Shown here: piece by piece, positions 1 through 64,000 of the stretch
Position numbering within the stretch: the stretch's first letter is position 1
Layout: each line of letters starts with the position of its first letter
Assembly (NCBI GenBank): GCA_963807465.1
Contig: CAWECB010000002.1
Location: forward strand, 18,167-82,166
Direction: 5' to 3'
Source of the DNA: an uncultured bacterium
GTDB taxonomy: Bacteria; Patescibacteriota; Minisyncoccia; Minisyncoccales; Minisyncoccaceae
Length of the DNA: 64,000 nucleotides
The notes under the pieces: model-generated
What the model saw: only the letters and a program-made list of their open reading frames with translations
The model's database searches: none
What the model was told of the DNA's origin: nothing
Position numbers and translations under genes: made by a program

Positions 1-366
1 ACCGAGTACCCGAGGGAGATCACCGCGGCGATGATCCCCTGCACCTCCGTCATCGTCACCCAGATGAACACGGTTCCCAGCACGGCCCCGGTCGTGAGCG
101 CGGGGCCTTCAGGGACGCCGATGACGACCTCGACCATCATTGCGCAGAGAAGAACGACCACGCGGTACACATTCTTCCGCAGAATCCGTACGATCAGCAG
201 GAGCAGGGTGGCCAGGCACAGGAGGACATAGAACTGGGGGAGCCAGACAGGACGGAGCGCGGCGTCACGAAACGTGAAGAAGAACAGCAGGCCGGCCATG
301 CTGTGACCCGCGAGAATTGTCCCGAGGCTGGGCGCTCGATCCGCGATCCATGGTCGTAACTGCATA
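1..366 (-). CDS. integral membrane protein, partial (ATG at 366, C-terminus beyond window edge)
   Basis: Minus-strand frame is open from ATG 366..364 to position 1; it is absent from the ORF track because no stop lies in the window. Translation MQLRPWIADRAPSLGTILAGHSMAGLLFFF...LLCLATLLLLIV... is mostly hydrophobic helices. Confidence 0.4.
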
Positions 367-485
367 GAGCGCGCTTCATCAACTCACCTGAGGATAGCAC
401 AGCCCCGGGTACCTAGTACAATTCTTGCAAACTTCGGTACCCCGGTAACTTCCAGGCAGCCGGGGGCAGGTGAAAGGATGAGCCC

Positions 486-1486
486 ATGAAGGCAGCATTC
501 ATTGAAAAGCCGGGTGAGATCGCCGTGCGGGAGATCCCCGTCCCCGCAATAAGGGATGACGAGCTCCTGGTCGAGGTGAGGGCGAGCGGGATCTGCGGCA
601 CCGACATCCACATCTTCCGCGGCGAATACCTCGGCACCTACCCGGTCATCCCGGGCCACGAGTTCTCCGGCATCGTCACGTCCGTCGGCGCGCGGGTGAC
701 GCGTTTCAAGCCCGGCGACCACGTTGCCGTGGAGCCGAACATCTCCTGCGACAATTGTCCCGCCTGCCTGTCGAACCGTCAGAACTTCTGCGAGAAGTGG
801 AAGGCGGTCGGCGTGACCCTCCCGGGGGGCATGGCGCAGTTCGTGGCCGTTCCCGAGAAGGCCGCATTCGACATCGGAAAGCTGCCGTTCACCGCCGGCG
901 CCTTCGTGGAGCCGCTCTCCTGCGTGCTCCACGGCGTGCAGCGCACGGGGTTCTCCCTCGCCGACCGGGTGCTGATCCTCGGCGCGGGCCCCATCGGCAT
1001 CCTTCTGCTGAAGGCCATCCTGCTGGAAGGGGCCAGCTCGATCACCTCGGTGGACAAGAACCAGGCCCGGCTGGCCCTTGCGCACGCGTCAGGGCGCGGC
1101 GCAGACCGTGTCATCATTCGAGGGCCTGCCGGAGGACGGCTACGACGTGGTCGTGGACGCCACCGGGGTGCCGGCGGTCATGGAGAAGACGCTGGGCTTT
1201 GCGCGGAGCGGAGGCAGGGTCCTGCTCTTCGGCGTGCCGCCGAGCACGGCAAGGATCACGTTCGACGCTTTCACCATCTTCCGCAAGGGCCTCACGATCC
1301 TCTCTTCCTACACCTCCGTGCGGAACTCGATCCAGGCGGTGCGGCTCCTGGAAAGCGGGAAGATCGACGTTTCACCGCTCGTCTCCCACGAGCTGCCGCT
1401 CTCAGGATTCCGCACGGGGAATCGAGCTGATCGAGCAGGGGAAGGAAGGAGTCCTGAAAGTTCTCATACGGCCCGACGGCCTATAA
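486..1486 (+). pseudogene. Zn-dependent alcohol dehydrogenase (MDR) family, threonine/sorbitol dehydrogenase-like, two frame changes (about 1085 and 1420)
   Basis: GHEFSG motif, structural-Zn cysteine cluster CDNCPACLSNRQNFC and GAGPIG Rossmann motif. Homology continues across ORFs 486..1430, 1078..1566 and the tail of 755..1486 (..IELIEQGKEGVLKVLIRP). Confidence 0.75.
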
Positions 1487-2278
1487 CGGGAGCTGCGTTT
1501 CACCCTGGACGAGCCACTTCACCACTTCCGCGGCCACGCGGCCTCCCTGTTCACCCCCCAGGATGAGATGCTCGCCGTTTTCGATGACCAGGTGGCGCTT
1601 TCTGGCGGCAGAGATCCTCTGCTCGATCAGCGGGATCACGGAGACGGGAACGCTTCCGTCCGCGTCCCCCACGATGGTGAGAGTGTCCGCTTTCACCTTT
1701 GACAGGGACCGCCGGGCCATGCGCTTCATGTGAAGGAGGGACGCGGCCTGGCTGGAGTACCTCCACTCCCAGTACTCCCTTGCAAGGACCGCGGAGTCAG
1801 GATCGTCGAATCCCTCTTTGGCCGCATAAGGCCAGCGCATGCGTCTGATGAACAGCTTCATGAACGGGGTGAGCGCCAGGAGAGGATTCCTGGTTCGAAG
1901 GGCGGGCGCCAGGAGCACGAGGCGCGTCACGGGAAACCGCGCAGCCAGAAGGACCGCGATGACGCCGCCCATGGAGAAACCCACCACGTGAACTGTCTCA
2001 CAGCGCGCCCTCAGGTCGGCATATGCGTCCACCGAGGCGCGAAGCCAGTCACGCCATCCTGACTGGAGGAAATCTCTCCCGTTTGTGCCGTGCCCCGGGA
2101 GCCGTGGAATGCTGACCGTGAGGCCGCTGCCTTGCAGCAGGCTTCCAAGTGTTGCCAGGTCGCGCGGTGTGCCGGTAAATCCGTGGATGAGCAGCGCGCC
2201 GACCTTCCCGCCGGGCAGGCTGAGGGGAAGGGCGGTGGGGAGCGCAGATGTGTCCGGCGGAATCCCTCGAAGCCTCAT
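1481..2278 (-). CDS. alpha/beta hydrolase (carboxylesterase / monoacylglycerol lipase-like)
   Basis: Intact 265 aa ORF with HGFTGTP oxyanion region and GFSMGG nucleophile elbow. Confidence 0.75.
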   Translation of the reverse strand: MRLRGIPPDTSALPTALPLSLPGGKVGALLIHGFTGTPRDLATLGSLLQGSGLTVSIPRLPGHGTNGRDFLQSGWRDWLRASVDAYADLRARCETVHVVGFSMGGVIAVLLAARFPVTRLVLLAPALRTRNPLLALTPFMKLFIRRMRWPYAAKEGFDDPDSAVLAREYWEWRYSSQAASLLHMKRMARRSLSKVKADTLTIVGDADGSVPVSVIPLIEQRISAARKRHLVIENGEHLILGGEQGGRVAAEVVKWLVQGETQLPL

Positions 2279-2349
2279 CTCCCCAGACTATAACACATGT
2301 TGACGTTCCCATTTCATGCATCCATACTCCTGCAAAAGGAGATTCAGAT

Positions 2350-3207
2350 ATGCTGAAAAGAAGTTTTTTGCTGGTTCTTGCGATGCTTGTGGGATTTATT
2401 TCAGGCGCGTTCGCGGAGGATCCCTGGATGGTCCTGCCGCCGACCCCCACGCTGCCTGCGGCAGCAAAGAGCGGCTATGCCCCGGTCAACAATATCAAGA
2501 TCTGGTATGCCACGTTCGGAAAGGGCGCCCCGGTGATACTCCTGCACGGCGGGCTCGGCAATTCCAACTACTGGGGCCTGCAGGTTCGCGCCCTGTCCAG
2601 CAGGTACCAGGTCATTGTCATGGACAGCCGCGGCCATGGCCGCAGCACGCGGGACGAGCAGCCCTATGGCTACGATCTCATGGCGTCCGACGTTCTTGCC
2701 CTTATGGACTACCTCAAAATTCCAAAAGCCGCCATCGTCGGCTGGAGCGACGGAGCAATCCTGGGCCTGGACATCGCTATCAACCATCCCGAGAGGCTGA
2801 CCAAGCTTTTTGCTTTTGCCGCCAACTCGGATCCGAGCGGGGTCGCGGATATCGGCCAGAGCCCCGTGTTCAATGCCTACATCGCGCGGGCGGAGAAGGA
2901 ATATGAGAAGCTTTCCGCCACGCCGACCGAGTACAAGTCTTTCCTGGAACAGATCTCGAAAATGTGGGAGACACAGCCTAATTTCACAAAGGAGCAGTTG
3001 AACGCCATCCCCGTGCCGACATGGATCGTGGACGCGGATCATGACGAGGCGATCAAGAGGGAAAACACGGAGTTCATGGCCGCGCAGATCCCCGGCTCCG
3101 GCCTGCTCCTGCAGCCCCGGGTCAGCCACTTCTCTTTCATCCAGGATCCTAAGCAGTTCAACGAAAACGTGCTCCACTTCCTCTCGACCGTCCCCGACGC
3201 TCGCTGA
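2350..3207 (+). CDS. secreted alpha/beta hydrolase
   Basis: Internal ATG at 2350 is preceded by AAAGGAG. Signal peptide MLKRSFLLVLAMLVGFISGAFA, then HGGLGNS and GWSDGA nucleophile elbow. Confidence 0.75.
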   Translation: MLKRSFLLVLAMLVGFISGAFAEDPWMVLPPTPTLPAAAKSGYAPVNNIKIWYATFGKGAPVILLHGGLGNSNYWGLQVRALSSRYQVIVMDSRGHGRSTRDEQPYGYDLMASDVLALMDYLKIPKAAIVGWSDGAILGLDIAINHPERLTKLFAFAANSDPSGVADIGQSPVFNAYIARAEKEYEKLSATPTEYKSFLEQISKMWETQPNFTKEQLNAIPVPTWIVDADHDEAIKRENTEFMAAQIPGSGLLLQPRVSHFSFIQDPKQFNENVLHFLSTVPDAR

Positions 3208-3418
3208 GCGCGTGCGGACACAAGGCCGATCGGCGACCGGGCGTGAACCCGACGCCGATCGGCGCTACAGAGAAGTCTCCGGCCGCCGAAAGTTGAGCGC
3301 CGACGCTCCTCCGCCCCGGAATGGTGCTGTTGTCCTGTCGAGTCTTGACACGGATCGTGGAGCCCCGTCACAGTCTCGATGGGCTCCGCCCGGATTTCAG
3401 AGAAAGGGGCATCCGCAG

Positions 3419-4579
3419 ATGCAGCCTCCATGGACGAAGATCGTGGACTATTCCACGAAACCGATATTTGTCTGCTGGGAAACCACGAAATCCTGCCTGC
3501 TGTCCTGCAGGCACTGCAGGGCAACCGCGATCCGCAACAGCCTCCCGGGGGAGCTCGATCATGAGACGGGGATGCGGCTCATCGACCAGCTCCTGGAGTT
3601 CGGAGAGCCGTATCCTGCCCTGCTGCTGACAGGCGGGGACCCCCTCATGCGCGCGGATGTCTTCGACCTGCTCAGGCACGCCAAGGACAGGGGCATCTAC
3701 ACGGCCGTGGCGGCGAGCGTCACGCCCCTCCTGACCAGGGAGAAGCTCGAGCGCATGAGAGATCTCGGTGTGGAGATAATCTCCGTCAGCATGGACGGGG
3801 CTTCCGCTGAAATCCACGACAAGATCCGCGACATCCCGGGGACCTGGCGGGCCACACTGGATGCAATCGAAATGTCGAAGACCTGCGGGGTCAGGCTCCA
3901 GGTCAACACGACCGTCATGAAGAGCAACCTCCGCGACCTCGCGGACATCTTCCACCTGGCCCGGGAAAGGGGCGCGGTTGCCTGGGAGGTGTTCTTCCTG
4001 ATCCGCACAGGGCGGGGATCTTCCCTGGAAAATCCCGAGCCCTGGGAGTGCGAAGAGGTCGCCCATTTCCTCTACGACACGACCCGTTACGGAATCCCCG
4101 TGCGCACCTCGGAGGGCCCCCATTTCAGGCGCGTGTACCTGGAGCGCCAGAAGGGCGGCGCGGCCCCGCCGGGCGAGCTGTACACCTACCTTTCCCGCAG
4201 GCTGCGGGAGCTGGAGGGGGAGCCGAAGACCGCGGCCTCCCTAAGGATAAACGCGACCGGAGACGGCAAGGGCATCATATTCATCGGTCATGACGGTGAA
4301 GTCCACCCGAGCGGTTTCCTGCCCCTGTCCCTGGGCAATGTCAAAGAGACGACCTTGAAGACGATCTACACGACCCACCCCCTGCTGGTGGGCATGAGAA
4401 ACCCGGCAAACCTCAAGGGGCGCTGCGGAGCGTGCGAGCACAACGTGATCTGCGGCGGCTCGAGGTCAAGGGCGTGGGCGGAGTTCGAGGATCCCTACCA
4501 GGAGGACCCGGCGTGCCCGTACGCTCCCTGCCGGGGAACGCGCACAACAGATTGCCGCGTCGATTTGAGGATCCGGTGA
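3419..4579 (+). CDS. radical SAM protein with C-terminal SPASM-like cysteine cluster
   Basis: ATG 3419 follows a GAAAGGGG RBS. CLLSCRHC is a CxxxCxxC motif. The C-terminal CGACEHNVICGGSRSRAW auxiliary cluster is present. The upstream part of ORF 3041.. is low-complexity shadow. Confidence 0.75.
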   Translation: MQPPWTKIVDYSTKPIFVCWETTKSCLLSCRHCRATAIRNSLPGELDHETGMRLIDQLLEFGEPYPALLLTGGDPLMRADVFDLLRHAKDRGIYTAVAASVTPLLTREKLERMRDLGVEIISVSMDGASAEIHDKIRDIPGTWRATLDAIEMSKTCGVRLQVNTTVMKSNLRDLADIFHLARERGAVAWEVFFLIRTGRGSSLENPEPWECEEVAHFLYDTTRYGIPVRTSEGPHFRRVYLERQKGGAAPPGELYTYLSRRLRELEGEPKTAASLRINATGDGKGIIFIGHDGEVHPSGFLPLSLGNVKETTLKTIYTTHPLLVGMRNPANLKGRCGACEHNVICGGSRSRAWAEFEDPYQEDPACPYAPCRGTRTTDCRVDLRIR

Positions 4580-6104
4580 TAGAGAAGGGACAGGACGCTG
4601 CCCGGCAGGCCAGGAGCCCGGGAGCGCCGAACAGGCGGGCTTTCCCCGTCAACCTGCTCCTGGACGGCCGAAAGATCGCTGGTGGCCGGCGGCGGCAGGG
4701 TGGCGCTGGACAAGGTCCGCCTGCTGCTGGACGCCGGTGCGGACGTAAAAGTCGTCAGCGCGGAGCTGTGCGACGAGCTTGAAGCGCTGCCGCAGAAAAA
4801 CGCCGTGACATTCCTGCGGCGTGACTTCATCGAAGAAGATCTGGACGGCATCTTTCTGGTCTTCGCTGCATATGAGGACCGATTCCTCAACAGCCGGGTA
4901 GTCGAGCGCTGCCGCGCGCGCGGCATCCTCTGCTCCTCGGCGGACGGCAACTGGGCGGCGGGAGACTTTGCGGTGCCCGTGATACTCCGCAAGGACGATC
5001 TGACGGTCACCATCTCCACGGGAGGCCGGCCGAGCAGCGCTTCGCGGATGATCAGGGAGCAGCTTTCGCGCCAGATCGAGCACGCTGATTCCAACTCCGT
5101 GCTCGTGATCGGCACGAGCCACGAATACCTCTCCATCGACAGGAGAGAGCCGTACCACCTCGTGGGCCAGCGCATGGAGCGGACCGGAATCATGCTGATG
5201 CAGCTTGTCGGCGTCCAGGAGTTCATCCTGTTGAATACGTGCAACCGCATCGAGCTCCATGCGGTTGTGTCGGACAAGACGGACATGACGGCGCTCCTGG
5301 GCGCGGGTGCTGGGATTCGACAAGCTGCGAGCCCCGGGACTACTACGTGAAGCGCCAGTACGAGGCATTTGCGCACGCCGCGATGCTGAGCGCGGGGCTC
5401 TTCTCGCAATCCCCGGGGGAGTATCACATCGTTTCCCAGGTGAAGGAGGCGCTGGGATACGCCGTGCGCGCCGGTTGGGCGGGCGGCGTCATGCAGGAGT
5501 GGGTCTCCACGGCGCTCCACATTTCCAAGGAGATCCGCAACACGACGGGGCAGTTCCTGAAAGACCTCGAGATCGAAGATCTCTGCCTCACCTACCTGCA
5601 GGCAAATCGCCCGGACCTGGAGCAGCGCGCGGATACTCGTGCTGGGCTCCGGGGTGGTCGGCTCAACGATGGTGGAGAAGCTCGTCCGCACGGGTCTGGG
5701 CTGCGACTGGTGCTACCACATAAACCGCCCGGAGCTGCCGGCGTCATGGGCCGGGAAGGTTTCCCTCTGCGGGCTGGACGACCTTCGAAGCAGCCTTTCC
5801 CGAACCGACGTGATCGTGTGCGCCACGTTCAGTCCCCACCTGGTCCTGATGAAGGACCATGCCCCCTCGTTCGACCCGGCACGGAAGGTCTTGTAGTGGA
5901 CCTGACAATGCCCAGGAACGTGGATCCTGCGCTGGGAGAGTCCGCGCCGAACGTGACGGTTGCCGACCTCGAGGATCTGAAGGGATGGTACGACCGGGAG
6001 GCCGCCGACCTGGAGAAGGCCCTCACGGCTGAGCCTGGCAGATCGTGGAAGAGAATAAGAGCATGTACGAGAAGCTGGCCAGGGCGCTTCTGCCCGCGCG
6101 GTAG
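4576..6104 (+). pseudogene. hemA: precorrin-2 dehydrogenase/sirohydrochlorin ferrochelatase (SirC/CysG-N)-like domain fused in-frame to glutamyl-tRNA reductase, several frame changes
   Basis: FPVNLLLDGRKI..GGGRVALDKVRLLLDAGADVKVV is SirC-like. It runs without a stop into SVLVIGTSHEYLSIDRRE..LLNTCNRIELHAV, which is the HemA N-domain. HemA continues in other frames: GEYHIVSQVKEAL, ILVLGSGVVG, VVDLTMPRNVDP. Stop TAG at 6102..6104. Confidence 0.7.
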
Positions 6105-6110
6105 CGAAGG

Positions 6111-7420
6111 TCAGCCCAGGTTCGCGAAAGCAATTTCGGCGGCCTTCACAGTGGCCGCCACTTCCGCCGCGCCGTGCGCGGTAGAGACAAAGCCTGCTTC
6201 GAACTGCGACGGCGCAAGATAGATGCCCCCTTCGAGCATCCGCCTGAAGTACCGGGAGAACCGGGCGGTGTCGGATTTCTTTGCGCTGTCCCAGTCCCTG
6301 ACCGGTTGAGCGCTGAAGAACAGGCCGAACATCGAGCCGACGTGGCACACCTGGTGGGGCACACCCGCCGCTCGCGGCCGCGCGGGAGAGACCGTCCGCC
6401 AGCTCGGCCGTCGTTTTCTCCAGACGGCCCCAGACTCCGGGAAGCGCGAGCTCCTTCAGGGTCTGCGATCCCCGCGCTCATGGCCAGGGGATTCCCGGAG
6501 AGGGTTCCTGCCTGGTACATCGGCCCTGCCGGCGCAACCAGTGCCATGATGTCCCTGCGTCCGCCATAGGCGCCGACGGGCAGACCGCCCCCAATGACCT
6601 TGCCCAGGGTCGAGAGGTCGGGTGACGACCCCGTACAGGGCCTGGGCGCCGCCCGGGTGAACGCGGAACCCGGTCATCACCTCGTCGAAGATCAGGAGCG
6701 CGCCGTCGGCCTTTGTGACGGCCCTCAGCCCCTGCAGAAAGCCCGGCTCCGGAAGGACGACGCCCATGTTCCCCGCGACGGGCTCCACGATCACCGCCGC
6801 GATTTTTCGCCGTTGGCGGTCGAAGATCTCCTCCACGCCGCTCAGGTCGTTGTACGCGCAGGAAAGGGTATCCGCCGTGACCGCAGCCGGCACGCCCGGT
6901 GAATCCGGCAGGCCGAGCGTGGCGGCCCCCGAGCCGGCCTGCACGAGCAGCATGTCGGCATGGCCGTGATAGCCTCCGGTGAACTTCACGATCTTGTCCC
7001 GGCCGGTGATACGCGCGGGCAAGGCGCAGCGCGCTCATCACCGCCTCGGTCCCTGAATTGACGAACCGGATCAGCTCGACGCTCGGCATGAGCCCGCGGA
7101 CCAGGCGGGCAAGGTCCAGCTCCAGCGGGCTCGGCGCGCCGAAGCTCGTTCCGCGGGACGCGGCCTCGACGATCGCGTCGAGGACGCGCGGATGCGCATG
7201 CCCGAGCACCAGCGGTCCCCAGGAAAGGACATAGTCGATGTAGCGGTTGCCGTCCGACGTCGAAAAGCCAGGGCCCTTCTCCGCGCTCGATGAACAGGGG
7301 CTCGCCGCCGACCGCCTTGAATGCCCGTACGGGAGAATCGACTCCCCCGGGAAGAAGCGTGACGGCTTCCGCAAAGAGCGCGCGGGACTTTTCGACTTTC
7401 AACGGCGATTTCGGTGACAT
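6111..7420 (-). pseudogene. hemL: glutamate-1-semialdehyde 2,1-aminomutase, multiple frame changes
   Basis: [89 protein letters not shown] and a [14 protein letters not shown] tail are spread over 5 overlapping ORF fragments. Confidence 0.85.
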
Positions 7421-8540
7421 CGCGAGTAACTCCTTGTTTTTCGAAATGTCCCAACGCGCTCGATGCTGCCCGGACTCCGGATTCCACGCACTGGGGAATC
7501 CCGACGCCGCGGTAGGATGAGCCGGCAAGGAAAAGCCCGGGAAACCTTGCGGCACGCTCATTGATGGCCTCTACGCGCCGGACGTGACCGACCGTGTACT
7601 GCGGCATTCCGCGGTCCCACCAGTGAAGCTGCTGGAGCAGAGGGGCGGCAGTGATGCCCATCGTGGCCGACAGCTCATCGCGGGCAATCTTGAAAATCTC
7701 CGGTCGGGCCGGCCCCGCAGGTCCCTTCGGCCGAACCTGCCGGCCATGAGCCGAAGCAGGACATGGTCCCGGGCGCGCGGCCTTCCCATTTCTGCGAGCT
7801 CCAGGTGCAGGCAACCAGGTCGCTGCGCTCGACGCCCGGTATCAGGTAGCCGTAGCCGTCAAGGGGGTGCGAAACATCTGCCCGCCGATATGCGAGGTGG
7901 ATCACGATGGTGGAGGCGAAGTGGATCAGGCCGAGCATTTCCCGCAGGCCGGATCCAGGGGCGCAAGCAGCCGCGCGGCCTCGTGCGCCGGGGTGGCGAT
8001 GATGAGCGCATCGGCTTCACGCTCCTCACCGCCGGGGACCTCGATCATGTAGCCTCTCCCACGCCGCGTGATGGATTCAGCCGCGGCCCCCCGCAGAATC
8101 GTGATCCCGGTGAGCCGCCTTTCCAGCGCGCGGACAAGCTCCGTCGTCCCCTTCGTGAACGTGAGAAACGGTGGACCGGTCCCGGCGCCCGGTTCGGTGG
8201 TCCGGCGCGGCGGAGGGACAATCGCTTCACGGCTCAACAGGCGCGCGTCCCCCGCGTGAATGCCTCCCACCAGGGGCTCCACGAGAAGCTGGAAGGCTTC
8301 CTCGCCCCATCGGCGGATCATGAAGGACGCCACGGATTCATCGTCTTTCCCCGTCCCTGCCGGAAGGTCCCCATTCTCCCGGACCCGTTTTTTGCCTGCC
8401 TCCGAGAGGAGGGGACTGGCGGCAAGGGCCGCGGAGTCCATTGGCACCATGCCCGAGAAGCCTTCAGGCAGGGGAAACAGGGCGTGGCCGTGCATGATGA
8501 AGGAATGCGACTTCCGCGGGTCCGGGGGATCAGGTGCGCG
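7421..8540 (-). pseudogene. hemY: protoporphyrinogen/coproporphyrinogen oxidase (HemY-type) fragment: N-terminal FAD-binding part missing, frame changes, native stop lost
   Basis: DESVASFMIRRWGEEAFQLLVEPLVGGIHAGD, GYGYLIPGVERSDLVACTWSSQKW, WWDRGMPQYTVGHVRRV and [16 protein letters not shown] align colinearly with B. subtilis HemY from about residue 100 onward. Confidence 0.7.
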
Positions 8541-8559
8541 CCTAATCTGCTCGGCATCA

Positions 8560-9950
8560 GAACCCGCAATATCCGGCAGTGTTTCGAGCAGATTCGCATA
8601 TTCGTCTCGCGACGTCGGATCAATAGTGAAGCCACGGGCCGCGTCGCGGCCGGTACCGGCAGTGACCACTGGAATCCCGAAGCATGGCAGCTCCATTCCG
8701 ATGGTACCGCGCACTGTCAAACCGAAATCGATAACCTTGAACAAGGAGAAGGTGTTAACGGCCGTATCGGCCGGCATAAGCTTAACGTGGGCGGGCAACT
8801 CCCCGAACCGCTTGTGCAAAGCTTCCGCTTCGAGCTGCACAAGTGCGGCGCCATCCATGCGCGAGCGCCAGACATTGACGGGGTGGACCTTTACGACCCA
8901 GTTGAGCGCCGGATTCGCAATGGCGCCGCGCACTGTCTCGACCAGCCAATCCTCATAATCATCAAAGAGATTGTCGCCATAGAAGAAGGTTGCATCGTAG
9001 AGAATGTGCGAGAAGATGACTGCGGTCTTCTTTCGCGGATCAAGCCCAAGTGTCGCTCGCAATTCGTCCGCCGAAAATACACACTTACCGTCTTGAAGCT
9101 GCTGGCGGTTATACCAAGCGCCCAATTCGTTGTAGTTATCGGCGATGCGCTTGACGACGGCCTCGTCATCTTGTGCACGCCACGGCATCGCGAGCAGGCG
9201 CTGCCGCGTGGATCAGGACAGTGCCAGCGGATGCTCGGCCCGGGTGCTGAGACTGTAGCGGCGGTAGATCAGGCAATCGGACTGCGGGGCGCCGCACCAC
9301 TGGATCGTATCAACTCCGTGCAGAAGGCAAGCGTCGAAGATCTCCCCCGCCGGCGTGTAGCCGCGCTCGACGAAGACCGCAATATCGGGGCGGCGGTCCT
9401 CGAACATTCTCTCGACAAAACTCTTCGCAGCTAACGAGCGCGCAAGCGTCTTGCGTGTCGCTTCCCGATGTCGCGGGTCGGCATCGTCGAGACGGCCAAT
9501 GCGAAAATGCCGCAAGACGATCGATTGGACATTGCGTCCGACGCGAAAGCCATCGACCTCCAGCTTGACGAGCGATTGGAGGTCCGGGCACTTCGCCATC
9601 AGGCTCTCGGCAGCGCACTCGGCGGCCAATTCATCGGCATCCCCGATCTCGTCGCACAGGCGAATGATAGTCGCGTCGGAAACGGCGGCGCGGAATATCC
9701 GTTCGACCGCGATATCCGGACCATCGAGAAGCACGATGATGCGGTATCCTTTAAGGCGCAGCAGTCCCGCAATCAGCAATTCCACTTTTGCCGTTGCCGG
9801 CATCGCCATGACATTGCAGAACAGCGCCGTTCGGACGCCGGCGGCTGGGGCGGCCGCACGCAACGGCGCGAGCTGCCGTGCCCAGCTCCACAGATCGCGC
9901 TCCACGCTGACGCGATTGCGCACCCGCCGCAACAAAGCGCGCTGCTGCAT
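8560..9950 (-). pseudogene. capsule polysaccharide biosynthesis protein-like (KpsS/KpsC-type), in-frame TGA at 9213-9215, C-terminus runs into the PPOX fragment
   Basis: ATG 9950 overlaps the neuA stop (TGAGATG). The ORF tail of 9213..10640 and the head of 7926..9188 are in the same frame, separated only by TGA. The function call rests on general resemblance to capsule biosynthesis proteins and on the neuA/neuC context. Confidence 0.45.
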
Positions 9951-9951
9951 C

Positions 9952-10640
9952 TCAAGCCCTTGCCAGCAACAGCCGCTCGGCGGCGACGAGGTCTTCGAGC
10001 GTATCAATGTCCACCGAGCTTTCCTGGTCCATAGGATATGGGATAAGTCGCCCGCCAAACACGTATTCGGCGAGCCGCTGGGTGCGCGTGATGTAGATCG
10101 CGGCGCCGTTGCGGGCGAAAGTCGCTGCTTGTCCTGACGGCGATGCGGCTGGGGAGTCGAAAAAAATGGTTCGAGATAGCCTTCCGAATTGCGTCGCATG
10201 ACCGACAATGGATGGAAAATATGGGGAACTTCGATGCAGCTCACCAAGCTATCGGCACTCGGATCGGCTGCAAAGAGCGCGGCCGCATCGTCGATATGAC
10301 GCGCGGCGCGCAAAGGCGAAGTTGGCTGAAGCGTCAACACAGCGTCGGGTACGTAAGATTGCTTGGCAAGTTCGGCGACGACATGGGCCAGCACCGGGCG
10401 GGTCGGCGCGTCATCCGTGGCCAGTTCGGCTGGGCGGAGACGCACCTCGGCGCCGAGACGCTGGCTGATCTCAGCGATCTCCTCATCATCGGTGGAGACA
10501 ATGATCCGCTCGACCGACCGCGCCTCCTGCGCGGCTGAGATCGAATACGCGATCAGCGGACGCCCGCATAGCAATCGGATGTTCTTGCGCGGGATGCCTT
10601 TCGATCCACCTCTCGCGGGAATAATGGCGAGCAACCGCAT
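9952..10640 (-). pseudogene. neuA: acylneuraminate cytidylyltransferase (CMP-sialic/nonulosonic acid synthetase), one frame change near 10130
   Basis: MRLLAIIPARGGSKGIPRKNIRLLCGRPLIAYSI is the canonical N-terminus. After RRQDKQ the homologous reading (FARNGAAIYITR...VDIDTLEDL) lies in another frame. Confidence 0.8.
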
Positions 10641-10652
10641 TGGCGCCGAGCA

Positions 10653-11450
10653 TCAGTAAGTGATGCGCTTCTGGACGTCGATACCGTTGAGCCCGGCGAG
10701 AACCTCCGCGATCTTCTTGCCTGCGGTGCCGTCACCATAGATGTCCTCCATTGGATGGCGGCCCGACTTCTTTTGCGTCATTATCGCCTCAGCGATCGCC
10801 CCAGTATCATGGTCAACGTCGAGCACATTGCTGCCGCGTTCGCGCGCCGTCTGGCGGGTGCCGATATTGACGACGGGCGTACCGATGAACGCACCTTCAC
10901 GGATGCCGCTAGAGGAATTACCGACGAGGCATGCGGTCCGGCTCATCAGGCGGACATAGGTGTCGATCGGCAGGTTCTTGAAAAAGTGCATGTCGTCGGC
11001 GAGCCCGCGCTCACGCCACTTGCGGATACCACGGGCGATGTCCTCGGACCCAGCATCGGCATTAGGCCACAGCACAATCGCCGCGAGACCGCATTTGCGC
11101 ACGGCGGATAGCGTCGCCGTGATCTGCTTCTCACCCTCGCCATATTCGGTCGTCACCGGATGCTGGCTCACGATTGCGAACGGCTTCGACAGATCGAGGG
11201 CAGCGCCCACGCCGAGATCGAATATCTTGTCATCCGATCTGTTGCTGTCGGGATCAAAATCTCGGCAACAAGGTCAATGCGCGGGCAGCCGACGCGGAAT
11301 ACCATTTCTTCTGGCTCGCCGAGCTTAATGATGCGTTCGGCGGCATCACGGCTCGCCGGGAAATGGATGTGAGCGAATTTGGTCACGGCGTGACGAATGC
11401 TCTCGTCGATGGTGCCAGAGACCTCTCCGCCCATGGTGTGCGTGGCGGCT
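10653..11450 (-). pseudogene. neuC: UDP-N-acetylglucosamine 2-epimerase (hydrolysing), 5-prime truncated at the composition junction, one frame change
   Basis: HTMGGEVSGTIDESIRHAVTKFAHIHF, GEPEEMVFRVGCPRIDL, LVGNSSSGIREGAFIGTPVVNIG. The N-terminal 90 aa or so are absent. Confidence 0.75.
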
Positions 11451-11646
11451 GGGATGGCCGAGCTTTGATGAAGAAATTAACGGAAGAGTGAAGCACATTC
11501 CGGATCCGGACGGCGTAAGAACCGAAATCGTCTGCGCTACTTGCGGAGCACATTTGGGACATGTTTTCAAGGGAAAAAACTTCACCCCTAACGATACAAG
11601 ACATTGCGTGAATTCATTATCGATAAAATTCATACCTAAAAATTGA
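11449..11646 (+). pseudogene. msrB: peptide-methionine (R)-S-oxide reductase MsrB, C-terminal fragment only
   Basis: LGWPSFDEEINGRVKHIPDPDGVRTEIVCATCGAHLGHVFKG...RHCVNSLSIKF with stop TGA at 11644..11646. The frame upstream of GWPSF is unrelated high-GC sequence. Confidence 0.75.
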
Positions 11647-11680
11647 CCGGCCTTCCTTAATCCAGTATAATTAAGAAAAA

Positions 11681-12184
11681 ATGGTAATAGACCCCATCAT
11701 AAAAAGAAGAGCCGTAAGGGAATACAGCGATGCTTCCGTTTCCGACGAATCGATCAAGGAAATAATCATGGCAGGAGAGTTTGCCCCAACGGCGGTTAAT
11801 AATAGAAGCGTGGAATTCCTCGTCATTAAGAGCAAGGAAAATAAAGAAGCGCTGTATAAGATCATCGAACCAAAACAGGAATTCCTAAAACATGCTCCGG
11901 TCTGGATAATCCCACTAATTGATACGGCTAAGTCCAGACTGCCTATACAAGACCTCTCTGTCGCCACCGAGAATATGCTCATAGAGGCAACGGCCTTAGG
12001 ACTAGGAAGCGTCTGGAGAAACATTGAACCCTTGATTGCTGAAAATATCAAAAAACTTTTGGATGTCCCCGATAATTTCATGATCATAAACATCGTCCCG
12101 TTGGGCTACGCAAAAACAACGCCCAAGCCTCACAACGAAGAAGATTTCTCGGAGAATAAAATACATTACGAAAAGTGGAGATAA
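11681..12184 (+). CDS. nitroreductase family protein
   Basis: 167 aa ORF. KRRAVREYSD..IKEIIMAGEFAPTAVNNRSVEFLVI is a typical nitroreductase N-terminus. Confidence 0.75.
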   Translation: MVIDPIIKRRAVREYSDASVSDESIKEIIMAGEFAPTAVNNRSVEFLVIKSKENKEALYKIIEPKQEFLKHAPVWIIPLIDTAKSRLPIQDLSVATENMLIEATALGLGSVWRNIEPLIAENIKKLLDVPDNFMIINIVPLGYAKTTPKPHNEEDFSENKIHYEKWR

Positions 12185-12245
12185 CAGCACCCATAAACAA
12201 ACTGCCGACCTGGCGGTTTTCATTTAAACGGGATATAATCGGGGT

Positions 12246-12828
12246 ATGTTTGATTTGATTTCCTTAATCGAAACTATAGGCTATGCTGGCGTATTCGCTG
12301 TCGTTTTTGCCGAATCGGGAATACTCCTGGGATTCTTCCTGCCCGGAGATAGTCTGCTTTTTACGGCGGGCCTCTTGGCTTCAAGCGGATTTTTCAACAT
12401 ATTCTTACTAATGCCGCTCCTCTTCATCGGAGCAGTGGCCGGGGACAGCTTTGGGTATTATTTAGGAAGAAAGTTCGGCCCGGGAATATTTAATAGAAAA
12501 GAGTCGTTCTTTTTCCATCCTAATAACGCGGAAACATCTAAAAGGTTTTTTGACAAATACGGAACCAAGACAATCTTCCTTGCCCGTTTCATTCCCATAA
12601 TCAGAACCTTCGCTCCAGTGCTTGCCGGAGTAGGGAAAATGGCATACGGTAGGTTCCTATCGTATAATATCGATTGGGGGGGCGGCTTGGGCCGTAATCC
12701 TGCCCCTTATTGGATATTATCTCGGCCGGAGCGTTCCCGACATCGATTACTATGTCCTGCCTATCGCCGCAATCATCATTATCGTCTCCTTTATTCCTGC
12801 GTTATTGGGAATTAGAAAGAATGGTTGA
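12246..12828 (+). pseudogene. DedA/SNARE-associated family membrane protein, single frameshift in a G7 run near 12672
   Basis: FLPGDSLLFTAGLLA and KTIFLARFIPIIRTFAPVLAGV motifs. After the GGGGGGG run the hydrophobic C-terminus (..VPDIDYYVLPIAAIIIIVSFIPALLGIRKNG*) continues in another frame. Confidence 0.75.
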
Positions 12829-12868
12829 CATTTAAATTTTTATTGTTATAATATATAAGGTTATTCAA

Positions 12869-13225
12869 ATGACCGGTTCTGCTAAATTACTGTATCCGAG
12901 CGAGGTTGTTGGTCTCTCGAAAGAGGAACTAGGGAAATACGTCAAAAGTCTCGCAGATGATGAGTTATATGAGCTAAACGGAAGGATGTTGTCCGCAAGA
13001 GGCAACTTCATCTGGACAAGATGTGCTATCTTGAAAGAACTAGTAAGCAGGCAGTTCGTAATTATCAAAAAAAAGGGTAGCAGGGGAGAATATCAACCCC
13101 AGATAGACAGCCTGTCTATCGGAGAGATAAAAATGGCTCTTTTCAAGTTTGTATTCCATCGAAAAAGAATCGAATGCACTTTCGACACCAATGGGAAACT
13201 ACTACGAGTAGTCCCCCAAAGATAG
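12869..13225 (+). CDS. hypothetical protein
   Basis: 118 aa ORF with a TTGACA/TATAAT-like promoter just upstream. I recognise no family. Confidence 0.4.
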   Translation: MTGSAKLLYPSEVVGLSKEELGKYVKSLADDELYELNGRMLSARGNFIWTRCAILKELVSRQFVIIKKKGSRGEYQPQIDSLSIGEIKMALFKFVFHRKRIECTFDTNGKLLRVVPQR

Positions 13226-13274
13226 ATAGTTAACTAAAGACTTATCTATCTTTTTTATTCCTCTTGGGTTGTGG

Positions 13275-13411
13275 TTGACAAATACAAATAAAAGAGTATA
13301 CTCGAAGCATAACTAAATAATCCACAGATAGCGGGCGCACATAAGTCCCGCCGAGGATAAAACAAGTAAAATTGTTGTATTGTCTGTGGAAACACGGATT
13401 TTTTAATAAAT
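13275..13411 (+). promoter_or_regulatory. promoter (TTGACA 13275-13280, TATACT 13297-13302) plus putative ribosomal protein L10 leader
   Basis: Consensus-like -35/-10 elements. The roughly 100 nt leader has a GCGGG..CCCGC hairpin nested in a CCACAGAT/GTCTGTGG long-range stem followed by a U-run, directly upstream of rplJ. Confidence 0.4.
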
Positions 13412-13933
13412 ATGCCATCGACAAGAGAACAAAAACAGAATATCATCAATGACCTTGAGACCAAGATTGAGAAGCAGAAGTCCATGGTTTTCATGGATTT
13501 CACCGGAGTTAAGGTTAAAGAATTGGCGAATTTTAGAGAGAAGCTAAAAGAGCAGAATAGCGAGCTGAAGGTGGCGAAAAAGAGCTTGATGGAAATCGCT
13601 CTCAAGAACAAGAATATTGATTTGGACACAAAGAAGCTGGAAGGAGAGGTAGCCATGGTAATGGGATACAAGGATGAAATAGTACCCAGCAAGATGGTCT
13701 ACCAGTTTTCAAAGGAAAACCAGAAGGTGAAAATACTGGGAGGATTCCTTGAAAACAAGTTCTATGAGGTAGCCGATATTATAAGGTTGGCCGAGCTGCC
13801 CTCAAAAGAACAACTGCTTTCTATGTTGGTCGGAACCATGTCCGCTCCGGCGACAAACTTTGTGGGGGTATTGCAGGGTAATTTAAGAAAGCTGGTATTC
13901 GCGCTTTCGGCGATTAAAGATAAAAAAGCATAA
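13412..13933 (+). CDS. rplJ: 50S ribosomal protein L10
   Basis: 173 aa ORF immediately upstream of L7/L12. The MVFMDFTGVKVKELANFR region is typical of L10. Confidence 0.9.
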   Translation: MPSTREQKQNIINDLETKIEKQKSMVFMDFTGVKVKELANFREKLKEQNSELKVAKKSLMEIALKNKNIDLDTKKLEGEVAMVMGYKDEIVPSKMVYQFSKENQKVKILGGFLENKFYEVADIIRLAELPSKEQLLSMLVGTMSAPATNFVGVLQGNLRKLVFALSAIKDKKA

Positions 13934-14013
13934 TCAAAATATAAAATCATTAGAATAAGGCGTAAGGTAAAAACACTGTTTAGCCCTTAACGAATTATTC
14001 GATGTAAAAACAA

Positions 14014-14430
14014 ATGGCAGAAGAAATAGAGACAGTAGAGGTTCCTGAAAAGTTCAAGAAGCTTGTCGAAGAAGTGGAAAAGATGTCTGTTCTAGACTTG
14101 GCAGAATTAGTAAAGGTGCTTGAGAAAAAGTTCGGTGTATCGGCAGCTCCTCAGATGGTAGCCGCAGCAGCCGGAGTAGCTCCTGCCGCCGCAGCAGCCG
14201 GAGAAGAGAAATCTTCATTCAATGTCGTCTTAACATCGGCCGGGGATAAGAAGATCGAAGTTATCAAGGTTGTAAGGGATGTAACCCAGAAAGGATTGAA
14301 GGAAGCCAAGGACTTAGTTGATGCCATAGCCACGGCTCCTCAGACAATCAAAGAAGACGCAAAGAAAGAAGAGGCGGAGGAATTGAAGAAAAAATTCACC
14401 GAAGCTGGCGCAACTGTAGAACTAAAGTAA
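14014..14430 (+). CDS. rplL: 50S ribosomal protein L7/L12
   Basis: Ala-rich hinge [17 protein letters not shown] and conserved C-domain [24 protein letters not shown]...[20 protein letters not shown]. Confidence 0.95.
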
Positions 14431-14445
14431 GCTTTAAAATCAAAG

Positions 14446-14467
14446 CTCCGCACGATGCGGAGTTTTT
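14446..14467 (+). terminator. intrinsic terminator after rplL
   Basis: CTCCGCA-cga-TGCGGAG hairpin followed by TTTTT. Confidence 0.7.
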
Positions 14468-14499
14468 GGTTTAATAAAAAGAAAACGCTGGCACATTGT

Positions 14500-14960
14500 G
14501 TCAGCTTGGGATGAATTAGAAGATTTTCTCTAGTGGGAGTTGTTGAGGAAGTGTTTGGGCCCTCTCTCTTTGGTTATTGAAACCATTGATCATTAAGAGC
14601 ACAACATCTTCTCATATCTCCCTTGGTCGCATAGGTGCAACCAGATTCATTCAGGTCTCTGGCAACCGGCATTACATCCAGTTCCAGTAAAAGCCAGCGC
14701 GCGGGCATGGCGTAAGGCTATGCTTTAACCATGAAATTCTCCGAAGTAGAGTTTTCCTCGGGCCGAAGAGGGCGGAGGGGACGAGTCGACCGATGGTACG
14801 GATTATGCCTAGTGGGGTAATCCGTTCTCGACGGGACTATGCCTCCTCTCTTGGGCGCTTGTGCTTGGGCCTTGATCAGGTTCCGTTTACAGGCCGGCGC
14901 AACCACACACTGATACCGTTGCACAACAGTTCGAGTTCATTATATCAGACTTCCTGAATC
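14500..14960. ncRNA. GC-enriched, highly structured non-coding region; unidentified RNA candidate
   Basis: No credible ORF in any frame and visibly higher GC than the flanks. Many nested helices are present, e.g. CGGATTA..TAATCCG, GTCGA..TCGAC and GGCATGG..CTATGCC. Strand and identity are unresolved. Confidence 0.3.
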
Positions 14961-15152
14961 GGTCATCAAAGAGAAACTCCCTGGTGACCTGCTTTAGCAA
15001 TACTCGATACATATATTGTTAAAGTAGGCCACCAAGAATCTTCTTTATTCATATAAAAAGAACATATCTGCATTATAGACATTTAATAATTTTTGTCAAA
15101 TTCCAAAATGTGGAAAACTAAAAAACACCTCCGATGAAAGAGGTGCTCTAGC

Positions 15153-15893
15153 TTATTTGCAAACGCTTGCTGGCTGGTTTCCCGTGGCCCTGCAGATAAC
15201 CTTTGTCAGTGTGGTCTTTTCCGCAGCTTCCCCCTGAGATTCTCCTGACCCTATCCTGTAATACTTGCATCCGATTACCAAAGTGGGAACCGAGCCCGTG
15301 CTGTACTGAGTAAAGATGTTCTGATCTTTGCTTGAGTCGATGTTTTCGTGGAATGAGATGACGCTACCGAACTCCTTAATGATTCCCTCCAAGATGGGTT
15401 TCTCCCATTGGCAGTGAGGACAGGTTCCTGAACCGAAGAAATATACTATGGGCTTCTCGTTCTCTTTGCAAACATCGACAGCCGTTATTTCCTTAAATCC
15501 TCCTTCTACGTCGGTTGCTGTTTTCTGGGCCATTTCCGGCTGGCTAGTGTTAGTATTAGATGAACCGCTTGTCGAAGGATTCTTACTGATGTCTATACTA
15601 TCCTGAGTGAAGAGATCCTTTCCGTCGGCGGAAACGTACGATACGAACTGCTGTCCGCCGAGAGTAAGGTCGAACTTGTAGAGCTTATTTATAACCTTGC
15701 CGTCAATTTTCGAAAGGGTAGCCTGCTGTCCCGAGGTTGTCAAATTCTTATTAATGTAGTTTATGGCCTTCGCGGTCGCCGCCTTGGGAGTCATATTATT
15801 GAAATTGTCCTTAATGACTACCACCGCTAAAGCAATAGATACTAGAGCGAGAACGATAGTTACGATCTTCCACTTATTCATATTCATTTCCAT
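15153..15893 (-). CDS. membrane-anchored thioredoxin-fold thiol:disulfide oxidoreductase
   Basis: N-terminal TM anchor KWKIVTIVLALVSIALAVVVI and CxxC active site in FFGSGTCPHCQWEKP. Confidence 0.7.
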   Translation of the reverse strand: MEMNMNKWKIVTIVLALVSIALAVVVIKDNFNNMTPKAATAKAINYINKNLTTSGQQATLSKIDGKVINKLYKFDLTLGGQQFVSYVSADGKDLFTQDSIDISKNPSTSGSSNTNTSQPEMAQKTATDVEGGFKEITAVDVCKENEKPIVYFFGSGTCPHCQWEKPILEGIIKEFGSVISFHENIDSSKDQNIFTQYSTGSVPTLVIGCKYYRIGSGESQGEAAEKTTLTKVICRATGNQPASVCK

Positions 15894-15959
15894 AACTTTG
15901 TGATTTATTATTATGCTGTCTATTATAGCAATTAACTTTTAGAAAGCAAAGCAGTTAAA

Positions 15960-15987
15960 GCCCCGCAAGCGGGGCAACTGTTTTTTT
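15960..15987. terminator. GC hairpin between two minus-strand genes (possible terminator)
   Basis: GCCCCGC-aa-GCGGGGC hairpin with a T7 run on the plus side and a T-rich tract on the minus side. Confidence 0.35.
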
Positions 15988-15995
15988 GATTGTTA

Positions 15996-16223
15996 TTACT
16001 CGTCCTCTTCTGCGCCGAAGTCATTACCAATTTCTTCTTCATCATCATCCGTATCGTCATCCATATCATCATCTTCGTCTTCATCATCATCGCCGAGTTC
16101 CTCTTCGTCTTCCTCTTCTTCGTCTCCGTCGCACTCATCGCAACCACACTCATCTCCCTCTTCTTTTTCACCTTCTTCTACGGCTAACGATTCGACTTCT
16201 TTTAATTCTTCTTCAAAAATCAT
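15996..16223 (-). CDS. hyperacidic small protein (D/E-rich) with CGCDEC motif
   Basis: ATG 16223. MIFEEELKEVESLAVEEGEKEEGDECGCDECDGDEEEEDEEELGDDDEDEDDDMDDDTDDDEEEIGNDFGAEEDE. The other ORFs here are frame shadows of the same repeat-like DNA. Confidence 0.55.
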   Translation of the reverse strand: MIFEEELKEVESLAVEEGEKEEGDECGCDECDGDEEEEDEEELGDDDEDEDDDMDDDTDDDEEEIGNDFGAEEDE

Positions 16224-16424
16224 ATTTTTATTAAAGGTTATTAACAAATGCTTTATCTTTTAATAAAGATAATTTGATGCCTATTTTTTCTTATAAATGC
16301 CGACCTTTTTTCCTACGATGCTATCATTATAATTGTAGAAAATTTATTGTCAAGGCCTATCTCGCTGTAGACATTTTAATTAAAAAAGTTATAATTATAT
16401 AAACACACAAAAAGAGAAGAAATC

Positions 16425-16799
16425 ATGAATATTTTCATAAAATACCTATACTGGCAGTTCGTATTATCCCCCAAGAAGATATTGGGGATAATAAAGAACT
16501 ATTTGGCCTTCGGGTTTGATTTCTTTTCAGTAAAAGAATCTTTAAGATCTCTATTCTCCCCGTGGAGAAGGCAAAGCTGGTCATACGGTCGAGGCTTTGA
16601 CATAGGACGCTACATCGAAACATTCTTCTCGAACCTCATAGCGAGGATAATAGGATTCATAATGAGAGTGTTCATCCTATTATTATTTGTTTTATACGAA
16701 ATTTTCTTTTTAATCCTGGGCGCTGCTGTTTTTTTGCTGGTTCTTATTTATCCCGTCCTCGCGATCTGGGGCATAATCTACAGCTTTAAATACTTATAA
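16425..16799 (+). CDS. small membrane protein
   Basis: 124 aa ORF whose C-terminal half is hydrophobic (FILLLFVLYEIFFLILGAAVFLLVLIYPVLAIWGIIY). Its stop abuts the start of the downstream AAA+ gene. Confidence 0.5.
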   Translation: MNIFIKYLYWQFVLSPKKILGIIKNYLAFGFDFFSVKESLRSLFSPWRRQSWSYGRGFDIGRYIETFFSNLIARIIGFIMRVFILLLFVLYEIFFLILGAAVFLLVLIYPVLAIWGIIYSFKYL

Positions 16800-16800
16800 G

Positions 16801-19332
16801 ATGTTTGATCTAAACAAAACTCAAATAAACGGAGCAGTCGAACTGGAAAATCTGTTCCTTCTTTTAAGGATAATCAAGAACCTCCTCTTGGCGGTTGCGT
16901 TAGTTTTGCTTGCCGCCTTCTCTTACGATATAGTTTTAGGAGAAACAAACAGGTTTATGCTGTCCAGCTTACTAGGATGGGTCATCCTCTCATTATCTTC
17001 TTTTCTATTATTAAGGAATTTCGGCTACTTTTTTAATGAATGCCTAAAAAATCCGAAAAGAAAAATATCTCTGGCTGACGCAACGAGTAAAAACGGAAAC
17101 ATAGCCTCTTATCTTAATTTTAGAGCCGCTAAGTATCTTTCCCTGGCCTTGCATTTCGCTAAAAGTAAGAAATTGAAATATCCCAACCCGACGATACTCC
17201 TGTATTTCTTCCTCGATACCAAAAATCCACGAATCATTTTCATATTTTCTAGGCTTTTAATAGACCTTAACGGACTTAAAAAAAATCTTAAGGATAAGAT
17301 ACACAAAGAAACGCAAGTCGATTTATCAAAGGAAGAGTTCGAACAAATATTCGCCGATGCGACCAATCTAGCGATAAAAAGGGGATCGGAAGAAATAAGG
17401 GAAGGGGATGTAATGGCTGCTTTAAGCACGATAGAGCCCAATCTGAAAGAAATCATAACAAATTCCGACCTAGAAGAAGTAGATTTCGAGAATGCTAACC
17501 AATGGCAGGAATCCGTTTACAGGAAAATCCACAAAGATAAACGCTTCTGGGATTATGAAAATCTTTTAAAGGCGGGTTCGATAGGGAAATATTGGGGTGC
17601 GGGGTACACTCCCACCCTTGATTGCTTCTCGACCGATTGGACCGATATCGTAAGAGCAAGGGGCTTCGAGGAAATAATTGGTCATAAGGACAAGATTGAG
17701 CAGGTTGAGATGATTCTTTCTAAAAAGGGTGGAAATGTATTAATCGTGGGAGATCCGGGAGCCGGAAGAAAGAACATAATCCATGCTTTGATAAGGAAAG
17801 CTCTCTTAAAACAATCCACTCCGGAAATTAACAATAACAGATTTGTCGAACTGGACATCATTTCCTTAACAACGAACATCTCTTCGTTCGAACAGATGGA
17901 AAAGGTTTTGGACCAGTGTTTCGCCGAAGTGGCTAAGGCCGGCAACGTTATACTCGTAATCAACGACTTCCATGATTTCTTGGGAAAACAACAGAAAGCC
18001 GGCATAGTTGATATTTCCGGAATCATCGCTCCCTATCTTTCCATGCCTAGCTTCAAAACGATTTGTATGACTTCGAACGAAGGACTGCATAAATATGTGG
18101 AAGGGAAACCTGGGATACTGGCCCAGTTCGAAAAGGTGGAAGTTCCTGAGATGTCAACGGAAGAAACCTTAATGGTTTTGGAATCGAACGCCTTCGGATT
18201 GGAAAGGGAGTATGAAAAATTCATACCTTACACGGCCCTAAAAGAGACCGTCAAAGTCGCCGAAAAGTATATTTCCAATTATCCTTTCCCACAGAAGGCC
18301 ATGACCCTTCTTGAGGACACAGTCATATACAGCAGAAAATTACCCGACGGGCAAGTGATATTGCCGGAGTACGTAGACCAAGTCCTTTCGGAAAAAGTTC
18401 AGATCCCAGTAGGGAAAATAAAAAGTAAAGAAAAAACAGTTCTTTTGGACCTTGAGAATATCCTCCACAAAAGAATCATCGCCCAAGATGAAGCTATAAA
18501 AGATATCTCTTCAGCCCTGAGAAGAGCGAGGACTGGTGTCCAGACGAGAAAAGGACCAATGGGAAGCTTCCTTTTTCTGGGGCCGACTGGAGTGGGCAAG
18601 ACTGAGACCGCAAAAGCTCTCGCCGAAACATATTTCGGCTCCGAGGACAAAATGGTGAGGATAGACATGTCGGAGTTCCAGAGGATAGATGATATCCCGA
18701 GGTTACTAGGAAGCGAAGAACAGGAGGGTATCTTGACTACGCAGATAAAAGACAATCCATTCTCTCTAGTATTATTGGATGAAATAGAAAAGGCTCACCC
18801 GAACGTTTTAAACGTCTTCCTGCAGGTCTTGGACGAAGGATACGTCAATGATAATCTAGGTAGGAAGATATCATTTGCAAATACGATTATCATAGCCACG
18901 AGCAATGCCGGATACGAAGTAATACTAAAAGCCATTGAAGAAGGCAAAGAGATGTTCGAGATAAAAAAGGAACTTCTCGACTTTATCTTAAATAAGGGAA
19001 TATTCAGACCGGAGTTCGTCAACAGGTTCGACGGAGTGGTGGTATTCAAGTCATTAAGTAAGAATGACTTAATGTCCATCGCCCAATTACAGCTGGACAA
19101 GATAAATAGCAACCTTAAGAGCAAGAAGATAAAACTGGATATCACTCCTGAATTGAAACAGGCAGTCGTTGACCTAAGCTATGACCCGGTATTCGGAGCG
19201 AGGGAAATGAAAAGGGTAATACAGGATAAGATAGAAAATACTATCGCCAGGGCTTTGCTTTCAGATTCGATTCCTCAGGGAAGCAAGATTCGGATTGATC
19301 CCAAAACGTTTGAGATAAGCTTCGTACAATAG
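16801..19332 (+). CDS. membrane-anchored Clp/Hsp100-type AAA+ ATPase with atypical first nucleotide-binding domain
   Basis: Two N-terminal TM helices. NBD1 P-loop is GDPGAGRKN (not GxxGxGKT). NBD2 is canonical: GPTGVGKTETAKALA, LLDEIEKAHPNVLNVFLQVLDEG, IIIATSN. Confidence 0.8.
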   Translation: MFDLNKTQINGAVELENLFLLLRIIKNLLLAVALVLLAAFSYDIVLGETNRFMLSSLLGWVILSLSSFLLLRNFGYFFNECLKNPKRKISLADATSKNGNIASYLNFRAAKYLSLALHFAKSKKLKYPNPTILLYFFLDTKNPRIIFIFSRLLIDLNGLKKNLKDKIHKETQVDLSKEEFEQIFADATNLAIKRGSEEIREGDVMAALSTIEPNLKEIITNSDLEEVDFENANQWQESVYRKIHKDKRFWDYENLLKAGSIGKYWGAGYTPTLDCFSTDWTDIVRARGFEEIIGHKDKIEQVEMILSKKGGNVLIVGDPGAGRKNIIHALIRKALLKQSTPEINNNRFVELDIISLTTNISSFEQMEKVLDQCFAEVAKAGNVILVINDFHDFLGKQQKAGIVDISGIIAPYLSMPSFKTICMTSNEGLHKYVEGKPGILAQFEKVEVPEMSTEETLMVLESNAFGLEREYEKFIPYTALKETVKVAEKYISNYPFPQKAMTLLEDTVIYSRKLPDGQVILPEYVDQVLSEKVQIPVGKIKSKEKTVLLDLENILHKRIIAQDEAIKDISSALRRARTGVQTRKGPMGSFLFLGPTGVGKTETAKALAETYFGSEDKMVRIDMSEFQRIDDIPRLLGSEEQEGILTTQIKDNPFSLVLLDEIEKAHPNVLNVFLQVLDEGYVNDNLGRKISFANTIIIATSNAGYEVILKAIEEGKEMFEIKKELLDFILNKGIFRPEFVNRFDGVVVFKSLSKNDLMSIAQLQLDKINSNLKSKKIKLDITPELKQAVVDLSYDPVFGAREMKRVIQDKIENTIARALLSDSIPQGSKIRIDPKTFEISFVQ

Positions 19333-19345
19333 AATTAACGAAAGG

Positions 19346-19371
19346 ACGCCGGTGGGGAACCGGTGTTTTTT
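19346..19371 (+). terminator. intrinsic terminator after the AAA+ gene
   Basis: ACGCCGGT-gggga-ACCGGTGT hairpin followed by TTTTTT. Confidence 0.7.
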
Positions 19372-19436
19372 GTTTACCTGGGGACAAATTATCCGGAAGA
19401 CCGTTAAATCAACGTTTTTGCCATGTAGACAAGTGG

Positions 19437-19526
19437 TTGACAAGTTTTATAGGGTGGGGTAAAATGGTGGTACAGTGTTTACAAGTGGGGAAAAGTGTGG
19501 ATAACTCAAATGAACTGGGGACAAAT
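19437..19526 (+). promoter_or_regulatory. mraZ promoter (TTGACA 19437-42, TAAAAT 19460-65) with GTGGGG-type direct repeats (candidate MraZ operator)
   Basis: (G/C)TGGGG boxes at 19454, 19485 and 19515, spaced about 30 nt apart, plus GTGG/GTGTGG boxes between them. MraZ is known to bind direct GTG-containing repeats at its own promoter. Confidence 0.45.
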
Positions 19527-19531
19527 AAAAT

Positions 19532-19963
19532 ATGATAATCGGCCAATACATCTACAATCTGGATCCAAAGAAGAGGCTCACTATTCCTACAAAATTTAGA
19601 AATGTACTTATCTGACGGCGCAGTATTAACGAGAGGAATAGACGGATGCCTTTTCCTATACCCGCAGAAAGAATGGGAAGCTTTAGCTGAAAAATTAAGC
19701 AAGCTTCCTTTGTCGCAAGGAAACGCAAGAAGCTTTGCGAGAGTGATGCTTGCCGGAGCCATGGATGTGCGAGTGGACAGCTTGGGAAGAATTTTAATTC
19801 CCGACTATTTAAAAGAATACGCAAATTGAAAAAAAGCGCGGTCATTGCTGGATTGTTCGACAGGATAGAAATCTGGGACGAAGAGAGATGGCAGAAATAC
19901 GGACAGACAACTGACACTCAAGTTGGAGACATAGCCGAAGGATTAAAAGAATTGGGGATATAA
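19532..19963 (+). pseudogene. mraZ: transcriptional regulator MraZ, two frame changes (one at an A7 run)
   Basis: MIIGQYIYNLDPKKRLTIPTKFRN / SDGAVLTRGIDGCLFLYPQKEWEALAEKLSKLPLSQ..GRILIPDYLKEYAN / LKKSAVIAGLFDRIEIWDEERW lie in three frames. Confidence 0.85.
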
Positions 19964-19965
19964 AT

Positions 19966-20838
19966 ATGCACATACCGGTATCTATTAAAGGAAATCATCG
20001 AATGCCTTGATTCGAAGCCGAATGAAAATTACATCGACTGCACGCTTAAACGGAGGGGGGCACACGAAAGAAATACTAAAAAGAAACGGACCCGATGGAA
20101 AAGTATTAGGCATAGAATTGGACAAAGAGATATTTGAAAAATAAAGTGGAAAAACAAGAGAGATTGATTCCAGTAAATGATTCGTACGTCAATGTGAAAA
20201 AGATAGTCTGAAGAGAATGATTTCAGAACATAAAAGGAATACTATTCGACATCGGAATGTCTTCCTACCACATTGATGAGGCGGAAAGGGGATTCAGCTT
20301 CCAGAAAGACGAACCGCTATTGATGAATTACGAAGTAAATGGATTGTCAGCCGAATAAATAGTGAACGAATGGAGGGAAGAAGAAATTGAGAAAATATTA
20401 AAGTGAATACGGAGAAGAAAAGTTCGTAGAAAGATAGCGAAAAAAATAGTTGAAAGAAGAAAGGAGAAAAGATAAAAAGCACCTTCCAGTTGGTAGATAT
20501 AGTCAAAGAAGCGACGCCCGGATATTACCACCACACCAAAATCCATTTTGCCACAAGAACATTCCAGGCGCTGCGAATAAGGGTAAATGACGAATTGGAT
20601 AACTTCCGCGGAACTCTCCCGGAAGCCTTAGAAATGTTGGAGAAAGAGGGAAGGTTAGTGGCCATTTCCTTCCACTCCTTCGAAGACAGGATAATAAAAG
20701 AATTCTTAAAGGAGAAAGGGAATAGAGGGGAGAGATTGAAAATATTAACCGAAAAGCCGATCACTCCGGGAAAAGAGGAAATACTCAACAATCCGAGAAG
20801 CTAGATCGTCCAAATTAAGAGCAGCCGTAAAGATATAA
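19966..20838 (+). pseudogene. rsmH: 16S rRNA (cytosine1402-N4)-methyltransferase RsmH, at least 8 frame changes or in-frame stops
   Basis: MHIPV.., [89 protein letters not shown] and [12 protein letters not shown] are colinear but scattered over all three frames. Confidence 0.85.
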
Positions 20839-20842
20839 TAAC

Positions 20843-21143
20843 ATGACCATAGCCAAAACTGATTCGCAAAGATTTTTCGTGATTTCAGAACCCTGCATCA
20901 ATATTCCTAGTTTGCTTTTATATCTTCCAGATAGTAAAATTAACCGAGGCGAATTACTTAATCGGACAGAAGGAAAGCGAGGTGAAACAATTAAAGAAAG
21001 ATACCGCCCAATTGGAGCTTTCGGTGTCGGAAGAAAGGAACTTGAGTAACTTTGAGGCAAAGGTTTCGGAGGATGGATACCAGAAGATCAATAATGTCAA
21101 CTATATCGTAGTTTCTGAAGCGTCTCTAGCCTCGGCAAAATAA
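20843..21143 (+). pseudogene. FtsL-like cell division protein, at least one frame change
   Basis: TM segment ASIFLVCFYIFQIV followed by coiled-coil KLTEANYLIGQKESEVKQLKKDTAQLELSVSEE. It lies between rsmH and ftsI, and its stop overlaps the ftsI ATG. Confidence 0.5.
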
Positions 21144-22872
21144 TGGCCATGGTCAATAATACAAGACTGAATATCGTCATAATAGTCGTCTTTTTGATGG
21201 GGGGGATAGTTTTATCCCGCTTATTTTATTTACAGATAAAAGAAGGTAATTATTACAAAGCGATGGCGGAAGGACAGCAGAACTCAATCTCCGAAGTCGA
21301 GGGCGCAAGAGGACAGGTCTATTTCAAAAACGGGGAATTACTGGCGAGGACGAAGACGAGCCATATCTTTTCATTTCACCGGAGGAAATCACGGACAAAG
21401 ACAAGACAGCTTATGATATTTCGCAAACCGTGGGAATCGACAAGGATACAATCCTTAATCTTATGGCCAAAGCGGGAAGTTATTACGAAGTAATCAAGTA
21501 TAATTTGAGCAAAGACGAAACGGATAAAATTAACAATCTCGATTTCAAGGGTGCTTACATCGGATATAAGACTAAGAGGTATTACCCCCAGGACGAGACG
21601 CCTGCCAACTGATCGGATTCATCAATGAAGATGGAGTGGGCCAGTACGGAATCGAAGGATATTATAACGACATATTGAAAGGAAAGACGGCCCTCCAGAA
21701 GCAGGAAAAGAACCCCTGGGGATTCTTATTCTCCTTAACGACGAACGATTCGATGGACGGAGCGTCGCTTGCCACGACCATCGATTACAATATCCAGTTT
21801 GAAGCCGAAAAAGCTGTTACAGGATGGAGTGGAAAAATACGGGGCGGAAGGGGGGCAAATCATCGTCATGGACCCGTCGACCGGAGAGATTATCGCCATG
21901 GCTCAATATCCCAATTTCGACCCGAATAACTATCAGATCGAAAGATGGAAGATTTCCAGAACTCCGCCGTAGAAAAGTTATTTGAACCCGGCTCTATATT
22001 CAAGCCAATAACCATGTCCGCGGCCATAAACGAAAACACAGTCGCTCCCGATACGGTATTCGACGATAAGCTCGGCTATGCCCAATTCGGCACTTATAAG
22101 GTGTATAATTACACTGATAAGGATTGGGGTAAGGTGACTATGACCCAGGTATTACAAGAATTCTATCAATACCGGCGTAATGTTCGCCGAAAGAACGATG
22201 GGAGACGACAAATTCTATAATTATCTGGATAAATTCGGATTCTTCGAAGATACCGGGGTGGATCTTTCGGGAGAAGTATATTCCGAAAACAACGAAATAA
22301 AAAAAGCATACAATAATCGCAATTCCGAAGTGACTTTCGGCACCACCGCTTTCGGACAGGGAATAGCGATGACACCTCTCCAAATGGTAAGGTCTTTTTC
22401 GGCAATCATCAACGGAGGAAAACTTATGAAGCCCTATATAGTTAAGGAAATAGATAAAGGAGGAACAAAGCAGGAGATACAGCCACAGGTCATAAGGGAC
22501 AACATTATTTCCGCCGAAACGAGTTTAAAATTGAAAAACATGATGATCAACGTAGTCGAATCCGGATTCGGCAACCTGGCCAAGATCCCCGGCTACTATA
22601 TTGGCGGAAAAACCGGAACAGCCCAAGTTCCTTATACCTCTCTCGGAATAAACAAGTCGGGATATTCAGACCACACCTGGCAAACATTCATGGGTTTCGC
22701 TCCGGCCCTCGATCCCAAGTTCATAGCTTTAGTTAAACTCGACAACCCGACCAAGACGAAAACATCCGAATATTCAGCCGTGCCCATCTTCCACGATTTG
22801 GCTAAATATATTTTCGACTACTGGCAGATTCCGCCCGATTATGACGCTTCGCAACCTTTGGACAAAAAGTAG
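21143..22872 (+). pseudogene. ftsI: penicillin-binding protein 2 / FtsI transpeptidase, about 5 frame changes in the first 1050 nt, 3-prime 690 nt intact
   Basis: N-terminal TM segment, YYPQDETPAN/LIGFINEDGVGQYGIEGYY, IIVMDPSTGEIIAMAQYPNFDPN, SxxK (PGSIFKP), SxN (NSINTG), KTG (GGKTGTAQ). Confidence 0.85.
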
Positions 22873-22899
22873 TTTTCGTGATATTTACTATTAGATATT

Positions 22900-22972
22900 G
22901 GTCCCATCGTCTAGAGGCCCAGGACATTAGATTCTCAATCTAAGAACACCGGTTCGAATCCGGTTGGGACCG
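22900..22972 (+). tRNA. tRNA-Glu (anticodon CTC)
   Basis: Cloverleaf with acceptor GGTCCCA/TGGGACC, D-arm TCTAGAGGCCCAGGAC typical of tRNA-Glu, anticodon loop TTCTCAA and T-arm ACCGGTTCGAATCCGGT. No CCA is encoded. Confidence 0.9.
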
Positions 22973-23009
22973 CATATTAGTTTCCATTATTATTAATTAA
23001 AATATAAAG

Positions 23010-23987
23010 ATGGATTCCTCTTTAACTTTCTATATCTCTTTATTCTTCATTTGCTGCGCCGCTTTCTGGTTTTCCGGCAATCTGGTAGTGAAAAGTCTTA
23101 TGAGGATATCCCGCTCGCTGGGGTGGAAAGAATTCGTGGCTTCTTTCCTGATAATGTCTATCGCTGGCTCTCTGCCAAACCTTTTTGTCGATATTTCTTC
23201 CGCTTTTGCTCATAAGTCCCAGTTGGGTTTTGGTGATATGGTCGGCGGTAATATAGTTGACTTAACCCTGTCGATTGCCCTAGCAGCTCTCTTTTCCCGC
23301 AGAGGAATCCCGGCTAAAAGTCGCACCATTCAAAAGACGATTCTATTCAACGGCGCTGTGGCTGCTCTACCTATAATAATGGCCCTAAAGGGTTCCTTGA
23401 CCAGATTCGACGGCATCATCTTGGTTTTACTATATTTTGCCTATATCGGATGGATATTTTCCAAAAAAGAAAACTTTTCAAAAAATTGTGATGAAGTTGG
23501 AGAAAGTAAGAAAAGAAATAAATTCTCTGCATCCGAAATCATCAAGCTGTTAACGGGCTTGGGAATATATTTAGTCGCCGCTCAAGGGATAGTGGCCTCA
23601 GCTAACTTTTTTTCAATTTCTTTGAATATTTCGATACTGGTTATCGGCCTTGTTGTGGTCGGGCTTGGCAATTGCGCTCCCGAAATGTATTTTGCCGCTG
23701 CCTCTGCCATTAAAGGCAATGATGATCACGATTGGATGATTTTAGGTGATCTAATGGGATGTGTTATTGCTCCAGCCACTTTGGTCATAGGTTTAGTTGC
23801 GATCATATATCCGGTAAATCTGGCAGGAATGATGCACAATGTCTGGCTCAGCGGTATTTTCTTGCTTCTTGCCATAGCCGTCTTTACTTTATTTTCCAGA
23901 AGCGATCAGCATATAACTAAAAAGGAGGCTACCATATTACTGTTTATTTATATATTTTTTATAATCGCTGAAATTTTTGTTAAATAG
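23010..23987 (+). CDS. Ca2+/cation antiporter (CaCA, YrbG-like sodium:calcium exchanger)
   Basis: 325 aa polytopic protein with two alpha-repeat motifs (GGNIVDLTLSIA and GNCAPEMYFAAASA). Confidence 0.75.
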   Translation: MDSSLTFYISLFFICCAAFWFSGNLVVKSLMRISRSLGWKEFVASFLIMSIAGSLPNLFVDISSAFAHKSQLGFGDMVGGNIVDLTLSIALAALFSRRGIPAKSRTIQKTILFNGAVAALPIIMALKGSLTRFDGIILVLLYFAYIGWIFSKKENFSKNCDEVGESKKRNKFSASEIIKLLTGLGIYLVAAQGIVASANFFSISLNISILVIGLVVVGLGNCAPEMYFAAASAIKGNDDHDWMILGDLMGCVIAPATLVIGLVAIIYPVNLAGMMHNVWLSGIFLLLAIAVFTLFSRSDQHITKKEATILLFIYIFFIIAEIFVK

Positions 23988-24074
23988 ATTTGACATATAA
24001 ATATTTTCGCTTATAATCTCTTTGGAGGTTTAAAAACGGTTGCCATAAGGATTGACCTGCTAACGGCAGGATTA

Positions 24075-24338
24075 ATGATGAATGAAAGAGATGAGATAGC
24101 GGGTAAGGTCAAAGAGATTGCCCTAAAAATCAACCACGAAATGATTGTAGCTGAAATAGGGGGAAAACTCCTTTACAGAAACACGCCCTTGTCGCCATAC
24201 ATAAGGATAGCCTGCCCAGAATGGAGAGTCGTTGACCTTGTAGAGGCTTTTGAGTCTCTTGGAGTCGACATCGTCGCCAACGGAAAATTCATCCAGGCAT
24301 CACCAAAGAAAACGTCCGAGACCACTTCCGGGAAGTGA
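24075..24338 (+). CDS. hypothetical protein
   Basis: 87 aa ORF. I recognise no family. Confidence 0.35.
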   Translation: MMNERDEIAGKVKEIALKINHEMIVAEIGGKLLYRNTPLSPYIRIACPEWRVVDLVEAFESLGVDIVANGKFIQASPKKTSETTSGK

Positions 24339-24442
24339 GGACGGTAAAAATAATCACTCTTAGGTCTCTTTTTGTATACAATCATTGACTCCTGGGCAAG
24401 AACGTGATATAAACAAGACTGTATTAATTAACTTAGAAAACT

Positions 24443-24754
24443 ATGTTGGCAGTAATAAAAACAGGGGGAAAGCAGTACAAAGTTACTCCCGGACAGAAGA
24501 TAAAAATAGAGAAGCTGGAGAATAATGTGGGGGACGAAGTAGTCTTCGACAGCGTACTTTTAGTAGATAATGAAAAAGAAGTTTCAATAGGAAATCCTTT
24601 GGTAAAAGGGGCTAAGGTCTTAGGAAAGGTATTGAACCAGGACAAGCACGACAAGGTCATAATCTATAAGTATAAACCCAAGAAAAGATATAGACTGAAA
24701 AAGGGCCACAGACAGCCCTTTACGGAAGTAGAAATCGTAAAGATAGAAAACTAG
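24443..24754 (+). CDS. rplU: 50S ribosomal protein L21
   Basis: MLAVIKTGGKQYKVTPGQKIKIEKL...YKPKKRYRLKKGHRQPFTEVEI is canonical L21. Confidence 0.9.
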   Translation: MLAVIKTGGKQYKVTPGQKIKIEKLENNVGDEVVFDSVLLVDNEKEVSIGNPLVKGAKVLGKVLNQDKHDKVIIYKYKPKKRYRLKKGHRQPFTEVEIVKIEN

Positions 24755-26163
24755 AATCCCACATCTCCTTCAACGAAATCGCGGCCTGTTTCAATATTCC
24801 TGAAGCAGGCTCTTTGTTTATCAAAGAATAATTCAACTCTTCCGATAGGACCATTTCTGTGCTTGGCGACGATAATGTCGGCGATGCCTTTCCTCGGAGT
24901 TTCTTCATTGTAAGCATCATCCCTATAGATGAGCAAAACAACGTCGGCATCCTGCTCGAGTGCGCCCGATTCACGGAGATCGGACAATCTCGGAATCTTC
25001 GGAGTCCTCTGTTCTACCGCCCTGGATAATTGAGAAAGGGCCAACACGGGTACATTTAATTCTCTCGCAAGACCCTTGAGCTGCCTTGATATCTCCGTTA
25101 TTTGCTGGACGCTGCTCATTATTTTATTGTTCGGCTCGATCAATTGCAAATAGTCGATGATGATAATGCCGAGCCCGTGACTGGCCTGTAACCTCCTTGC
25201 CATAGCCCTCATTTGAAGGACGGTACAGCTTGAAGCATCGTCAATGAATATGGGAGCTTCGGAAAGGGTGCCCAGAGCGTGCTGAATACAGACAAAGTCA
25301 TTATTCTCTCCTTCGGAAGACAAATGTCCCTGCCTTATCTTCCACGAATCAATGTTTGATTCCGAACTGATCAATCTGTCTATCAGCTGGTCTTTTGACA
25401 TTTCAAGAGAAAATAATCCCACGGACTTCTTTTCTTTAAGGGCCACATTCTTTGCAATGTCCAAAGCGAGACTACTTTTACCCATGGACGGCCTAGCAGC
25501 CAGAATAATTAAATCTGAATTCTGCAATCCTGATAAAATGGTATCCAGGCCCTTAAATCCGGTTGAAATACCCCTCAAGTTTCCTTTATGCTTAGATATC
25601 CTGTCAATCCTGTCAAAAGCCTCTTCGAGAAATGGCTTAATTGGTAAAAACGCTTGGGTTAAGTTCTTTTGGGTTATCCCGAATATTCTTCTCTCGGCGC
25701 TGTCCAAAAGCTCATCGGCATCGTTTTCCTCGTCGTATCCCATTACGCTTATCTCCTCTCCGGCCTGGATCAAATCCCTCAAAATCCTTTTTTTCTGAAC
25801 TATCTTGGCATAAGTTGAAACATGGCTGGCCGTGGGAACCGTGTTAATGAGTTCGGTCAAATAAGAAGTCCCTCCCACGTCTTCCAGCTGGTTCTTTTCT
25901 TTAAGCCTCGAAGAAACGGAAATGAGGTCGATGGGTTCGCCCCTGGCGAAAAGCTCCTCGATTACCTGATAAATCTGTTGGTGGTTCTTCTTGTAGAAGT
26001 CTTCTGTATGCAAAATATCGGCAACTTTAGTTATTGCCTCCTTATCAAGCATTAATGAGCCCAACAGGCTCTTTTCCGCCTCTATATCCTGGGGCGGCAG
26101 TTTTGCATTTGAAAAATCTCCTTTCATTAAGTATAATGTACCAAACAAAAAAATAAACGTCAA
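24751..26163 (-). CDS. dnaB: replicative DNA helicase DnaB (likely start ATG 26127)
   Basis: PPQDIEAEKSLLGSLMLD, Walker A ARPSMGKSSLAL, IIIDYLQL, ALSQLSR and LRESGALEQDADVVLLIYR. Confidence 0.9.
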   Translation of the reverse strand: MTFIFLFGTLYLMKGDFSNAKLPPQDIEAEKSLLGSLMLDKEAITKVADILHTEDFYKKNHQQIYQVIEELFARGEPIDLISVSSRLKEKNQLEDVGGTSYLTELINTVPTASHVSTYAKIVQKKRILRDLIQAGEEISVMGYDEENDADELLDSAERRIFGITQKNLTQAFLPIKPFLEEAFDRIDRISKHKGNLRGISTGFKGLDTILSGLQNSDLIILAARPSMGKSSLALDIAKNVALKEKKSVGLFSLEMSKDQLIDRLISSESNIDSWKIRQGHLSSEGENNDFVCIQHALGTLSEAPIFIDDASSCTVLQMRAMARRLQASHGLGIIIIDYLQLIEPNNKIMSSVQQITEISRQLKGLARELNVPVLALSQLSRAVEQRTPKIPRLSDLRESGALEQDADVVLLIYRDDAYNEETPRKGIADIIVAKHRNGPIGRVELFFDKQRACFRNIETGRDFVEGDVGF

Positions 26164-26177
26164 TCCGCGTCAATTTT

Positions 26178-27305
26178 ATGAAAGTAGGCTTTATTTCTTT
26201 CCATTCCTTCAGTAACCCGGGCGGGGTAAAGAACCATATAATGGGATTATCCAAAGAATTCGAGAAAAGGGGAGTGGAAACAAGAATAATCGTTCCGAGA
26301 AGAAAGCTGGTGGAAAAATACGGCAAGAACGTAATTATCCTCGGAACGTCAATACCTTTTAATATCGCCGGAACGCAGGGTGATTTTTGTTTTAACCTGA
26401 ATCCTATGGCAATTAGCAGAATGATGAAAAAGGAAAAGTTCGACGTCCTTCACTTCCACAATTTCGTTGTTCCTTCCGCTTTACAGATTTTAGAAAAATC
26501 AAAATGCTTGAACATCATGACCTTTCACGCCAATATGGAAGCCATGCCGATGCTTGAAAGAGAAAGTATAAACAACATGTTCGTCGAAAAGATGAATGAG
26601 AAGATGCATGGCATAATCGGCGTTGCTTCTTTCAATCTCGACATGTTCAATGATTTCAAGGGTCCGAAAAAGGTGATACCCAACGGCATTGACCTTAATG
26701 AATTCAATCCGCAGATTTCAGGGCTGGATAAATTCGATAAAAATAAGATAAACATTTTATTTTTGGGGAGGATTGAAGAAAGGAAGGGCCTGATTTATCT
26801 TTTGGAAGCCTACAGGCTCCTTCAGGAAAAGTATGATAATCTCCGCCTGATAATCGTCGGAGACGGACCGTTAAAAAAAGACTGCAAGAAATTTGCAGAG
26901 GATAACAACTTGAGGGAAATATATTGGGAAGGGGAAAAAACCGGTCCGGCCGCAAGAAGGTATTTTTCAACCTGCGATATTTACTGCAGCCCAGCCGTAT
27001 TCGGAGAAAGCTTCGGCATCGTTTTATTAGAGGCCATGGCCTGCGGAAAGCCGATAACCGGATTCGCCAACGGCGGATACAAGGAACTACTTAAGGGGAC
27101 AAAGGGAGAAGAATTCCTCGCTAAACCCAAAGATTTCACGGGACTGGCTGACAAATTAGAAAAGCTAATCAAGGATGAAATTCTGAGAAAAGAAATGGGG
27201 GAGTGGGGGTTGGAAGAGGTCAAAAAATATTCATGGGAAAAGATAGCCGATCAGGTTTTGGATTTTTACGCTCTGTGCAGAACAAATTTTGACAAGAAAA
27301 AATAG
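26178..27305 (+). CDS. glycosyltransferase family 4 (GT-B)
   Basis: GGVKNHIMGL N-domain, RIEERKGL..LIIVGDGP and ESFGIVLLEAMACGKPI (E-x7-E region). Confidence 0.8.
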   Translation: MKVGFISFHSFSNPGGVKNHIMGLSKEFEKRGVETRIIVPRRKLVEKYGKNVIILGTSIPFNIAGTQGDFCFNLNPMAISRMMKKEKFDVLHFHNFVVPSALQILEKSKCLNIMTFHANMEAMPMLERESINNMFVEKMNEKMHGIIGVASFNLDMFNDFKGPKKVIPNGIDLNEFNPQISGLDKFDKNKINILFLGRIEERKGLIYLLEAYRLLQEKYDNLRLIIVGDGPLKKDCKKFAEDNNLREIYWEGEKTGPAARRYFSTCDIYCSPAVFGESFGIVLLEAMACGKPITGFANGGYKELLKGTKGEEFLAKPKDFTGLADKLEKLIKDEILRKEMGEWGLEEVKKYSWEKIADQVLDFYALCRTNFDKKK

Positions 27306-27345
27306 AAATGGTATTTTATCTCTGGCACATTTTGCCGTGATACTT

Positions 27346-27660
27346 ATGGAGTTTGGGGAATTATTCGCTGGAAAAAAGGCCGCACTGGCCCATCTTGAAA
27401 AGAACGCCGATTATCTGATGGGGTTGGCGAGACAAGAAGCCATAAATCGCGGGCATAAAATCGATCGCATCGTTAGGATTATGACCACGATGTCCTACAA
27501 GAAGTTCGACACTGACACGATAGCCGACCAGAAAGAAACGGACGACATATTCGTCATCGACTCTTCCAAAGCAAAACGCATATCGGAATATACCAGTACT
27601 GGCTTCGAATTCCGCCGGCAGATCGACGGATACGACTACAAGATAACTGTCATCTTCTAA
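27346..27660 (+). CDS. hypothetical protein
   Basis: ORF 27289..27660 starts at a TTG that overlaps the GT4 gene, so the internal ATG 27346 is more plausible. No family recognised. Confidence 0.35.
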   Translation: MEFGELFAGKKAALAHLEKNADYLMGLARQEAINRGHKIDRIVRIMTTMSYKKFDTDTIADQKETDDIFVIDSSKAKRISEYTSTGFEFRRQIDGYDYKITVIF

Positions 27661-27674
27661 CCAACCTACAAATT

Positions 27675-29143
27675 TTATGTAGGTTGTACTTTTTTAATAA
27701 TAGTTTTCTCTCCGGAGTCTTCAACGGTCCACCCCGTCTTTTCTATCTCTTTTCTTACTTCATCCGCCTTATCCCATTCTTTCTTTTTTCTTAATCCTTC
27801 TCTTTTTTGAATAAATTTCATAATTACTTTAGGAACGATGCTTGTGTCGCTTGTCCAGACGGGAATACCGTCTTTTTCTGTTTTAATGAAATATTTTGAA
27901 TCACTTACGTCTTTCGATTTGACTGAAGAAAGGCTTAATCCGAAAACCTTGTCGAAATCAATCAATAAATCGTATTTTTCCCGTCGGATAGTTCTTTGTC
28001 TTTCAACACGTCCCAAGCTATAGCCAAGGCGGAAGGAATATTTAAATCGTCATCGATGAAATCAATGAACTTATTTTCGTATTCGTTCAAATTTCTTTGA
28101 ATGTTTTTTTCTTTTGCCCTATTAGCCAATTCGGAAACCTTTTCGTAAAGCCTGTTCAAGCTGTTCTCCGGCGAATTCGACGCTTTCATCGCTGAAATAA
28201 GTTTTGAACGATAATGAGTTCCCAAACACAGATAACGGTAGGCGAGGGGAGCAACTGCCTTTTTCGGTTAAGCTCGACAAGGTGGCGATATTACCCAAGG
28301 ACTTACTCATTTTACCTTCCTTAACGATCAGGAATTCCCCGTGGAGCCAATAATTGCACATGTGTTTGCCGTATGCGGCTTCGGCTTGAGCAATCTCATT
28401 CGTATGGTGAATGAATATATGGTCGATTCCTCCGCAGTGGATATCAAAAGGAATCCCTAAATTATTCACACTCATGACTACGCACTCGGTGTGCCAGCCG
28501 GGAAAACCTACTCCCCAGGGAGAATCCCACTCCATCTGCCTTTTTTCGCTCTTAGGGCTGAATTTCCAGAGAGCGAAAGTCACATCTGTGTCTTTTTTCC
28601 TTGATCTCCTTCTATCCTTGCTTTGGTTTCTTTTCTTTCACTCTGTCCCCATAATCTTCCGTATTTCTCTAATTTCGACGTGTCGAAATACACTCCGTCG
28701 TCTAAGAATATAGGTGAATCCTTTATCCTCCAGTTTCTTGATTAGTTCTATCTGGTCCTTAATCGTATCCGTTGCCTTAATCCAGACATTCGGTTCGACA
28801 ATATTCAATGATTTTAATATCCTTCTTGAAAAAGTCCGTATAGAACTTGGCGATTTCCCAGACGGTCTTTCTTTCTTTCTTCGCTTCTTTTTCCAGTTTG
28901 TCTTCTCCAGTGTCGGAATCGGAAGTCAAATGCCCGACATCGGTGATGTTCATCACGTGCTTAACCTTATATCCGTTATACATTAAAACCCTCTTTAAAA
29001 GGTCTTCAAAGAGATAAGTCCGCATATTGCCGATGTGGGCGAACCAATAGACGGTCGGTCCGCAGGTGTACATGTCCGACTTCCTTGCCTTTAATTGATT
29101 TGAATTCTTCTTTTTTCTTGGTTAAGGTGTTGTATAGTTTCAT
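27675..29143 (-). pseudogene. cysS: cysteine--tRNA ligase, multiple frame changes
   Basis: [68 protein letters not shown] and the C-terminal KKEWDKADEVRKEIEKTGWTVED are spread over at least 5 ORF fragments. Confidence 0.85.
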
Positions 29144-29174
29144 GATTCCCATTATATCATTAATTTATTTTTTA

Positions 29175-30032
29175 TTAAAGATACCTTTCTCCGCGGTCGG
29201 GGAAGACGGTCACGATATTCACTCCCGGATTTTCAAGTCCGATCAGCCTTGAAAGATACATGGCCGCCCCAGAACTTGGTCCGACGAGGATTCCAGCCTT
29301 AGCGATTTCTTCCCTGGTTATAAGGCTTTCTCCGCCTCCAAGGTCATACACTTCATCTATAATTCAAAATTAATAATGGGGGGAACAAATCCGTCCTTAA
29401 AAGACCTTAATCCTTCTATAGTTTGGCCCTGGACTGGCTGGACTCCGATTATCTTTAATCTTCGGGATATTTTTCCTTCAATCTTTTTCCTATCCCGGTA
29501 ATGGTTCCGCCCGTTCCCATGCCGGCGACGAAGTAATCTATGCTTCCTTCCATCTGCTCCAATATCTCTTCGGCGGTTCCCTTGTAATGGGCCGAAGGAT
29601 TGGCAATATTGTCATACTGGTTCAAGAATACTAGGTTTTCGTCCTTGGATGCCATTTCCTCTGATGTCATCCAATACGCAACTTCTCTAAATTTAAATTT
29701 TCAACCAAGATTATCTTCTCCTCCGAAAGCCTTAATCATCTTGATCTTTTCCTTGCTGGTACTTTCGGGCATGACCACTTGTCTTGTATCCCTTCATGGA
29801 GGCCACCATGGCTAATCCGACACCGGTATTCCCGCTGGTCGGTTCTATAATGGTGTCTCCCTTCTTTAATATTCCCGCCTTCTCGGCTTCGTTGATCATA
29901 TTCAAGGCAATCCTGTCCTTGATCGAACCCGCCGGGATTGAATCCTTCCATTTTGGCGAATATCTTGCTGCCGTTATTCTCTTCTATTTTTACTAATGGC
30001 GTATTGCCGATGTATTCCAGAATCGTTTTCAT
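29175..30032 (-). pseudogene. cysK: cysteine synthase (O-acetylserine sulfhydrylase), multiple frame changes
   Basis: [35 protein letters not shown], then in other frames [41 protein letters not shown] and GPSSGAAMYLS. Confidence 0.8.
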
Positions 30033-30039
30033 GTATTTA

Positions 30040-30197
30040 TGTTTATATTAAACAAAAAATCTCTTGTTAAGAGATTAGTTATGTTGATTAAATTAAAGAA
30101 AAACTAATCTCTTAGTCTAGAGGAGGGCACAGGCAACAGATTAGATTAGTTTCGTATTTCATACTTTTTATTTTAGCAGAGAAAAAACCATTGTCAA
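30040..30197 (-). promoter_or_regulatory. cysK promoter (TTGACA at 30197-30192, TAAAAT) and leader with three mutually exclusive helices (attenuator-like)
   Basis: The minus-strand leader has four segments. A is AAACTAATCT, B is AGAGATTAGTTT, C is CTAATCTCTT and D is AAGAGATT followed by TTTTT. A:B gives 10 bp, B:C gives 10 bp, and C:D plus the U-run forms a terminator. Confidence 0.4.
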
Positions 30198-30237
30198 GAA
30201 ATTTGACATTATCTGTGTCATAGCATAATATCATCTT

Positions 30238-30418
30238 GTCGCACATTAACATCGGAATAGGGCTTGTCAGAGACGTATCGCGGTTAGTGTGTCGACCTGG
30301 AGGTGATCCGTTTCAGGGGCTTGTGTGCGCCCCCACTGTGGAGAAAGGAGAATGTCTGACTTAACCATACTCCTTGTCTCCACTTTATCAATTAATCATG
30401 AGCGTAGGCTCTTTTTTT
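30238..30418 (+). ncRNA. candidate small RNA unit 1 (promoter TTGACA 30203-08 / TAATAT 30226-31; weak hairpin + T7 end)
   Basis: The consensus promoter has a 17-nt spacer. Internal hairpins are GGGGC..GCCCC and TGGAGAAAGGAG..CTCCTTGTCTCCA. It contains GGAGGTGATCC (30299-30309). The only ORF reads through the next promoter. Confidence 0.3.
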
Positions 30419-30456
30419 ATTTGACAAAATCAGCACTAATTTTATATAATACAAGC

Positions 30457-30628
30457 ATCCAGTACATTGACATCATTAGAAGGGAGTATTGGTGTTGTGC
30501 TGGGTAAAAACTTTCGACAACCATTTAGTCGAATTCCTCCAAAGGGAGTGCGAGATGGGACATCGGTTGGAGAGTGTCCTCATCTCCGCAACTCTTCTTT
30601 AAAAATAAAGCGCTATATGCGCTTTTTG
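30457..30628 (+). ncRNA. candidate small RNA unit 2 (promoter TTGACA 30421-26 / TATAAT 30445-50; terminator AGCGC-tatat-GCGCT + T5)
   Basis: Consensus promoter and a clean intrinsic terminator bracket about 170 nt with no credible CDS. Confidence 0.3.
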
Positions 30629-30671
30629 TGCTTTAAAATTGACAAAAGTTAAAATATGAATAAATATAAAG

Positions 30672-31035
30672 ATGGCTCTTTTGAGCTAAATGAATAGCTA
30701 CAGTCACCACTCGTGTGCCCACAAGGCATGTCTCTGATTATTCCCTAAGGACAAAATCCTAAAGGAATTGTGTGACCTGAATCATTTCTCAACATTGGGA
30801 AAGGTTGTGCATCTAATAGGAGGCTACATCAAATCATGTGCATGCGCCGCAGGAAAATAACCATCATCGTGGTCCGAGGAACGTGTTGCCCGGCTTCCGC
30901 TTAACATAACAAGCCGAGAACCAGACACGCGAAAAAGTAAACATTTGTCCTTATGGGACAAAAAAGAGAGAAAGGGATGGTTGTGGAATAAAAACCACAA
31001 CCCCTCCTCACATTTTAAAGAGCTAAGGCTCTTTA
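30672..31035 (+). ncRNA. candidate RNA unit 3 (promoter TTGACA 30639-44; terminal hairpin AAAGAGC-taag-GCTCTTT)
   Basis: About 360 nt with 5-prime GGCTCTTT complementary to 3-prime AAAGAGCT, and long imperfect hairpins (GGTTGTGG..CCACAACC, CGGCTT..AAGCCG). It sits where ffs often lies upstream of dnaX, but I could not find the SRP domain IV motif. Confidence 0.25.
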
Positions 31036-31073
31036 TTGCATTTTATTATGAAAAAAGATAAAATTAATTATCT

Positions 31074-32174
31074 ATGTCAAACTTAGTATTATACCGCAAA
31101 TACCGACCGCAGAATTTCAAAGAGTTCTTCGGGCAGGAACACGTGGTCAAGACGATAATGAATGAAATATCTTCCGGCATGATTTCCCATGCCTATTTGT
31201 TTTCCGGGCACAGGGGAACGGGAAAAACAACTTTGGCCAGATTGTTCGCCAAGGCAATCAACTGCCAAAATTTGAAAGGTGCGGAGCCGTGCAACAAATG
31301 CCCCTCCTGCTTGGAGATAAACAACGGAAGGGCGGTTGATATTATCGAGATTGATGCAGCTTCAAACAGGGGAATCGATGAGATAAGGAGTATCAGGGAA
31401 GGAATAAAATTCACTCCGACTTTTCTCAAATACAAAGTCCTGATTTTAGACGAAGCCCACCAATTATCCAAAGATGCGGCCAACGCTCTTTTAAAGATAC
31501 TGGAGGAACCACCTTCATATGCAGTTTTTATTTTAGCAACGACCGAAGCGCACAAAATGATTCCGACAATCGCGTCCCGCTGCCAAAGGTTCGATTTCTA
31601 TAAATTGACCTTCGACCAGATGGTTGAAAAGCTGATCTTTCATTTGCAAAAAAGAGGGGATTGATATCGAAAAAGAAGCTTTGGGCTTGATTGCTTCCGG
31701 CTTCGGAAGGTTCGATGAGGGACGCCGAAGGAACACTAAACCAGGTTTTGAATTTCCTGCCCGATACGGAAGATAAAGGCGGAGGACGTTCAAATGCTTC
31801 TGGGACTGGTTGATATACACTTGGTGGTTGAGCTGGCCAATTATTTGATCAAAAAAGACAAAGCCGGAGCTTTGAAGTTTTTAAACGAAAACATTGAAAA
31901 GGGAATGGACATTCCCGAATTCACTGGAACTTTCATTGACTATTTGAGAAAATTGCTTATCCTTAAGATTGATTCCGGCTTGATCGGTTCGGTAATGCCC
32001 GGAGAGACCAAGGAGGTGGAAGGAAACGGCCCAAAAACAGGCGGGGGAATTCAGCGAAGAAAATCTGAAAAAGCCCTCAATCTTCTTCTGGATGCGGACA
32101 ACAAGAGTAAATACGCTTCAATACAGCAACTGCCTCTCGAGCTGGCCATGATTGAATCGATTGGAATCGAATAA
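31074..32174 (+). pseudogene. dnaX: DNA polymerase III subunit gamma/tau, about 3 frame changes in the 3-prime half
   Basis: YRPQNFKEFFGQEHV, GHRGTGKTTLARLFAK, Zn module CNKCPSCLEINNG, ILDEAHQLS and ATTEAHKMIPTIASRCQRF. The later parts (GSMRDAEGTLNQV, LLGLVDIHLVVELANY) lie in other frames. Confidence 0.85.
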
Positions 32175-32178
32175 CTAT

Positions 32179-32252
32179 TGCGGGATCGTCTAAAGGTAGG
32201 ACAGTGGCCTTTGAAGCCATTAATCTTGGTTCGAGTCCAAGTCCCGCAGCCA
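32179..32252 (+). tRNA. tRNA-Gln (anticodon TTG), CCA encoded
   Basis: Acceptor TGCGGGA/TCCCGCA (U1:A72 as in bacterial tRNA-Gln), anticodon loop CTTTGAA, T-arm CTTGGTTCGAGTCCAAG, discriminator G plus CCA. Confidence 0.9.
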
Positions 32253-32311
32253 CAGTCAGCGCGTTATCGAGGCCGACCAGAGTGCCTCAATTAGCAGATT
32301 AATCACAGAAC

Positions 32312-32345
32312 ACAAAACCACCAAATGTCTGGTGGTTTTGTGTTT
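32312..32345 (+). terminator. intrinsic terminator downstream of tRNA-Gln
   Basis: 12-bp stem ACAAAACCACCA / TGGTGGTTTTGT with loop AATGTC, followed by GTTT. Confidence 0.6.
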
Positions 32346-32397
32346 ACAGAGCGTCTTAATTGTGATAAATTAAAGTTATACGAGTAAGGTTTTATAT

Positions 32398-32622
32398 ATG
32401 GAAAACAAATCACAAAAATCACAAAAATCCCAAATTGGCGTGACTATACGTAAACTCAGAAACAAACTCGGGCTCTCCCAGGATGCACTATCCAAAAGAG
32501 CCGATTTGGCATTTCATACAATTGCGAAAATTGAATCTGGGTCGACCCCCGATCCCCGAATTGATACGGTTAAAAAAATAGCGAACGCGCTTGGCGTTAC
32601 GCTTGATGATTTAATCAAATAA
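32398..32622 (+). CDS. XRE-family helix-turn-helix regulator (controller-like, first gene of operon)
   Basis: 74 aa. IRKLRNKLGLSQDALSKRADLAFHTIAKIESGSTPDPRIDTVKKIANALGVTLDDL is a classic HTH_3 fold. The stop is 2 nt before the MTase ATG. Confidence 0.85.
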   Translation: MENKSQKSQKSQIGVTIRKLRNKLGLSQDALSKRADLAFHTIAKIESGSTPDPRIDTVKKIANALGVTLDDLIK

Positions 32623-32624
32623 AT

Positions 32625-33716
32625 ATGGCAACAAAATCTTTAAATACGGGTCTCAAGAAAGCGGGCGTAGCAAAAAAAGACGAATTTTATACGCAACTTG
32701 TCGATATTGAGAAAGAGATAAAACACTACAAAGATCAGTTCCGCGGTAAAGTTGTTTACTGCAACTGTGACGATCCGTTTGAGAGCAATTTCTTCAAATA
32801 TTTTGCCGCCAACTTTAAAGCACTTGGATTGAAGAAACTTATCACAACGAGCTATGTGAAATCGCCGATTGCTGGAAAACAAATACCGTTGTTTGAGATG
32901 GAGGGACTTAAGCCAGACGGCAAAGAGCCGTACGTGGTGGAGATAAATGAAGTACCGGATATTAACAACGACGGCGCGATAAGTTTGGAAGATGTCGAGG
33001 CACTACTTAGACGTAATAAAAAATCATCTCGGAAATTACAGGGTAACGGCGATTTCCGAAGTGAAGAATGTATTGAATTACTCAAAGAAGCTGACGTTGT
33101 GGTCACGAATCCTCCATTTTCACTCTTTCGTGAATATATTGCCCAGCTTGTCGAATACAATAAGAAGTTTCTGATTATCGGTAATGTAAATGCGATTACT
33201 TACAAGGAATCTTTTAAGCTTATAAAAGATAATAAAATGTGGCTCGGTGCCAGTATTCATAGTGGCGACCGTGAGTTTCGTGTGCCTGACCACTACCCAC
33301 TTGAGGCCGCAGGGTTTCGTGTAGACGAAAAAGGTAATAAATACATTCGCGTCAAAGGGGTGCGCTGGTTTACCAATCTCGATTATGAAGAACGCCACGA
33401 AAATTTAATATTATATAGGAAATATTCATCTAATGAATATCCAAAATACGACAACTATGATGCGATTGAAGTCTCCAAAACCGCAGATATTCCCATGAAT
33501 TATAGAGACGCTATGGGTGTGCCGATTACGTTTCTTGATAAATATAATCCCGAACAGTTTGAGATATTGGGTCTAGCAAATGACAAGAGGGAAATAGATA
33601 AAGCGTTCATACAAGGCAACGAATTTAATTTAGATGAGCAACACAAAAGATTTGTGGGTATGGTATTAAATAAAAAGGCTACTTATGCACGTATTTTAAT
33701 TAAACAAAAAAAGTAA
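32625..33716 (+). CDS. N6-adenine DNA methyltransferase, EcoRI-methylase-like family
   Basis: N-terminus KKDEFYTQLVDIEKEIKHYKDQFRGKVVYCNCDDPFESNFFKYF and catalytic VVTNPPFSLFREY (NPPF motif). Confidence 0.8.
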   Translation: MATKSLNTGLKKAGVAKKDEFYTQLVDIEKEIKHYKDQFRGKVVYCNCDDPFESNFFKYFAANFKALGLKKLITTSYVKSPIAGKQIPLFEMEGLKPDGKEPYVVEINEVPDINNDGAISLEDVEALLRRNKKSSRKLQGNGDFRSEECIELLKEADVVVTNPPFSLFREYIAQLVEYNKKFLIIGNVNAITYKESFKLIKDNKMWLGASIHSGDREFRVPDHYPLEAAGFRVDEKGNKYIRVKGVRWFTNLDYEERHENLILYRKYSSNEYPKYDNYDAIEVSKTADIPMNYRDAMGVPITFLDKYNPEQFEILGLANDKREIDKAFIQGNEFNLDEQHKRFVGMVLNKKATYARILIKQKK

Positions 33717-33717
33717 T

Positions 33718-34809
33718 ATGAAAATCGATCTACAAAAAATTAAAATCCGAAAAGTCGTTACTGGCTACAAAGACAGTGCTGAAGAAGGTGTGGTGGCCTA
33801 TGGTGGTAAGCTGGATATTCGGCCAAAATATCAGCGTGAATTTGTGTACAAGGAAAAACAGCGCGATGCAGTGATAGAAACTGTTAAAAAGGGTTTTCCG
33901 TTGAATGTGATGTATTGGATGATTAGAGATGATGGTGGCTACGAAGTGCTGGATGGACAACAGCGCACTATTAGCATTGGGCAATATGTTACTGGTGATT
34001 TTTCCATGAATAATCGCTTTTTCCATAATTTAACCAAAGAGGAGCAGGATAAAATTTTGGATTATGAACTGATGATTTATCTTTGTGAAGGCACCGATAA
34101 AGAGCGAATCGATTGGTTTACGGTCATAAATACATACGGAGAAAAGGTGAACGAGCAAGAAATTCGCAATGCGGTATATACCGGCCCGTGGCTTTCTGAT
34201 GCAAAACTCAAATTCAGCAAATCGAACTGCGCGGCATATCTCTTGGCGAATGATGGTGGACAGTTGGTCAGTGGCTCGCCAATCAGACAGGAGTATTTAG
34301 AGACAGCGCTTTCGTGGATTAACGACGGCAAGATCGAGGACTATATGGCCAAGCACCAGCATGATAAAGATGCTAACGAGCTGTGGGAATATTTCCAAAA
34401 AGTTATTGAATGGGCAAGAAAAACTTTTCCCAATTATCGCCGCGAGATGAGCGGTGTATCGTGGGGCGAGCTGTATAACGAGTTCAAAGGCAAAAAATTC
34501 GATTCAAAGAAATTGGAAAAGGAAATAACCGAGTTGATGCAAGACGAAGATGTAACTAAAAAATCAGGCATCTACGAATATGTTTTGAATGGCAGTGAAA
34601 GGGCGTTGAACATTCGTGCCTTTACGGACAAACAAAAGAGAGAGGCGTATGAAAGTCAAAAAGGCATTTGCGCAAAATGTAAAAAGCATTTTGAGATAGA
34701 AGAAATGGAAGCAGATCATATCAAACCTTGGCATGAGGGCGGAAAAACAATTGCTACAAATTGTAAGATGTTATGTAAACAGGATAACAGGACTAAATCC
34801 GGGAAATAA
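33718..34809 (+). CDS. DUF262 (ParB/GmrS-like) domain protein with C-terminal HNH endonuclease
   Basis: IRPKYQREFVY and LDGQQRTISIGQY are DUF262 signatures. The C-terminus CAKCKKHFEIEEMEADHIKPWHEGGKTIATNCKMLCKQDNRTK is an HNH motif. The start is 1 nt after the MTase stop. Confidence 0.85.
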   Translation: MKIDLQKIKIRKVVTGYKDSAEEGVVAYGGKLDIRPKYQREFVYKEKQRDAVIETVKKGFPLNVMYWMIRDDGGYEVLDGQQRTISIGQYVTGDFSMNNRFFHNLTKEEQDKILDYELMIYLCEGTDKERIDWFTVINTYGEKVNEQEIRNAVYTGPWLSDAKLKFSKSNCAAYLLANDGGQLVSGSPIRQEYLETALSWINDGKIEDYMAKHQHDKDANELWEYFQKVIEWARKTFPNYRREMSGVSWGELYNEFKGKKFDSKKLEKEITELMQDEDVTKKSGIYEYVLNGSERALNIRAFTDKQKREAYESQKGICAKCKKHFEIEEMEADHIKPWHEGGKTIATNCKMLCKQDNRTKSGK

Positions 34810-34830
34810 CCACATTGAATGTAAAAATTT

Positions 34831-37392
34831 ATGGAAGATAGTAGAACACCATTCGTAAAAGAAGTTGCAAAGACCATCACCGAACGTCACGGGAACGAGA
34901 GCGGGTCTTTTATCTTTGGCATATCTGGTAAATGGGGTGAAGGCAAAACTCGTTTTTTAGATGAATTAAAGGAAATTTTAGAAAAAGACAATTCACCGTT
35001 CAAAGTTGTTGATATAAATCCATGGAAATTCTCTGTCGATAGAATCTCTTTTTTAAGAAATTTTCTACGCACCTTATACGGAAAGTGCGGTTCGGAGAAC
35101 GAGAATGATTTAAAACAGTTGGATGTCGACACATCAGAAAATGCAATCGATTGGGGGCGTTTTGCAAAATTCGTTGTATTACTTGCGATTATTTGTTTGG
35201 CTTTTACTTATACCCCTCTTTTTAATTTCGTTGTCAGTCTCCCTGCGCAATGGCAATTTTTTCTTACCGTTCTATTTCTTCCAATAGTTTTAGCTGCTAT
35301 TCAAAGTGTGGTTACGGTTCAAAAGACGGATCACGCTATCGTAACTCTAGATAAATTCGACGATCTACTTGGGGAAATACTAATAAAATTTAAGGCAGCA
35401 GAGAAAAAAATTATTGTCTTTGTGGATGATCTTGATCGCGTAACTCCAGAAATGGCAAGAGATGTTTTAGATAATCTCCGTACATTCTTTGATAAAAAGG
35501 AAATTACGTTTGTTGTGACGGGCGATCATACAGTACTCGAAGGCCATCTCGGAAGAAGTTTATTGCCTGACGAAGAATCTTCCGCCGCTCAACTCGAGGA
35601 AGGGCGAAGATTTATGAAAAAAATTTTTAACGTATACTGGCGCCTACCGCTACCAATCAAGAAGGAACTTCAAGATTTTATTAAAGGTGAGTTCCAAAAG
35701 AAGGAGGCGGGGCTGAAAGAAGTATTTTCAGAAGAAAACCAGAAAACTACTTTTGCTATATATTTGGAGAAATATTTTGAAAGCAACTTTAGGCAAATAA
35801 TTCGATTTTTGGACACAGTTCTCTTCAACTTCCAAATCATAAAACAAAAAGCTGAGAGTGAAGATGCGCAACAAGCGCCATACTTTAAAGATATGTTAGC
35901 CAATCCGTTGCTTGTGGTGCGGATCCTTATGATTCAAGAGTTATGCGCCCCTCTTTTTGATAAAATGGTCAGAGATGTTTCTATCTTGCAGGGGCTTGAA
36001 TACGCAGTTGAGAAAAAGGATTCTTCCAAAATAAGTGGAATTTTCGAACAAAGCAAAGATGTTCTTTCTCCTAGTCAACGAGCTTTCATGGAAAAGTTTA
36101 TTTATGAAGAACCCCATTTTTATAAAGCTTCTCAGTTACAGGTTTTAAATCTCCAGCCGTATCTTTCATTAGCCGCTGATGTGAGTTTTGGCGATCAAAG
36201 AGGTCCATCAAGTGAGGATTTTATGGCAACACTAAATGGAGGTGATCCAAAGGCTGTCAAAAACGATCTCCTTTCTATGGGTGACGTCAAGGCACAGGAT
36301 GGAGCAAATGCCTTAGCGACCGCATTACCTTCAATAACTGATATAACGCAAAAGCAATCCGCGCTTAAGACACTCCTTACTGCTTTATCTGATTCACCTG
36401 CAGAGTTAACGATACATAAAATTTTTGCTAAGAAGTTAGCTGAACTCGATTACAGTTTTGTAAATGATGCTGCCTCTAATCTGAAAATGGATATTCTCAA
36501 CCCCTTTTTCCATTGGCTTGATCTTATCGCCGACATTGAAACAACGAAATTATTTAAGGATAAATTCACCCTAAGAGACCCTGCTGAGTTCAACGCCACG
36601 ATCAGTGAAAATGCAGGCTCTTTTAAAAGCTTAGTATTAGCGAAGTGGTTAAAAGATTACTACCCAACAAATAAACCCGAGGCTATAGCTTTGATGATCC
36701 AGCATTTTCCGAAACTAAAAATCGAGCAGGTATGCGAGCAGATGGATCTTGTTAGCGACTCTCTTATCGCAGACATCATCGGAGACGCGAATGCTCAGCT
36801 AAGAGAAAATCGGTCGGAGTTGCTGAAAGGCTATACGACAAAGGGTGTGGCAGATCTAAAGAAAAACATACTTGATCAAGTTTCCAATCTTGATCAAGGA
36901 ATTACTGCTTGGGCTATCACGAAAGCAAATGAAGAAAAACCTTTTTGGTCCAGAACTGAAATCGAATTACGAGTTCTTGTAAAGATTGATGAATCTACGG
37001 ATTTTAACACTCTTAGTCAGGGGTTACGATTTGCAATTGCCAATAACATCGGCACCCCGGAAACTATTTGGCCGAAGCTGATGCCCAAGCATAAAGACTT
37101 ACTCATTGAAAACCTGCCAACCATCGTCGATGACGCATCTTTTCAAGCCATTGCGCCTCTCCAAGCTTATGCGAATCAGCTTATGGACGCAGTTGTGGAT
37201 AAAGTTAAGGCAGTTCCGGAAACCGATCAAGCTCGTTGGCTTGGCTATATCGTAAAAGGTAAGTGGCTTTGGGTTAACCTCACCAAATATCCTATTGCAA
37301 GTAAGTTTAGGAGTTTGAAGAAGTCAAAAGATGATGGTATCAAGCAGGCGTTAAGTAGTGCCGAAGAAAGTTGGAAAGAAAAAGTATCTTAG
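34831..37392 (+). CDS. KAP-family P-loop NTPase with two transmembrane helices inserted in the NTPase domain
   Basis: Walker A GISGKWGEGKTRF, TM pair FVVLLAIICLAFTYTPLF / FFLTVLFLPIVLAAIQSVV, Walker B KKIIVFVDDLDRV, then about 600 aa of uncharacterised C-terminal sequence. Confidence 0.85.
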   Translation: MEDSRTPFVKEVAKTITERHGNESGSFIFGISGKWGEGKTRFLDELKEILEKDNSPFKVVDINPWKFSVDRISFLRNFLRTLYGKCGSENENDLKQLDVDTSENAIDWGRFAKFVVLLAIICLAFTYTPLFNFVVSLPAQWQFFLTVLFLPIVLAAIQSVVTVQKTDHAIVTLDKFDDLLGEILIKFKAAEKKIIVFVDDLDRVTPEMARDVLDNLRTFFDKKEITFVVTGDHTVLEGHLGRSLLPDEESSAAQLEEGRRFMKKIFNVYWRLPLPIKKELQDFIKGEFQKKEAGLKEVFSEENQKTTFAIYLEKYFESNFRQIIRFLDTVLFNFQIIKQKAESEDAQQAPYFKDMLANPLLVVRILMIQELCAPLFDKMVRDVSILQGLEYAVEKKDSSKISGIFEQSKDVLSPSQRAFMEKFIYEEPHFYKASQLQVLNLQPYLSLAADVSFGDQRGPSSEDFMATLNGGDPKAVKNDLLSMGDVKAQDGANALATALPSITDITQKQSALKTLLTALSDSPAELTIHKIFAKKLAELDYSFVNDAASNLKMDILNPFFHWLDLIADIETTKLFKDKFTLRDPAEFNATISENAGSFKSLVLAKWLKDYYPTNKPEAIALMIQHFPKLKIEQVCEQMDLVSDSLIADIIGDANAQLRENRSELLKGYTTKGVADLKKNILDQVSNLDQGITAWAITKANEEKPFWSRTEIELRVLVKIDESTDFNTLSQGLRFAIANNIGTPETIWPKLMPKHKDLLIENLPTIVDDASFQAIAPLQAYANQLMDAVVDKVKAVPETDQARWLGYIVKGKWLWVNLTKYPIASKFRSLKKSKDDGIKQALSSAEESWKEKVS

Positions 37393-37402
37393 TTTAAATT
37401 GA

Positions 37403-38740
37403 TTAATTTTGAACTGACAACTTTTTATCTCTTAAAATTAATTTATTCTTGACGCATCCGAGTAGTTCTCGTTTCTCCTCCATTGTTCCTCCGTTCAGCA
37501 CGTGAGTCGCGTACCGCTTTGCGTCAAAGTCTTTCTCAAGAGCACCCTTATCGTGAATATTAAGGAACGCTTTTTGAAATTTGGCCATTCGCTTGTATTC
37601 TTCATCGAACTTCTTTTTTATAATTCCCTCATTCATCTCTAAATTTCCGATGACTGCCACTAGTTGTTTAATGACTTCCTCTTCTCTGATATAACCTTCT
37701 TTACACTGTAGGTTTCTCGATCGGTTACAGCCATAATAGACATAATGAGCCATATCGCCGCTGGCAAGTTTTTTGTATTTATCTTCTGCCGTCACTCCTG
37801 ATCCACAGCGTCCACAAGTCATCATCCGCGAAAATGCGAATTGTTTGTCGATAAATTTTATCTCTGAACGCTTGAGTTGCTCTCGAGCCTTTTCAAAAAC
37901 TTCTCTCGTAATGAGCGGCGTATGTTGTCCTTTGTACCAATTTCCGCTACCCATCGGATATTCAAATGTTCCGTAAAAGAAAGGTGTTTGCAGTAAGCGA
38001 TAAATATTACTCAACGTCAGCGGTTTATTACTCGTCGCACTTCGGAAGTTCATTTCGAATTTCAGCCAATGATATATTTTTCTGCCACTCCAGCCTTCAA
38101 AAGCCACCTTCTCAAACATCTGTTTCATTACAGGGCCACGTTCAGGATCAACCATTACATATCCTTTTCTGTCGATTCGTTTTTCATTTAAATATCCTGT
38201 TGGAGCCGGAGCTGGCCACAGCCCCATCTCACAACGCATTCGGAGTCCTCTTTTTACATTCACACTTTTGTTGTCATTTTCCAATTTCGCCTGACTACAG
38301 AGAATCATCAGTAGAAATTTTTCGTTTGGATTATTCGTGAATTTTTGCCCGAATGTTTTAATCTCATATAAAAGTTTCTGATCCATGAGATCGACTAGCG
38401 AACCCAAGTCTCCGGCATTTCTCGAAAGACGATCGGGTGCCCAAGTTAGGATTCCTGTATATCGTCCACTTCGGATGTCAGCGAGAATTTCAGTAAAGAC
38501 CGGACGCTGTCCCGAATCTTTTGCCGAATGCGACTCTCTCCGGATATCGACGATCTCTAGTCCGTCACGCTCGGCAAGTTGAAGCATCTCTTTAATTTGG
38601 CTCTCAATAGAGAGGACTTGGCGTTCTTCGCTCTCGGTTGATTTACGCGCGTAAAGGCAATATTTGACCTTTACCGGAGGCTCAATTGGCTTTGGGGTCT
38701 GAGCCTCCACCGACCCTATTGGTGGTTGTTGATTTCTCAT
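37403..38740 (-). CDS. large serine recombinase (resolvase/invertase N-domain + recombinase domain + zinc ribbon)
   Basis: YCLYARKSTESEERQVLSIESQ is the catalytic Ser region. Also present are LTWAPDRLSRN, CGRCGSGVT...YVYYGC and a coiled-coil tail. ATG 38740 is preferred over TTG 38761. The gene is convergent, with its stop 10 nt from the KAP gene stop. Confidence 0.85.
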   Translation of the reverse strand: MRNQQPPIGSVEAQTPKPIEPPVKVKYCLYARKSTESEERQVLSIESQIKEMLQLAERDGLEIVDIRRESHSAKDSGQRPVFTEILADIRSGRYTGILTWAPDRLSRNAGDLGSLVDLMDQKLLYEIKTFGQKFTNNPNEKFLLMILCSQAKLENDNKSVNVKRGLRMRCEMGLWPAPAPTGYLNEKRIDRKGYVMVDPERGPVMKQMFEKVAFEGWSGRKIYHWLKFEMNFRSATSNKPLTLSNIYRLLQTPFFYGTFEYPMGSGNWYKGQHTPLITREVFEKAREQLKRSEIKFIDKQFAFSRMMTCGRCGSGVTAEDKYKKLASGDMAHYVYYGCNRSRNLQCKEGYIREEEVIKQLVAVIGNLEMNEGIIKKKFDEEYKRMAKFQKAFLNIHDKGALEKDFDAKRYATHVLNGGTMEEKRELLGCVKNKLILRDKKLSVQN

Positions 38741-38930
38741 ACAACTCAAGTAATGCCGCAACCCTCTTGGGTAGTCCAGGCCAGAAAAGGAGGTAAACTG
38801 TTGGTAACTTTTTATCGCTGAAAACCCAACAATCCATTGTCAGGGCTTAAAAATTTTGATATCATTGAAAATGACAACTGAATAATAGAGACGGCCTAAA
38901 CCAGATATTTTATTTGGCATGGCCAAAAGA

Positions 38931-38975
38931 CCCAATGACGATACTGAACCCCGCGTTCAGCAACTCGTCATTGGG
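38931..38975. repeat. 45-bp nested imperfect palindrome (candidate recombinase or regulator site)
   Basis: CCCAATGACGA..TCGTCATTGGG outer arms (11 bp) and CTGAAC-cccgc-GTTCAG inner arms. No U-run follows, so it is not a typical terminator. Confidence 0.5.
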
Positions 38976-39066
38976 CTATATACCGAAAGGTGTATAGGGC
39001 CGTAAGGCCTAGCTAGCGCGGGGCTTAGTGTTTATATACAAGTCCTCGCGCCATCTACCTAAAATT

Positions 39067-39972
39067 ATGGCGCTATTTTTTACCCAAAACGGAACAACAA
39101 AAAAGATACCGACCGTCAAAGTCGGTCTGGAAAAGGATGTGCAGAAACTTTTCGAGAAAAACCTCGATGAGATTTTAAATATCCATTTTTTGGCAACTGA
39201 ATACTCGACTAGTTCTGGCGGTAGGATTGATAGTCTTGGCATCGACAACAATGGTTCACCCGTAATCATTGAGTACAAACTGTCTCAAAATGACAACGTT
39301 ATTAACCAAGGACTGTCCTACCTCCGTTGGCTCCTAGACCATAAAGACGCCTTCGAGACACTGGTGCGTAAAGCGAGTGTTGATATTGAAATCGACTGGG
39401 CATCGCCCAGGGTTATTTGTGTTGCGGAGAGCTATAACAAATTCGATCTGGATACCGCCGATCTTTTACCAATGGATATCGAACTTTTGCGCTACAGACT
39501 TTATGAAAATGACATCTTGCTGGTAGAACCAGAAGTTCAGCGCAAAGTGAAAATTTCAACCTCTGAAATTTTCTCAAAAATTGAAAAGCACGAATTCAAA
39601 GAAAAAATCCATTACACCGTTGATGACCATTTAAAATCAGCCAGCGATGTTGTTCGTGAACTGTTCGCTCTCATCAAAGAAAAAATATCAGCTCTCGATG
39701 AATCAATTATTGAGGAACCAAAGGCAAAATACATTGCATATAAATTAACTACCAATTTTTGCGATGTAGTGGTACTAAAAGATTCCCTCAAAATTTTTCT
39801 GAATGTTTCAAGTGGTGAGCTAGAAGATCCATCGGGCATGGCACGCGATCTTACAAAACCGAAACCAATCGGACACTGGGGTAACGGCGACTATGAGGTA
39901 AAACTCGAAAAACAGGAGGATATAGACAAGATTATGGATTTAATAAGACAAAGCTATAACTACAACAAATAA
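39067..39972 (+). CDS. PD-(D/E)xK nuclease-like (NucS/DUF91-type) protein with DUF5655-like C-terminal domain
   Basis: GGRIDSLGIDNNGSPVIIEYKLSQ..VINQGLSYLRWL matches the D..ExK core of NucS-like endonucleases. ATG 39067 is the likely start. Confidence 0.6.
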   Translation: MALFFTQNGTTKKIPTVKVGLEKDVQKLFEKNLDEILNIHFLATEYSTSSGGRIDSLGIDNNGSPVIIEYKLSQNDNVINQGLSYLRWLLDHKDAFETLVRKASVDIEIDWASPRVICVAESYNKFDLDTADLLPMDIELLRYRLYENDILLVEPEVQRKVKISTSEIFSKIEKHEFKEKIHYTVDDHLKSASDVVRELFALIKEKISALDESIIEEPKAKYIAYKLTTNFCDVVVLKDSLKIFLNVSSGELEDPSGMARDLTKPKPIGHWGNGDYEVKLEKQEDIDKIMDLIRQSYNYNK

Positions 39973-39975
39973 TTG

Positions 39976-40221
39976 ATGACCGTATTTATGCAGCTTAAAA
40001 ATAAAACAATAAAAGAACTACAAGAGATAATTAAGAAAGATTACGGCAAAGAGATTTCGGAGAAAGAGGGTGATGAACTCGGTGGTAGCTTATTGAGACT
40101 TACCAGAACAGCTTTGAATGTTATGGCTAAAAAAGAAAAAGAGGAAAAGCGCGGAAACCAGCCTGTTGGTGACCCGGTTGACACTGTTGGTAACTCGCCC
40201 CTTCGCAACGCCCAGGAATGA
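39976..40221 (+). CDS. hypothetical small protein
   Basis: The 81 aa ORF starts 4 nt after the upstream stop. It is charged and I recognise no family. Confidence 0.3.
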   Translation: MTVFMQLKNKTIKELQEIIKKDYGKEISEKEGDELGGSLLRLTRTALNVMAKKEKEEKRGNQPVGDPVDTVGNSPLRNAQE

Positions 40222-40279
40222 AGCTAAGGTGTTGCAAAGGTCGATAAGCAGATTTTAATCTAACCAACCATAAACAAAT

Positions 40280-40744
40280 ATGAACGAAGAAAAAATCATC
40301 AAAAAAGAAGATAAGCTCGATTGCAAAGTTGGACTATTCGGAAAAAGAGGAAGTCTGGTACTTACAACTTCAGAACTGTATTTCCTCTCGGGTAAAGATA
40401 AAGTATTTTCGGTTCCGTTAAAAGACATCTTAAGTACAAATGCCCGAAAAGGTCTCGGAAACGGAATCGATCATCTTTTCGTTATTTTTAACGAAAACGG
40501 CAAAGAGAGAAAAATTAAAATACAGCACTTGGCTTTCTGGGCAGGGACAGCAATGGGTAATATGACTCAACTTCGCGAACCGTATTTCAGGTCATGGGAA
40601 ACCGCCATAGAAAATGCCCGATTCGGCGAAGATACGGCTCAGAATAATTTAAACGATCTTGAAAAATTGGCTGATCTTAAAACAAAGGGCGTGATTACTG
40701 AAGAGGAATTTCAGGCGAAGAAGAAGCAATTACTCGGGTTATAG
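40280..40744 (+). CDS. PH/GRAM-like domain protein with C-terminal SHOCT domain
   Basis: The C-terminus LEKLADLKTKGVITEEEFQAKKKQLLGL is a SHOCT motif. The N-terminal GSLVLTTSELYFLSG region is bacterial PH-like. Confidence 0.6.
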   Translation: MNEEKIIKKEDKLDCKVGLFGKRGSLVLTTSELYFLSGKDKVFSVPLKDILSTNARKGLGNGIDHLFVIFNENGKERKIKIQHLAFWAGTAMGNMTQLREPYFRSWETAIENARFGEDTAQNNLNDLEKLADLKTKGVITEEEFQAKKKQLLGL

Positions 40745-40784
40745 CTTTCCATTGCTGGAAATAAGACCTCATTGAGCAGATCGT

Positions 40785-40804
40785 CTTAAATCCGGAATAT
40801 AAAT
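40785..40804 (+). repeat. left copy of about 20-bp imperfect direct repeat flanking the ArsR-thioredoxin-permease cassette
   Basis: CTTAAATCCGGAATATAAAT here versus CTTAAATCCGAGATATAAAG at 42440-42459. Confidence 0.5.
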
Positions 40805-40835
40805 TACTTTTCTGTTTGTGATGAATTAGTTTCTA

Positions 40836-40882
40836 TTGACGCCGGTTTTTGTTTCGTCTATAATATCAATATAGATTGATAT
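40836..40882 (+). promoter_or_regulatory. arsR promoter (TTGACG / TATAAT, 17-nt spacer) overlapped by perfect inverted repeat ATATCAAT-atag-ATTGATAT
   Basis: -35 at 40836-41, -10 at 40859-64, and the inverted repeat at 40863-40882. ArsR/SmtB repressors bind such dyads at their own promoters. Confidence 0.5.
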
Positions 40883-40885
40883 AGT

Positions 40886-41200
40886 ATGAAACCAAAATGC
40901 TGTAAAACTAAAATAGTAAAAGAAATCGGCAAAACAGCCGATCTTTTAAAGATAATTGCCGAAGAAAATCGTCTCAAAATTCTCTGCGTCCTTAAAGCCG
41001 GTGAGAAATGTGTCTGTGATATTTGGCAGGATATTGGTGCTCCACAAAACCTTACCTCTCACCACCTCAAAGTGTTAAAAGACGCAAAATTGATAGGTTC
41101 GCGCAGAGACGGCTTGAAGGTCATATACCACATTAACAAAAAAGAAATGGGTAAGTTTAATTCGTTATTAAATAACTTTTTACAAAATTATGGAAAGTAA
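40886..41200 (+). CDS. ArsR/SmtB-family metalloregulator
   Basis: LLKIIAEENRLKILCVLKAGEKCVCDIWQDIGAPQNLTSHHLKVLKDAKLI has the CVC metal site and a winged HTH. Confidence 0.8.
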   Translation: MKPKCCKTKIVKEIGKTADLLKIIAEENRLKILCVLKAGEKCVCDIWQDIGAPQNLTSHHLKVLKDAKLIGSRRDGLKVIYHINKKEMGKFNSLLNNFLQNYGK

Positions 41201-41444
41201 AAAAATACAAATTCAAGTTTTAGGTTCTGGTTGTCCGACCTGCAAAAAGCTATACGAGATAACCGAAAGGGCGGCCAAAGAACTTGGGTTAGATACGAAA
41301 GTTGAGTATATCACCGACGTCCAGAAAATCGTTGAAATGGGCATAATGCAAAGCCCTGTTTTAGCCGTAAATGGCAAACCAGCTTTGATCGGTTTTACGC
41401 CCGATATAGAAAAAATTAAAAAAGCTATTCAAGATAAACTTTAA
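41190..41444 (+). CDS. thioredoxin-fold protein (redox-active disulfide protein 2 type)
   Basis: 84 aa ORF with IQVLGSGCPTCKKLYE (CxxC) and SPVLAVNGK. Confidence 0.75.
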   Translation: MESKKIQIQVLGSGCPTCKKLYEITERAAKELGLDTKVEYITDVQKIVEMGIMQSPVLAVNGKPALIGFTPDIEKIKKAIQDKL

Positions 41445-41447
41445 TTT

Positions 41448-42413
41448 ATGGATATATTCTACCCTATAAAGTTGTTAGCCGATTGGTTTACGTTCTCTCT
41501 TTTTAATATTACTCCCAAGACCCTCTTGGCCGAAGCGGTCAATTTTTTTATTTACGATACAATCAAGATATTTATTTTACTGGCAGTTATCATTTTTATT
41601 GTTTCCATAATCCGTTCGTTTTTGCCTCCGGAAAAGATCCGCCTCATCCTTTCGCATAAAAACAAGTATACCGGGAACGTTTTAGCTTCCTTGCTTGGGA
41701 TTATCACTCCGTTTTGTTCTTGCTCGGCTGTCCCTTTATTTTTAGGATTTGTGCAGGCTGGTGTGCCATTGGGAACGACTTTCTCTTTTCTTGTCGCTTC
41801 TCCTATGATCAACGAAGTGGCTTTGGTTTTGCTCTTGGGTATGTTTGGTTGGAAAATTGCTTTGGTATATATTTTGAGCGGACTAATCATCGCAATTTTA
41901 TCGGGCATAGTTATCGGTAAAATGAAAGTGGAGAACTTGGTAGAGCCTTTTGTTTATGAGAACTCTATTAACTCAAAGATAGATTTTCCCGATATGAAGT
42001 GGCCTGACCGATTTTCCTACGCCGGAAATTATACTTGGGATATTATCAAGAAAGTATGGCCATATATTCTGATAGGTATTGGTCTTGGTGCTTGGATACA
42101 CGGTTATGTGCCAACTGACTTTCTGGCCAAGTATGCAGGCGCTGACAAGTGGTATGCCGTGCCTTTTGCTGTTTTGATAGGTATTCCGCTTTATTCCAAC
42201 GCCGCCGGTATTATCCCTCTTGTCGGGGCTTTGACCGAAAAAGGTGTGGCTATGGGAACGACACTCGCTTTTATGATGGCCGTTACCGCCTTGTCATTGC
42301 CAGAGTTTATGATTTTGAAACGAGTAATGAAGATTAAGCTTATTTTAATCTTTGCTGGTATTGTGGGAGTTGGAATTATGTTTACTGGATATTTATTTAA
42401 TTGGATTTTATAA
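41448..42413 (+). CDS. permease of the ArsP/DUF318 family
   Basis: Polytopic protein with the TPFCSCSAVPLFLGF motif typical of this permease family. It is co-oriented with arsR and the thioredoxin-like gene. Confidence 0.75.
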   Translation: MDIFYPIKLLADWFTFSLFNITPKTLLAEAVNFFIYDTIKIFILLAVIIFIVSIIRSFLPPEKIRLILSHKNKYTGNVLASLLGIITPFCSCSAVPLFLGFVQAGVPLGTTFSFLVASPMINEVALVLLLGMFGWKIALVYILSGLIIAILSGIVIGKMKVENLVEPFVYENSINSKIDFPDMKWPDRFSYAGNYTWDIIKKVWPYILIGIGLGAWIHGYVPTDFLAKYAGADKWYAVPFAVLIGIPLYSNAAGIIPLVGALTEKGVAMGTTLAFMMAVTALSLPEFMILKRVMKIKLILIFAGIVGVGIMFTGYLFNWIL

Positions 42414-42439
42414 AATAGGGCCTAACGTCAATGATTGGC

Positions 42440-42459
42440 CTTAAATCCGAGATATAAAG
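42440..42459 (+). repeat. right copy of about 20-bp imperfect direct repeat flanking the ArsR cassette
   Basis: CTTAAATCCGAGATATAAAG. The first 10 nt are identical to the left copy and 7 of the next 9 match. Confidence 0.5.
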
Positions 42460-42586
42460 TTGTGCTGTCGTATGATAGTTCTAATGTCTATCATAATTCG
42501 GATAGTGAAGATTCAGTAAATAGCAGCATGAACCTTCGTATGAGTTATTCACAGGAGAGAATTTTCCTATTTTCTGTATTCTTTGC

Positions 42587-42699
42587 TATAATACAAGTGT
42601 ACTTTTCGTAATACGGCAAATCATCTCCCTTAGGAGGTGGCGAAAAGTATCGGCCCAAAACACCATGAATAAAGGCCAGCCGGTGTTTTTGGGCTTTTT
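42587..42699 (+). ncRNA. candidate small RNA (extended -10 TGCTATAAT; terminator CCCAAAACACC..GGTGTTTTTGGG + T5)
   Basis: An approximately 100-nt unit with P1 TACTTTTCG/CGAAAAGTA enclosing hairpin CATCTCC-ctta-GGAGGTG, then a strong intrinsic terminator. No credible ORF. Confidence 0.3.
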
Positions 42700-42762
42700 C
42701 TATATCCAAAACCCATAATAAGTCGACCCGGCAAATGGTTCAAAACTAATTAATAAAAAACT

Positions 42763-43398
42763 ATGGGTACAGTATATAAACAACTTACATATCGAATCTC
42801 GAGCATTCCCATTACAAAGGGTCTGACTTACGTTATTGCAGAAGATCCGGAAATAAAGCTTGAATGGGAAACAACCACAATCAAGAAAAAGCTTTATTTG
42901 GACGTTCTTGAAAAGACCATGGGAACCACTTTGGCGATTTGCCATCATATCGGTATTACCCGAGGGACTTTTTATAACTGGATCAACAGCGATGCCGATT
43001 TCAAGTCCGCAGTTTACCGGATGAAAGAAGAAGTCCTGAATGATATTGAGGAAACGCTAATTAAATCGGCTCTTGAAAAAAATATTCAGGCGGCTAAATT
43101 TATACTTGGGAAAAAACATCCGGATTATAAAAAACAGCCAAAAGAAAACATGGAAACCGTTGTGCACATTCACCATCACGCAACGCCACCAGGAGAAAAA
43201 GAAGACGCTGAAATTAATATCGGTCTCGATGAGCTTTTTATAATGTCTGAAGAAAAGGATCTTAGTCAACTCACTCCCGATGGGATGAGAACTTATAAAA
43301 AGTATAAACAGCTTGCTGATTTCATAAAGTGGGAATACGGAATAACAGACGAGAAGCCTAAAACCAAGGAAGATTTTGAAAAAGAGAAAAATGCGTAA
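42763..43398 (+). CDS. phage-type HTH protein (terminase small subunit-like N-terminus)
   Basis: LYLDVLEKTMGTTLAICHHIGITRGTFYNWINSDADFKSAV...AAKFILGKKHPDYK resembles phage small-terminase/HTH_23-type proteins. Confidence 0.45.
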   Translation: MGTVYKQLTYRISSIPITKGLTYVIAEDPEIKLEWETTTIKKKLYLDVLEKTMGTTLAICHHIGITRGTFYNWINSDADFKSAVYRMKEEVLNDIEETLIKSALEKNIQAAKFILGKKHPDYKKQPKENMETVVHIHHHATPPGEKEDAEINIGLDELFIMSEEKDLSQLTPDGMRTYKKYKQLADFIKWEYGITDEKPKTKEDFEKEKNA

Positions 43399-43611
43399 AA
43401 ATGTCTAATTTGTCTAATTTCGCAAAAATCTTGAGCAGACCCTCTTGCGTCGGTTTTTTCATTTACTAATCGTCAAAAAAGCCCTATAATACCTATATAA
43501 TCTTGGTACTAGAGCGGGGAACACAACAAAATTACAGAGATTTGTTTCTCTTTTTTTGTTTATGAGATATAATAATTATTAAAGCATTAAAAGAATAAAT
43601 ATTACGGAAAG

Positions 43612-45060
43612 ATGAAAATAGAATTTAAGAATAATATCTTGATTATCGGCTATGGAGCAGTGTCGAGATGCGCTTTGCCGGTCTTGTTAGAAAAGGTGGA
43701 TGTGCCCATCGGCAATATTACGGTGATAGATGCCCTGGACAAGTCTGAAGAGCTTAAGAAATTCAGAGAAAAAGGATTAAGGTTCTTCGAAGGGAGGATA
43801 ACTCCTGAGAACATCAATGCCATTCTCTCAAGCTATCTCCACCTCGGAGACCTGCTCATAGATCTTGCCTGCAACATCGATTGCAACGAAATCGTGAAAT
43901 GGTGCCATGACAACGAGGTCATATATGTGAATGCTTCCGTTGAGGAATGGGACCCCTTGGCCGATATCGACGAAGAAAGCCCGTTCGAGAAATCTCTGTA
44001 CTACAGACAGATGAGATTGAGAGAAATGTCGAAGGACTGGAAAGATTCCCCGACGGCGGTTGTCGATCACGGAGCTAACCCAGGATTGATTTCCCATTTT
44101 ACAAAACAGGCCCTGGTAGATATAGCGAACAGGTTGATCAGCGAAAAAAAGGTTTCCGGCAAAGATGAAGCTATTCTATCGGATTTGATCAGAAACAACA
44201 AATTCGCGGAATTGTCGATGAAGCTCGGAGTGAAAGTAATCCATTGCAGCGAGAGGGACACCCAGATAACCAACAGGCCAAAAGAAATCGACGAATTCGT
44301 AGGAACCTGGAGTGTGGAAGGATTGAGGGAAGAGGGGACCGCCCCGGCTGAAATGGGGTGGGGAACTCACGAAAAAAAACTTCCCAAGCTTGCCAACATC
44401 CCCCCGGTCGGGCCGAAGAACCAAATATTCCTTTCCCAGATGGGAACGAATACGTTCGTCCATTCCTGGATCCCGAATCAGAACATTCTCGGGATGGTGA
44501 TTAGGCACGGTGAAGCCTTCGGCATCTCCGACCGTCTTACGGTCTGGAAGAACAAGAAAGCCATCTACAGGCCGACCGTCCATTATGCCTACATGCCGTG
44601 CCACGAAACCCTGGCTTCGCTTCTGGAGTTGAAAGCGAGGAATTACAACATGCAGCCGAAGATAAGGATAATGTACGATGAAATAACCAAGGGAGAAGAT
44701 ATCCTCGGAGCTCTATTGATGGGCCACGAATATAAGTCTTGGTGGACCGGCAGCGTCCTCGGCATAGATGAGGCGAGAAGGCTTGTTCCCGGCCAAAATG
44801 CCACGACGGTCCAGGTGGCGATAGGGGTAGTCGCAGCAATAATGTGGATGGTAGAAAACCCGAGGAAAGGATTATGCATCCCGGACGATCTCCCTTACGA
44901 TTATATTCTGAATATAGCGAAGCCCTATCTCGGTAAGTTCATCTCGGAACCATCCGACTGGACCCCCTTAAGAGACAGAAAGGTGTACTTTACGGAAAAC
45001 CCCGAAAGCGTTCCAGACAAAGATGTCTGGCAATTTAAGAACTTTTTATTGCTTCCGTAA
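43612..45060 (+). CDS. hss: homospermidine synthase
   Basis: Colinear with bacterial HSS as I recall the Blastochloris viridis enzyme: IIGYGAVSRCALPVL, DHGANPGLISHFTKQALV, SERDTQ, WSVEGLREEG, AEMGWGTHE, YRPTVHYAYMPC, GQNATTVQVA, DWTPL and WQFKNFLL. Confidence 0.85.
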   Translation: MKIEFKNNILIIGYGAVSRCALPVLLEKVDVPIGNITVIDALDKSEELKKFREKGLRFFEGRITPENINAILSSYLHLGDLLIDLACNIDCNEIVKWCHDNEVIYVNASVEEWDPLADIDEESPFEKSLYYRQMRLREMSKDWKDSPTAVVDHGANPGLISHFTKQALVDIANRLISEKKVSGKDEAILSDLIRNNKFAELSMKLGVKVIHCSERDTQITNRPKEIDEFVGTWSVEGLREEGTAPAEMGWGTHEKKLPKLANIPPVGPKNQIFLSQMGTNTFVHSWIPNQNILGMVIRHGEAFGISDRLTVWKNKKAIYRPTVHYAYMPCHETLASLLELKARNYNMQPKIRIMYDEITKGEDILGALLMGHEYKSWWTGSVLGIDEARRLVPGQNATTVQVAIGVVAAIMWMVENPRKGLCIPDDLPYDYILNIAKPYLGKFISEPSDWTPLRDRKVYFTENPESVPDKDVWQFKNFLLLP

Positions 45061-45150
45061 GACTATAGAAGTTTATCCATATATGTATTTACCCTTTTTC
45101 TATAGTATTATTAATAGATAAATATTAATAATACTTTAGCTTGCAAGTAC

Positions 45151-45209
45151 TTGACGAGAGCATCAACGGGTGATAATATAAATCTAATAGTTAATTAATC
45201 TAACTATTA
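45151..45209 (+). promoter_or_regulatory. marR promoter (TTGACG / TAATAT) followed by perfect 9-bp inverted repeat TAATAGTTA-attaatc-TAACTATTA
   Basis: -35 at 45151-56, -10 at 45174-79, and the dyad at 45185-45209, just downstream of the -10. This is typical of a MarR auto-operator. Confidence 0.45.
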
Positions 45210-45225
45210 ATAACCTTAAGTTTTA

Positions 45226-45654
45226 ATGTGTATGGATAAGGATGAAAAATTATCATCTACTATATTCAATGTGAACAGACTGATAAAAGAAAAAATCCGT
45301 TTAAGCGATTGTTTAAATGGTTTTCCTTATACAGAAATTGAGGTATTGAGGTTTGTTGAAAGCAAAAAGAAAACAACGATGAAATCTATTGCTGATTATT
45401 TACACATTAAACCTCCGTCGGCTACTCCCTTGATAGACAGTCTGGTAAAAAGGGGAAGTCTTAAAAGAGCCCAAAAAATAGACGATAGAAGGGTGGTCTA
45501 CGTAGAATTAACTCCCAAGGGATTAAAATCATTACAAAAGAAACACGATAATATTCACAAAATCGTTAAAATATTTTTTAGTAAACTAAATAACAAAGAT
45601 AAACAGAACCTTATTACAATTCTAGAAAAAATATCCTATGGAAAAAACAATTAA
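45226..45654 (+). CDS. MarR-family transcriptional regulator
   Basis: YTEIEVLRFVESKKKTTMKSIADYLHIKPPSATPLIDSLVKRGSLKRAQKIDDRRVVYVELTPKG is a winged HTH of MarR type. Confidence 0.8.
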   Translation: MCMDKDEKLSSTIFNVNRLIKEKIRLSDCLNGFPYTEIEVLRFVESKKKTTMKSIADYLHIKPPSATPLIDSLVKRGSLKRAQKIDDRRVVYVELTPKGLKSLQKKHDNIHKIVKIFFSKLNNKDKQNLITILEKISYGKNN

Positions 45655-47129
45655 AAATATAATTATCGCTTCTATCGTTATAGTGGTAATCGCTGCCGCG
45701 GTTATCTTACTCTTGCTTTTTAGACAAGGGTCGTCCTCCAAATTATCTTCAGTCGAGGTAAAAAATGGCGATATTACTGAAAAAATAAATCTAACCGGAC
45801 AAGTCAAAGCTTCCCAAGGAGTTGATTTGGCTTTTGAAACTCAGGGAAAAATTGTGGCAAACTATGTAAAAGTTGGAGATAAGATTTATGATGGCGAACC
45901 GCTTTTGGCGATTGACAGCTCTATTTTACGGTCTCAATTAGAACAAGCGCAGGCTCAATTAGAACAGGCGCAGGCTCAATTGGATGCTTTAAATATTAAT
46001 ACAGTAAAAAGCAAAACAAACGCGGGAATACAAAATCTTTATGCTAATAGTTTGAGCGCAGCGCAAAAATCTGTTACTACCGCAAAAGATATTTTGCTTA
46101 CAATTTCTGACATCCAAATTAATCATTTTAACAGCCAAACCCAAGAAGACATCGCATTGCAAGATGCGGAAGCAAAAGCGGTTAATTCTTTACTGGGACA
46201 AGCAAAACGCCGGGCTTTGGACTTCGCAAGAATATCGGCCAATTAAACGGCGGAGCTTTCGGTTTGGTCCAAGATGCAATAAACAATCCGACACAAGATA
46301 ATATTGATTCAGCTCTTTCGGCCACGCAAACAGCACTGCAAGATGTGAGTAATTTAGTTAATGCGGTTCCAATTGATCCTGCTTTAACTCCAACAGAAAG
46401 AGCCAGCATCAGTTTGGCAAAAACAAATATAAATTTGGAAATTATAACTACATCAGCAAACATACAGGCAATATCATCGCAAAAAGTTAATAATTCAGCC
46501 ACCATAACAACTACCAACGATCAAATAGAAGCAGCAAAAGCAAATATAAAGGCCGTAGAAGCCAGTATCGACTGCAATTAAAACACAAATTTCAAAAACA
46601 GTCATAAGAGCATTATTTGATGGCCAAGTTGATAAAGATAATGCTGTTGTGGGCCAGATTGTGTCTCCGAATGTGCCGGTTATAACAATTTCAAACAATA
46701 ATCTTGAAATAGACACAAATATTCCCGAAATTGATGTGGCCAATGCAAAAATCGGAGAAGATGCAAATATAACTTTAGATGCTTTTGGAAACGATGTTAT
46801 TTTTCCGGCAACAATTGTTTCTATTGATTTGGCTCCGTCGATAATCAATGGAATATCAGTTTACGGCGCCAAATTAAAATTTAAAAATTCGGATGACAGA
46901 ATAAAGCCCGGCATGACAGCAAACATAACCGTAATTTCCGATACTCATTCAAATGTTTTAATAGTTCCTGAAATCAGCGGTTATACAGCAAAACAGTAAA
47001 TATTTTGTAATAGTAGATAAAGGAAATTCCAAGAAAGAATCAAGAGAAGTTACGGTCGGTTTAAGAGACGATAAAAATATTGAAATTATTTCTGGATTAA
47101 AATTAGGAGAAAAAGTATTCGCATATTAA
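45638..47129 (+). pseudogene. efflux periplasmic adaptor (HlyD/MacA-like membrane fusion protein), about 3 frame changes
   Basis: N-terminal TM anchor, lipoyl-like GKIVANYVKVGDKIYDGEPLLAID, coiled-coil LEQAQAQLEQAQAQLDAL, beta-barrel region GMTANITVI and tail VTVGLRDDKNIEIISGLKLGEKV in shifted frames. Confidence 0.7.
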
Positions 47130-47135
47130 AAAAAT

Positions 47136-47802
47136 ATGGAACAAAACAATTTAGAAAAAGATAGTAAAAAAGATAGAAAAAGGATAATAAAAAGTACTCG
47201 CAATAAAATAATTGCGGTGATTGCGATTGCTGTAATAATTTTAGGCGGCAGTTGGCGGACTTATATATTGGAACATTGTTTCGAGCAGAGTTTACATAGA
47301 AAATTCTTCAATATCGGCTCCGGTAATTAATTTGTCTCCGACGGTTGGCGGAACTTTGCAGGAAGTTTTTGTTAATGTTGGAGATTTGGTGCAAACATCA
47401 GCTCCCATTGCAAGAGTTGGCAACGAATTAATAAAAGCCAACTCAGACGGCCAAATTTTATCTATAAATACAAATATAGGCGATAATTTTGGGCCAGGCC
47501 AAACGGTTGCCACAATGATAAATCCAGATGATTTAAGAGTTGTCGGTCAGGTTGAGGAAGACAAGGGATTAAAAGATATAAAAATAGGGCAGCAAGCAAT
47601 TTTTACCGTTGATGCTTTTGGTTCAAAACAATATTCAGGAATTGTTGACCAGATAAATCCGACTTCAAATGCGGGCGATATTGTTTTTAATATTTCCGAC
47701 ACAAGGCAGGAAATGAATTTTGATGTTAAAGTAAGATTTGATATCAACCAATATCCGGAATTGAAAAATGGAATGTCGGCAAAACTTTGGATATACAAAT
47801 AA
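47136..47802 (+). pseudogene. HlyD-family secretion protein (EmrA-like, short), one frame change near 47300
   Basis: N-terminal TM anchor IIAVIAIAVIILGG, then SPTVGGTLQEVFVNVGDLVQTSAPIARV... and DAFGSKQYSGIVDQINP in a second frame. Confidence 0.65.
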
Positions 47803-47807
47803 AATGA

Positions 47808-49304
47808 TTGACGAAAACCATCACAAATTTTAAATGGCTGGTATTGCTTACTGTAATTATCGGAACTTTTTTAGGCAGATTAGACCAGACAATTGTAAAC
47901 TTGGCTCTGCCAAAAATAATTGAAGATTTTAAAATTACAGTTACCGCAGCCGGCTGGATTGCAACCGCGTACATATTAGCTAACGCGGTTTTTGTTCCTA
48001 TTTGGGGAAAATTAGGAGACACTGTCGGCAGAAAAAAAATTTATATTTTAGGTTTTTCAATTTTTATTTTTGGTTCGGCTTTGGCTGGATTTGCATGGAA
48101 TTTAAGTTCCATGATTGTTTTCAGAATTATTCAGGCAATTGCAAGTTCTGCTGATTATCCGACAGCCATGGCAATTTTGGCGGTAACTTTCAAGCAGGGA
48201 AAAGAAAGGGCGCAGGCATTGGGTTTATGGTCGGTTTCTTTTGCCGCGGCTGCTGTTTTTGGTCCGTTAATCGGCGGGCCGATGATTGATATTTTCGGCT
48301 GGAGGTCAATATTTTTATTAAATATTCCGGTTGGAATTGTTGGCTTAATTATGGCTTTTATTTTTGTCAGAGAATCTGTTTCAGAACACAAAACAATACA
48401 TTTTGACTGGTGGGGCGCAATAACTCTTGGAGTTGCTCTTTCGGCATTGGTTTTGGTTCTTGACCAGGGCAATACTTGGGGCTGGTTTGCTTATCAAAGC
48501 ATAATTTGTTATATTGCACAATTTTATTTACAATTATTTTTATATTTATAGAACAAAAGCGCAAGAACCGATTGTTGACCTTAAATTTTTCAAAAATAGC
48601 GTTTTTGTAAATACTCTTATAAATAATTTCGTTGTTTTTATGGCAATGATGGGAGCCGTATTTTTGATTCCGATTTTCGTTGAAACATATTTGGGATATG
48701 ATGCCACACAAACAGGATATTTATTTATTCCAATGGCAATTTTCATGGTGATTGCTTCTCCGATAGGAGGAAGCTTAACCGGAAAAGTGCAGCCAAGATA
48801 TGTAATTTTTGCCAGCACGCTTGTGGCTGCTATCGGAATATATTATGTTTTCATATTTAGACCCAAGGTCAACGCGCCATGGACGTAATTATTCCTCTTT
48901 CAATAATGGCTTTTGGCATGGGTTTTGGCATGGCTCAACGAACATCTGTTATTGCCGCCGTTGTTCCGACCGAAGAAATGGGAGTTGCCTCATCTATATT
49001 GGCTCTTGGCAGAAATATCGCCGGAGCATTTGGAATTGCGGTTTTCGGCACAATTTTAACCAATGCAACAAACAGCAATGTTTTAAATATCGCCTATCAC
49101 AGCGTTATAAAAATTACGAATCCGGCAATTTATCAGCAGGCAATAGAATTGATTATATTAAAAGCGCAGATAGACGCATACAGGGTTGTGTTTATTTCGG
49201 CCGCGGCCGTTCTTTTGATGGGAACCGTTTTGTCTTTATTTATAAAAGTTTCCAAAGAAAAAATGCGTGAGCAGGGAGGCCAAGAATCTTTTGTTGAGGT
49301 ATAA
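47808..49304 (+). pseudogene. MFS transporter, DHA2 (EmrB/QacA) type, at least 2 frame changes
   Basis: LDQTIVNLALPKI, GKLGDTVGRKKIY, FRIIQAIASSADYPTAMAI and LIGGPMIDIFGWRSIF. TM segments continue in ORFs 48514..48888 and 48879..49304. Confidence 0.8.
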
Positions 49305-49448
49305 ATAAATTGAAGCTTGGTTCCAAACCTAAGTGGGATTTTTAGGCATAGTTTTGCTCAAAGATACCAGAAAAATGCAAAATGTGTTTGCTTGACATAA
49401 TATAGCCATGTATTGTATAGTATATTTACCCTAAAGGAGGGTGCCGAT

Positions 49449-49661
49449 ATGAAGTGTACAGAAAAGGATTGTAATGGGCAGACTGATGAAAGAAACTCGA
49501 TTCCCCTAAGAATCAGCTGTGACGGATGCGCTAGCGGATCAGAACTAGCTTATCCCTGCAAGAAGTGTGGGCGACTGTACTGGGAAAGTGGCGATCCGGT
49601 TTCTAGCAGAACCGGGAAAAAAGCATTTCTTTTGGACGGCAAGATTGTCCACGAAGGATAA
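49449..49661 (+). CDS. small zinc-ribbon protein
   Basis: ATG 49449 follows an AAGGAGGG RBS. Cysteine pairs: CTEKDC...CDGC...CKKC. Confidence 0.4.
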   Translation: MKCTEKDCNGQTDERNSIPLRISCDGCASGSELAYPCKKCGRLYWESGDPVSSRTGKKAFLLDGKIVHEG

Positions 49662-49696
49662 TATCATTTAAAAACGAATAATGGAGGTATCTTAAA

Positions 49697-49876
49697 ATGT
49701 TCTGGCAATTCATGGGCCTAGCCATAATAATTGTAGGAGCATATTTGCTGTGCCGGGAGATCCCTACACTATCAACAAGGAAAAAGTATCAGCAGGCAAT
49801 CATCCCAATTGTCATGAGTGCCCTTCCTGGAGTAATCCTGATGGTAACCGGATTTGCTGTCATCGCCACTGTATAG
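49697..49876 (+). CDS. small membrane protein (59 aa, below ORF-track cutoff)
   Basis: GGAGG lies 9 nt upstream of the ATG. MFWQFMGLAIIIVGAYLLC...IVMSALPGVILMVTGFAVIATV gives two predicted TM helices. Confidence 0.4.
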   Translation: MFWQFMGLAIIIVGAYLLCREIPTLSTRKKYQQAIIPIVMSALPGVILMVTGFAVIATV

Positions 49877-50183
49877 GCATTCGAACGAAGGTGTAATCCA
49901 ATGGGTTGCACCTATAGTCAGACAAGACTAATAAAATCCTGGATTGTTATAATCCTGTTTTTTTATACCCAAATTAACCTCAAAAATGTATTTTTACTTT
50001 TGTGTCAGAAAAAGCCGATGGTCTTGACAAAGTATGATAAATGATTTATTATCGTTATGTTCATAAAAATATCTTGGTTTCTTGTTTTTACACTATAATA
50101 ACTTAATAAATTACCCTGTCTAAAATTTTGCTTTGTCGCATCTCGCTAAAAAGCATTTTGATAAACTTGGTAAAATAAATATT

Positions 50184-53100
50184 ATGAAGTGTTCAATGTC
50201 TAAACTCATAAAGAGTATAAGTTTAAAGAAGCAAAGCGTGTTTTGTTTGGCCGCGTTATTAATAGTAAGCGGTTTTTTTGTATTTGCAGGAACTGCATCT
50301 GCATCTTCCAAAATAAATCAAACTATTACGGTTACCGCGCACGCTCCGGCAAGTGCGGTTTATAATTCAACTTTCGGAGTAGTGGCGACAGCGAGTTCTG
50401 GACTTTCTGTTTCTATTACAACTAGTGGTAGTTGCTCTAACGGCAACGGCTCCGCCACCATTACTATGACTAGCGGTACTGGCAATTGTATAGTTCATTA
50501 CAATCAAGCGGGTAACTCACATTACAATCCGGCTACAGAGGTTACTGAATCTATCACCGCTCAACCAAAAACCATAACCGCTAATGTTACAGCCAATGAC
50601 AAAACTTATGATGGTACAACTAATGCCACCATTGAAGACTGTAGTCTCAATGGAATTGTAAATCATGATTCTGTGACTTGTTATGTGGCAAACGGGAACG
50701 TAAATTTTAGCGATAGAAATGTTGGCAAAAATAAAACAGTAACAGCAACGAGTATTACTCTTGGCGGTTTCGATAAAAGTAATTATCAACTTTCTTCTAC
50801 AACAACTACGGCTAAAGCAGATATTACACCTTTAGCAATAACCGTAAAAGCCGATCCGCAAACTAAAACTTATGGTAACCCCGATCCAACTTTAACTTAT
50901 AAGATTACCAGTGGCTCCTTAGTCGTACCAGATACATTTACTGGCACGTTAAGTCGTAAGTCTGGCGAAAATGTCGGTTCCTACGACATTACTGAAGGCA
51001 ATCTCGCTTTGAGCAGTAACTATGATCTGAATATCATTCTTGAAGATAACTATCATTACGACATTGAACTAACGATAAACAAAGCTAATTTAACTGTTAC
51101 TGCCAACAACCAGACTAAAACTTATGGTAACCCCGATCCTTATTTTACATTCGCCTACTCCGGTTTTAAATATAATGATGGTTCAAATGTAATTGATAGG
51201 CAGCCGACTTGTTCAGTATCGGGAAATCATTCAAATGTTGGTTCTTACACTATTGCGTGCTCTGGAGGATCGGATAATAACTATAGTTTCAGCTATCTTC
51301 CTGGCACTTTGACTGTTAATAAGGCAACGGCTGTTGTTACTTTAGGCAATTTAACTCAGACATACGATGGCAAGGTAAAATCAGCGACAGCCACCACAAA
51401 TCCTGTTAATCTGACTGTTAACATAACTTACGATGGCTCTTCGACTCTTCCAATCAATGCTAAGAACTATGCTGTGGTTGCTACTGTTGATAATATAAAT
51501 TACCAAGGTTCTGCCAATGGTACATTAATAATTGGAAAAGCGAATTTAACCATTACGGCTCAGCCCAATACCAAAACTTACGATGGCACAAAAAGTTCAG
51601 CTGGTAATCCAACTGTCAGTGGCCTACAGAACAATGATAAAGCAACTGGTTTGGCGGAAACTTACGACACGGCCAATGTTGGCACAGGAAAAACGCTTTC
51701 TGTATTGGCCTATATAATTAATGATAATAATGGGGGTGCTAATTATAACGTGACAACTGTTTCTGATAAAACTGGCGTCATCAATACCCAACAAATTACA
51801 GTGACAGCCGTAACCGATACCAAAACTTACGATGGCACACCGAGCTCGTCTAAGGTACCGACCGTATCGCCAGGTTTGGTAGGAACTGATACTCCAAATT
51901 TTACGCAAACTTTTGACACTCCAGATGTTGGCACCGGAAAAAAATTGACTCCTAGTGGAACAGTAAACGATGGCAACAGCGGAAATAATTACAGTTATAA
52001 TTTTACTTCTGTTTCAACAGGTACGATTACAATTAGACCCATAACAATCACAGCCGATCCCAAATCTAAAAATTATGGTGCATCTGACCCAGCTTTAACA
52101 TATCAAATTACGAGCGATTTGAAATTGGTGCCTAGCGATACGCTTTCCGTCAATTTAACTCGTGCTCCCGGTGAAGATTTTGGTTCTTATCCAATTTTAC
52201 AAGGTACGGTTACTCTAAGTACAAATTACAGCTTAACTTATATAGGAAGTAACTTAACCATTGGCACCGCAACAATCACGGTTATAGCCGATGCTCAAAG
52301 CAAAACTTATGGGGCCGCAGACCCGACAACATTAACTTATACTTTCAGTCCTGCATTACAAAGCGGGGATAGTTTTAGCGGGGCACTAGACCGTGTGTCT
52401 GGTGATAACGTTGGCACTTATGCTATAGGTTTAGGAACCCTTACGGCCGGATCAAATTATACTATATCTTTTACCAGCGCTAATTTAAAAATCAACAGCG
52501 CCGATCAAACTATTACTTTTAGCGCCTTACCAACCAAAACCTATGGCGATGCTGATTTTCCCGTCAGTGCAACTGCTAGTTCGGGATTACCAGTTGCTTT
52601 CACTGCTTCTCCTTTAGAAGTTTGTACTGTTTCTAGTAATACAGTTCATATAGTTGGAGCGGATGACTGCACAATTACTGCCTCTCGGGCTGGCAATAAC
52701 AACTACAACCCAGCGACTGATGTTCTTCAATCATTTACGATAAATAAAAAGATAGCAACTGTTACTTTAGATAATTTAGCTCAGACATACGATGGTACTT
52801 CGAAGTCGGCAATCGCAACTACCGATCCGTCCAAACTAACTGTTGATTTTACTTATGACGGCTCCTCAACGCCTCCAACCAACGCTGGTAGTTATGCTGT
52901 TGTTGGTACAGTAAATGACGTTAATTACACTGGTAGTGCTAGTGGTACACTTGTTATTGGTAAAGTAAATTTAACTGTTACTGGCATTACGGCAGACAGT
53001 AAAACTTACGATGGCACAACAAATGCCACGCTTAATGTTGGCAGTCCTACGCTCGTTGGCGTTATCAATGAAGACGCAGTAACTCTTAATACCGCAAGTG

Positions 53101-53942
53101 CGTCAGGAGCATTCGCTGATAAAAATGTTGATACAGGGAAAACAGTAAATATTTCTGGGTTAACCTTAGATGGTTCTAAAAAAGATAATTACATACTTAC
53201 TCAACCTACCACTACAGCAGATATTACAGCTTTAGCAATAGCCGTAACCGCGACAACCGATACCAAAACTTACGATGGCACACCGAGCTCGTCTAAGGTA
53301 CCGACCGTATCGCCAGGTTTGGTAGGAACTGATACTTCGAATTTTACGCAAACTTTTGACACTCCAGATGTTGGCACCGGTAAGACATTGGCGCCAGCCG
53401 GAACAGTGAGCGACAGCAATGGTGGAAATAATTACGCTGTGACTTTTGTTCCAGTTACAACAGGTGTTATTAACGCGCAGCAAACAACCAACGTGCAACA
53501 AACAACTAATATCGGCGGAGGAGGCGAGAATTATTATTCAATTAACGCTTCAGCTGGAGCAAACGGTTCCATAAACCCGGGTTCAACGTCTATAATTAAT
53601 GAAGGAAACCAAACATACACTATTACTCCGGCTACCGGCTATCAAGTTGCTGATGTGCTAGTTGACGGTGTTTCTAAAGGAGCAATAACAACTTATACTT
53701 TTAGTAATATTAGCGCCAACCACACAATTTCAGCGACATTCTCACCAATAATTACAGCGCAGACACCAACGGTAAAAATTGTTGGTGATATAAACGGCGA
53801 CGGTGTTGTTGATGAGTATGACTTCGCCATAATGATGTCTCAATGGAATCAGACTGGCTCTAATCTTTCTGCTGATTTGAATAACGACGGTGTTGTTGAT
53901 GAGTATGATCTCTCATTGTTAATGGCTAATTGGAGTTTATAA
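50184..53942 (+). CDS. giant secreted surface protein: MBG-type (YDG/YG) repeat array, InlB-B-repeat-like domain, C-terminal dockerin pair
   Basis: Signal peptide SVFCLAALLIVSGFFVFAGTASA and more than 12 repeats of the KTYDGT / KTYGxxDP..NVGSY type. The C-terminus carries GDINGDGVVDEYDFAIMMSQW and ADLNNDGVVDEYDLSLLMANW, which are Ca-binding dockerin repeats. Confidence 0.8.
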   Translation: MKCSMSKLIKSISLKKQSVFCLAALLIVSGFFVFAGTASASSKINQTITVTAHAPASAVYNSTFGVVATASSGLSVSITTSGSCSNGNGSATITMTSGTGNCIVHYNQAGNSHYNPATEVTESITAQPKTITANVTANDKTYDGTTNATIEDCSLNGIVNHDSVTCYVANGNVNFSDRNVGKNKTVTATSITLGGFDKSNYQLSSTTTTAKADITPLAITVKADPQTKTYGNPDPTLTYKITSGSLVVPDTFTGTLSRKSGENVGSYDITEGNLALSSNYDLNIILEDNYHYDIELTINKANLTVTANNQTKTYGNPDPYFTFAYSGFKYNDGSNVIDRQPTCSVSGNHSNVGSYTIACSGGSDNNYSFSYLPGTLTVNKATAVVTLGNLTQTYDGKVKSATATTNPVNLTVNITYDGSSTLPINAKNYAVVATVDNINYQGSANGTLIIGKANLTITAQPNTKTYDGTKSSAGNPTVSGLQNNDKATGLAETYDTANVGTGKTLSVLAYIINDNNGGANYNVTTVSDKTGVINTQQITVTAVTDTKTYDGTPSSSKVPTVSPGLVGTDTPNFTQTFDTPDVGTGKKLTPSGTVNDGNSGNNYSYNFTSVSTGTITIRPITITADPKSKNYGASDPALTYQITSDLKLVPSDTLSVNLTRAPGEDFGSYPILQGTVTLSTNYSLTYIGSNLTIGTATITVIADAQSKTYGAADPTTLTYTFSPALQSGDSFSGALDRVSGDNVGTYAIGLGTLTAGSNYTISFTSANLKINSADQTITFSALPTKTYGDADFPVSATASSGLPVAFTASPLEVCTVSSNTVHIVGADDCTITASRAGNNNYNPATDVLQSFTINKKIATVTLDNLAQTYDGTSKSAIATTDPSKLTVDFTYDGSSTPPTNAGSYAVVGTVNDVNYTGSASGTLVIGKVNLTVTGITADSKTYDGTTNATLNVGSPTLVGVINEDAVTLNTASASGAFADKNVDTGKTVNISGLTLDGSKKDNYILTQPTTTADITALAIAVTATTDTKTYDGTPSSSKVPTVSPGLVGTDTSNFTQTFDTPDVGTGKTLAPAGTVSDSNGGNNYAVTFVPVTTGVINAQQTTNVQQTTNIGGGGENYYSINASAGANGSINPGSTSIINEGNQTYTITPATGYQVADVLVDGVSKGAITTYTFSNISANHTISATFSPIITAQTPTVKIVGDINGDGVVDEYDFAIMMSQWNQTGSNLSADLNNDGVVDEYDLSLLMANWSL
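51812..51937 (+). repeat. 126-bp intragenic direct repeat, copy 1
   Basis: Identical to 53255-53380 except for 2 mismatches (ACTCCAAATT versus ACTTCGAATT). Confidence 0.9.
53255..53380 (+). repeat. 126-bp intragenic direct repeat, copy 2
   Basis: See copy 1. It encodes TDTKTYDGTPSSSKVPTVSPGLVGTDT(P/S)NFTQTFDTPDVGTG. Confidence 0.9.
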
Positions 53943-53969
53943 ACCAAAATAAATAATTAACACAAACCT

Positions 53970-54683
53970 ATGAAAAAAATAACTTTATTAGCATTGTTAA
54001 CTATCGTCGGGATATTAGGAGTAGGCCAAATGGTTTTTGCAGCTAGCTCAACATTGTCTGCTTTACCAGCATCGCTTAACAGTATAGTCGGCACGCCGTT
54101 TAACGTTTCGGTTCAATTAAACCCAGCAGGCAACAAGATCTGCGTTGTAAAGGGTACTATAAGCCTTAATAATTTAACTTGTCAAAACATTACCGTTGCA
54201 AGTGGTATATGGTCTCCAGTCTCCCCAACCTGCACCAATCCAAAGTTTATTTTAGGTATTCCGAAATGTACAACCGCTGTTCAGAATATTCTTTCAGTCT
54301 CTGTTAAAGGAGCTCAAGTTGGACAAGGAAAATTATCTTTTACGGAAGTTAAGGGTATAGGAACGGGGGCAGCTGTTACTTTGGCTTCACAGGACGGCGC
54401 TTATAATATAACTCCAGTTCAAGCAACTACACCTATAACTACGCCCACCGCTAATACCACTCAAAAAACTACACAGCCGACACAACAGCCAACAACCCAG
54501 CAGGTTACAACTCCGGTTCAGCAGACAAGTCAAGGGCCATCGACAACAGGACAGCAGGCTTCTCTTGCGACCACATCTCCTGCAAAAACCATTATTATAA
54601 TTGGCATTGTTCTGTTAATAATTATAATAATTGGAGGATTGTGGTATTTTATCAATAAGAAGAAAAATAATCAAAAAGTTTAA
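53970..54683 (+). CDS. cohesin-like domain protein with T/Q/P-rich linker and C-terminal membrane anchor
   Basis: Signal peptide, then a beta-rich module of about 130 aa (LPASLNSIVGTPFNVSVQLNP..GKLSFTEVKG..GAYNITP). This is followed by the linker TTPITTPTANTTQKTTQPTQQPTTQQ and a TM anchor IIIIGIVLLIIIIIGGLWYF plus KKKNNQK. The cohesin assignment rests on pattern only. Confidence 0.4.
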   Translation: MKKITLLALLTIVGILGVGQMVFAASSTLSALPASLNSIVGTPFNVSVQLNPAGNKICVVKGTISLNNLTCQNITVASGIWSPVSPTCTNPKFILGIPKCTTAVQNILSVSVKGAQVGQGKLSFTEVKGIGTGAAVTLASQDGAYNITPVQATTPITTPTANTTQKTTQPTQQPTTQQVTTPVQQTSQGPSTTGQQASLATTSPAKTIIIIGIVLLIIIIIGGLWYFINKKKNNQKV

Positions 54684-54743
54684 AATTATCATACCAGAAA
54701 GTCCCGCATTTACTGCGGGGCTTTTATTGTATATAATTAAAAT

Positions 54744-55466
54744 ATGATTAATTATTTATGCCTTTGCTTATTATATGTGATTTTCGCACTGACTCCAGTT
54801 CTTATTTGGTTAGTTTTTTATTTCAAAAAGGACATTCATCCTGAACCTAAAAGAATGATTTTAAAAGTATTTATTCTTGGAATATTGGCGGCTTGTCTTG
54901 TTGCTATTTTTGAAGTGGCTGTTCTAACAATCATTACAGAAAAATCTCTTTTGTTTGTAATTTTAGAATCGTTTTTGCTAGTTGCGCTAGTTGAAGAGAT
55001 CGCCAAGTATTTAGTGGTAAAAATCTATGTTTTCGCCAACTCCGAGCTCGATGAGCCACTTGATGTTATGCTTTATATGGTAATCTCTGCTTTAGGTTTT
55101 GCCGCATTGGAAAATATAGTTCTTTTTTTCGCCGCAGAGCATCCATATGCGATTGGAGCAGCATTACAATTCACCTTATTGAGATTTATCGGTGCAGTGT
55201 TTCTGCACACCCTAACATCGGGAGCTTTGGGATTTCTTATCGCTCTCTCTTTTTGTTCAGTAAAAAATAAAAGACTGCTTTTCCTTTCAGGATTTTTTAT
55301 CGCTATCGTTTCACACGGGTTTTATAACCTTGCCATAGCAGAACTTACTGGCTTCTGGCAGTATTTTATTCCCATAATAATCATAATTATTTTGTCGGCT
55401 TTCACTACTTTTGGGTTTGTTAAATTGAAAAAACTTAAAGGCGTATGTACAATACCTAGATGGTAA
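54744..55466 (+). CDS. PrsW-family intramembrane metalloprotease
   Basis: Polytopic protein with the EEIAKY, HTLTSGALG and HGFYN motifs. Confidence 0.8.
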   Translation: MINYLCLCLLYVIFALTPVLIWLVFYFKKDIHPEPKRMILKVFILGILAACLVAIFEVAVLTIITEKSLLFVILESFLLVALVEEIAKYLVVKIYVFANSELDEPLDVMLYMVISALGFAALENIVLFFAAEHPYAIGAALQFTLLRFIGAVFLHTLTSGALGFLIALSFCSVKNKRLLFLSGFFIAIVSHGFYNLAIAELTGFWQYFIPIIIIIILSAFTTFGFVKLKKLKGVCTIPRW

Positions 55467-55476
55467 AATCCATAAT

Positions 55477-55929
55477 ATGGCTAAGCCGCAATTCCAACCT
55501 AAACCGGGCCAAATTGATTACACCAACGTACGCTGGGCTCCGGTAGTTAATTCAGTTGTCAAATACAAAGACAAGATTCTCATAGTCCACCGTAGCCCCG
55601 ACTCAAACTTCTATCCAAACCTTTGGAACGGCATTGCCGGATTCTTGGATGACGATAAAAGCGTTGAAGAAAAAGTCAGAGAGGAAATTAGGGAAGAATT
55701 AAATCTGGCGGGTAACCAAATAATTTCCGTAAAACGATTGGGGATATTCGAGCAGGATGACCCTGCTTACAAAAAGACTTGGATAGTCCATCCCTGCTTG
55801 GTTGAAGTGAATACGGACAAGATCAAGCTCGATTGGGAAGCGCAAGACAGCAAATGGGTCACCATAGACGAAGCTTTGACTTACGACCTAGTACCTAGTT
55901 TTGATGAAGTTTTGCTTCTTATTAAATAG
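55477..55929 (+). CDS. NUDIX hydrolase
   Basis: Nudix box GFLDDDKSVEEKVREEIREELNL. Confidence 0.85.
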   Translation: MAKPQFQPKPGQIDYTNVRWAPVVNSVVKYKDKILIVHRSPDSNFYPNLWNGIAGFLDDDKSVEEKVREEIREELNLAGNQIISVKRLGIFEQDDPAYKKTWIVHPCLVEVNTDKIKLDWEAQDSKWVTIDEALTYDLVPSFDEVLLLIK

Positions 55930-56014
55930 GGAAGGAGTACGTCTTATTGACATTACAAAATAAAGGTTTATAATGTCAATAGAACCTTTCATATCACTGA
56001 AGGGGGCATCTATC

Positions 56015-56545
56015 ATGAAAACGAAAGTATGTGTTATTACCTTATTTGTACTGATGTTGATTACGATGGGCTGCTGCAGCTGCCCGGCATATACAAAGAG
56101 TGCCACCGCTACAACAATCCAAGCGGCATCAACAACTTCCCGCATAAACAGCATACAAATAACTCCTTCGGGAGGAGAGGGCACTGCCGGGTACAGCTTG
56201 GACTTCAGCGCCATCGCTTATGATTCCCAAAATAACCCTATTCCGGCCACCATCGAATGGAGTGTGAACGGAGGAGGTGGCGAATCTAAGGGAGGACTCT
56301 TCGTTGTTACTCCTCAGAATACGGGAATATTAACCGTAACCGCAAAAAGCGATGGGGCATCAAGTTCGGTCTCGCTATTGATAAACTCTCCAGCGACGAC
56401 AAATTATTACAGCTATAATGACGGGAGTTGTCTCTATGATTGTAATTCGAACTACCGCAACTACCATCATGACTACGGCCAATATGGCGATTATCCTAAT
56501 CCCTACAGCGATCCCGTAGAGAGGGGAAAAGAAATATTTCTTTAG
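56015..56545 (+). CDS. lipoprotein with bacterial Ig-like (Big_2-type) domain
   Basis: ATG 56015 follows an AAGGGGG RBS. Signal peptide plus Cys (LMLITMGCC), then the Ig-like IQITPSGGEGTAGYSLDFSAIAYDSQNNPIPATIEWSVNG..LTVTAKSDG. Confidence 0.5.
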   Translation: MKTKVCVITLFVLMLITMGCCSCPAYTKSATATTIQAASTTSRINSIQITPSGGEGTAGYSLDFSAIAYDSQNNPIPATIEWSVNGGGGESKGGLFVVTPQNTGILTVTAKSDGASSSVSLLINSPATTNYYSYNDGSCLYDCNSNYRNYHHDYGQYGDYPNPYSDPVERGKEIFL

Positions 56546-56647
56546 AGATACGTAAAGTATTCTCTTTTTTTATTCCAAACTATTCTCTGCTTGTCTTAAA
56601 AGCCAAAAGTGCTAAAATATATATTGTTAAATAATAAATAAAAAACC

Positions 56648-57040
56648 ATGAAAATAGAATATAATAAAGTTATTTGGTACTTAATATTGTTGGCAATCAT
56701 CTTTTACGTCGGCACATTCATACTTGCTTTCTTTCTCAGTCAGAGGTACGAAGCAGACCAAATATTGAAAATAAAGCAAAGCCTTGAAACCAACAATGTC
56801 ATAAACTCCGTCATTTTTACCTGCGACAGCAGTAAGACTATTAACGCTATATTCTTCAAGGATAAAGTGGAATTGGGGCTAAGCGACGGAAGGAATATGC
56901 TTCTCTTACAAGCTATATCCGCTTCCGGAGCACGTTATGCCAACACCGACGAATCGTTTGTCTTCTGGAATAAGGGGGATACCGCTTTCGTGCAGGAAGG
57001 GAATAATACCACTTACGAAAACTGCGTAATAAAAAAATAA
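56648..57040 (+). CDS. MliC-like (membrane-bound lysozyme inhibitor) family protein
   Basis: N-terminal TM anchor and SGARYANTDESFVFWNKGDTAFVQEG, which resembles the MliC signature. Confidence 0.45.
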   Translation: MKIEYNKVIWYLILLAIIFYVGTFILAFFLSQRYEADQILKIKQSLETNNVINSVIFTCDSSKTINAIFFKDKVELGLSDGRNMLLLQAISASGARYANTDESFVFWNKGDTAFVQEGNNTTYENCVIKK

Positions 57041-57041
57041 T

Positions 57042-57818
57042 ATGGACATAATCCAGGTAAAGAATCTTGTAAAAGATTATAAAGGCTTTAAGGCCGTGGA
57101 TAACGTATCCTTCAGCGTTAAAGAGGGCGAGGTTTTTGCCTTCCTCGGTCCCAACGGAGCGGGGAAGACCACGACCATCAAAATGCTTACGACCCTTTTG
57201 AAACCAACGAGCGGAGAGGTAAAGATCAACGGATTCGATCCCGTGACGCAAGAGGACGAAGTAAGGCATTCTTTCGGCATAGTCTTCCAGGATCCGAGCC
57301 TGGACGAAGACCTTACCGGAAGGGAAAACATGGAAATCCACGGCATGATGTACGGGATGGAAGACAAGCTGTTGAAGCAAAGAACCGATGAACTGTTGAA
57401 GATGGTCGAGCTTTGGGACAAAAAAAACGAACAAGTCAAGCATTATTCGGGCGGAATGAAAAGAAGGCTTGAAATCGCAAGGGGACTATTGCACCACCCG
57501 AAGGTCTTGTTCTTGGATGAGCCGACACTAGGACTCGATCCCCAGACAAGGAACTTAATATGGAATTACATCAGAGACTTGAACAAGAAGGAGGGAGTGA
57601 CTGTATTCTTCTCGACCCACTACATGGAAGAAGCCGAAAGGTTCGCCGACACAATTACCATAATCGACCACGGAAAAATCATCGTCAAGGGAACGGCGAA
57701 AGAACTGGAAGAACAGACAAAAACTAATACCCTAGAAGACGCTTTTCTGACTTTCACCGGGAAAGCAATCAGGGAGCAGCATGAAGAAGGGGGAAAGTGG
57801 ATGGGATTCAGAAGATAA
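57042..57818 (+). CDS. ABC transporter ATP-binding protein (ABC-2/DrrA type)
   Basis: Walker A GPNGAGKTT, signature YSGGMKRRLEIA and Walker B VLFLDEPTLGLD. Confidence 0.9.
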   Translation: MDIIQVKNLVKDYKGFKAVDNVSFSVKEGEVFAFLGPNGAGKTTTIKMLTTLLKPTSGEVKINGFDPVTQEDEVRHSFGIVFQDPSLDEDLTGRENMEIHGMMYGMEDKLLKQRTDELLKMVELWDKKNEQVKHYSGGMKRRLEIARGLLHHPKVLFLDEPTLGLDPQTRNLIWNYIRDLNKKEGVTVFFSTHYMEEAERFADTITIIDHGKIIVKGTAKELEEQTKTNTLEDAFLTFTGKAIREQHEEGGKWMGFRR

Positions 57819-57829
57819 AAAACAAAAAT

Positions 57830-58582
57830 ATGTTTAAAACAATCTATATACTCTGGCTGAGGCAGATAAAGAAATACTTTAGGTCGAAATCAAGGATCAT
57901 AGGTTCTCTTGGCCAGCCTCTGCTCTTCATGGTCGCCTTGGGGTTCGGGTTCGGATCGATATATGAGAAAGCCGGCGGGGGAAACTACCTCGAATTCCTC
58001 GTTCCGGGCATAGTCGCGATGAGCATACTCTTCACGGCAATATTCTCGGGGATAGAAATCATCTGGGACAGGCAGTTCGGATTCTTAAAGGAAACCCTGG
58101 TCGCGCCGGTTTCGAGGCTTGAGATAATGATCGGCAGGTCCCTCGGGGGAGCCACCGTGGCCGTATTCCAGGGAATCATCGTTTTCATTATCTCTTTCTT
58201 CCTCGGGTTCAGGATGGAAAACTATTCCATGCTTTTATTGGCTATCGTCTTCATGTTCATGATTGCCCTCTTGTTTACCGCCCTGGGAACTGCAATCGCT
58301 TCTTTGTTGGAAGACATGCAGGGATTCCAATTGATCATGAACTTCTTGATCATGCCCATTTTCTTTCTGTCGGGAGCCTTATTCCCCATAAGTAACCTGC
58401 CCATAGCCTTGAATGTCGTCACGTCGCTCAATCCCTTATCTTACGGAGTTGACGGCTTGCGAGGGTCTTTGGTCGCCAATGCAGCCCATTTTGGGCTCTT
58501 AACGGACTTTATGGTCTTGGGCATAGTGATTATTCTTATTAACGCTATCGGCGCCTATCTCTTCTCTAAAATTCAAATCTAA
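57830..58582 (+). CDS. ABC-2 type transporter permease
   Basis: Six-TM protein directly after the ATPase gene. The ORF begins at 57797, but ATG 57830 does not overlap the ATPase. Confidence 0.8.
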   Translation: MFKTIYILWLRQIKKYFRSKSRIIGSLGQPLLFMVALGFGFGSIYEKAGGGNYLEFLVPGIVAMSILFTAIFSGIEIIWDRQFGFLKETLVAPVSRLEIMIGRSLGGATVAVFQGIIVFIISFFLGFRMENYSMLLLAIVFMFMIALLFTALGTAIASLLEDMQGFQLIMNFLIMPIFFLSGALFPISNLPIALNVVTSLNPLSYGVDGLRGSLVANAAHFGLLTDFMVLGIVIILINAIGAYLFSKIQI

Positions 58583-58588
58583 TATTTT

Positions 58589-61162
58589 ATGGAAAGAAGC
58601 ATTTTCTCCCGCGGATACAAAAAACAAGAGTGGAATTTTGACCACCTATCATCTCTTGTCGGGGATTTGTACAGCAAACTGAAAACTAATGAGAAAGGAC
58701 TATCGGAAGAAGAAGCCTTAAAAAGACTTAACGATTACGGGCCGAACGAGATCAAAACGAAAAAGGAAAAGATATTGATATTTGAATTCCTGGGGAGATT
58801 CCTCAATCCTCTTGTAATCATTCTTCTTGTCATCGCTTCTTTCTCTTTCTTCTTCGGCGATAAAATAAGCACCATCATCATTTCTCTGATGGTGCTAATG
58901 AGTATTACCTTGTCTTTTTTCCAGGAAAGGCGGGCGGAAAGCGCGGCCCAAAAGCTCGAAGAGATGGTACAGACCATGTGCACGGTTGTAAGAAACGGAA
59001 AGATAAAAGAGATACCCCTTAAGAGTATCGTCCCGGGGGATATCGTCGACCTTTCTGCCGGCGACATCATTCCCGGCGACATACGGATTGTTTCAAGCAA
59101 GGATTTATTTATAAACCAGTCGTCGCTTACGGGAGAGTCGTTCCCGGTGGAGAAATTCGCCGAAGCCCAGGCGGATAAAAATACCGAGTTGCTGCGATTG
59201 CCGAATATGGCTTTCATGGGGTCGTCGGTCGTAAGCGGAATCGGAATGGGAATCGTAATCCATACCGGACAGAACACGGCCTTCGGCAACCTTTCCCAAA
59301 AACTCATAGAAGCGAGCGGTAAGACGCTTTTTGACACGCAAACAAAGGATTTCGTCTGGACAATGATTAAAGTAATGGCCATAGTCGTAACGGCGATAAT
59401 GCTGATTTACGCGCTTAAGCGCCAGAACATACTCGAATCTCTTTTGTTCGCCTTGGCCGTGGCCGTACAAATCACTCCGGAAACCCTGCCGATGTTTATA
59501 ACGATAAACCTTTCCAAGGGAGCTCTCGCAATGTCACGCAAAAGGGCCATTGTCAAAAGATTGAACTCCATACAAAACCTCGGAGCAATGGACATATTGT
59601 GCTCTGATAAAACAGGAACTCTAACCCTAAACGAAGTCGTTCTTCAGAACCACGTCAATGTGTGGGGAGAAAAAGACGAAAACGTCTTCATTTATGGTTA
59701 CGTCAATTGTTTTTATCAGACAGGAACCAAGAATCTCATAAACGAAGCGGTATTGAAGCATAAGCGCGAAGATCTGCATGGATATAAAAAGATTGACGAG
59801 ATTCCGTTTGATTTCGAAAGGAGAATCAGCTCGGTTGTCGTCGAGAACAAAGGAGAAGAGTTCATGGTCTCGATTGGAGCTCCCGAAGAGATTTTCAAGC
59901 GTTGCGTAAATTATGATAATAGGGGCAAGGTTGAACCCATTAATCAATCGGATAAAGAACAGGTACTGAAAGAATATTACGAGCTCGGAGTCGAGGGCTA
60001 CCGCGTCATAGCCGTCGCATACAAAGACATCAAAGAGAAAAAGTCCAATTACTCTTTAGAAGAAGAGCATAATCTTATCCTCAAAGGATACATGGCTTTT
60101 TTCGATCCTCCCAAGTCCACGGCAAAAGCATCGATAGACGCCTTAAGGGAAGCGGGAATCGAATTTAAGATAGTAACCGGCGACAGCGATGTCGTGACTA
60201 AAAAAATATGCAACGACCTGAATATCGGAATCTGCGGCGTCATCGTCGGAAGCCAAATCGATTCCATGTCCGATGAAGAACTTTCCAAAGCAAGCGAAGA
60301 TACCACGATATTCGCCCGTGTAACTCCGGAACAAAAAGAAAGGATCATTAGGTGTCTGAGATTAAAAGGCCACACTGTCGGATTCCTAGGCGACGGCATC
60401 AATGACGCTCTTTCCTTAAGAGCGGCCGATATCGGGATATCCGTGAACAATGCCGTAGATGTTGCTAAAGAATCTGCCAGCATCGTCTTACTAGAAAAAG
60501 ATCTTGATGCCCTTACCGAAGGCATTCTCGAGGGAAGAAAAGTATTCGGCAACTTCATGAAATATATCCGCATGACAAGCATGGTAAATGTGGGGTACAT
60601 GGTGACGACAATTGGAGCCAGCCTTGTATTACCGTTCTTACCGATGCACCCGGTCCAGCTGCTTCTCAATAATTATCTCTACGAAGTCGGACAAACCGCT
60701 ATACCGAGCGACAATGTCGATAGCGACTATGTCAAGAAACCAAGAAAGTGGCGCATCAGCTCGCTCGTAAACTTTATGACGTTTTTGGGACCCCTAAGCT
60801 CAATCTTTGATTTTATAATGTTCGGTATATTGTGGTGGGTTTTTCATGCCTATGCAAACGAAAGTATATTCCAGACCGGATGGTTCATCCAAACCATGTT
60901 GGCCCAAGTTTTGCTTATATTCTTCATAAGAACTAAAAAAATTCCTTTCCTCGAGAGTAGACCGAGTGCCTTCCTTGTTCTAATGTCCATAATTATACTA
61001 GGTATTGTCCTTGTATTACCGTTCACATCATTGGCTGCTCCTCTGCACCTGGTCATAATGCCGTGGACATTCTATCCGGTTGTTGCCCTAATCGTTCTTA
61101 CGTATCTTATGGTCGTATGGTTTACAAAAAATTTGCTCACTACTAAGGTCGAAAACGACTAG
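58589..61162 (+). CDS. mgtA: magnesium-translocating P-type ATPase
   Basis: 857 aa with LSEEEALKRLNDYGPNEI, TGES, CSDKTGTLT, TGD and GDGINDALSL. The overall layout is MgtA type. Confidence 0.85.
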   Translation: MERSIFSRGYKKQEWNFDHLSSLVGDLYSKLKTNEKGLSEEEALKRLNDYGPNEIKTKKEKILIFEFLGRFLNPLVIILLVIASFSFFFGDKISTIIISLMVLMSITLSFFQERRAESAAQKLEEMVQTMCTVVRNGKIKEIPLKSIVPGDIVDLSAGDIIPGDIRIVSSKDLFINQSSLTGESFPVEKFAEAQADKNTELLRLPNMAFMGSSVVSGIGMGIVIHTGQNTAFGNLSQKLIEASGKTLFDTQTKDFVWTMIKVMAIVVTAIMLIYALKRQNILESLLFALAVAVQITPETLPMFITINLSKGALAMSRKRAIVKRLNSIQNLGAMDILCSDKTGTLTLNEVVLQNHVNVWGEKDENVFIYGYVNCFYQTGTKNLINEAVLKHKREDLHGYKKIDEIPFDFERRISSVVVENKGEEFMVSIGAPEEIFKRCVNYDNRGKVEPINQSDKEQVLKEYYELGVEGYRVIAVAYKDIKEKKSNYSLEEEHNLILKGYMAFFDPPKSTAKASIDALREAGIEFKIVTGDSDVVTKKICNDLNIGICGVIVGSQIDSMSDEELSKASEDTTIFARVTPEQKERIIRCLRLKGHTVGFLGDGINDALSLRAADIGISVNNAVDVAKESASIVLLEKDLDALTEGILEGRKVFGNFMKYIRMTSMVNVGYMVTTIGASLVLPFLPMHPVQLLLNNYLYEVGQTAIPSDNVDSDYVKKPRKWRISSLVNFMTFLGPLSSIFDFIMFGILWWVFHAYANESIFQTGWFIQTMLAQVLLIFFIRTKKIPFLESRPSAFLVLMSIIILGIVLVLPFTSLAAPLHLVIMPWTFYPVVALIVLTYLMVVWFTKNLLTTKVEND

Positions 61163-61165
61163 AAA

Positions 61166-61768
61166 TTATTTCAATGGGACAAAAACAAATCCGCTGAACG
61201 TTTCTGTATCAGTTTTGTCCAGCGAGTTTTTTGTTATTTTATAAATATCGTTACCCACTGGGACAACTAAAATTCCTCCAATTTTCAACTGATCCACTAA
61301 TTGCCCAGGAACATTTCCTGCCGAAGCAGAAACCAATATCCTATCAAAAGGAGATTTTTTAATTAATCCCATTTTTTCCTCCGTCTGAACAATCTCTGCG
61401 TTTTTAAGACTGTATTTATTCAAGTTGTTGCTTCCTAATGCAACCAGCTCTGGGATGATTTCCAATCCCCAGACAAAACCTTTGGGGCCGATAATGTCCG
61501 CTATCAGTGCCGTCGTGTATCCCGAACCAGAGCCAACATCCAAAACCTTGTCGCCCTTTTTCGACTGGAGAAGCTCTAACATGAAAGCAACCGTATAGGG
61601 TTGCGAAATCGTCTGTCCGTATCCGATGGGCAGGGGATAGTCCTCGTATGCTTCCGACTTGTATTCGGGCAAAACAAAATCTCTCCTGTCTATATTTCTG
61701 AAAGCCTTGATTATCCTTTCTGTTTTCAGGACCCCCGCATCGATTAAACTCCTAATAAGTTTATCCAT
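61166..61768 (-). CDS. pcm: protein-L-isoaspartate O-methyltransferase
   Basis: PIGYGQTISQPYTVAFMLELL and the SAM motif VLDVGSGSGYTTALIA. Confidence 0.85.
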   Translation of the reverse strand: MDKLIRSLIDAGVLKTERIIKAFRNIDRRDFVLPEYKSEAYEDYPLPIGYGQTISQPYTVAFMLELLQSKKGDKVLDVGSGSGYTTALIADIIGPKGFVWGLEIIPELVALGSNNLNKYSLKNAEIVQTEEKMGLIKKSPFDRILVSASAGNVPGQLVDQLKIGGILVVPVGNDIYKITKNSLDKTDTETFSGFVFVPLK

Positions 61769-61870
61769 TATTTTAATAATACCATGTATTTATTGTGTTA
61801 AAAACATCGGGTCTTGCTTTTTATGTAAATAACTTGATATAATATCCACAAGTTAATAATAATAAAACTT

Positions 61871-62071
61871 ATGACAAAAGAATATATAGTGGAAGCGTTT
61901 CTCGTTTTTATCATCTCCATCCTCTTTTGTGTTTCTTTGTTTTCTGTTTATAACCTAGAAAAATACAAAATAGACAATATGGAAAAGGATATTACAGAAA
62001 TCAAGGGTGAAATTTACCAAATGAGGCTGGATTTAGTAACCATGGAAAAACAATCGGTAAGTACTAAATGA
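61871..62071 (+). CDS. small membrane protein
   Basis: 66 aa with an N-terminal TM segment (FLVFIISILFCVSLFSVY), followed by a hairpin CAGGACAGTCAAGTCCTG plus a T-run. Confidence 0.35.
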   Translation: MTKEYIVEAFLVFIISILFCVSLFSVYNLEKYKIDNMEKDITEIKGEIYQMRLDLVTMEKQSVSTK

Positions 62072-62113
62072 TGGACGCAGGACAGTCAAGTCCTGCTGTT
62101 TTTTTGTTCTAAA

Positions 62114-62674
62114 ATGTTTAATCTAAAAGGAAAAATAGCCAAAGAAATCATTGAAAGCGTAAAGAAAGGAGGAATTTTAGTCATTCCGACCGACACGATC
62201 TACGGAATAGTCGCTTCGGCCTTGAACAAGGAAAGTGTGGAGAGGCTGTATAAAATCAGAAAGAGGAACCTTCATAAACCGATGATAATTTTAATAAACT
62301 CGATAAAAGATTTGGGAATTTTTGGCATTAAGGTGCAAAAAGAAAAAGACTTGCTTAAAAAAATATGGCCGGGAAAAGTCAGTGTTATCTTCGAGTGTTT
62401 GAATAAAAAATATGAATACCTGCATAGGGGAAGAAAAACCCTGGCTTTCAGAATCCCCGGCAACAAGAATCTAGTTAAATTATTAAAGAAAATGGGTCCC
62501 TTGGTTGCTCCGAGCGCGAATATCGAAGGAAAGAAGCCTTCGCAAACAATCGAGGAAGCTATGGCTTATTTTGAGGACAAAGTCGATTTTTACGTTGATG
62601 TCGGAAAAATGAAATCAAGGCCCTCTAAATTAGTGTCTGTCAAAAACGGCAAGGTTGAGGTCATAAGAAAATAA
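62114..62674 (+). CDS. tsaC: L-threonylcarbamoyladenylate synthase (YrdC/TsaC type)
   Basis: GGILVIPTDTIYGIVASA, KIRKRNLHKPMIIL, LAFRIP and LVAPSAN. Confidence 0.8.
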   Translation: MFNLKGKIAKEIIESVKKGGILVIPTDTIYGIVASALNKESVERLYKIRKRNLHKPMIILINSIKDLGIFGIKVQKEKDLLKKIWPGKVSVIFECLNKKYEYLHRGRKTLAFRIPGNKNLVKLLKKMGPLVAPSANIEGKKPSQTIEEAMAYFEDKVDFYVDVGKMKSRPSKLVSVKNGKVEVIRK

Positions 62675-62689
62675 TGTTAAAATATTCCC

Positions 62690-63379
62690 ATGAATAAACT
62701 GGTAATAATTAGGCACGGAGAAAGCGTCTGGAATAAAGAAAATATCTTCACCGGATGGATTGACGTTCCTTTGTCCGAAGAGGGGATGGAACAGGCGAGA
62801 AAAGCCGGCCAATTACTGAAGAAGGAAGGCTTTGTGTTTGACATCGGCTTTACTTCAAAATTAGAGAGAGCCAGCAAAACCCTGGATATAGTATTAGAAG
62901 AAATGGACCTTATAATCCCCGTTAAAAGCTCCTGGAGGCTGAATGAGAGGCATTATGGGGCCTTGCAGGGAATGAATAAGGATGAGATGAGGAAGCTCTA
63001 CGGAGCGGATAAGGTTGAAGAATGGAGAAGGAGCTACGATGTCAGGCCTCCGGCGGAAACGGAAGAAAAAAAATTCGCATATAATGAATTGAAAGGGGAG
63101 GGAGCTCCTTTGACCGAAAGCTTGAAAGACACTGAAGCAAGGGTTCTGCCTTATTGGAACGAAGAAATCATTCCCATGATAAAGCAAGGAAAAAGGGTTG
63201 TAATCACTGCTCACGGGAACAGCATAAGAGCCATCGTCAGGATTATCGACAACGTTTCCGGAGAAAAGATCGCCAAAGTGGAAATACCGGTAGGGGTTCC
63301 TTTGGTTTACGAAGTCGACGACAATTTCGATTTCGTTAATAAATATTATCTTGATAAAAACGTTCCTTGCGATTTCTAG
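62690..63379 (+). CDS. gpmA: 2,3-bisphosphoglycerate-dependent phosphoglycerate mutase
   Basis: LVIIRHGESVWNKENIFTGWIDVPLSEEG, ERHYGALQG and ITAHGNSIRA. Confidence 0.9.
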   Translation: MNKLVIIRHGESVWNKENIFTGWIDVPLSEEGMEQARKAGQLLKKEGFVFDIGFTSKLERASKTLDIVLEEMDLIIPVKSSWRLNERHYGALQGMNKDEMRKLYGADKVEEWRRSYDVRPPAETEEKKFAYNELKGEGAPLTESLKDTEARVLPYWNEEIIPMIKQGKRVVITAHGNSIRAIVRIIDNVSGEKIAKVEIPVGVPLVYEVDDNFDFVNKYYLDKNVPCDF

Positions 63380-63403
63380 AAAGAACATGTTAGAATACTC
63401 ACT

Positions 63404-64000
63404 ATGGATATTAAAGAAGTAAAACCACAAATTTGGAATTTCAAGGTCATCGGCGGAGAAAAAGCCTGGGAAGAGGTTGCTTATTCCGCCAAGATGAGCG
63501 GTGTTCCGGAGCATGTTAAGGGCGAGGATATCTTCAAAATGATAATCGATAACGATTACGGTTCTTCGCTTGAACATATCATTATTAAGTTCGACATTAA
63601 GATTACCAAGGGTAGCGCCCCCGAGCTTTTAGAACACAGAATGGCTAGCCATACTGGCTGGTCCACGAGATACATACAAGCCAACCAGGGCATAGAAAAG
63701 GAAACACCCGTTTACGAGATAATCGTTCCCTGGCATTTGTTGGGAGAAAAGAACAAAGACAAGAAAGAGATATTTCTGGAAAGGGTCCGCGACAGCCTAG
63801 AAAAATACGAAGAATTCATCAATGAAGGGTTGCCTCGAGAATCGGCAAGATATCTTCTGCCTTTTTGCCAGGCCGTCGGCATTTACCATTTTACCTTGAA
63901 CCTAAGATCGCTTTTGAACCTTCTGTCTCTAAGGCTCTGCGTGAGGGTAGCTCCGGAATTCAGATGCATTGCGAGTCAGCTGTATTTCCTATTGGAAAAA
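63404..64000 (+). CDS. thyX: FAD-dependent thymidylate synthase ThyX-like, partial (runs off window end)
   Basis: Open frame from ATG 63404 to the window end; it is not in the ORF track. LEHRMASHTGWSTRY is a ThyX-motif variant, and ESARYLLP and NLRSLLNLLSLR are also present. Confidence 0.6.
   Translation, partial: MDIKEVKPQIWNFKVIGGEKAWEEVAYSAKMSGVPEHVKGEDIFKMIIDNDYGSSLEHIIIKFDIKITKGSAPELLEHRMASHTGWSTRYIQANQGIEKETPVYEIIVPWHLLGEKNKDKKEIFLERVRDSLEKYEEFINEGLPRESARYLLPFCQAVGIYHFTLNLRSLLNLLSLRLCVRVAPEFRCIASQLYFLLEK

What the first reader, a model, noticed from the sequence alone, without database searches (positions are those of the whole stretch)
32253..38761. tRNA-Gln-adjacent operon XRE - EcoRI-like m6A MTase - DUF262/HNH nuclease - transmembrane KAP NTPase with a convergent large serine recombinase: candidate composite defence system
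Seen in sequence: four co-oriented intact genes are packed with 2-nt, 1-nt and 21-nt gaps. They begin 145 nt after a tRNA-Gln and its terminator. A large serine recombinase converges on them, its stop 10 nt from the KAP stop. Motifs are NPPF (MTase), YQR plus DGQQR (DUF262), DH..N..C HNH, and GKWGEGKT, two TM helices and VFVDDLDR (KAP). An AT-rich dyad (TTAAT-tgtgata-AATTAA, 32356-32374) lies upstream of the XRE gene, like a controller box. Established knowledge: DUF262-HNH proteins (GmrSD/BrxU type) act as modification-dependent nucleases, KAP/transmembrane NTPases occur as standalone defence genes, and XRE C-proteins time R-M expression. Inference: this is an R-M-like module joined to a membrane NTPase sensor/effector, carried on a 6.5-kb serine-recombinase cassette. 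I do not know this combination as a named system. It lies in a CPR-like genome, where defence repertoires are poorly charted.
Basis: partly seen in the sequence, partly recalled or inferred. Interest (0 to 1): 0.85.

Follow-up and report, generated by a model that had tools for sequence, protein, structure and literature searches.

The report
Restriction system plus membrane-NTPase defence rider
This is an ordinary restriction-modification operon with a separate, portable membrane ATPase defence gene attached to its end, on a mobile island beside a tRNA gene; the four genes are not one new system, but in these tiny-genome bacteria the ATPase gene repeatedly sits at the tail of unrelated restriction operons.

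Summary
In detail: gene coordinates, spacings, motifs and all Pfam domain calls hold.

- XRE–MTase–DUF262/HNH is a self-contained Type II R-M of a very common family. PADLOC's Type II REase model matches the nuclease end to end (4e-142). The nuclease is always paired with an EcoRI-family MTase, so it is not a GmrSD-like modification-dependent enzyme.
- The 853-aa KAP protein is a separate, gene-sized module. Other copies of this R-M lack it.
- Near-identical KAPs (75–90%) follow Type I HsdR, SNF2/PLD + Eco57I-like systems or fused MTases, or stand alone beside a serine recombinase.
- KAP has a P-loop with an inserted two-helix TM hairpin and a 500-aa α-solenoid found only in this family, which comes mostly from Patescibacteria. 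This architecture matches Tmn and the recently validated single-gene KAP defences.
- The serine recombinase belongs to a clade that recurrently travels with KAP on phage-like elements.

The most likely reading is two stacked defences on a mobile tRNA-Gln island.

The one new point is positional. Across 34 loci, R-M genes lie only upstream of KAP and co-oriented with it (8/30 at −1). None of the 122 downstream ORFs is an R-M gene. Interest is moderate.

The parts
32179..32252 (+). tRNA-Gln(UUG), the left landmark of the island. The same tRNA, after dnaX, precedes the KAP island in L001.
   Evidence: ARAGORN; Rfam; L001 tRNA-Gln(ttg)
32309..32344 (+). Perfect 15-bp-stem hairpin followed by a T-rich tail. 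It is a probable terminator that insulates the operon from the tRNA.
   Evidence: inverted repeat I20
32343..32373 (+). Promoter-like site TTTACA-17-TAAATT overlapping the AT-rich dyad TTAATT-N6-AATTAA (32356-32373). The operator role is unproven.
   Evidence: shuffle test (about 10% by chance); not conserved in L165/L166
32398..32622 (+). XRE/HTH_3 regulator in the position of a C-protein. It is conserved (72% id) in the L165/L166 copy of the R-M and absent from other copies.
   Evidence: (PADLOC Control_protein 4.8e-11)
32625..33716 (+). EcoRI-family N6-adenine DNA methyltransferase (NPPF motif).
   Evidence: Pfam EcoRI_methylase 3.6e-151; PADLOC MTase_II 2.1e-128
33718..34809 (+). DUF262 + HNH restriction endonuclease, the cognate Type II REase of the MTase.
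   Evidence: PADLOC REase_II PDLC03418 4e-142, residues 1-363 against 1-372/372 of the model; Pfam GmrSD_N + HNH; conserved pairing with the MTase
34831..37392 (+). KAP-family P-loop NTPase with a two-helix TM hairpin inserted between Walker A and Walker B, plus an all-alpha solenoid of about 500 aa. It is a portable, gene-sized defence module.
   Evidence: nucleotide homology to other loci is confined to this ORF
37403..38740 (-). Large serine recombinase (the ORF is extendable to a TTG at 38761). It belongs to a clade found beside KAP in at least 7 loci.
38893..39010 (+). LOOT RNA (RF03000). The same RNA lies 115-130 nt after the KAP stop in L180 and L002, so it may belong to the same mobile-element backbone.
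39028..39972 (+). Neighbouring DUF5655 protein, equivalent to the PADLOC candidate single-gene defence PDC-S18. It makes the region a defence island but is not part of the operon.
   Evidence: 6.5e-98
42763..43398 (+). Small-terminase-like HTH protein. It is a distant homologue of the TerS-like gene of the KAP-carrying phage-like elements and may be a remnant or the right-hand part of the island.

Best explanation
The locus is two independent defence modules stacked in one transcription unit, on a mobile island associated with a serine recombinase and lying next to tRNA-Gln.

Module 1 (XRE-MTase-REase) is a conventional Type II restriction-modification system.
- The EcoRI-family enzyme N6-methylates adenine in host target sites.
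- The DUF262-HNH enzyme cuts unmethylated incoming DNA.
- The XRE protein probably regulates the operon.

Module 2 (KAP) is a self-contained membrane sensor-effector of the Tmn/EF_KAP kind.
- The P-loop domain is anchored in the membrane by a helical hairpin inserted between Walker A and Walker B.
- The cytosolic alpha-solenoid is the likely sensor of a phage component.
- By inference, NTP hydrolysis drives a membrane-level response (ion export, plasmolysis or depolarisation) that arrests infections which escape restriction.

KAP is a gene-sized cassette that recurrently ends up as the last gene of R-M operons of unrelated types, or next to its companion large serine recombinase on phage-like elements.

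Shown: domain identities, architecture, modularity, positional bias and element linkage.
Inferred: enzymatic activities, target site, trigger, effector mechanism and co-transcription.
For: R-M module:
- The nuclease matches a Type II REase HMM over its full length, and the MTase matches a Type II MTase HMM.
- Pfam EcoRI_methylase scores 3.6e-151.
- The M-R pair is conserved in CPR, Elusimicrobiota and other phyla (top 120 hits at least 83% identical).
- On plasmids of cultured bacteria it stands alone as a tight two-gene unit.

KAP is independent of this R-M:
- Copies of the same R-M lack KAP (L167-L179).
- L165/L166 carry a non-homologous 567-aa membrane protein in the same slot, 21 nt after the REase.
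- KAP relatives at 73-90% identity follow Type I HsdR (L001, L002; 4-nt gap) or DUF262-HNH REases (L090, L093), or have a serine recombinase or a D12-MTase fragment on the opposite strand upstream (L084, L085).
- More distant relatives follow SNF2/PLD + Eco57I-like MTases, MTase fusions or EcoEI-type HsdR.
- Nucleotide homology to L001, L002, L084 and L085 begins 1-10 nt before the KAP ATG and ends 1-11 nt before the end of the ORF.
- KAPs do not cluster by partner type: window[Type II] pairs with L001[Type I] at 83%, and L090[Type II] pairs with L002[Type I] at 90%.

KAP architecture:
- Walker A and B with two TM segments between them.
- AlphaFold model with pLDDT 87: a P-loop with a TM hairpin and an all-alpha region at residues 340-853.
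- Foldseek finds RdrA and Orc1/Cdc6 for the N-terminal half, and importin-alpha/PP2A-A HEAT/ARM solenoids.
- The solenoid occurs only in this family: 87 clusters among 1.84e9 representatives.

Literature:
- Tmn is a single-gene TM P-loop defence whose solenoid arms sense a phage protein and cause plasmolysis; it has no conserved operon (PMC13001434; 10.1101/2022.08.21.504612).
- KAP NTPases fused to unknown C-terminal regions defend on their own and were found through linkage to serine recombinases (PMC13552941).

Mobility:
- The recombinases beside KAP in the window, L003, L095, L097, L180, L197 and L200 form one clade at 45-63% identity.
- ParB-MTase, TerS-like and TerL-like genes recur with them.
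- One such element is an IMG/VR viral contig.
- tRNAs flank several of these islands.
Against: - No experiment exists for any member of this KAP family or for this R-M in CPR bacteria.
- PADLOC reports only partial N-terminal hits (PifA, QatA, PDC-S20) and no Tmn hit. 'Works like Tmn' therefore rests on architecture, not homology.
- The strictly upstream, co-oriented and tightly spaced placement of R-M genes is more than simple island clustering predicts. It could reflect functional coupling rather than mere stacking.
- The island borders and att sites were not found.
- The census covers 34 loci, many of them truncated, out of more than 240 family members.
Confidence: 0.65

Rival explanations
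1. R-M-coupled backup (guard) model. The KAP-solenoid protein is functionally tied to whichever R-M operon it terminates. It might sense anti-restriction proteins or failed restriction, as PrrC does for EcoprrI, or it might synergise through nucleotide depletion. In that case the operon would be a true two-layer system, though a generic one rather than one specific to this gene set.
For: - R-M genes are co-oriented at position -1 in 8/30 loci and at -2 in 6/24, and are never found among 122 downstream ORFs.
- Gaps are 4-40 nt, with the KAP ATG placed just after the upstream stop codon.
- Re-association with both Type I and Type II systems occurs within a narrow KAP clade.
- A different membrane protein occupies the same slot after the same R-M in L165/L166.
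- Tmn synergises with the R-M-linked PrrC and with ATP-sensing systems (10.1101/2022.08.21.504612; PMC13001434).
Against: - About two thirds of the loci show no R-M next to KAP. L003, L084, L180 and L197 have KAP next to only a recombinase.
- The partners are mechanistically unrelated: HsdR, HNH REase, SNF2/PLD and MTase fusions. That argues against a specific protein contact.
- KAP does not co-diverge with partner type.
Confidence: 0.2
2. XRE, MTase, DUF262/HNH and KAP form one integrated, previously unnamed four-gene defence system, with the nuclease acting as a modification-dependent enzyme and KAP as its membrane sensor/effector.
For: - Tight spacing and co-orientation in the window.
- The same four genes plus the recombinase appear in a second sample (L164).
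- L090 keeps the REase-KAP adjacency (REase 77% and KAP 82% identical).
Against: - L164 is the same strain-level cassette (99.985% identity), so it is not independent evidence.
- Other copies of the R-M lack KAP.
- Other KAPs lack this R-M.
- The nuclease matches a Type II REase model over its full length and is always paired with an MTase.
- No PADLOC multi-gene candidate system was hit.
Confidence: 0.07
3. Mobile-element function. KAP primarily serves the phage-like element that carries the serine recombinase, for example in superinfection exclusion or inter-element competition (like PifA on F, or Tmn in plasmid leading regions). Its adjacency to R-M genes simply reflects a cargo hotspot at the element's end.
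For: - A serine recombinase of one clade is the immediate neighbour of KAP, or within two genes of it, in the window, L003, L097, L180, L197 and L200. More distant recombinases lie near KAP in L084, L088, L006 and L098.
- A conserved ParB-MTase/TerS-like/TerL-like module is present in L002, L087, L095, L180 and L200.
- L180 is classed as viral in IMG/VR.
- LOOT RNA recurs next to KAP.
- Phage and satellite hotspots that carry defence genes are known (PMC9122126).
Against: - The window has no intact prophage to the right of the recombinase, only one TerS-like gene followed by cellular genes.
- L001 has KAP at tRNA-Gln with no recombinase within 10 kb.
- A hotspot model does not by itself explain why R-M genes are only upstream and co-oriented.
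- This rival overlaps the best explanation rather than excluding it.
Confidence: 0.25

Closest known systems
Type II restriction-modification systems with a controller (C) protein; specifically the EcoRI-family MTase + DUF262/HNH REase pair covered by PADLOC models MTase_II PDLC03297 and REase_II PDLC03418
   Same: - Full-length HMM matches to both enzymes.
- The M and R genes are tightly linked, as in many other genomes and plasmids.
- A small HTH protein lies upstream, as in C-protein-controlled systems.
   Different: - The gene order is C-M-R in one operon, not the common C-R unit with a separately transcribed M.
- No recognisable conserved C-box.
- The target sequence is unknown.
- The named REBASE prototype could not be identified with the tools on hand.
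Tmn (transmembrane P-loop NTPase defence; Gao 2020 naming recalled from memory; mechanism in PMC13001434)
   Same: - Two TM helices inserted between Walker A and Walker B.
- A long alpha-helical, solenoid-like C-terminal region.
- A single-gene module found in varied contexts, on mobile elements and next to other defences.
   Different: - No PADLOC Tmn hit at E<=0.01. Pfam places this protein in KAP_NTPase, whereas Tmn is described as YobI family.
- 853 aa, against about 1270 aa for the E. coli Tmn clades.
- Named sources are mostly Patescibacteria, a phylum not in the reported Tmn distribution.
- Tmn shows no conserved operon, whereas this family has a directional bias to the 3' end of R-M operons.
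[quoted passage not shown]
   Same: - A KAP_NTPase domain with TM helices plus a large uncharacterised C-terminal region.
- Genetic linkage to serine recombinases.
- Proposed single-gene antiphage function that needs both Walker B and the C-terminal region.
   Different: - Those proteins were found next to small serine recombinases in Firmicutes and gut metagenomes. Here the partner is a large serine recombinase in CPR bacteria.
- No detectable similarity in the C-terminal region: the solenoid is confined to 87 clusters of this family.
- Untested experimentally.
PrrC / EcoprrI (an anticodon nuclease embedded in a Type I R-M locus)
   Same: A second-line defence gene is physically embedded in, and co-expressed with, an R-M operon. 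That is a plausible analogy for a backup role.
   Different: - PrrC is a soluble ABC-type ATPase-HEPN RNase bound to one specific Type Ic enzyme.
- The KAP protein is a membrane NTPase with no nuclease domain.
- It follows many unrelated R-M types, or none.
GmrSD / BrxU / SspE (DUF262 + DUF1524 Type IV enzymes)
   Same: The N-terminal DUF262 (GmrSD_N) domain with the DGQQR motif.
   Different: - The C-terminal nuclease matches PF01844 HNH; no DUF1524 match was reported.
- It is always paired with a cognate MTase.
- It is classed with Type II REases by HMM.

Membership tests
Type II R-M system | SAM-dependent DNA methyltransferase with a catalytic (D/N)PP(Y/F) motif | tested here: met
   Pfam EcoRI_methylase 3.6e-151 over residues 10-362; NPPF visible in the translation; PADLOC MTase_II 2.1e-128
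Type II R-M system | Adjacent separate endonuclease homologous to known Type II REases | tested here: met
   PADLOC REase_II PDLC03418 4e-142, query residues 1-363 against 1-372/372 of the model; HNH domain 1.4e-10
Type II R-M system | The M and R genes co-occur as a conserved pair across genomes | tested here: met
   Seen in L165-L179, in plasmid hits annotated 'DUF262 protein | EcoRI family methyltransferase', and in Aeromonas and Macrococcoides plasmids
Type II R-M system | Cleavage of a defined unmethylated site that is blocked by the cognate methylation | not testable with these tools
   Palindrome-avoidance analysis was uninformative. This needs biochemistry or methylome data.
C-protein-controlled R-M | Small HTH regulator with a conserved palindromic C-box operator upstream of its own gene | tested here: inconclusive
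   HTH_3 1.5e-15 and PADLOC Control_protein 4.8e-11. The dyad is expected by chance in about 10% of shuffles and is not conserved in L165/L166.
GmrSD/BrxU Type IV restriction | DUF262 N-terminal domain plus a DUF1524 (His-Me) C-terminal nuclease | tested here: not met
   GmrSD_N is present at 1.3e-16. The C-terminus matches PF01844 HNH, and no DUF1524 hit was reported at E<=0.01.
GmrSD/BrxU Type IV restriction | Stand-alone, with no cognate methyltransferase | tested here: not met
   An EcoRI-family MTase is present in every copy with enough flank held
KAP family P-loop NTPase (Pfam PF07693) | [quoted passage not shown] | tested here: met
   118.3 bits against a cut-off of 20; GKWGEGKT at residue 33 and IVFVDD at residue 195
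Tmn defence system | Two TM helices inserted within the P-loop domain, between Walker A and Walker B | tested here: met
   Hydropathy segments at about aa 105-135 and 137-165; AlphaFold helices 108-135 and 139-160 flanked by core strands
Tmn defence system | Solenoid-like alpha-helical C-terminal arm | tested here: met
   All-alpha residues 340-853 at pLDDT about 90; Foldseek hits to importin-alpha, PP2A-A and other HEAT/ARM proteins
Tmn defence system | Sequence membership (a match to the Tmn profile used by PADLOC) | tested here: not met
   PADLOC hits at E<=0.01 were PifA, QatA and PDC-S20 only, all N-terminal and partial
Tmn defence system | Anti-phage activity that depends on NTPase motifs; decameric membrane complex | not testable with these tools
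   Requires expression, phage challenge and structural work
Qat system (QatABCD) | QatA equivalog score and QatB/C/D neighbours | tested here: not met
   NCBIfam QatA scores 59.5 bits against a cut-off of 600; no Qat partners are among the neighbours
Large serine recombinase | Resolvase catalytic domain + Recombinase domain + zinc beta-ribbon | tested here: met
   All three Pfam domains are above threshold; CcrB and XisF are the best NCBIfam hits, both below their cut-offs
Integrated mobile island bounded by att sites | Identifiable attL/attR or comparison with an empty site | tested here: inconclusive
   No flanking direct repeats were found, though serine recombinases need only a 2-bp core. 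L164 breaks at the tRNA and inside LOOT, which may reflect conserved sequence rather than element ends. No empty site was found.

The most novel reading that the evidence does not exclude
The KAP-solenoid family, found mostly in CPR bacteria, could be a dedicated 'R-M rider'. In this reading it is a membrane sensor-effector selected to be co-transcribed as the last gene of any restriction operon (Type I, Type II or SNF2/PLD + Eco57I-like). It would act as a generic backup that fires when restriction is evaded or inhibited. That would be a modular, type-independent R-M/abortive-response coupling, in a phylum whose defence repertoire is otherwise dominated by R-M. It may be delivered by a family of phage-like elements that carry a large serine recombinase and also the orphan LOOT RNA.
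Probability: 0.2. Interest if true: 0.7.

Novelty: new variant of a known kind. Interest (0 to 1): 0.42.

Why it matters
As first framed, as a new four-gene system, the finding does not hold. It is a known kind of Type II R-M plus a single-gene membrane NTPase defence of a recently validated kind.

What is worth keeping is the KAP family itself:
- It is compact (87 clusters at 50% identity) and comes mostly from Patescibacteria.
- It has a private α-solenoid sensor domain.
- It behaves as a gene-sized cassette.
- In this sample it always sits at the 3′ end of R-M operons of unrelated types, never 5′ of them.

If that bias reflects function, it gives a simple and testable example of layered immunity (restriction first, membrane shutdown second) in ultra-small symbiotic bacteria, where non-R-M defences are poorly charted.

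It also links an orphan structured RNA (LOOT) and a specific large-serine-recombinase clade to a recurrent CPR mobile element.

Tried and rejected
- **att sites.** A search for direct and inverted repeats across 30–48 kb found nothing beyond chance matches.
- **C-box.** Footprinting the dyad against L165/L166 showed no conservation. The shuffle test gave about 10% by chance.
- **R-M target site.** Palindrome avoidance in the 40%-GC part of the window shows GATC as the most depleted 4-mer and AATT as normal. GAATTC is absent from the cassette, but only about 3 copies are expected. This was uninformative.
- **Solved structures by sequence.** The REase and KAP gave only a generic HNH hit and an RdrA hit at E about 1e-3.
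- **Prophage to the right of the recombinase.** PHROGs and Pfam found only one TerS-like gene. The rest are ArsR/ArsP and cellular genes.
- **GTDB representative-genome scan.** It returned mostly generic KAP NTPases and only about 9 true family members. The metagenome scan added about 20.
- **Plasmid tblastn with KAP.** Only distant hits at 21–26% identity, none covering more than 53% of the query, to QatA-type proteins.
- **Small proteins directly upstream of KAP.** The 166–239-aa proteins in L086, L087, L011 and L092 have no Pfam or PADLOC hit and are not homologous to each other.
- **LOOT RNA literature.** Nothing functional is published in the held library.
- **REBASE prototype.** I could not identify the named prototype behind PADLOC model PDLC03418.
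Full report
**1. Observation**

- Four co-oriented ORFs lie on the + strand: 32398-32622 (74 aa), 32625-33716 (363 aa), 33718-34809 (363 aa) and 34831-37392 (853 aa). The gaps between them are 2, 1 and 21 nt.
- They start 145 nt after tRNA-Gln(UUG) at 32179-32252.
- A perfect 15-bp hairpin (32309-32344) lies between the tRNA and the operon.
- A convergent ORF (37403-38761, − strand) ends 10 nt from the KAP stop.

Pfam confirms every domain call: HTH_3, EcoRI_methylase (3.6e-151), GmrSD_N/DUF262 + HNH, KAP_NTPase (5.1e-34), and Resolvase + Recombinase + Zn_ribbon_recom.

The KAP protein has Walker A at residue 33 and Walker B at residue 195, with two hydrophobic segments between them.

An independent short-read contig (L164) matches window 32178-38981 at 99.985% identity. 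The cassette is therefore real. On that contig the recombinase is called from the ATG that corresponds to window position 38740.

The AT-rich dyad at 32356-32373 exists and overlaps a promoter-like site. It is weak evidence for an operator:
- About 10% of dinucleotide shuffles of the 53-nt region contain an equivalent inverted repeat.
- It is not conserved upstream of the 72%-identical XRE in L165/L166.

**2. The first three genes are a standard Type II R-M**

- PADLOC's Type II REase model PDLC03418 matches the DUF262/HNH protein over its whole length (4e-142; residues 1-363 against 1-372 of 372). MTase_II matches the methylase at 2.1e-128.
- The nuclease family is very large and well conserved. 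All 8000 scored candidates passed E<=1e-10, and the top 120 hits are at least 83% identical, across CPR, Elusimicrobiota, Omnitrophota and Zixibacteria.
- Wherever enough flank was held, it is paired with an EcoRI-family MTase.
- On plasmids of cultured bacteria the pair stands alone as a tight two-gene unit.
- The C-terminal nuclease matches PF01844 HNH, and no DUF1524 match was reported.

These points together exclude the GmrSD/BrxU-type modification-dependent reading.

XRE is present in the L165/L166 copy but absent from the L167-L179 copies. Those copies instead carry small unrelated genes inserted between M and R.

**3. KAP is not a conserved partner of this R-M**

- In L165/L166 (REase 89% identical), the gene 21 nt after the REase is a 567-aa protein with about 3 N-terminal TM segments and no P-loop. 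It is not homologous to KAP.
- L167-L179 have no fourth gene of this kind.
- Conversely, the KAP protein has more than 240 relatives, the listed ones nearly all full length, at 29-80% identity. The few that carry a source name come mostly from Patescibacteria.

Their contexts differ widely:

| Locus | KAP identity | What lies next to KAP |
|---|---|---|
| L001, L002 | 75-76% | 4 nt after Type I HsdR |
| L090 | 82% | after a 77%-identical DUF262-HNH REase |
| L093 | 81% | after a 35%-identical DUF262-HNH REase |
| L089 | 34% | after an EcoEI-type HsdR |
| L010 | 33% | after an 837-aa MTase fusion |
| L011, L099 | 28-31% | after an SNF2 helicase (with a PLD domain in L011) + Eco57I-like MTase |
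| L200 | 51% | after HsdM-HsdS-x-HsdR-YgjP |
| L003, L084, L180, L197 | 39-75% | next to only a serine recombinase |

**4. KAP is a gene-sized module with a directional bias**

- Nucleotide homology between the window and L001, L002, L084 and L085 starts 1-10 nt before the KAP ATG. It ends 1-11 nt before the end of the ORF.
- In a positional census of 34 loci, R-M genes are co-oriented at position −1 in 8 of 30 loci, at −2 in 6 of 24, and at −3 in 2 of 21. They occupy none of the 122 ORF positions from +1 to +5.
- In the window, L001, L002, L090 and L093 the KAP start codon follows the upstream stop by only 4-21 nt. This fits co-transcription.
- KAP does not co-diverge with its partner. Over the first 227 aa, window[Type II] pairs with L001[Type I] at 83%, and L090[Type II] pairs with L002[Type I] at 90%.
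- The window and L001 both sit just after dnaX and tRNA-Gln(UUG). At this one chromosomal site KAP is the constant element and the R-M is the variable one.

**5. What the KAP protein is**

- The AlphaFold2 model, built from 59 sequences, is confident (mean pLDDT 87).
- It shows an N-terminal P-loop domain with an inserted helical hairpin (helices 108-135 and 139-160). Residues 340-853 form an all-α region.
- Foldseek places the NTPase half nearest RdrA of RADAR and Orc1/Cdc6. The C-terminal half resembles HEAT/ARM solenoids such as importin-α and PP2A-A.
- A full HMMER scan of 1.84 billion cluster representatives with the C-terminal 514 residues finds only 87 clusters. In the full-length hits the match lies C-terminal to the KAP domain.
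- PADLOC and NCBIfam give only partial N-terminal hits, to PifA, QatA (59.5 bits against a cut-off of 600) and PDC-S20. There is no Tmn hit.

Literature that bears on function:
- Tmn is a single-gene defence with two TM helices inserted in the P-loop. It forms a decamer whose solenoid-like arms bind phage RIIB. This triggers ATP turnover, Mg2+ export and plasmolysis. It has no conserved operon (PMC13001434; 10.1101/2022.08.21.504612).
- KAP NTPases fused to C-terminal regions of unknown function protect on their own. They need both Walker B and the C-terminal region, and they were found through linkage to small serine recombinases (PMC13552941).

The window protein therefore works like these proteins by architecture. 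By sequence it is not a member of Tmn.

**6. Mobility**

- The recombinases next to KAP in the window, L003, L095, L097, L180, L197 and L200 form one clade at 45-63% identity.
- A conserved ParB-MTase (67-79% identity), a TerS-like gene and a TerL-like gene accompany KAP in L002, L087, L095, L180 and L200. L180 is an IMG/VR viral contig.
- In the window only a distant TerS-like gene survives, at 42763-43398. The rest of the right flank is ArsR/ArsP and cellular genes, so no intact prophage is present.
- tRNA genes flank several of the islands.
- No att repeats were found. That is expected for serine recombinases, and it leaves the borders undefined.

**7. Mechanism and rivals**

*Best explanation (confidence 0.65).* The locus is two independent defence layers in one transcription unit on a mobile tRNA-Gln island.
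- The R-M methylates host DNA and cuts unmethylated incoming DNA.
- The membrane-anchored KAP NTPase senses a phage component through its solenoid and uses NTP hydrolysis to impose a membrane-level arrest.
- Shown: domain identities, modularity, positional bias and element linkage.
- Inferred: activities, trigger and effector mechanism.

*Rivals.*
- A generic R-M-coupled guard role (0.2). The strict upstream-only bias and a second, unrelated membrane protein in the same slot support it. R-M-free loci and the diversity of partners weigh against it.
- A primarily element-serving exclusion function (0.25). This overlaps the best explanation.
The lack of co-occurrence largely refutes it.

**8. Novelty and score**

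- The R-M belongs to a known family.
- The KAP gene is a new subfamily of a known kind of single-gene defence, found mostly in CPR bacteria.
- The '3′ rider on diverse R-M operons' pattern is not described in the papers I could read, and the Tmn paper explicitly reports no conserved operon. It rests on 34 loci here.
- I rate the finding as a new variant of a known kind, with interest 0.42.

Noticed in passing
window 38893-39010 (+); L180 8568-8697; L002 8034-8163; L087 3698-3814: LOOT RNA (Rfam RF03000, 76-88 bits, full-length matches) recurs in KAP loci, always on the KAP strand. It lies 115-130 nt after the KAP stop in L180 and L002. In the window the recombinase gene sits between KAP and LOOT. 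The held literature reports no function for LOOT. It may belong to the CPR phage-like element that carries the serine recombinase.
   Followed up: partly
window ~11,400-11,600 (1-11,400 against the rest): GC content falls abruptly from about 0.60-0.65 to about 0.41. This could be a chimeric join or mis-binning, or a large foreign block. The first 11 kb may not belong to the same organism as the cassette.
   Followed up: no
window 28777-32174: The housekeeping genes just left of the cassette are fragmented. There is a 98-aa piece of CysRS. Cysteine synthase (PALP) is in at least two pieces, probably three. DnaX is split into 196-aa and 126-aa ORFs. The cassette genes are intact. This points to pseudogenisation or local indel errors.
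   Followed up: partly
window 39028-39972 (+): A DUF5655 protein matches the PADLOC candidate single-gene defence PDC-S18 at 6.5e-98. This makes the region a small defence island. An 82-aa ORF with no hits and a SHOCT-domain protein (40280-40744) follow it.
   Followed up: no
L167-L179, L090, L165/L166: The EcoRI-family MTase / DUF262-HNH REase pair has insertion slots for accessory genes. Between M and R there is a 165-aa protein with no hits (L167) or a 201-aa T5orf172/PDC-S57 protein (L175). A protein of at least 278 aa lies upstream of the REase in L090. After R there is a 567-aa three-TM protein with no hits (L165/L166).
   Followed up: partly
L002, L087, L095, L180, L200 (and L008): A conserved CPR mobile-element backbone was seen: ParB-N6_N4 MTase (67-79% identity), a TerS-like HTH protein of 133-159 aa, and a GpA-like large terminase. 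It usually comes with a large serine recombinase of one clade and a KAP gene. No structural phage genes were seen in the held flanks, so it may be a satellite-like element.
   Followed up: partly
L001 4183-4255 and window 32179-32252: dnaX followed by tRNA-Gln(UUG) precedes the KAP island in two different Patescibacteria, with a Type I R-M in one and a Type II R-M in the other. This looks like a conserved integration or exchange hotspot. tRNAs also abut the recombinase 3' ends in L006, L084 and L098, and precede the C-M-R trio in L165.
   Followed up: partly
window 50133-53942 (+): A 1269-aa protein carries repeated MBG/YDG domains and a C-terminal dockerin. It is probably a large surface or adhesion protein and is unrelated to the finding.
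   Followed up: no
L003 12564-12782 (-) and L197 9818-10036 (-): A 72-aa XRE-type HTH gene (62% identical between the two loci, and not homologous to the window XRE at E<=1e-4) converges on the 3' end of KAP in the loci where KAP sits next to only the recombinase. It may be a regulator of the element.
   Followed up: no

Follow-up and report, generated by a model that had tools for sequence, protein, structure and literature searches.

A DUF262-HNH nuclease and an EcoRI-family methylase from an uncultured Patescibacteriota bacterium probably form a conventional restriction-modification operon

The characterised DUF262 nucleases GmrSD and BrxU attack modified DNA, as described in published papers, and a nuclease with the same domain encoded directly behind a DNA adenine methylase raises the question of whether it is aimed at modified DNA as well or serves as the restriction partner of that methylase. 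Such a pair is present in an uncultured member of Minisyncoccaceae (656 kb, 44% GC, three contigs; assembly GCA_963807465.1), in a stretch of 64,000 nucleotides of contig CAWECB010000002.1 that is referred to here as the window. The genes at 32398-34809 probably constitute a conventional, host-controlled restriction-modification (R-M) operon with the order controller, methylase, restriction enzyme (C-M-R), inserted beside a tRNA-Gln gene in a variable defence region. The operon comprises the following features:

32356..32373, forward strand: candidate operator, a C-box-like palindrome (TTAATT-N6-AATTAA) proposed from a reading of the sequence
32398..32622, forward strand: HTH_3 (XRE/Cro-type) protein of 74 amino acids in the controller (C) position (PF01381, E 1.5e-15)
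32625..33716, forward strand: EcoRI-family N6-adenine DNA methyltransferase of 363 amino acids with an NPPF motif (Pfam, PADLOC)
33718..34809, forward strand: DUF262-HNH nuclease of 363 amino acids with an ATG start, the restriction enzyme of the pair (open reading frame list, Pfam, PADLOC)

The nuclease is composed of a DUF262 domain at residues 34-154 (PF03235 GmrSD_N/DUF262, E 1.3e-16, 61.7 bits against a Pfam cut-off of 33.2), a helical middle region, and a zinc-finger HNH domain at residues 318-361 (PF01844, E 1.4e-10). The N-terminal domain is ParB/Srx-like and carries the QR and DGQQR motifs, found in the sequence as YQR at residues 38-40 and DGQQR at residues 79-83, and the C-terminal domain carries a CxxC motif (318/321), a DH pair (333-334), N348 and N357. 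In an alignment of 45 sequences, which fall into two clades that are 39% identical to each other, the residues P36, Q39, R40, D79-G80-Q81-Q82-R83, C318, C321, D333-H334, N348, C353 and N357 are invariant, and QR and DGQQR line up with their counterparts in BrxU (PDB 7p9k). According to published papers on DUF262 nucleases, DGQQR constitutes the nucleotide pocket in DUF262 NTPases, and cutting falls to the HNH-like domain.

Comparison with defence-system profiles places the protein with type II enzymes. The PADLOC model REase_II (PDLC03418) matches it at E 4e-142 over positions 1-372 of 372, other PADLOC nuclease models match only in part, through DUF262 or HNH (NsnA, PD-T4-2_A, PtuB), and no PADLOC model named GmrSD, BrxU or SspE matches it at E<=0.01. 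The nuclease shares its domain order with GmrSD, BrxU and SspE, a DUF262 domain containing QR and DGQQR at the N-terminus followed by a His-Me finger nuclease at the C-terminus; unlike them, it possesses the zinc-finger HNH domain PF01844 and lacks their defining DUF1524 (PF07510), which was not detected in the C-terminal region at E<=0.01, where Pfam gives PF01844 and PF14279 only. The protein is also 363 amino acids long versus 587 for BrxU. These comparisons bear on a possible identity of the nuclease as a modification-dependent (type IV) enzyme directed against some other modification, with the methylase having a separate role or shielding self DNA by N6-methyladenine. The DUF262 domain is as expected of such an enzyme, given its presence in GmrSD and BrxU, whereas the lack of DUF1524, of a GmrSD, BrxU or SspE match, and of a length near that of BrxU is not. 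Neither the nuclease nor the methylase has a specific model in NCBIfam; both are real genes, and several thousand homologues exist.

The methylase matches PF13651 (EcoRI_methylase) over profile positions 2-345 of 345 (E 3.6e-151) and PADLOC MTase_II (PDLC03297) end to end (E 2.1e-128). We take the two PADLOC R-M models, PDLC03418 and PDLC03297, to derive from REBASE enzyme sets. Like the methylase of the EcoRI system, of which it is a true homologue, the protein belongs to PF13651, and it exhibits 48% full-length identity to the methylase (M.EcoRI) encoded beside a 'type-2 restriction enzyme EcoRI' on the Escherichia coli plasmid pU90-3. M.EcoRI produces N6-methyladenine in GAATTC. Unlike in the EcoRI system, the window nuclease, with its DUF262 and HNH domains, is unrelated to R.EcoRI, a PD-(D/E)XK enzyme, and the methylase gene precedes the nuclease gene, whereas the order on pU90-3 is R then M. 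The same methylase family therefore serves two unrelated nucleases in opposite gene orders.

The methylase gene ends with TAA at 33714-33716, which is followed by a single base (T, 33717) and the nuclease ATG at 33718, so that the junction reads AAAAAG TAA T ATG AAA; there is no Shine-Dalgarno sequence before the nuclease ATG. The initial annotation had placed a 363-residue DUF262-HNH protein 1 nt after the methylase stop, and the open reading frame list, the sequence and Pfam confirm this arrangement. Given that the methylase comes first, that the junction is 1 nt, and that the nuclease lacks a Shine-Dalgarno sequence, synthesis of the nuclease would depend on translation of the methylase.

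To place the pair among its relatives, one genome per species (185,579 species) was scanned with a handful of peptide patterns, which recovered about 440 relatives; the analysis proceeded with the best 80 loci. The nucleases of these best 80 loci are 79-89% identical at the protein level, and their hosts are Patescibacteria, Omnitrophota, Elusimicrobiota, Poribacteria, Planctomycetota, Atribacterota, Gammaproteobacteria, Flavobacteriaceae and an archaeal metagenome-assembled genome (MAG), among others. In 77 of the best 80 loci the nuclease gene is directly preceded, on the same strand, by that of an EcoRI-family methylase, and this linkage to an N6-adenine methylase distinguishes nucleases of the window type from the stand-alone GmrSD and BrxU. 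Two of the three loci with no upstream methylase have less than 500 nt of upstream DNA, and the third (L046) has 983 nt with a DnaJ-like protein and a contig end. The two genes are separated by exactly 1 nt in 43 of the 77 linked loci, and in 58 they either overlap or lie no more than 5 nt apart. The domain assignment and the tight methylase-to-nuclease coupling given in the initial annotation are correct.

At the other 17 loci, unrelated 'rider' genes of 0.3-1.9 kb lie between methylase and nuclease, with the exception of one methylase frameshift and one insert that contains no open reading frame. The riders (L004, L006, L008, L009, L010, L015, L022, L025, L026, L033, L051, L060, L069, L073 and L077) include an AAA_21/AAA_15 ATPase, T5orf172, RhuM, Bro-N, and membrane proteins that have no Pfam match. 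The junction is a recurrent insertion point, and the same types of rider return in different loci.

The association extends to more distant and more mobile relatives. Relatives only 39% identical, on Rhodococcus ruber pYYL1.1 and on an Apilactobacillus kunkeei plasmid, have methylase then nuclease with a 4-nt overlap. Among 72,556 plasmid records there are 43 full-length nuclease matches, and the methylase is upstream on the same strand wherever its position is given, counting wraps round circular records. Cultured carriers include Macrococcoides canis (plasmid NZ_CP046364), Lactiplantibacillus pentosus (NZ_CP016495), Enterococcus faecium, on megaplasmids, and Variovorax. In a library clustered at 50% identity, 504 nuclease clusters were found at E<=1e-30, nearly all of 360-410 amino acids and aligned over their full length, and more than 8000 protein clusters of the family exist at 90% identity. 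A single 688-residue protein from the 50%-identity library, P0264, fuses PF13651, PF03235 and PF01844; this one case could be a natural type IIC-like fusion or the product of an assembly indel at a 1-nt junction.

On the question of whether homologues are linked to this methylase family at all, where the initial annotation had allowed for the answer never, the result is the opposite: linkage in 77 of the best 80 loci, on plasmids, and in one phage shows that this nuclease family is as a rule so paired. To call the pairing unexpected and type IV-like, as had been done, is consequently an overstatement, given also the match to a PADLOC type II restriction enzyme and the lack of DUF1524. A type IV nuclease needs no cognate methylase, yet the linkage is nearly constant, the 1-nt junction is conserved, and even a fusion protein occurs. 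A modification-dependent enzyme is for these reasons very unlikely, and the related proposal that the methylase shields self DNA from a nuclease aimed at another modification is poorly supported by the same linkage and fusion. Of the three readings first proposed, the one favoured by the linkage and by the PADLOC assignment is the conventional restriction partner, a nuclease that would cut unmethylated DNA.

Carriage by mobile DNA bears on the third of those readings, a phage-derived anti-defence module, together with its variant, a purely selfish addiction module with no defensive role for the host. The pair is mobile on plasmids and islands and is once inserted in a phage genome, and R-M pairs in general can act as addiction modules. 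Full-length nuclease matches, however, number only 4 in 50,697 phage records, versus the 43 in plasmid records and the about 440 in species-representative genomes, and the one phage copy inspected, in Flavobacterium phage laban6-1, is the same methylase-nuclease pair present as a small insert. The window pair, moreover, sits among genes of defence type (a KAP/PifA-like NTPase and a PDC-S18 match, described below). Little thus speaks for an origin as a phage anti-defence module, and an anti-defence or purely selfish role is highly improbable; addiction and defence are not mutually exclusive.

A few loci run counter to the preferred C-M-R operon. Chryseobacterium taklimakanense plasmid NZ_CP034172 (L097, 1829-3586) encodes an intact 361-residue DUF262-HNH protein preceded by a methylase reduced to a 162-residue fragment, and at L019 the nuclease is intact and the methylase frameshifted; L046, at its contig end, is possibly a further case of an intact nuclease with a missing methylase. 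Intact nucleases beside damaged methylases are unexpected if the nuclease is lethal, and they are what the type IV reading would allow. NZ_CP034172 and L019 may reflect sequencing or assembly errors, or the site may be covered by another methylase, and NZ_CP034172 is a possible example of a nuclease tolerated with no partner methylase. Were such loci common, there would be less reason to regard the nuclease as lethal in the absence of its partner. The activity of the characterised DUF262 nucleases on modified DNA also counts against the C-M-R operon, as does the lack of any sign of site avoidance in palindrome counts of the host genome.

The architecture of the cassette is that of the type II C-M-R operons in PADLOC-DB: as in them, methylase and nuclease are encoded by separate genes that lie close together in one orientation behind a small HTH gene, and the cassette is mobile and patchily spread. 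The HTH gene stops 2 nt before the methylase ATG, and a homologue is present in the same position at 14 of the best 80 of about 440 relatives. The candidate operator overlaps a promoter-like match, TTTACA-17-TAAATT, at 32343-32371, although such sites are not above shuffle expectation, and HTH-bearing related loci have other palindromes (ACTAT-N-ATAGT) where the window has its candidate operator. In the proposed mechanism, the EcoRI-family methylase would place N6-methyladenine on a short site, probably one akin to the AATT-core sites of the family, and so mark self DNA. Judging from gene linkage alone, the DUF262-HNH protein would cut DNA that is unmethylated at that site by means of the HNH active site (D333-H334, N348, N357 and the zinc-binding cysteines). 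The HTH protein would be the controller and would probably delay and limit expression once the cassette enters a new cell.

Sequence evolution was compared across the 68 loci in which both genes are complete. Pairs of nucleases are on average 83% identical and pairs of methylases 65%, a contrast that is inflated since the sample was picked by nuclease similarity; the nuclease is the more conserved gene in 98.8% of pairs, and the identities of the two genes correlate only weakly (r = 0.19). Over a longer range, both genes are 37-60% identical to the window copies. Synonymous sites are saturated in both genes (median dS above 2, with many pairs undefined), and dN/dS, which is to be read with this saturation, is about 0.04 for the nuclease and about 0.09 for the methylase, so that both are under purifying selection. 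The methylase varies mainly at residues 81-140, 201-260 and 321-360, whereas conservation of the nuclease is uniform, and the whole nuclease is under unusually strong constraint. Given the saturation at synonymous sites, the 80-89% identity of nucleases from different phyla reflects old divergence under strong constraint, and a recent sweep as its cause is ruled out. A nuclease that evolves more slowly than its methylase is the reverse of the usual pattern for restriction enzymes.

The window cassette differs from type II C-M-R operons in that its nuclease has a ParB-like NTP-binding domain; to our knowledge, this domain is known from no well-studied type II enzyme. An AlphaFold2 model of the nuclease, built with 45 sequences, is of moderate quality (pLDDT 68.9, pTM 0.48). 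Its N-terminal part resembles ParB and Noc CTPase structures (E about 2e-3), with BrxU at rank 20, and its C-terminal part resembles the Gme HNH nicking endonuclease and the HNH domains of Cas9; with a pLDDT of only 68.9, these matches back the domain folds and nothing finer, and the aim of a high-confidence structure was dropped. Since the ParB-like N-terminal domain keeps its nucleotide-binding motifs, NTP binding may gate or stimulate cleavage.

This leads to the main alternative, in which restriction is still host-dependent but in which the DUF262 domain is an NTPase switch that licenses the HNH domain, in the style of SspE and BrxU. The trigger would perhaps be the methylation state of the site, or clamping and sliding like that of ParB-CTP. 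Such an enzyme would depend on NTPs and might cleave at a distance from its site, a departure from classical type II behaviour. According to a review, SspE is a DUF262 nuclease that carries out restriction for a host modification system, and NTPs stimulate BrxU. Like SspE, the window nuclease partners a host DNA-modification module, and SspE is thereby a precedent for a DUF262 nuclease beside a modification gene. The invariance of QR and DGQQR across clades and their alignment with BrxU, the resemblance of the modelled N-terminal domain to ParB, Noc and BrxU, and the strong constraint on the whole nuclease (dN/dS about 0.04) are in keeping with such a switch. The structural matches are weak, however (E > 1e-3, from the model of pLDDT 68.9 and pTM 0.48), the nuclease domain is PF01844 and not DUF1524, and PADLOC files the family with type II enzymes, and the switch is on this evidence rather unlikely.

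In its fullest form, the switch would make the cassette a member of a large R-M class in which a ParB-like NTP switch (QR/DGQQR) gates a zinc-finger HNH domain by the N6-methyladenine state of the DNA. Such a class would be a methylase-partnered cousin of SspE and BrxU, with an operon that looks type II and a mechanism that is NTP-dependent, perhaps involving loading at unmethylated sites with clamping or sliding by analogy with ParB-CTP. We advance it only tentatively and consider both the m6A-gated switch and the kinship with SspE and BrxU doubtful.

The surroundings of the C-M-R operon, which begins 145 nt past tRNA-Gln, contain the following features:

32179..32252, forward strand: tRNA-Gln (UUG), the left flank of the insertion, given for context (ARAGORN, Rfam)
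32309-32344: terminator hairpin after tRNA-Gln, a 15-nt perfect inverted repeat
34831..37392, forward strand: KAP-family P-loop NTPase of 853 amino acids (PF07693, E 5.1e-34; PADLOC PifA and QatA-like matches)
37403-38761, reverse strand: large serine recombinase (Resolvase, Recombinase and zinc ribbon domains), converging on the KAP gene
38893-39010, forward strand: LOOT RNA, a full-length match upstream of the recombinase start (Rfam RF03000, 88 bits against a gathering score of 46.4)
39028-39972, forward strand: PDC-S18/DUF5655 protein of 314 amino acids (PADLOC candidate defence family PDC-S18, E 6.5e-98)

The KAP NTPase gene starts 21 nt past the nuclease stop and encodes hydrophobic segments. 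No homologue of it is present beside the methylase-nuclease pair in the 80 related loci, and it may be a separate defence gene of the abortive-infection type. The serine recombinase has a paralogue on contig C3 of the same genome, and the PDC-S18/DUF5655 protein exhibits a weak NucS-like match at its N-terminus. With the R-M pair, the KAP gene and the PDC-S18 protein, the region looks like a defence island. A single composite system uniting the KAP NTPase, the recombinase and PDC-S18 with the methylase-nuclease pair was rejected, none being co-conserved with the pair in the 80 loci.

The closest relative of the host (G008) is 84% identical in DNA across dnaX and tRNA-Gln and has a recombinase homologue directly after tRNA-Gln, with no C-M-R-KAP block between; synteny returns only at about 56.8-62.9 kb of the window. 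The nuclease is present in 6 of 61 related genomes. The absence of the block from the tRNA-Gln site of the closest relative, together with carriage in 6 of 61 genomes, indicates that the cassette was inserted into a variable region, which measures about 24 kb. This patchy spread and empty site fit a mobile R-M module, and the cassette is one of the features by which 32.3-57 kb, next to tRNA-Gln, can be recognised as a variable defence region. A tRNA-derived att repeat was considered and rejected: the 25 nt at the 3' end of tRNA-Gln have no second copy in the window, and no convincing direct repeats flank the cassette.

Palindrome counts were examined for the recognition site. In the 656-kb host genome, GAATTC has an observed/expected ratio of 1.19 and is not avoided, AATT is ordinary at 0.89, and the counts give no sign of site avoidance. 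In the pooled related loci (816 kb), GAATTC (0.77) and CAATTG (0.78) rank only 10th and 13th of 64, and palindrome avoidance was dropped as uninformative for the site. An identity of the family with the AATT cutters Sse9I, MluCI and Tsp509I was likewise set aside as a guess that finds no support in the surveys of Orlowski & Bujnicki and Pingoud et al.: the former list Sse9I ahead of the section on HNH enzymes, in which no subfamily among the 14 clearly corresponds to the DUF262-HNH family, and the latter group MluCI with EcoRI and MunI. The literature searched yielded no study of a PF13651 methylase with a DUF262-HNH enzyme as its partner, no recognition site, cleavage pattern or mechanism for this family, and no member that had been tested biochemically or genetically.

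The window feature is an intact copy of a very common, mobile two-gene R-M cassette that is already catalogued as type II, and as one more such copy it is of little significance in itself. The family, however, with about 440 carriers among 185,579 species-representative genomes, ranks among the most widespread R-M pairs of uncultured bacteria with small genomes. Its interest rests on the biochemistry of the family as a whole and not on the window copy: the nuclease joins a ParB-type nucleotide pocket to an HNH domain, so cleavage may be NTP-gated, which, if true, would be unusual for a methylase-paired enzyme.

Several housekeeping genes of the window appear fragmented. The dnaX gene (31074-32174, forward strand) is split into two open reading frames of 196 and 126 amino acids, with an out-of-frame stretch at about 31650-31790, whereas dnaX of the closest relative is intact at 365 amino acids. 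A penicillin-binding protein (PBP) gene (21143-22872) and cysS (about 28122-28583) also look fragmented. This suggests assembly indel errors or gene decay; the R-M genes are intact.

Follow-up and report, generated by a model that had tools for sequence, protein, structure and literature searches.

Organization of the Locus

The window, i.e., the whole stretch of 64,000 nucleotides that was analysed, harbors two adjacent genes with the same orientation (Table 1). The first encodes a secreted repeat protein ending in a dockerin, here called the cargo, and the second a small membrane protein with a predicted cohesin fold, here called the anchor, whose start codon lies 27 nt downstream of the cargo stop as originally predicted. 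The intergenic spacer was searched for a terminator-like hairpin and has none, and a hairpin of this kind is located 14 nt past the anchor stop codon. In the window, the anchor is followed by a gene for a PrsW-family intramembrane protease (Pfam).

The attribution to a CPR-like genome, proposed from the sequence, is confirmed for the part of the window bearing the pair: the best named matches of the DnaB encoded at 24754–26163 are in Paceibacterota, Minisyncoccales, and Minisyncoccus archaeiphilus, and relatives of the anchor occur in MAGs of Ca. Staskawiczbacteria. Positions 1–11450 have a GC content of 56–67% and are joined to the CPR part (40% GC) at a breakpoint by which two genes are cut short; this breakpoint is 39 kb from the gene pair and has no effect on the finding.

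Table 1. Features of the cargo–anchor locus (positions in the window).
Feature	Position	Strand	Basis
Promoter-like site, TTGACA-17-TATTAT, 11/12	50024..50052	+	Consensus scan, pattern match only
Cargo gene (ATG to stop), secreted MBG/YDG-repeat adhesin-like protein with dockerin at the end, 1252 aa	50184..53942	+	ORF and Pfam
Signal-peptide-like N-terminus, MKCSMSKLIKSISLKKQSVFCLAALLIVSGFFVFAGTASA, then SS	50184..50309	+	Read from translation
Repeat body: MBG_2 (x5), MBG_3 (x2), YDG (x5)	50310..53555	+	Pfam, DNA repeat scan
Beta module directly before the dockerin	53556..53753	+	C-terminal sequence comparison
Dockerin, two repeats, reaching the C-terminus (..LLMANWSL-stop)	53784..53939	+	Dockerin_1, motif scan, DNA repeat, subtype HMM
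Intergenic spacer, 27 nt	53943..53969	+	ORF positions, hairpin scan
Anchor gene, 237 aa: signal peptide, predicted cohesin-fold domain, linker, TM helix, basic tail	53970..54683	+	ORF, alignment, AF2, Foldseek
Signal peptide, aa 1-24, MKKITLLALLTIVGILGVGQMVFA, then A	53970..54041	+	Translation; AF2 N-terminal helix aa 4-17
Predicted cohesin-fold domain, about aa 25-150	54042..54419	+	Alignment A1, AF2, Foldseek, hhalign
Low-complexity linker rich in T/Q/P (aa 151-206), predicted to be disordered	54420..54587	+	AF2 pLDDT 42-54
C-terminal TM helix (TIIIIGIVLLIIIIIGGLWYFI) and basic tail NKKKNNQKV	54588..54680	+	AF2 helix; family conservation
Terminator-like hairpin: 12-pair stem, 6 G-C, then T run	54697..54725	+	Pattern match only

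The Cargo Protein and Its Dockerin

The N-terminus of the cargo, read by eye from the translation, is characterized by a basic n-region, an 18-aa hydrophobic core, and an A-S-A site (FVFAGTASA followed by SS). An in-frame TTG at 50133 represents an alternative start, from which the protein would have 1269 aa. The body is made of repeats assigned by Pfam to MBG_2 (1.3e-62, 208.7 bits, five stretches), MBG_3 (4.8e-55, 184 bits, two copies), and YDG (7.5e-49, 164.4 bits, five copies), all of which exceed the Pfam cut-off together with Dockerin_1; the profile searches suggested for Dockerin_1 and MBG domains were thus positive. Multiple repeats of these types and a signal-peptide-like start place the cargo among the repeat surface proteins, and the names of its domains suggest that it is an adhesin. 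An internal duplication is also present, in which a segment of ~0.7 kb recurs ~1.44 kb downstream (51335–52029 and 52760–53472, 70–83% identical). The beta module preceding the dockerin gave no match when the C-terminal segment was searched against Pfam; a module of the same type occupies this position in the cargo of other loci (L001, L008, L014, L016, L020, and L021). Since nothing is C-terminal of the dockerin, the cargo appears from its sequence to lack an anchor of its own, in agreement with the secreted protein of 1250 aa that had been described; the protein is indeed large, but the label "giant" is generous for 1252 aa.

Dockerin_1 (PF00404) matches the cargo at aa 1201–1247 with 35.1 bits when the whole protein is searched and with 38.5 bits when the C-terminal segment is taken by itself (cut-off 22.9), and the local HMM of the dockerin subtype gives 106 bits. 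The "dockerin pair" of the original prediction is correct as to the two Ca-binding repeats and not as to two dockerins, the module being a single one. In particular, it has the layout of type I-like dockerins, with two tandem repeats of ~22 residues, in each of which a Ca loop resembling that of an EF-hand (D/N at positions 1, 3, 5, 9, and 12) precedes a helix. Both loops found in the motif scan are complete, namely DINGDGVVDEYD, from nt 53787 and followed by FAIMMSQW, and DLNNDGVVDEYD, from nt 53874 and followed by LSLLMANW; the repeats are 29 aa apart and are also evident in the DNA (53783–53847 and 53870–53934, 74% identical, 87 nt apart). The dockerin would bind a cohesin in a Ca-dependent manner; the evidence for this is indirect and consists of the gene pairing and the pTM of the fused model (see below). 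A homologue search by word index with a 62-aa dockerin query returned 16 short fragments only. A further motif with some resemblance to a dockerin, DINNDGAISLED at 32958, belongs to an EcoRI-type methyltransferase and was rejected; the window contains one dockerin and one cohesin-like gene only.

The Anchor Protein

The signal peptide, beta-rich module, T/Q/P linker, and C-terminal TM segment proposed for the second gene were all located, and this architecture is kept across 50 aligned homologues, TM helix and tail included; it is the layout of an anchoring scaffoldin, in which a signal peptide, one cohesin-fold domain, and a C-terminal anchoring segment succeed each other. Four cysteine residues (C58, C71, C88, and C100) are kept in at least 90% of the family (alignment A1) and the domain carries the motif PTCxxPxFxxGIPxC. 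The C-terminal helix modelled by AF2 extends over aa 205–233 (pLDDT ~90) with the TM part at aa ~207–228; owing to this helix and the basic tail, the predicted topology has the cohesin outside and the tail in the cytoplasm. Weak matches, such as those to Podoplanin, RIFIN, and FliL, were discarded, since they are all confined to the TM segment and the low-complexity linker.

The linker ends in a semi-conserved QQASLATTSPAK motif, as indicated by the family motif comparison. In many members, such a motif is located 8–12 residues before the TM and is followed by the hydrophobic stretch and the K-rich tail. Sortase signals are arranged in this way, which counts in favor of a different reading, in which the pair binds but the anchor C-terminus is a sorting signal, so that a sortase-like or other enzyme cleaves (G/Q)(Q/A)A(S/A)L(A/S) and the cohesin becomes wall-linked as the LPXTG-linked ScaE. 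The sub-threshold match to LPXTG_anchor (12.5 bits, cut-off 15.9), that to a CTERM-type S-layer model, and the adjacent PrsW-family gene point in the same direction. However, both model scores are below cut-off, neither LPXTG nor another recognised sorting motif is present, the motif is variable and missing from part of the family, and no sortase gene is seen within the window. The PrsW neighbour, moreover, is not conserved: the gene after the anchor differs in all other loci, that of L001 being unrelated, and the protease was thus also rejected as a conserved third partner. A cleaved, wall-linked anchor is, in our opinion, very improbable.

Predicted Cohesin Fold and Interaction

The beta domain of the anchor (~125 aa, all-beta over aa ~27–148) was modelled by AF2 with a pLDDT of ~97 (96–98 over aa 30–150); the model can be superimposed on solved cohesins and has their fold, a jelly-roll beta-sandwich with nine strands. 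When this model was compared with the PDB by Foldseek, cohesins occupied the first 19 places, with E from 1e-8 to 5e-6 and TM by target of 0.56–0.75, spanning type I, type III, and archaeal non-cellulosomal cohesins and including 6kgf_C (E 1.1e-8), 5n5p_A (TM 0.75, rmsd 2.8 A), 2xdh, 1g1k, and 1anu. The earliest non-cohesin match has an E of 6e-6, and the weaker matches comprise other beta-sandwiches such as the CLIPPER domain and YcnI. The cohesin-like module expected in the downstream protein is therefore predicted to have a cohesin fold.

The suggested Cohesin HMM search, on the other hand, was unsuccessful: Pfam Cohesin (PF00963, gathering score 24.1 bits) gave no match at E<=1 in the anchor or any of 50 relatives, NCBIfam likewise yielded no Cohesin match, the beta domain is without any match in Pfam and NCBIfam, phmmer and profile searches of the PDB gave no sequence match, and Pfam Cohesin is absent from the family members of odd architecture that were checked (P0143, P0147, P0202, and P0158 among them). 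As these searches are empty, the fold is visible by structure or by profile bridging only. The trimmed domain alignment of nine sequences (A2) was aligned by hhalign with that of neighbouring cohesins with 87.5% probability (E 3.6e-6) limited to the first 42 columns. In a set of 4591 ORFs, the anchor family HMM recognises L030 (27.6 bits), L051 (21.4 bits), L027 (19.7 bits), and L035 (18.0 bits); Pfam Cohesin is passed by L051 (41.4 bits) and L035 (27.2 bits) and is sub-threshold on L027 (17.8 bits) and L030 (18.3 bits).

The interaction with the dockerin was modelled by AF2 on a fused single chain composed of the cohesin, its own linker, and the dockerin, with an unpaired block alignment. The pTM was 0.70, a value that may reflect the packing of tethered domains by AF2 or the recall of cohesin-dockerin training complexes, and the pLDDT was 84–90 for the dockerin, whose helices are at 191–199 and 220–228, and ~45 for the linker. 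Since this pTM exceeds the ceiling of the cohesin alone (126/232 = 0.54), the dockerin has a low predicted error relative to the cohesin; in the model, it is confidently placed against it, in line with the interaction that had been foreseen. Submitted to Foldseek, the fused model again retrieved cohesins only, reproducing the result of the anchor domain.

Conservation of the Gene Pair

The anchor family comprises about 260 clusters at 50% identity (profile search, E<=1e-3); among the 150 clusters listed, nearly all have 220–260 aa with the domain at residues ~25–150, and the members are "hypothetical" or unnamed in the source databases. Eight of the ten reference-genome loci are labelled Ca. 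Staskawiczbacteria. Related loci were searched with A2. Twelve distinct loci were examined, and in each of them the adjacent upstream gene, separated from the anchor by ~15–45 nt, terminates with the same dockerin subtype, GD(I/A)NxDGxVDExDFxxLMxxWG...DLNxDGxVDExDxxLLMANW. The cargo domains vary from locus to locus (MBG/YDG, MBG_2+HYR, VWA+SdrD_B+LTD, prenyltransferase-like toroid, surface Ig-like, CHB_HEX_C_1/Fn3_assoc), as do the flanks (ATP synthase, ribosomal/SecY, restriction-modification island); in all pairs, these domains are binding or adhesion modules and none is a glycoside hydrolase. In the opposite direction, a dockerin-first metagenome scan found an anchor-type gene after each of the six closest dockerins having enough downstream sequence; for a seventh, L026, the anchor match is partial and lies at the contig end. 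The same scan yielded sister pairs whose anchors are Pfam-detectable cohesins. Gene pairing is thus strictly conserved with exchangeable cargo, and this survey (12/12 and 6/6) is the strongest support for the original interpretation of the pair in CPR bacteria.

Nevertheless, the anchor could be a surface protein of cohesin fold with no affinity for the adjacent dockerin, the two genes being paired for some other reason of co-expression (an export or folding helper, a spacer, a receptor for some other molecule), and the dockerin could have a glycan, a molecule of the host surface, or the cohesin of a distant gene as its partner. Another partner of this kind was speculated by Wang et al. (2023) for the Saccharibacteria dockerin protein, and PMC10633639, in which no cohesin is named, considers that a CPR dockerin protein may target glycans. 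This reading is also favored by an anchor devoid of a Cohesin assignment at the sequence level, by the weaker structural matches, some of which are cohesin-like sandwiches that serve other functions (CLIPPER 9ifr, the Cu-binding YcnI, GH123 accessory domains), and by the wider scan, in which 35 of 54 evaluable dockerin loci are without an adjacent cohesin. In contrast, those dockerins without a pair that were looked at (L025, L028, L032, L041, and L066) belong to other subtypes without the VDExD signature, whereas the pairing with the present subtype is strict even though cargo and flanks differ. Pfam-positive cohesins at the same position in the sister pairs, the distance of at least two orders of magnitude between the best cohesin and the other folds in the Foldseek search, and the pTM of the fused model also argue against a non-binding anchor, which we hold to be unlikely.

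It could also be supposed that the anchor is a promiscuous docking site similar to ScaE, shared by dockerin-tagged proteins from elsewhere that compete for one or two anchors, with adjacency marking the ancestral cargo only. In fact, the putative recognition helices are very similar among dockerins of different loci (alignment A5), where a genome has two anchors, it also has two cargo genes, whose dockerins are similar, and ScaE accepts several dockerins, such as ScaB, CttA, and others (PMC5301203). However, each anchor copy that was seen adjoins its own cargo gene, as is also the case for both copies of the two genomes that have more than one, the content of the window is limited to a single dockerin and a single cohesin-like gene, and no anchor-less dockerin of this subtype was found where the sequence extended far enough. 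A shared docking site has, accordingly, only a slight chance of being the right explanation.

A Putative Surface-Display Module

Dedicated cohesin-dockerin pairing is the reading that we prefer, and the two genes probably constitute a minimal non-cellulosomal surface-display module of a CPR bacterium of the Minisyncoccales/Staskawiczbacteria type. In this module, cargo and anchor would be transcribed as one unit, as suggested by the promoter-like site at 50024, the spacer devoid of a hairpin, and the strong hairpin at 54697, and both proteins would be exported by Sec; the C-terminal TM helix would keep the anchor in the cytoplasmic membrane with the basic tail inside, and the T/Q/P-rich stalk of ~55 residues would hold the single cohesin-fold domain off the membrane. 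The two-repeat Ca-binding dockerin at the C-terminus of the cargo would then bind the anchor cohesin domain, as a consequence of which the adhesin-like repeats would stay on the cell surface. We infer the physical binding, its Ca dependence, and the 1:1 cognate specificity of the pair, as well as the biological target of the adhesin, which is possibly the host cell because the cultured relatives are episymbionts or parasites.

A broader proposal, which we put forward as doubtful, is that this lineage-specific and sequence-invisible cohesin family acts as a universal plug socket, each copy being co-transcribed with one dockerin-tagged cargo whose heads (MBG/YDG, VWA, LTD, TSP1, laminin-G, Ig-like, toroid) recombination would exchange before a constant dockerin. 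This would be the main route by which episymbionts with little wall and a reduced genome display their adhesins for host attachment and make them diverse, possibly through a force-resistant tether like XDoc-CohE.

Significance and Comparison with Known Systems

To our knowledge, the mechanism by which CPR/Patescibacteria hold their hosts is largely obscure; their large surface proteins are mostly without annotation, and Minisyncoccus archaeiphilus, a cultured relative, parasitises an archaeon. The small cohesin-fold membrane proteins encoded beside dockerin-tagged surface proteins are concrete candidate partners for CPR dockerins; in particular, a dockerin is present in an essential Saccharibacteria protein, for which a cohesin partner was not named (PMC10633639). 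If binding is confirmed, cohesin-dockerin biology would reach TM-anchored, operonic, non-cellulosomal display in CPR bacteria, a new cohesin subfamily profile would be available for genome annotation, the cargo proteins would be prime candidates as host-recognition adhesins, and small orthogonal cohesin-dockerin pairs could serve protein-assembly engineering.

The closest known arrangement is that of Ruminococcus flavefaciens and R. champanellensis, in which CttA (X-dockerin) is held by the small ScaE (single cohesin, LPXTG-anchored), the genes belong to one sca cluster, and adhesion takes place through the complex (PMC5301203). In both cases an anchorless secreted adhesin-like protein with a C-terminal dockerin is, or here would be, held by a small anchored protein with one cohesin. 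Unlike ScaE, the anchor has a TM helix and a basic tail at its C-terminus instead of LPXTG, and its predicted cohesin, in which four cysteine residues are conserved, diverges too far to be recognised by Pfam; unlike CttA, the cargo has no X-module before its dockerin, which is symmetric and type-I-like, and carries MBG/YDG modules (or VWA, LTD, Ig-like, and others at other loci) in place of CBMs. Moreover, the host is a CPR bacterium and the context is without cellulosome, scaffoldin, or glycoside hydrolase; a window with one dockerin and one cohesin-like gene does not indicate membership in a cellulosome.

Surface cohesins that capture dockerin-bearing proteins are also represented by SdbA, OlpA, OlpB, and OlpC of Clostridium thermocellum and its relatives, in which one or a few cohesins are displayed, and the OlpC cohesin (4dh2) is among the structural matches. 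Anchoring scaffoldins of this type are attached to the wall via SLH modules and have a role in cellulosome assembly, whereas the present anchor is apparently operonic with a single cargo and has no SLH match in Pfam and no LPXTG motif. The use of cohesin and dockerin outside plant cell-wall degradation is shared with the Archaeoglobus fulgidus cohesin 2xdh and Clostridium perfringens GH84C 2w1n, which match the anchor model with E 7e-8 and 4e-6, respectively; these cohesins are detectable by sequence and belong to multi-domain enzymes or soluble proteins, in contrast to a TM-anchored single-domain protein encoded right after its cargo. Finally, the sister metagenome pairs (L024/L027/L030 and the L051, L035, L073, L039, and L097 types) share the same gene order, with a dockerin-ending gene followed after a few nt by one for a signal peptide and a cohesin. 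Several sister anchors pass Pfam Cohesin, and a C-terminal TM is often present; the sister anchors differ from the anchor of the window in being without the four-Cys signature and the PTCxxPxFxxGIPxC motif, and some carry extra modules: L051 has a dockerin of its own, L035 has FN3/PAP_N, and the L039 group has an FHA domain in the cytoplasm.

The dockerin-ending gene and its small neighbour

The largest ORF of the window encodes a protein of 1252 aa, the cargo, in which Pfam recognises MBG_2 (1.3e-62, five stretches), MBG_3 (4.8e-55) and YDG (7.5e-49), together with a Dockerin_1 domain at aa 1201–1247 that scores 35.1 bits in the whole protein (gathering score 22.9) and 38.5 bits when the C-terminal segment is searched alone. 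This dockerin is a single module of two repeats, 74% identical at the DNA level, with the D/N ligand positions complete in both loops. As read from the translation, the N-terminus is signal-peptide-like (...FVFAGTASA followed by SS) and the chain ends three residues past the second dockerin helix, so that the cargo itself lacks any means of attachment to membrane or wall, as the original prediction held. The internal duplication of ~0.7 kb, whose copies lie ~1.44 kb apart and are 70–83% identical, indicates that the MBG/YDG body grew by repeat expansion.

The next gene, which starts 27 nt past the cargo gene, encodes the small protein, here called the anchor. The promoter-like site, the lack of a hairpin between the two genes in a pattern scan and the terminator-like hairpin, all of them pattern matches, fit a bicistronic unit. 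The ORFs, the dockerin repeats, the 27-nt gap and the anchor layout, which had been described from the sequence alone, are borne out in every particular.

Features of the window and of related loci (positions refer to the window unless a locus is named)
Feature	Position (nt)	Description
GC-rich portion	1–11450	56–67% GC, vs ~40% for the remainder
Defence island	32625–38761	EcoRI-type adenine methylase, GmrSD/HNH endonuclease, KAP-family NTPase, then an opposite-strand large serine recombinase
MFS-type transporter	47808–49304	apparently split into three overlapping frames (47808–48551, 48514–48888, 48879–49304)
Promoter-like site	50024–50052	TTGACA-17-TATTAT
Alternative cargo start	50133	in-frame TTG
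Cargo gene	50184–53942	ATG to stop
Cargo duplication	51335–52029, 52760–53472	two copies
Dockerin repeat 1	from 53787	DINGDGVVDEYD-FAIMMSQW
Dockerin repeat 2	from 53874	DLNNDGVVDEYD-LSLLMANW
Anchor gene	53970–54683	237 aa
Anchor signal peptide		N-terminal, MKKITLLALLTIVGILGVGQMVFA followed by A
Anchor, remaining parts		all-beta domain, T/Q/P-rich stretch, hydrophobic helix TIIIIGIVLLIIIIIGGLWYFI, tail NKKKNNQKV
Semi-conserved anchor motif	54546–54581	QQASLATTSPAK
Terminator-like hairpin	54697–54725	12-pair G+C-rich stem and T run, 14 nt past the anchor stop
PrsW-family protease	54744–55466	intramembrane protease, directly downstream of the pair
MliC-like protein	56648–57040	membrane-tethered, lysozyme-inhibitor domain
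Locus L005, trio	1–2387	methylase, GmrSD and NTPase genes
Locus L014, P0032	5923–7065	380-aa family member
Locus L019, stub	5595–5885	dockerin-sized ORF
Locus L039, FHA protein	903–1886	post-dockerin gene
Locus L051, double-module protein	653–1330	226 aa

A probable divergent cohesin in the anchor protein

The cohesin-like character ascribed to the beta module holds for the predicted fold and not for Pfam Cohesin membership; likewise, the HMM searches matched Dockerin_1 and MBG in the cargo and left Cohesin unmatched in the small protein. Pfam and NCBIfam gave only low-complexity and transmembrane noise for the latter and no family, the PDB contained no match by sequence, either for the protein alone or for a 50-sequence profile, and none of the 50 aligned relatives matches Pfam Cohesin. 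The AlphaFold2 model built on that alignment reaches a pLDDT of 96–98 over aa ~30–150, with a disordered linker (42–54) and a confidently predicted helix at the C-terminus (aa 205–233), and it has a cohesin fold, the point on which the original prediction had been made to depend. In particular, the first 19 places in a Foldseek search of the PDB are all cohesins at 11–16% sequence identity, including CohA2 of C. acetobutylicum (6kgf, E 1.1e-8), ScaB Coh5 of R. flavefaciens (5n5p, TM 0.75, rmsd 2.8 Å), the non-cellulosomal Archaeoglobus cohesin 2xdh, and 1g1k, 2ccl and 1anu; below them, the best-ranked structure of another kind is that of the CLIPPER domain, 9ifr (E 6e-6), followed by YcnI and GH123 accessory domains at ~1e-4. 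The ranking was repeated with a second model.

Sequence bridges lead in the same direction. Among 4591 ORFs from metagenome dockerin neighbourhoods, the family HMM scores the loci L030, L051, L027 and L035 at 27.6, 21.4, 19.7 and 18.0 bits, respectively; L051 (41.4 bits) and L035 (27.2 bits) pass Pfam Cohesin, while L027 and L030 score 17.8 and 18.3 bits with it. Compared profile to profile, the family matches the neighbouring cohesins with 87.5% probability, over the first 42 columns only. On account of the structural matches and of these bridges the beta domain is treated as a highly divergent cohesin whose homology to cohesins is probable. Its signature consists of C58, C71, C88 and C100, present in at least 90% of members, and of the motif PTCxxPxFxxGIPxC.

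Recurrence of the gene pair

The main evidence for function is the recurrence of the pair. Twelve distinct loci were compared (the window, L001, L003, L005, L008, L013–L017, L019 and L020), in which anchor identity to the window protein is 46 to 67%, and in 12 of 12 the ORF immediately before the anchor gene ends in one dockerin subtype, GD(I/A)NxDGxVDExDFxxLMxxWGxxG...DLNxDGxVDExDxxLLMANW-stop. Two cases are imperfect: in L017 the first dockerin loop has decayed, and in L019, the second pair on a 594-kb Staskawiczbacteria contig, the pre-anchor ORF is a dockerin-sized stub of 61–96 aa beside an opposite-strand gene, either a remnant that has lost its cargo or a dockerin on its own. The cargo is exchangeable and comprises MBG/YDG (window, L008), MBG_2 with HYR (L017), VWA with SdrD_B and LTD (L001, L016), a prenyltransferase-like toroid (L014, L005), surface Ig-like domains (L005) and CHB_HEX_C_1/Fn3_assoc (L003). 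Since the flanks differ between loci (ATP synthase, ribosomal proteins with SecY, a restriction-modification island, prophage-like genes), simple synteny does not account for dockerin and anchor lying side by side.

The survey for recurrence in CPR genomes was also run from the dockerin side, where scanning metagenomes with the dockerin alignment gave 80 loci and added Big_13 with TSP1 and Laminin_G_3 with DUF2341 to the cargo types. The six closest dockerins whose contigs extend far enough downstream (L021, L022, L023, L024, L027, L030) are all followed by a gene for a signal peptide, a cohesin(-like) domain and a TM helix, and a seventh, L026, by a partial family match at the contig end. Over all evaluable dockerin loci a cohesin(-like) domain occurs in the next gene in 19 of 54, and the unpaired dockerins inspected are generic and without the VDExD signature. 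Among more distant downstream genes, several score above the Pfam Cohesin cut-off (L051, L035, L073, L039, L097), so the layout of a dockerin cargo followed by a membrane cohesin is wider than the window's family, which is its four-Cys, Pfam-invisible branch. The small protein might have a cohesin fold and some other role, with the dockerin binding something elsewhere; the strict, subtype-specific pairing of dockerin and anchor argues against this, as do the sister pairs with Pfam-positive cohesins.

Two variants were observed in the same scan. In another metagenomic lineage (L039, L055, L069, L076, L100) the post-dockerin(/cohesin) gene encodes a signal peptide, a Pfam-positive cohesin, a TM helix and a cytoplasmic FHA domain; an outside cohesin wired to an inside phosphothreonine-binding domain suggests transmembrane signalling on dockerin binding. 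In L051 the protein encoded directly after the dockerin gene combines a Pfam cohesin with a dockerin at its C-terminus, and could be an adaptor-like link chaining such modules.

Predicted interaction and proposed mechanism

For an interaction model, a fused chain of 232 residues was assembled from the mature cohesin domain, 40 residues of the anchor's linker and the 66 C-terminal residues of the cargo, and was supplied with an unpaired alignment of 41 cohesin and 13 dockerin rows. AlphaFold2 gave a pTM of 0.70, with pLDDT 92–98 for the cohesin, ~45 for the linker and 84–90 for the dockerin, which has its two helices. The pTM is normalised by chain length and would have a ceiling of 126/232 = 0.54 if confident relative placement were confined to the 126 residues of the cohesin; by this arithmetic 0.70 requires about 36 more residue-equivalents, of which the ~55-residue dockerin is the sole possible source, and the position of the dockerin relative to the cohesin is therefore confident in the model. 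The result is mildly supportive of an interaction, as AlphaFold2 may favour the packing of tethered domains or recall cohesin-dockerin complexes from training.

In the proposed mechanism both proteins would be exported by Sec, the anchor would stay membrane-bound, its K-rich tail on the inner side and its cohesin raised on a stalk of ~55 aa, and Ca-dependent binding of the cargo dockerin would hold the MBG/YDG repeats at the surface. The recognition positions are near-identical in both dockerin repeats (E-Y after each loop), a weak hint at dual binding as in symmetric type I dockerins. The window contains exactly one dockerin gene and one cohesin-like gene; alternatively to a 1:1 partner, the anchor may be a promiscuous shared dock. 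It is likely that the two proteins bind each other, while a role of the pair in host attachment is doubtful: binding of the cargo to a host cell is a speculative idea, drawn only from the domain types and the lifestyle of cultured relatives.

The anchor C-terminus might instead be a cleavable sorting signal. Many relatives carry a semi-conserved (G/Q)(Q/A)A(S/A)L(A/S) 8–12 residues ahead of the TM helix, a possible signal for sorting or processing of an unrecognised type, and LPXTG-type matches occur below threshold; against retention in the membrane being replaced by such processing, the region is without any known motif and no conserved processing enzyme lies nearby. The PrsW-family protease was considered as a conserved partner and rejected, as it is not conserved in other loci.

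Family distribution and genomic context

A word-index search found 52 relatives of the anchor, mostly of 220–260 aa and with the same architecture, the named ones being annotated as hypothetical proteins, with source MAGs assigned to Patescibacteria or Ca. Staskawiczbacteria. When 1.84 billion representatives were searched exhaustively with a profile, 260 clusters matched at E≤1e-3, of which 209 also reached E≤1e-10; among the 150 clusters listed, nearly all are ~240-aa proteins with the domain at residues ~25–150, and the few longer members have other surface modules and no Pfam Cohesin. Among GTDB species representatives 8 of 10 loci bear the Ca. Staskawiczbacteria label, and two genomes have two copies each; contig CAVXIE010000002.1, for instance, carries two anchor/cargo pairs. 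The best named matches of the window's DnaB (Paceibacterota, Minisyncoccales, Nealsonbacteria, and Minisyncoccus archaeiphilus at 74% identity) place the pair in a Parcubacteria-type CPR genome, in agreement with the CPR-like origin first proposed. A DUF4430 association recurs: past its TM helix P0032 has a second hydrophobic segment and DUF4430, and in L005 DUF4430 is encoded by a gene of its own, two genes upstream of the anchor gene.

The methylase-GmrSD-NTPase trio of the window's defence island is found in the Staskawiczbacteria locus L005 directly upstream of the pair, so surface-protein modules may sit in variable genomic regions. The split MFS-type transporter is either a pseudogene or due to sequencing frameshifts, and the MliC-like protein, further downstream of the pair, is unusual for a CPR bacterium. 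The junction at ~11450 cuts two genes, both missing the N-terminus: a frameshifted UDP-GlcNAc 2-epimerase gene on the minus strand and msrB on the plus strand. From 11451 on, the window agrees exactly with L101, an independent Logan contig, in which the msrB frame continues upstream in different sequence. The join is probably a chimeric assembly or two spliced sources, not one genome.

Comparison with known systems

The closest known system is CttA-ScaE of Ruminococcus flavefaciens, in which a substrate-binding protein that lacks an anchor and ends in an (X-)dockerin is bound by the single cohesin of ScaE, a small surface-anchored protein of the same gene cluster, and the complex mediates adhesion (PMC5301203). 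In contrast, the window anchor has a TM helix in place of LPXTG or SLH, its cohesin is four-Cys and Pfam-invisible, the dockerin lacks an X-module, the cargo is of adhesion type and not made of CBMs, there is no cellulosome, and the hosts are CPR bacteria. Cohesins outside cellulosomes are known in Archaeoglobus and C. perfringens, and the anchor model matches both in structure. The searchable literature yielded no description of a cohesin that partners CPR dockerins; a dockerin-domain protein is among the essential envelope proteins of a Saccharibacterium, for which glycan targeting was suggested (Wang et al. 2023, PMC10633639). The evidence supports a pair of an already known kind, cohesin-dockerin surface anchoring, in which the new elements are a cohesin subfamily that had gone unrecognised and a conserved module of two genes whose cargo is exchangeable.
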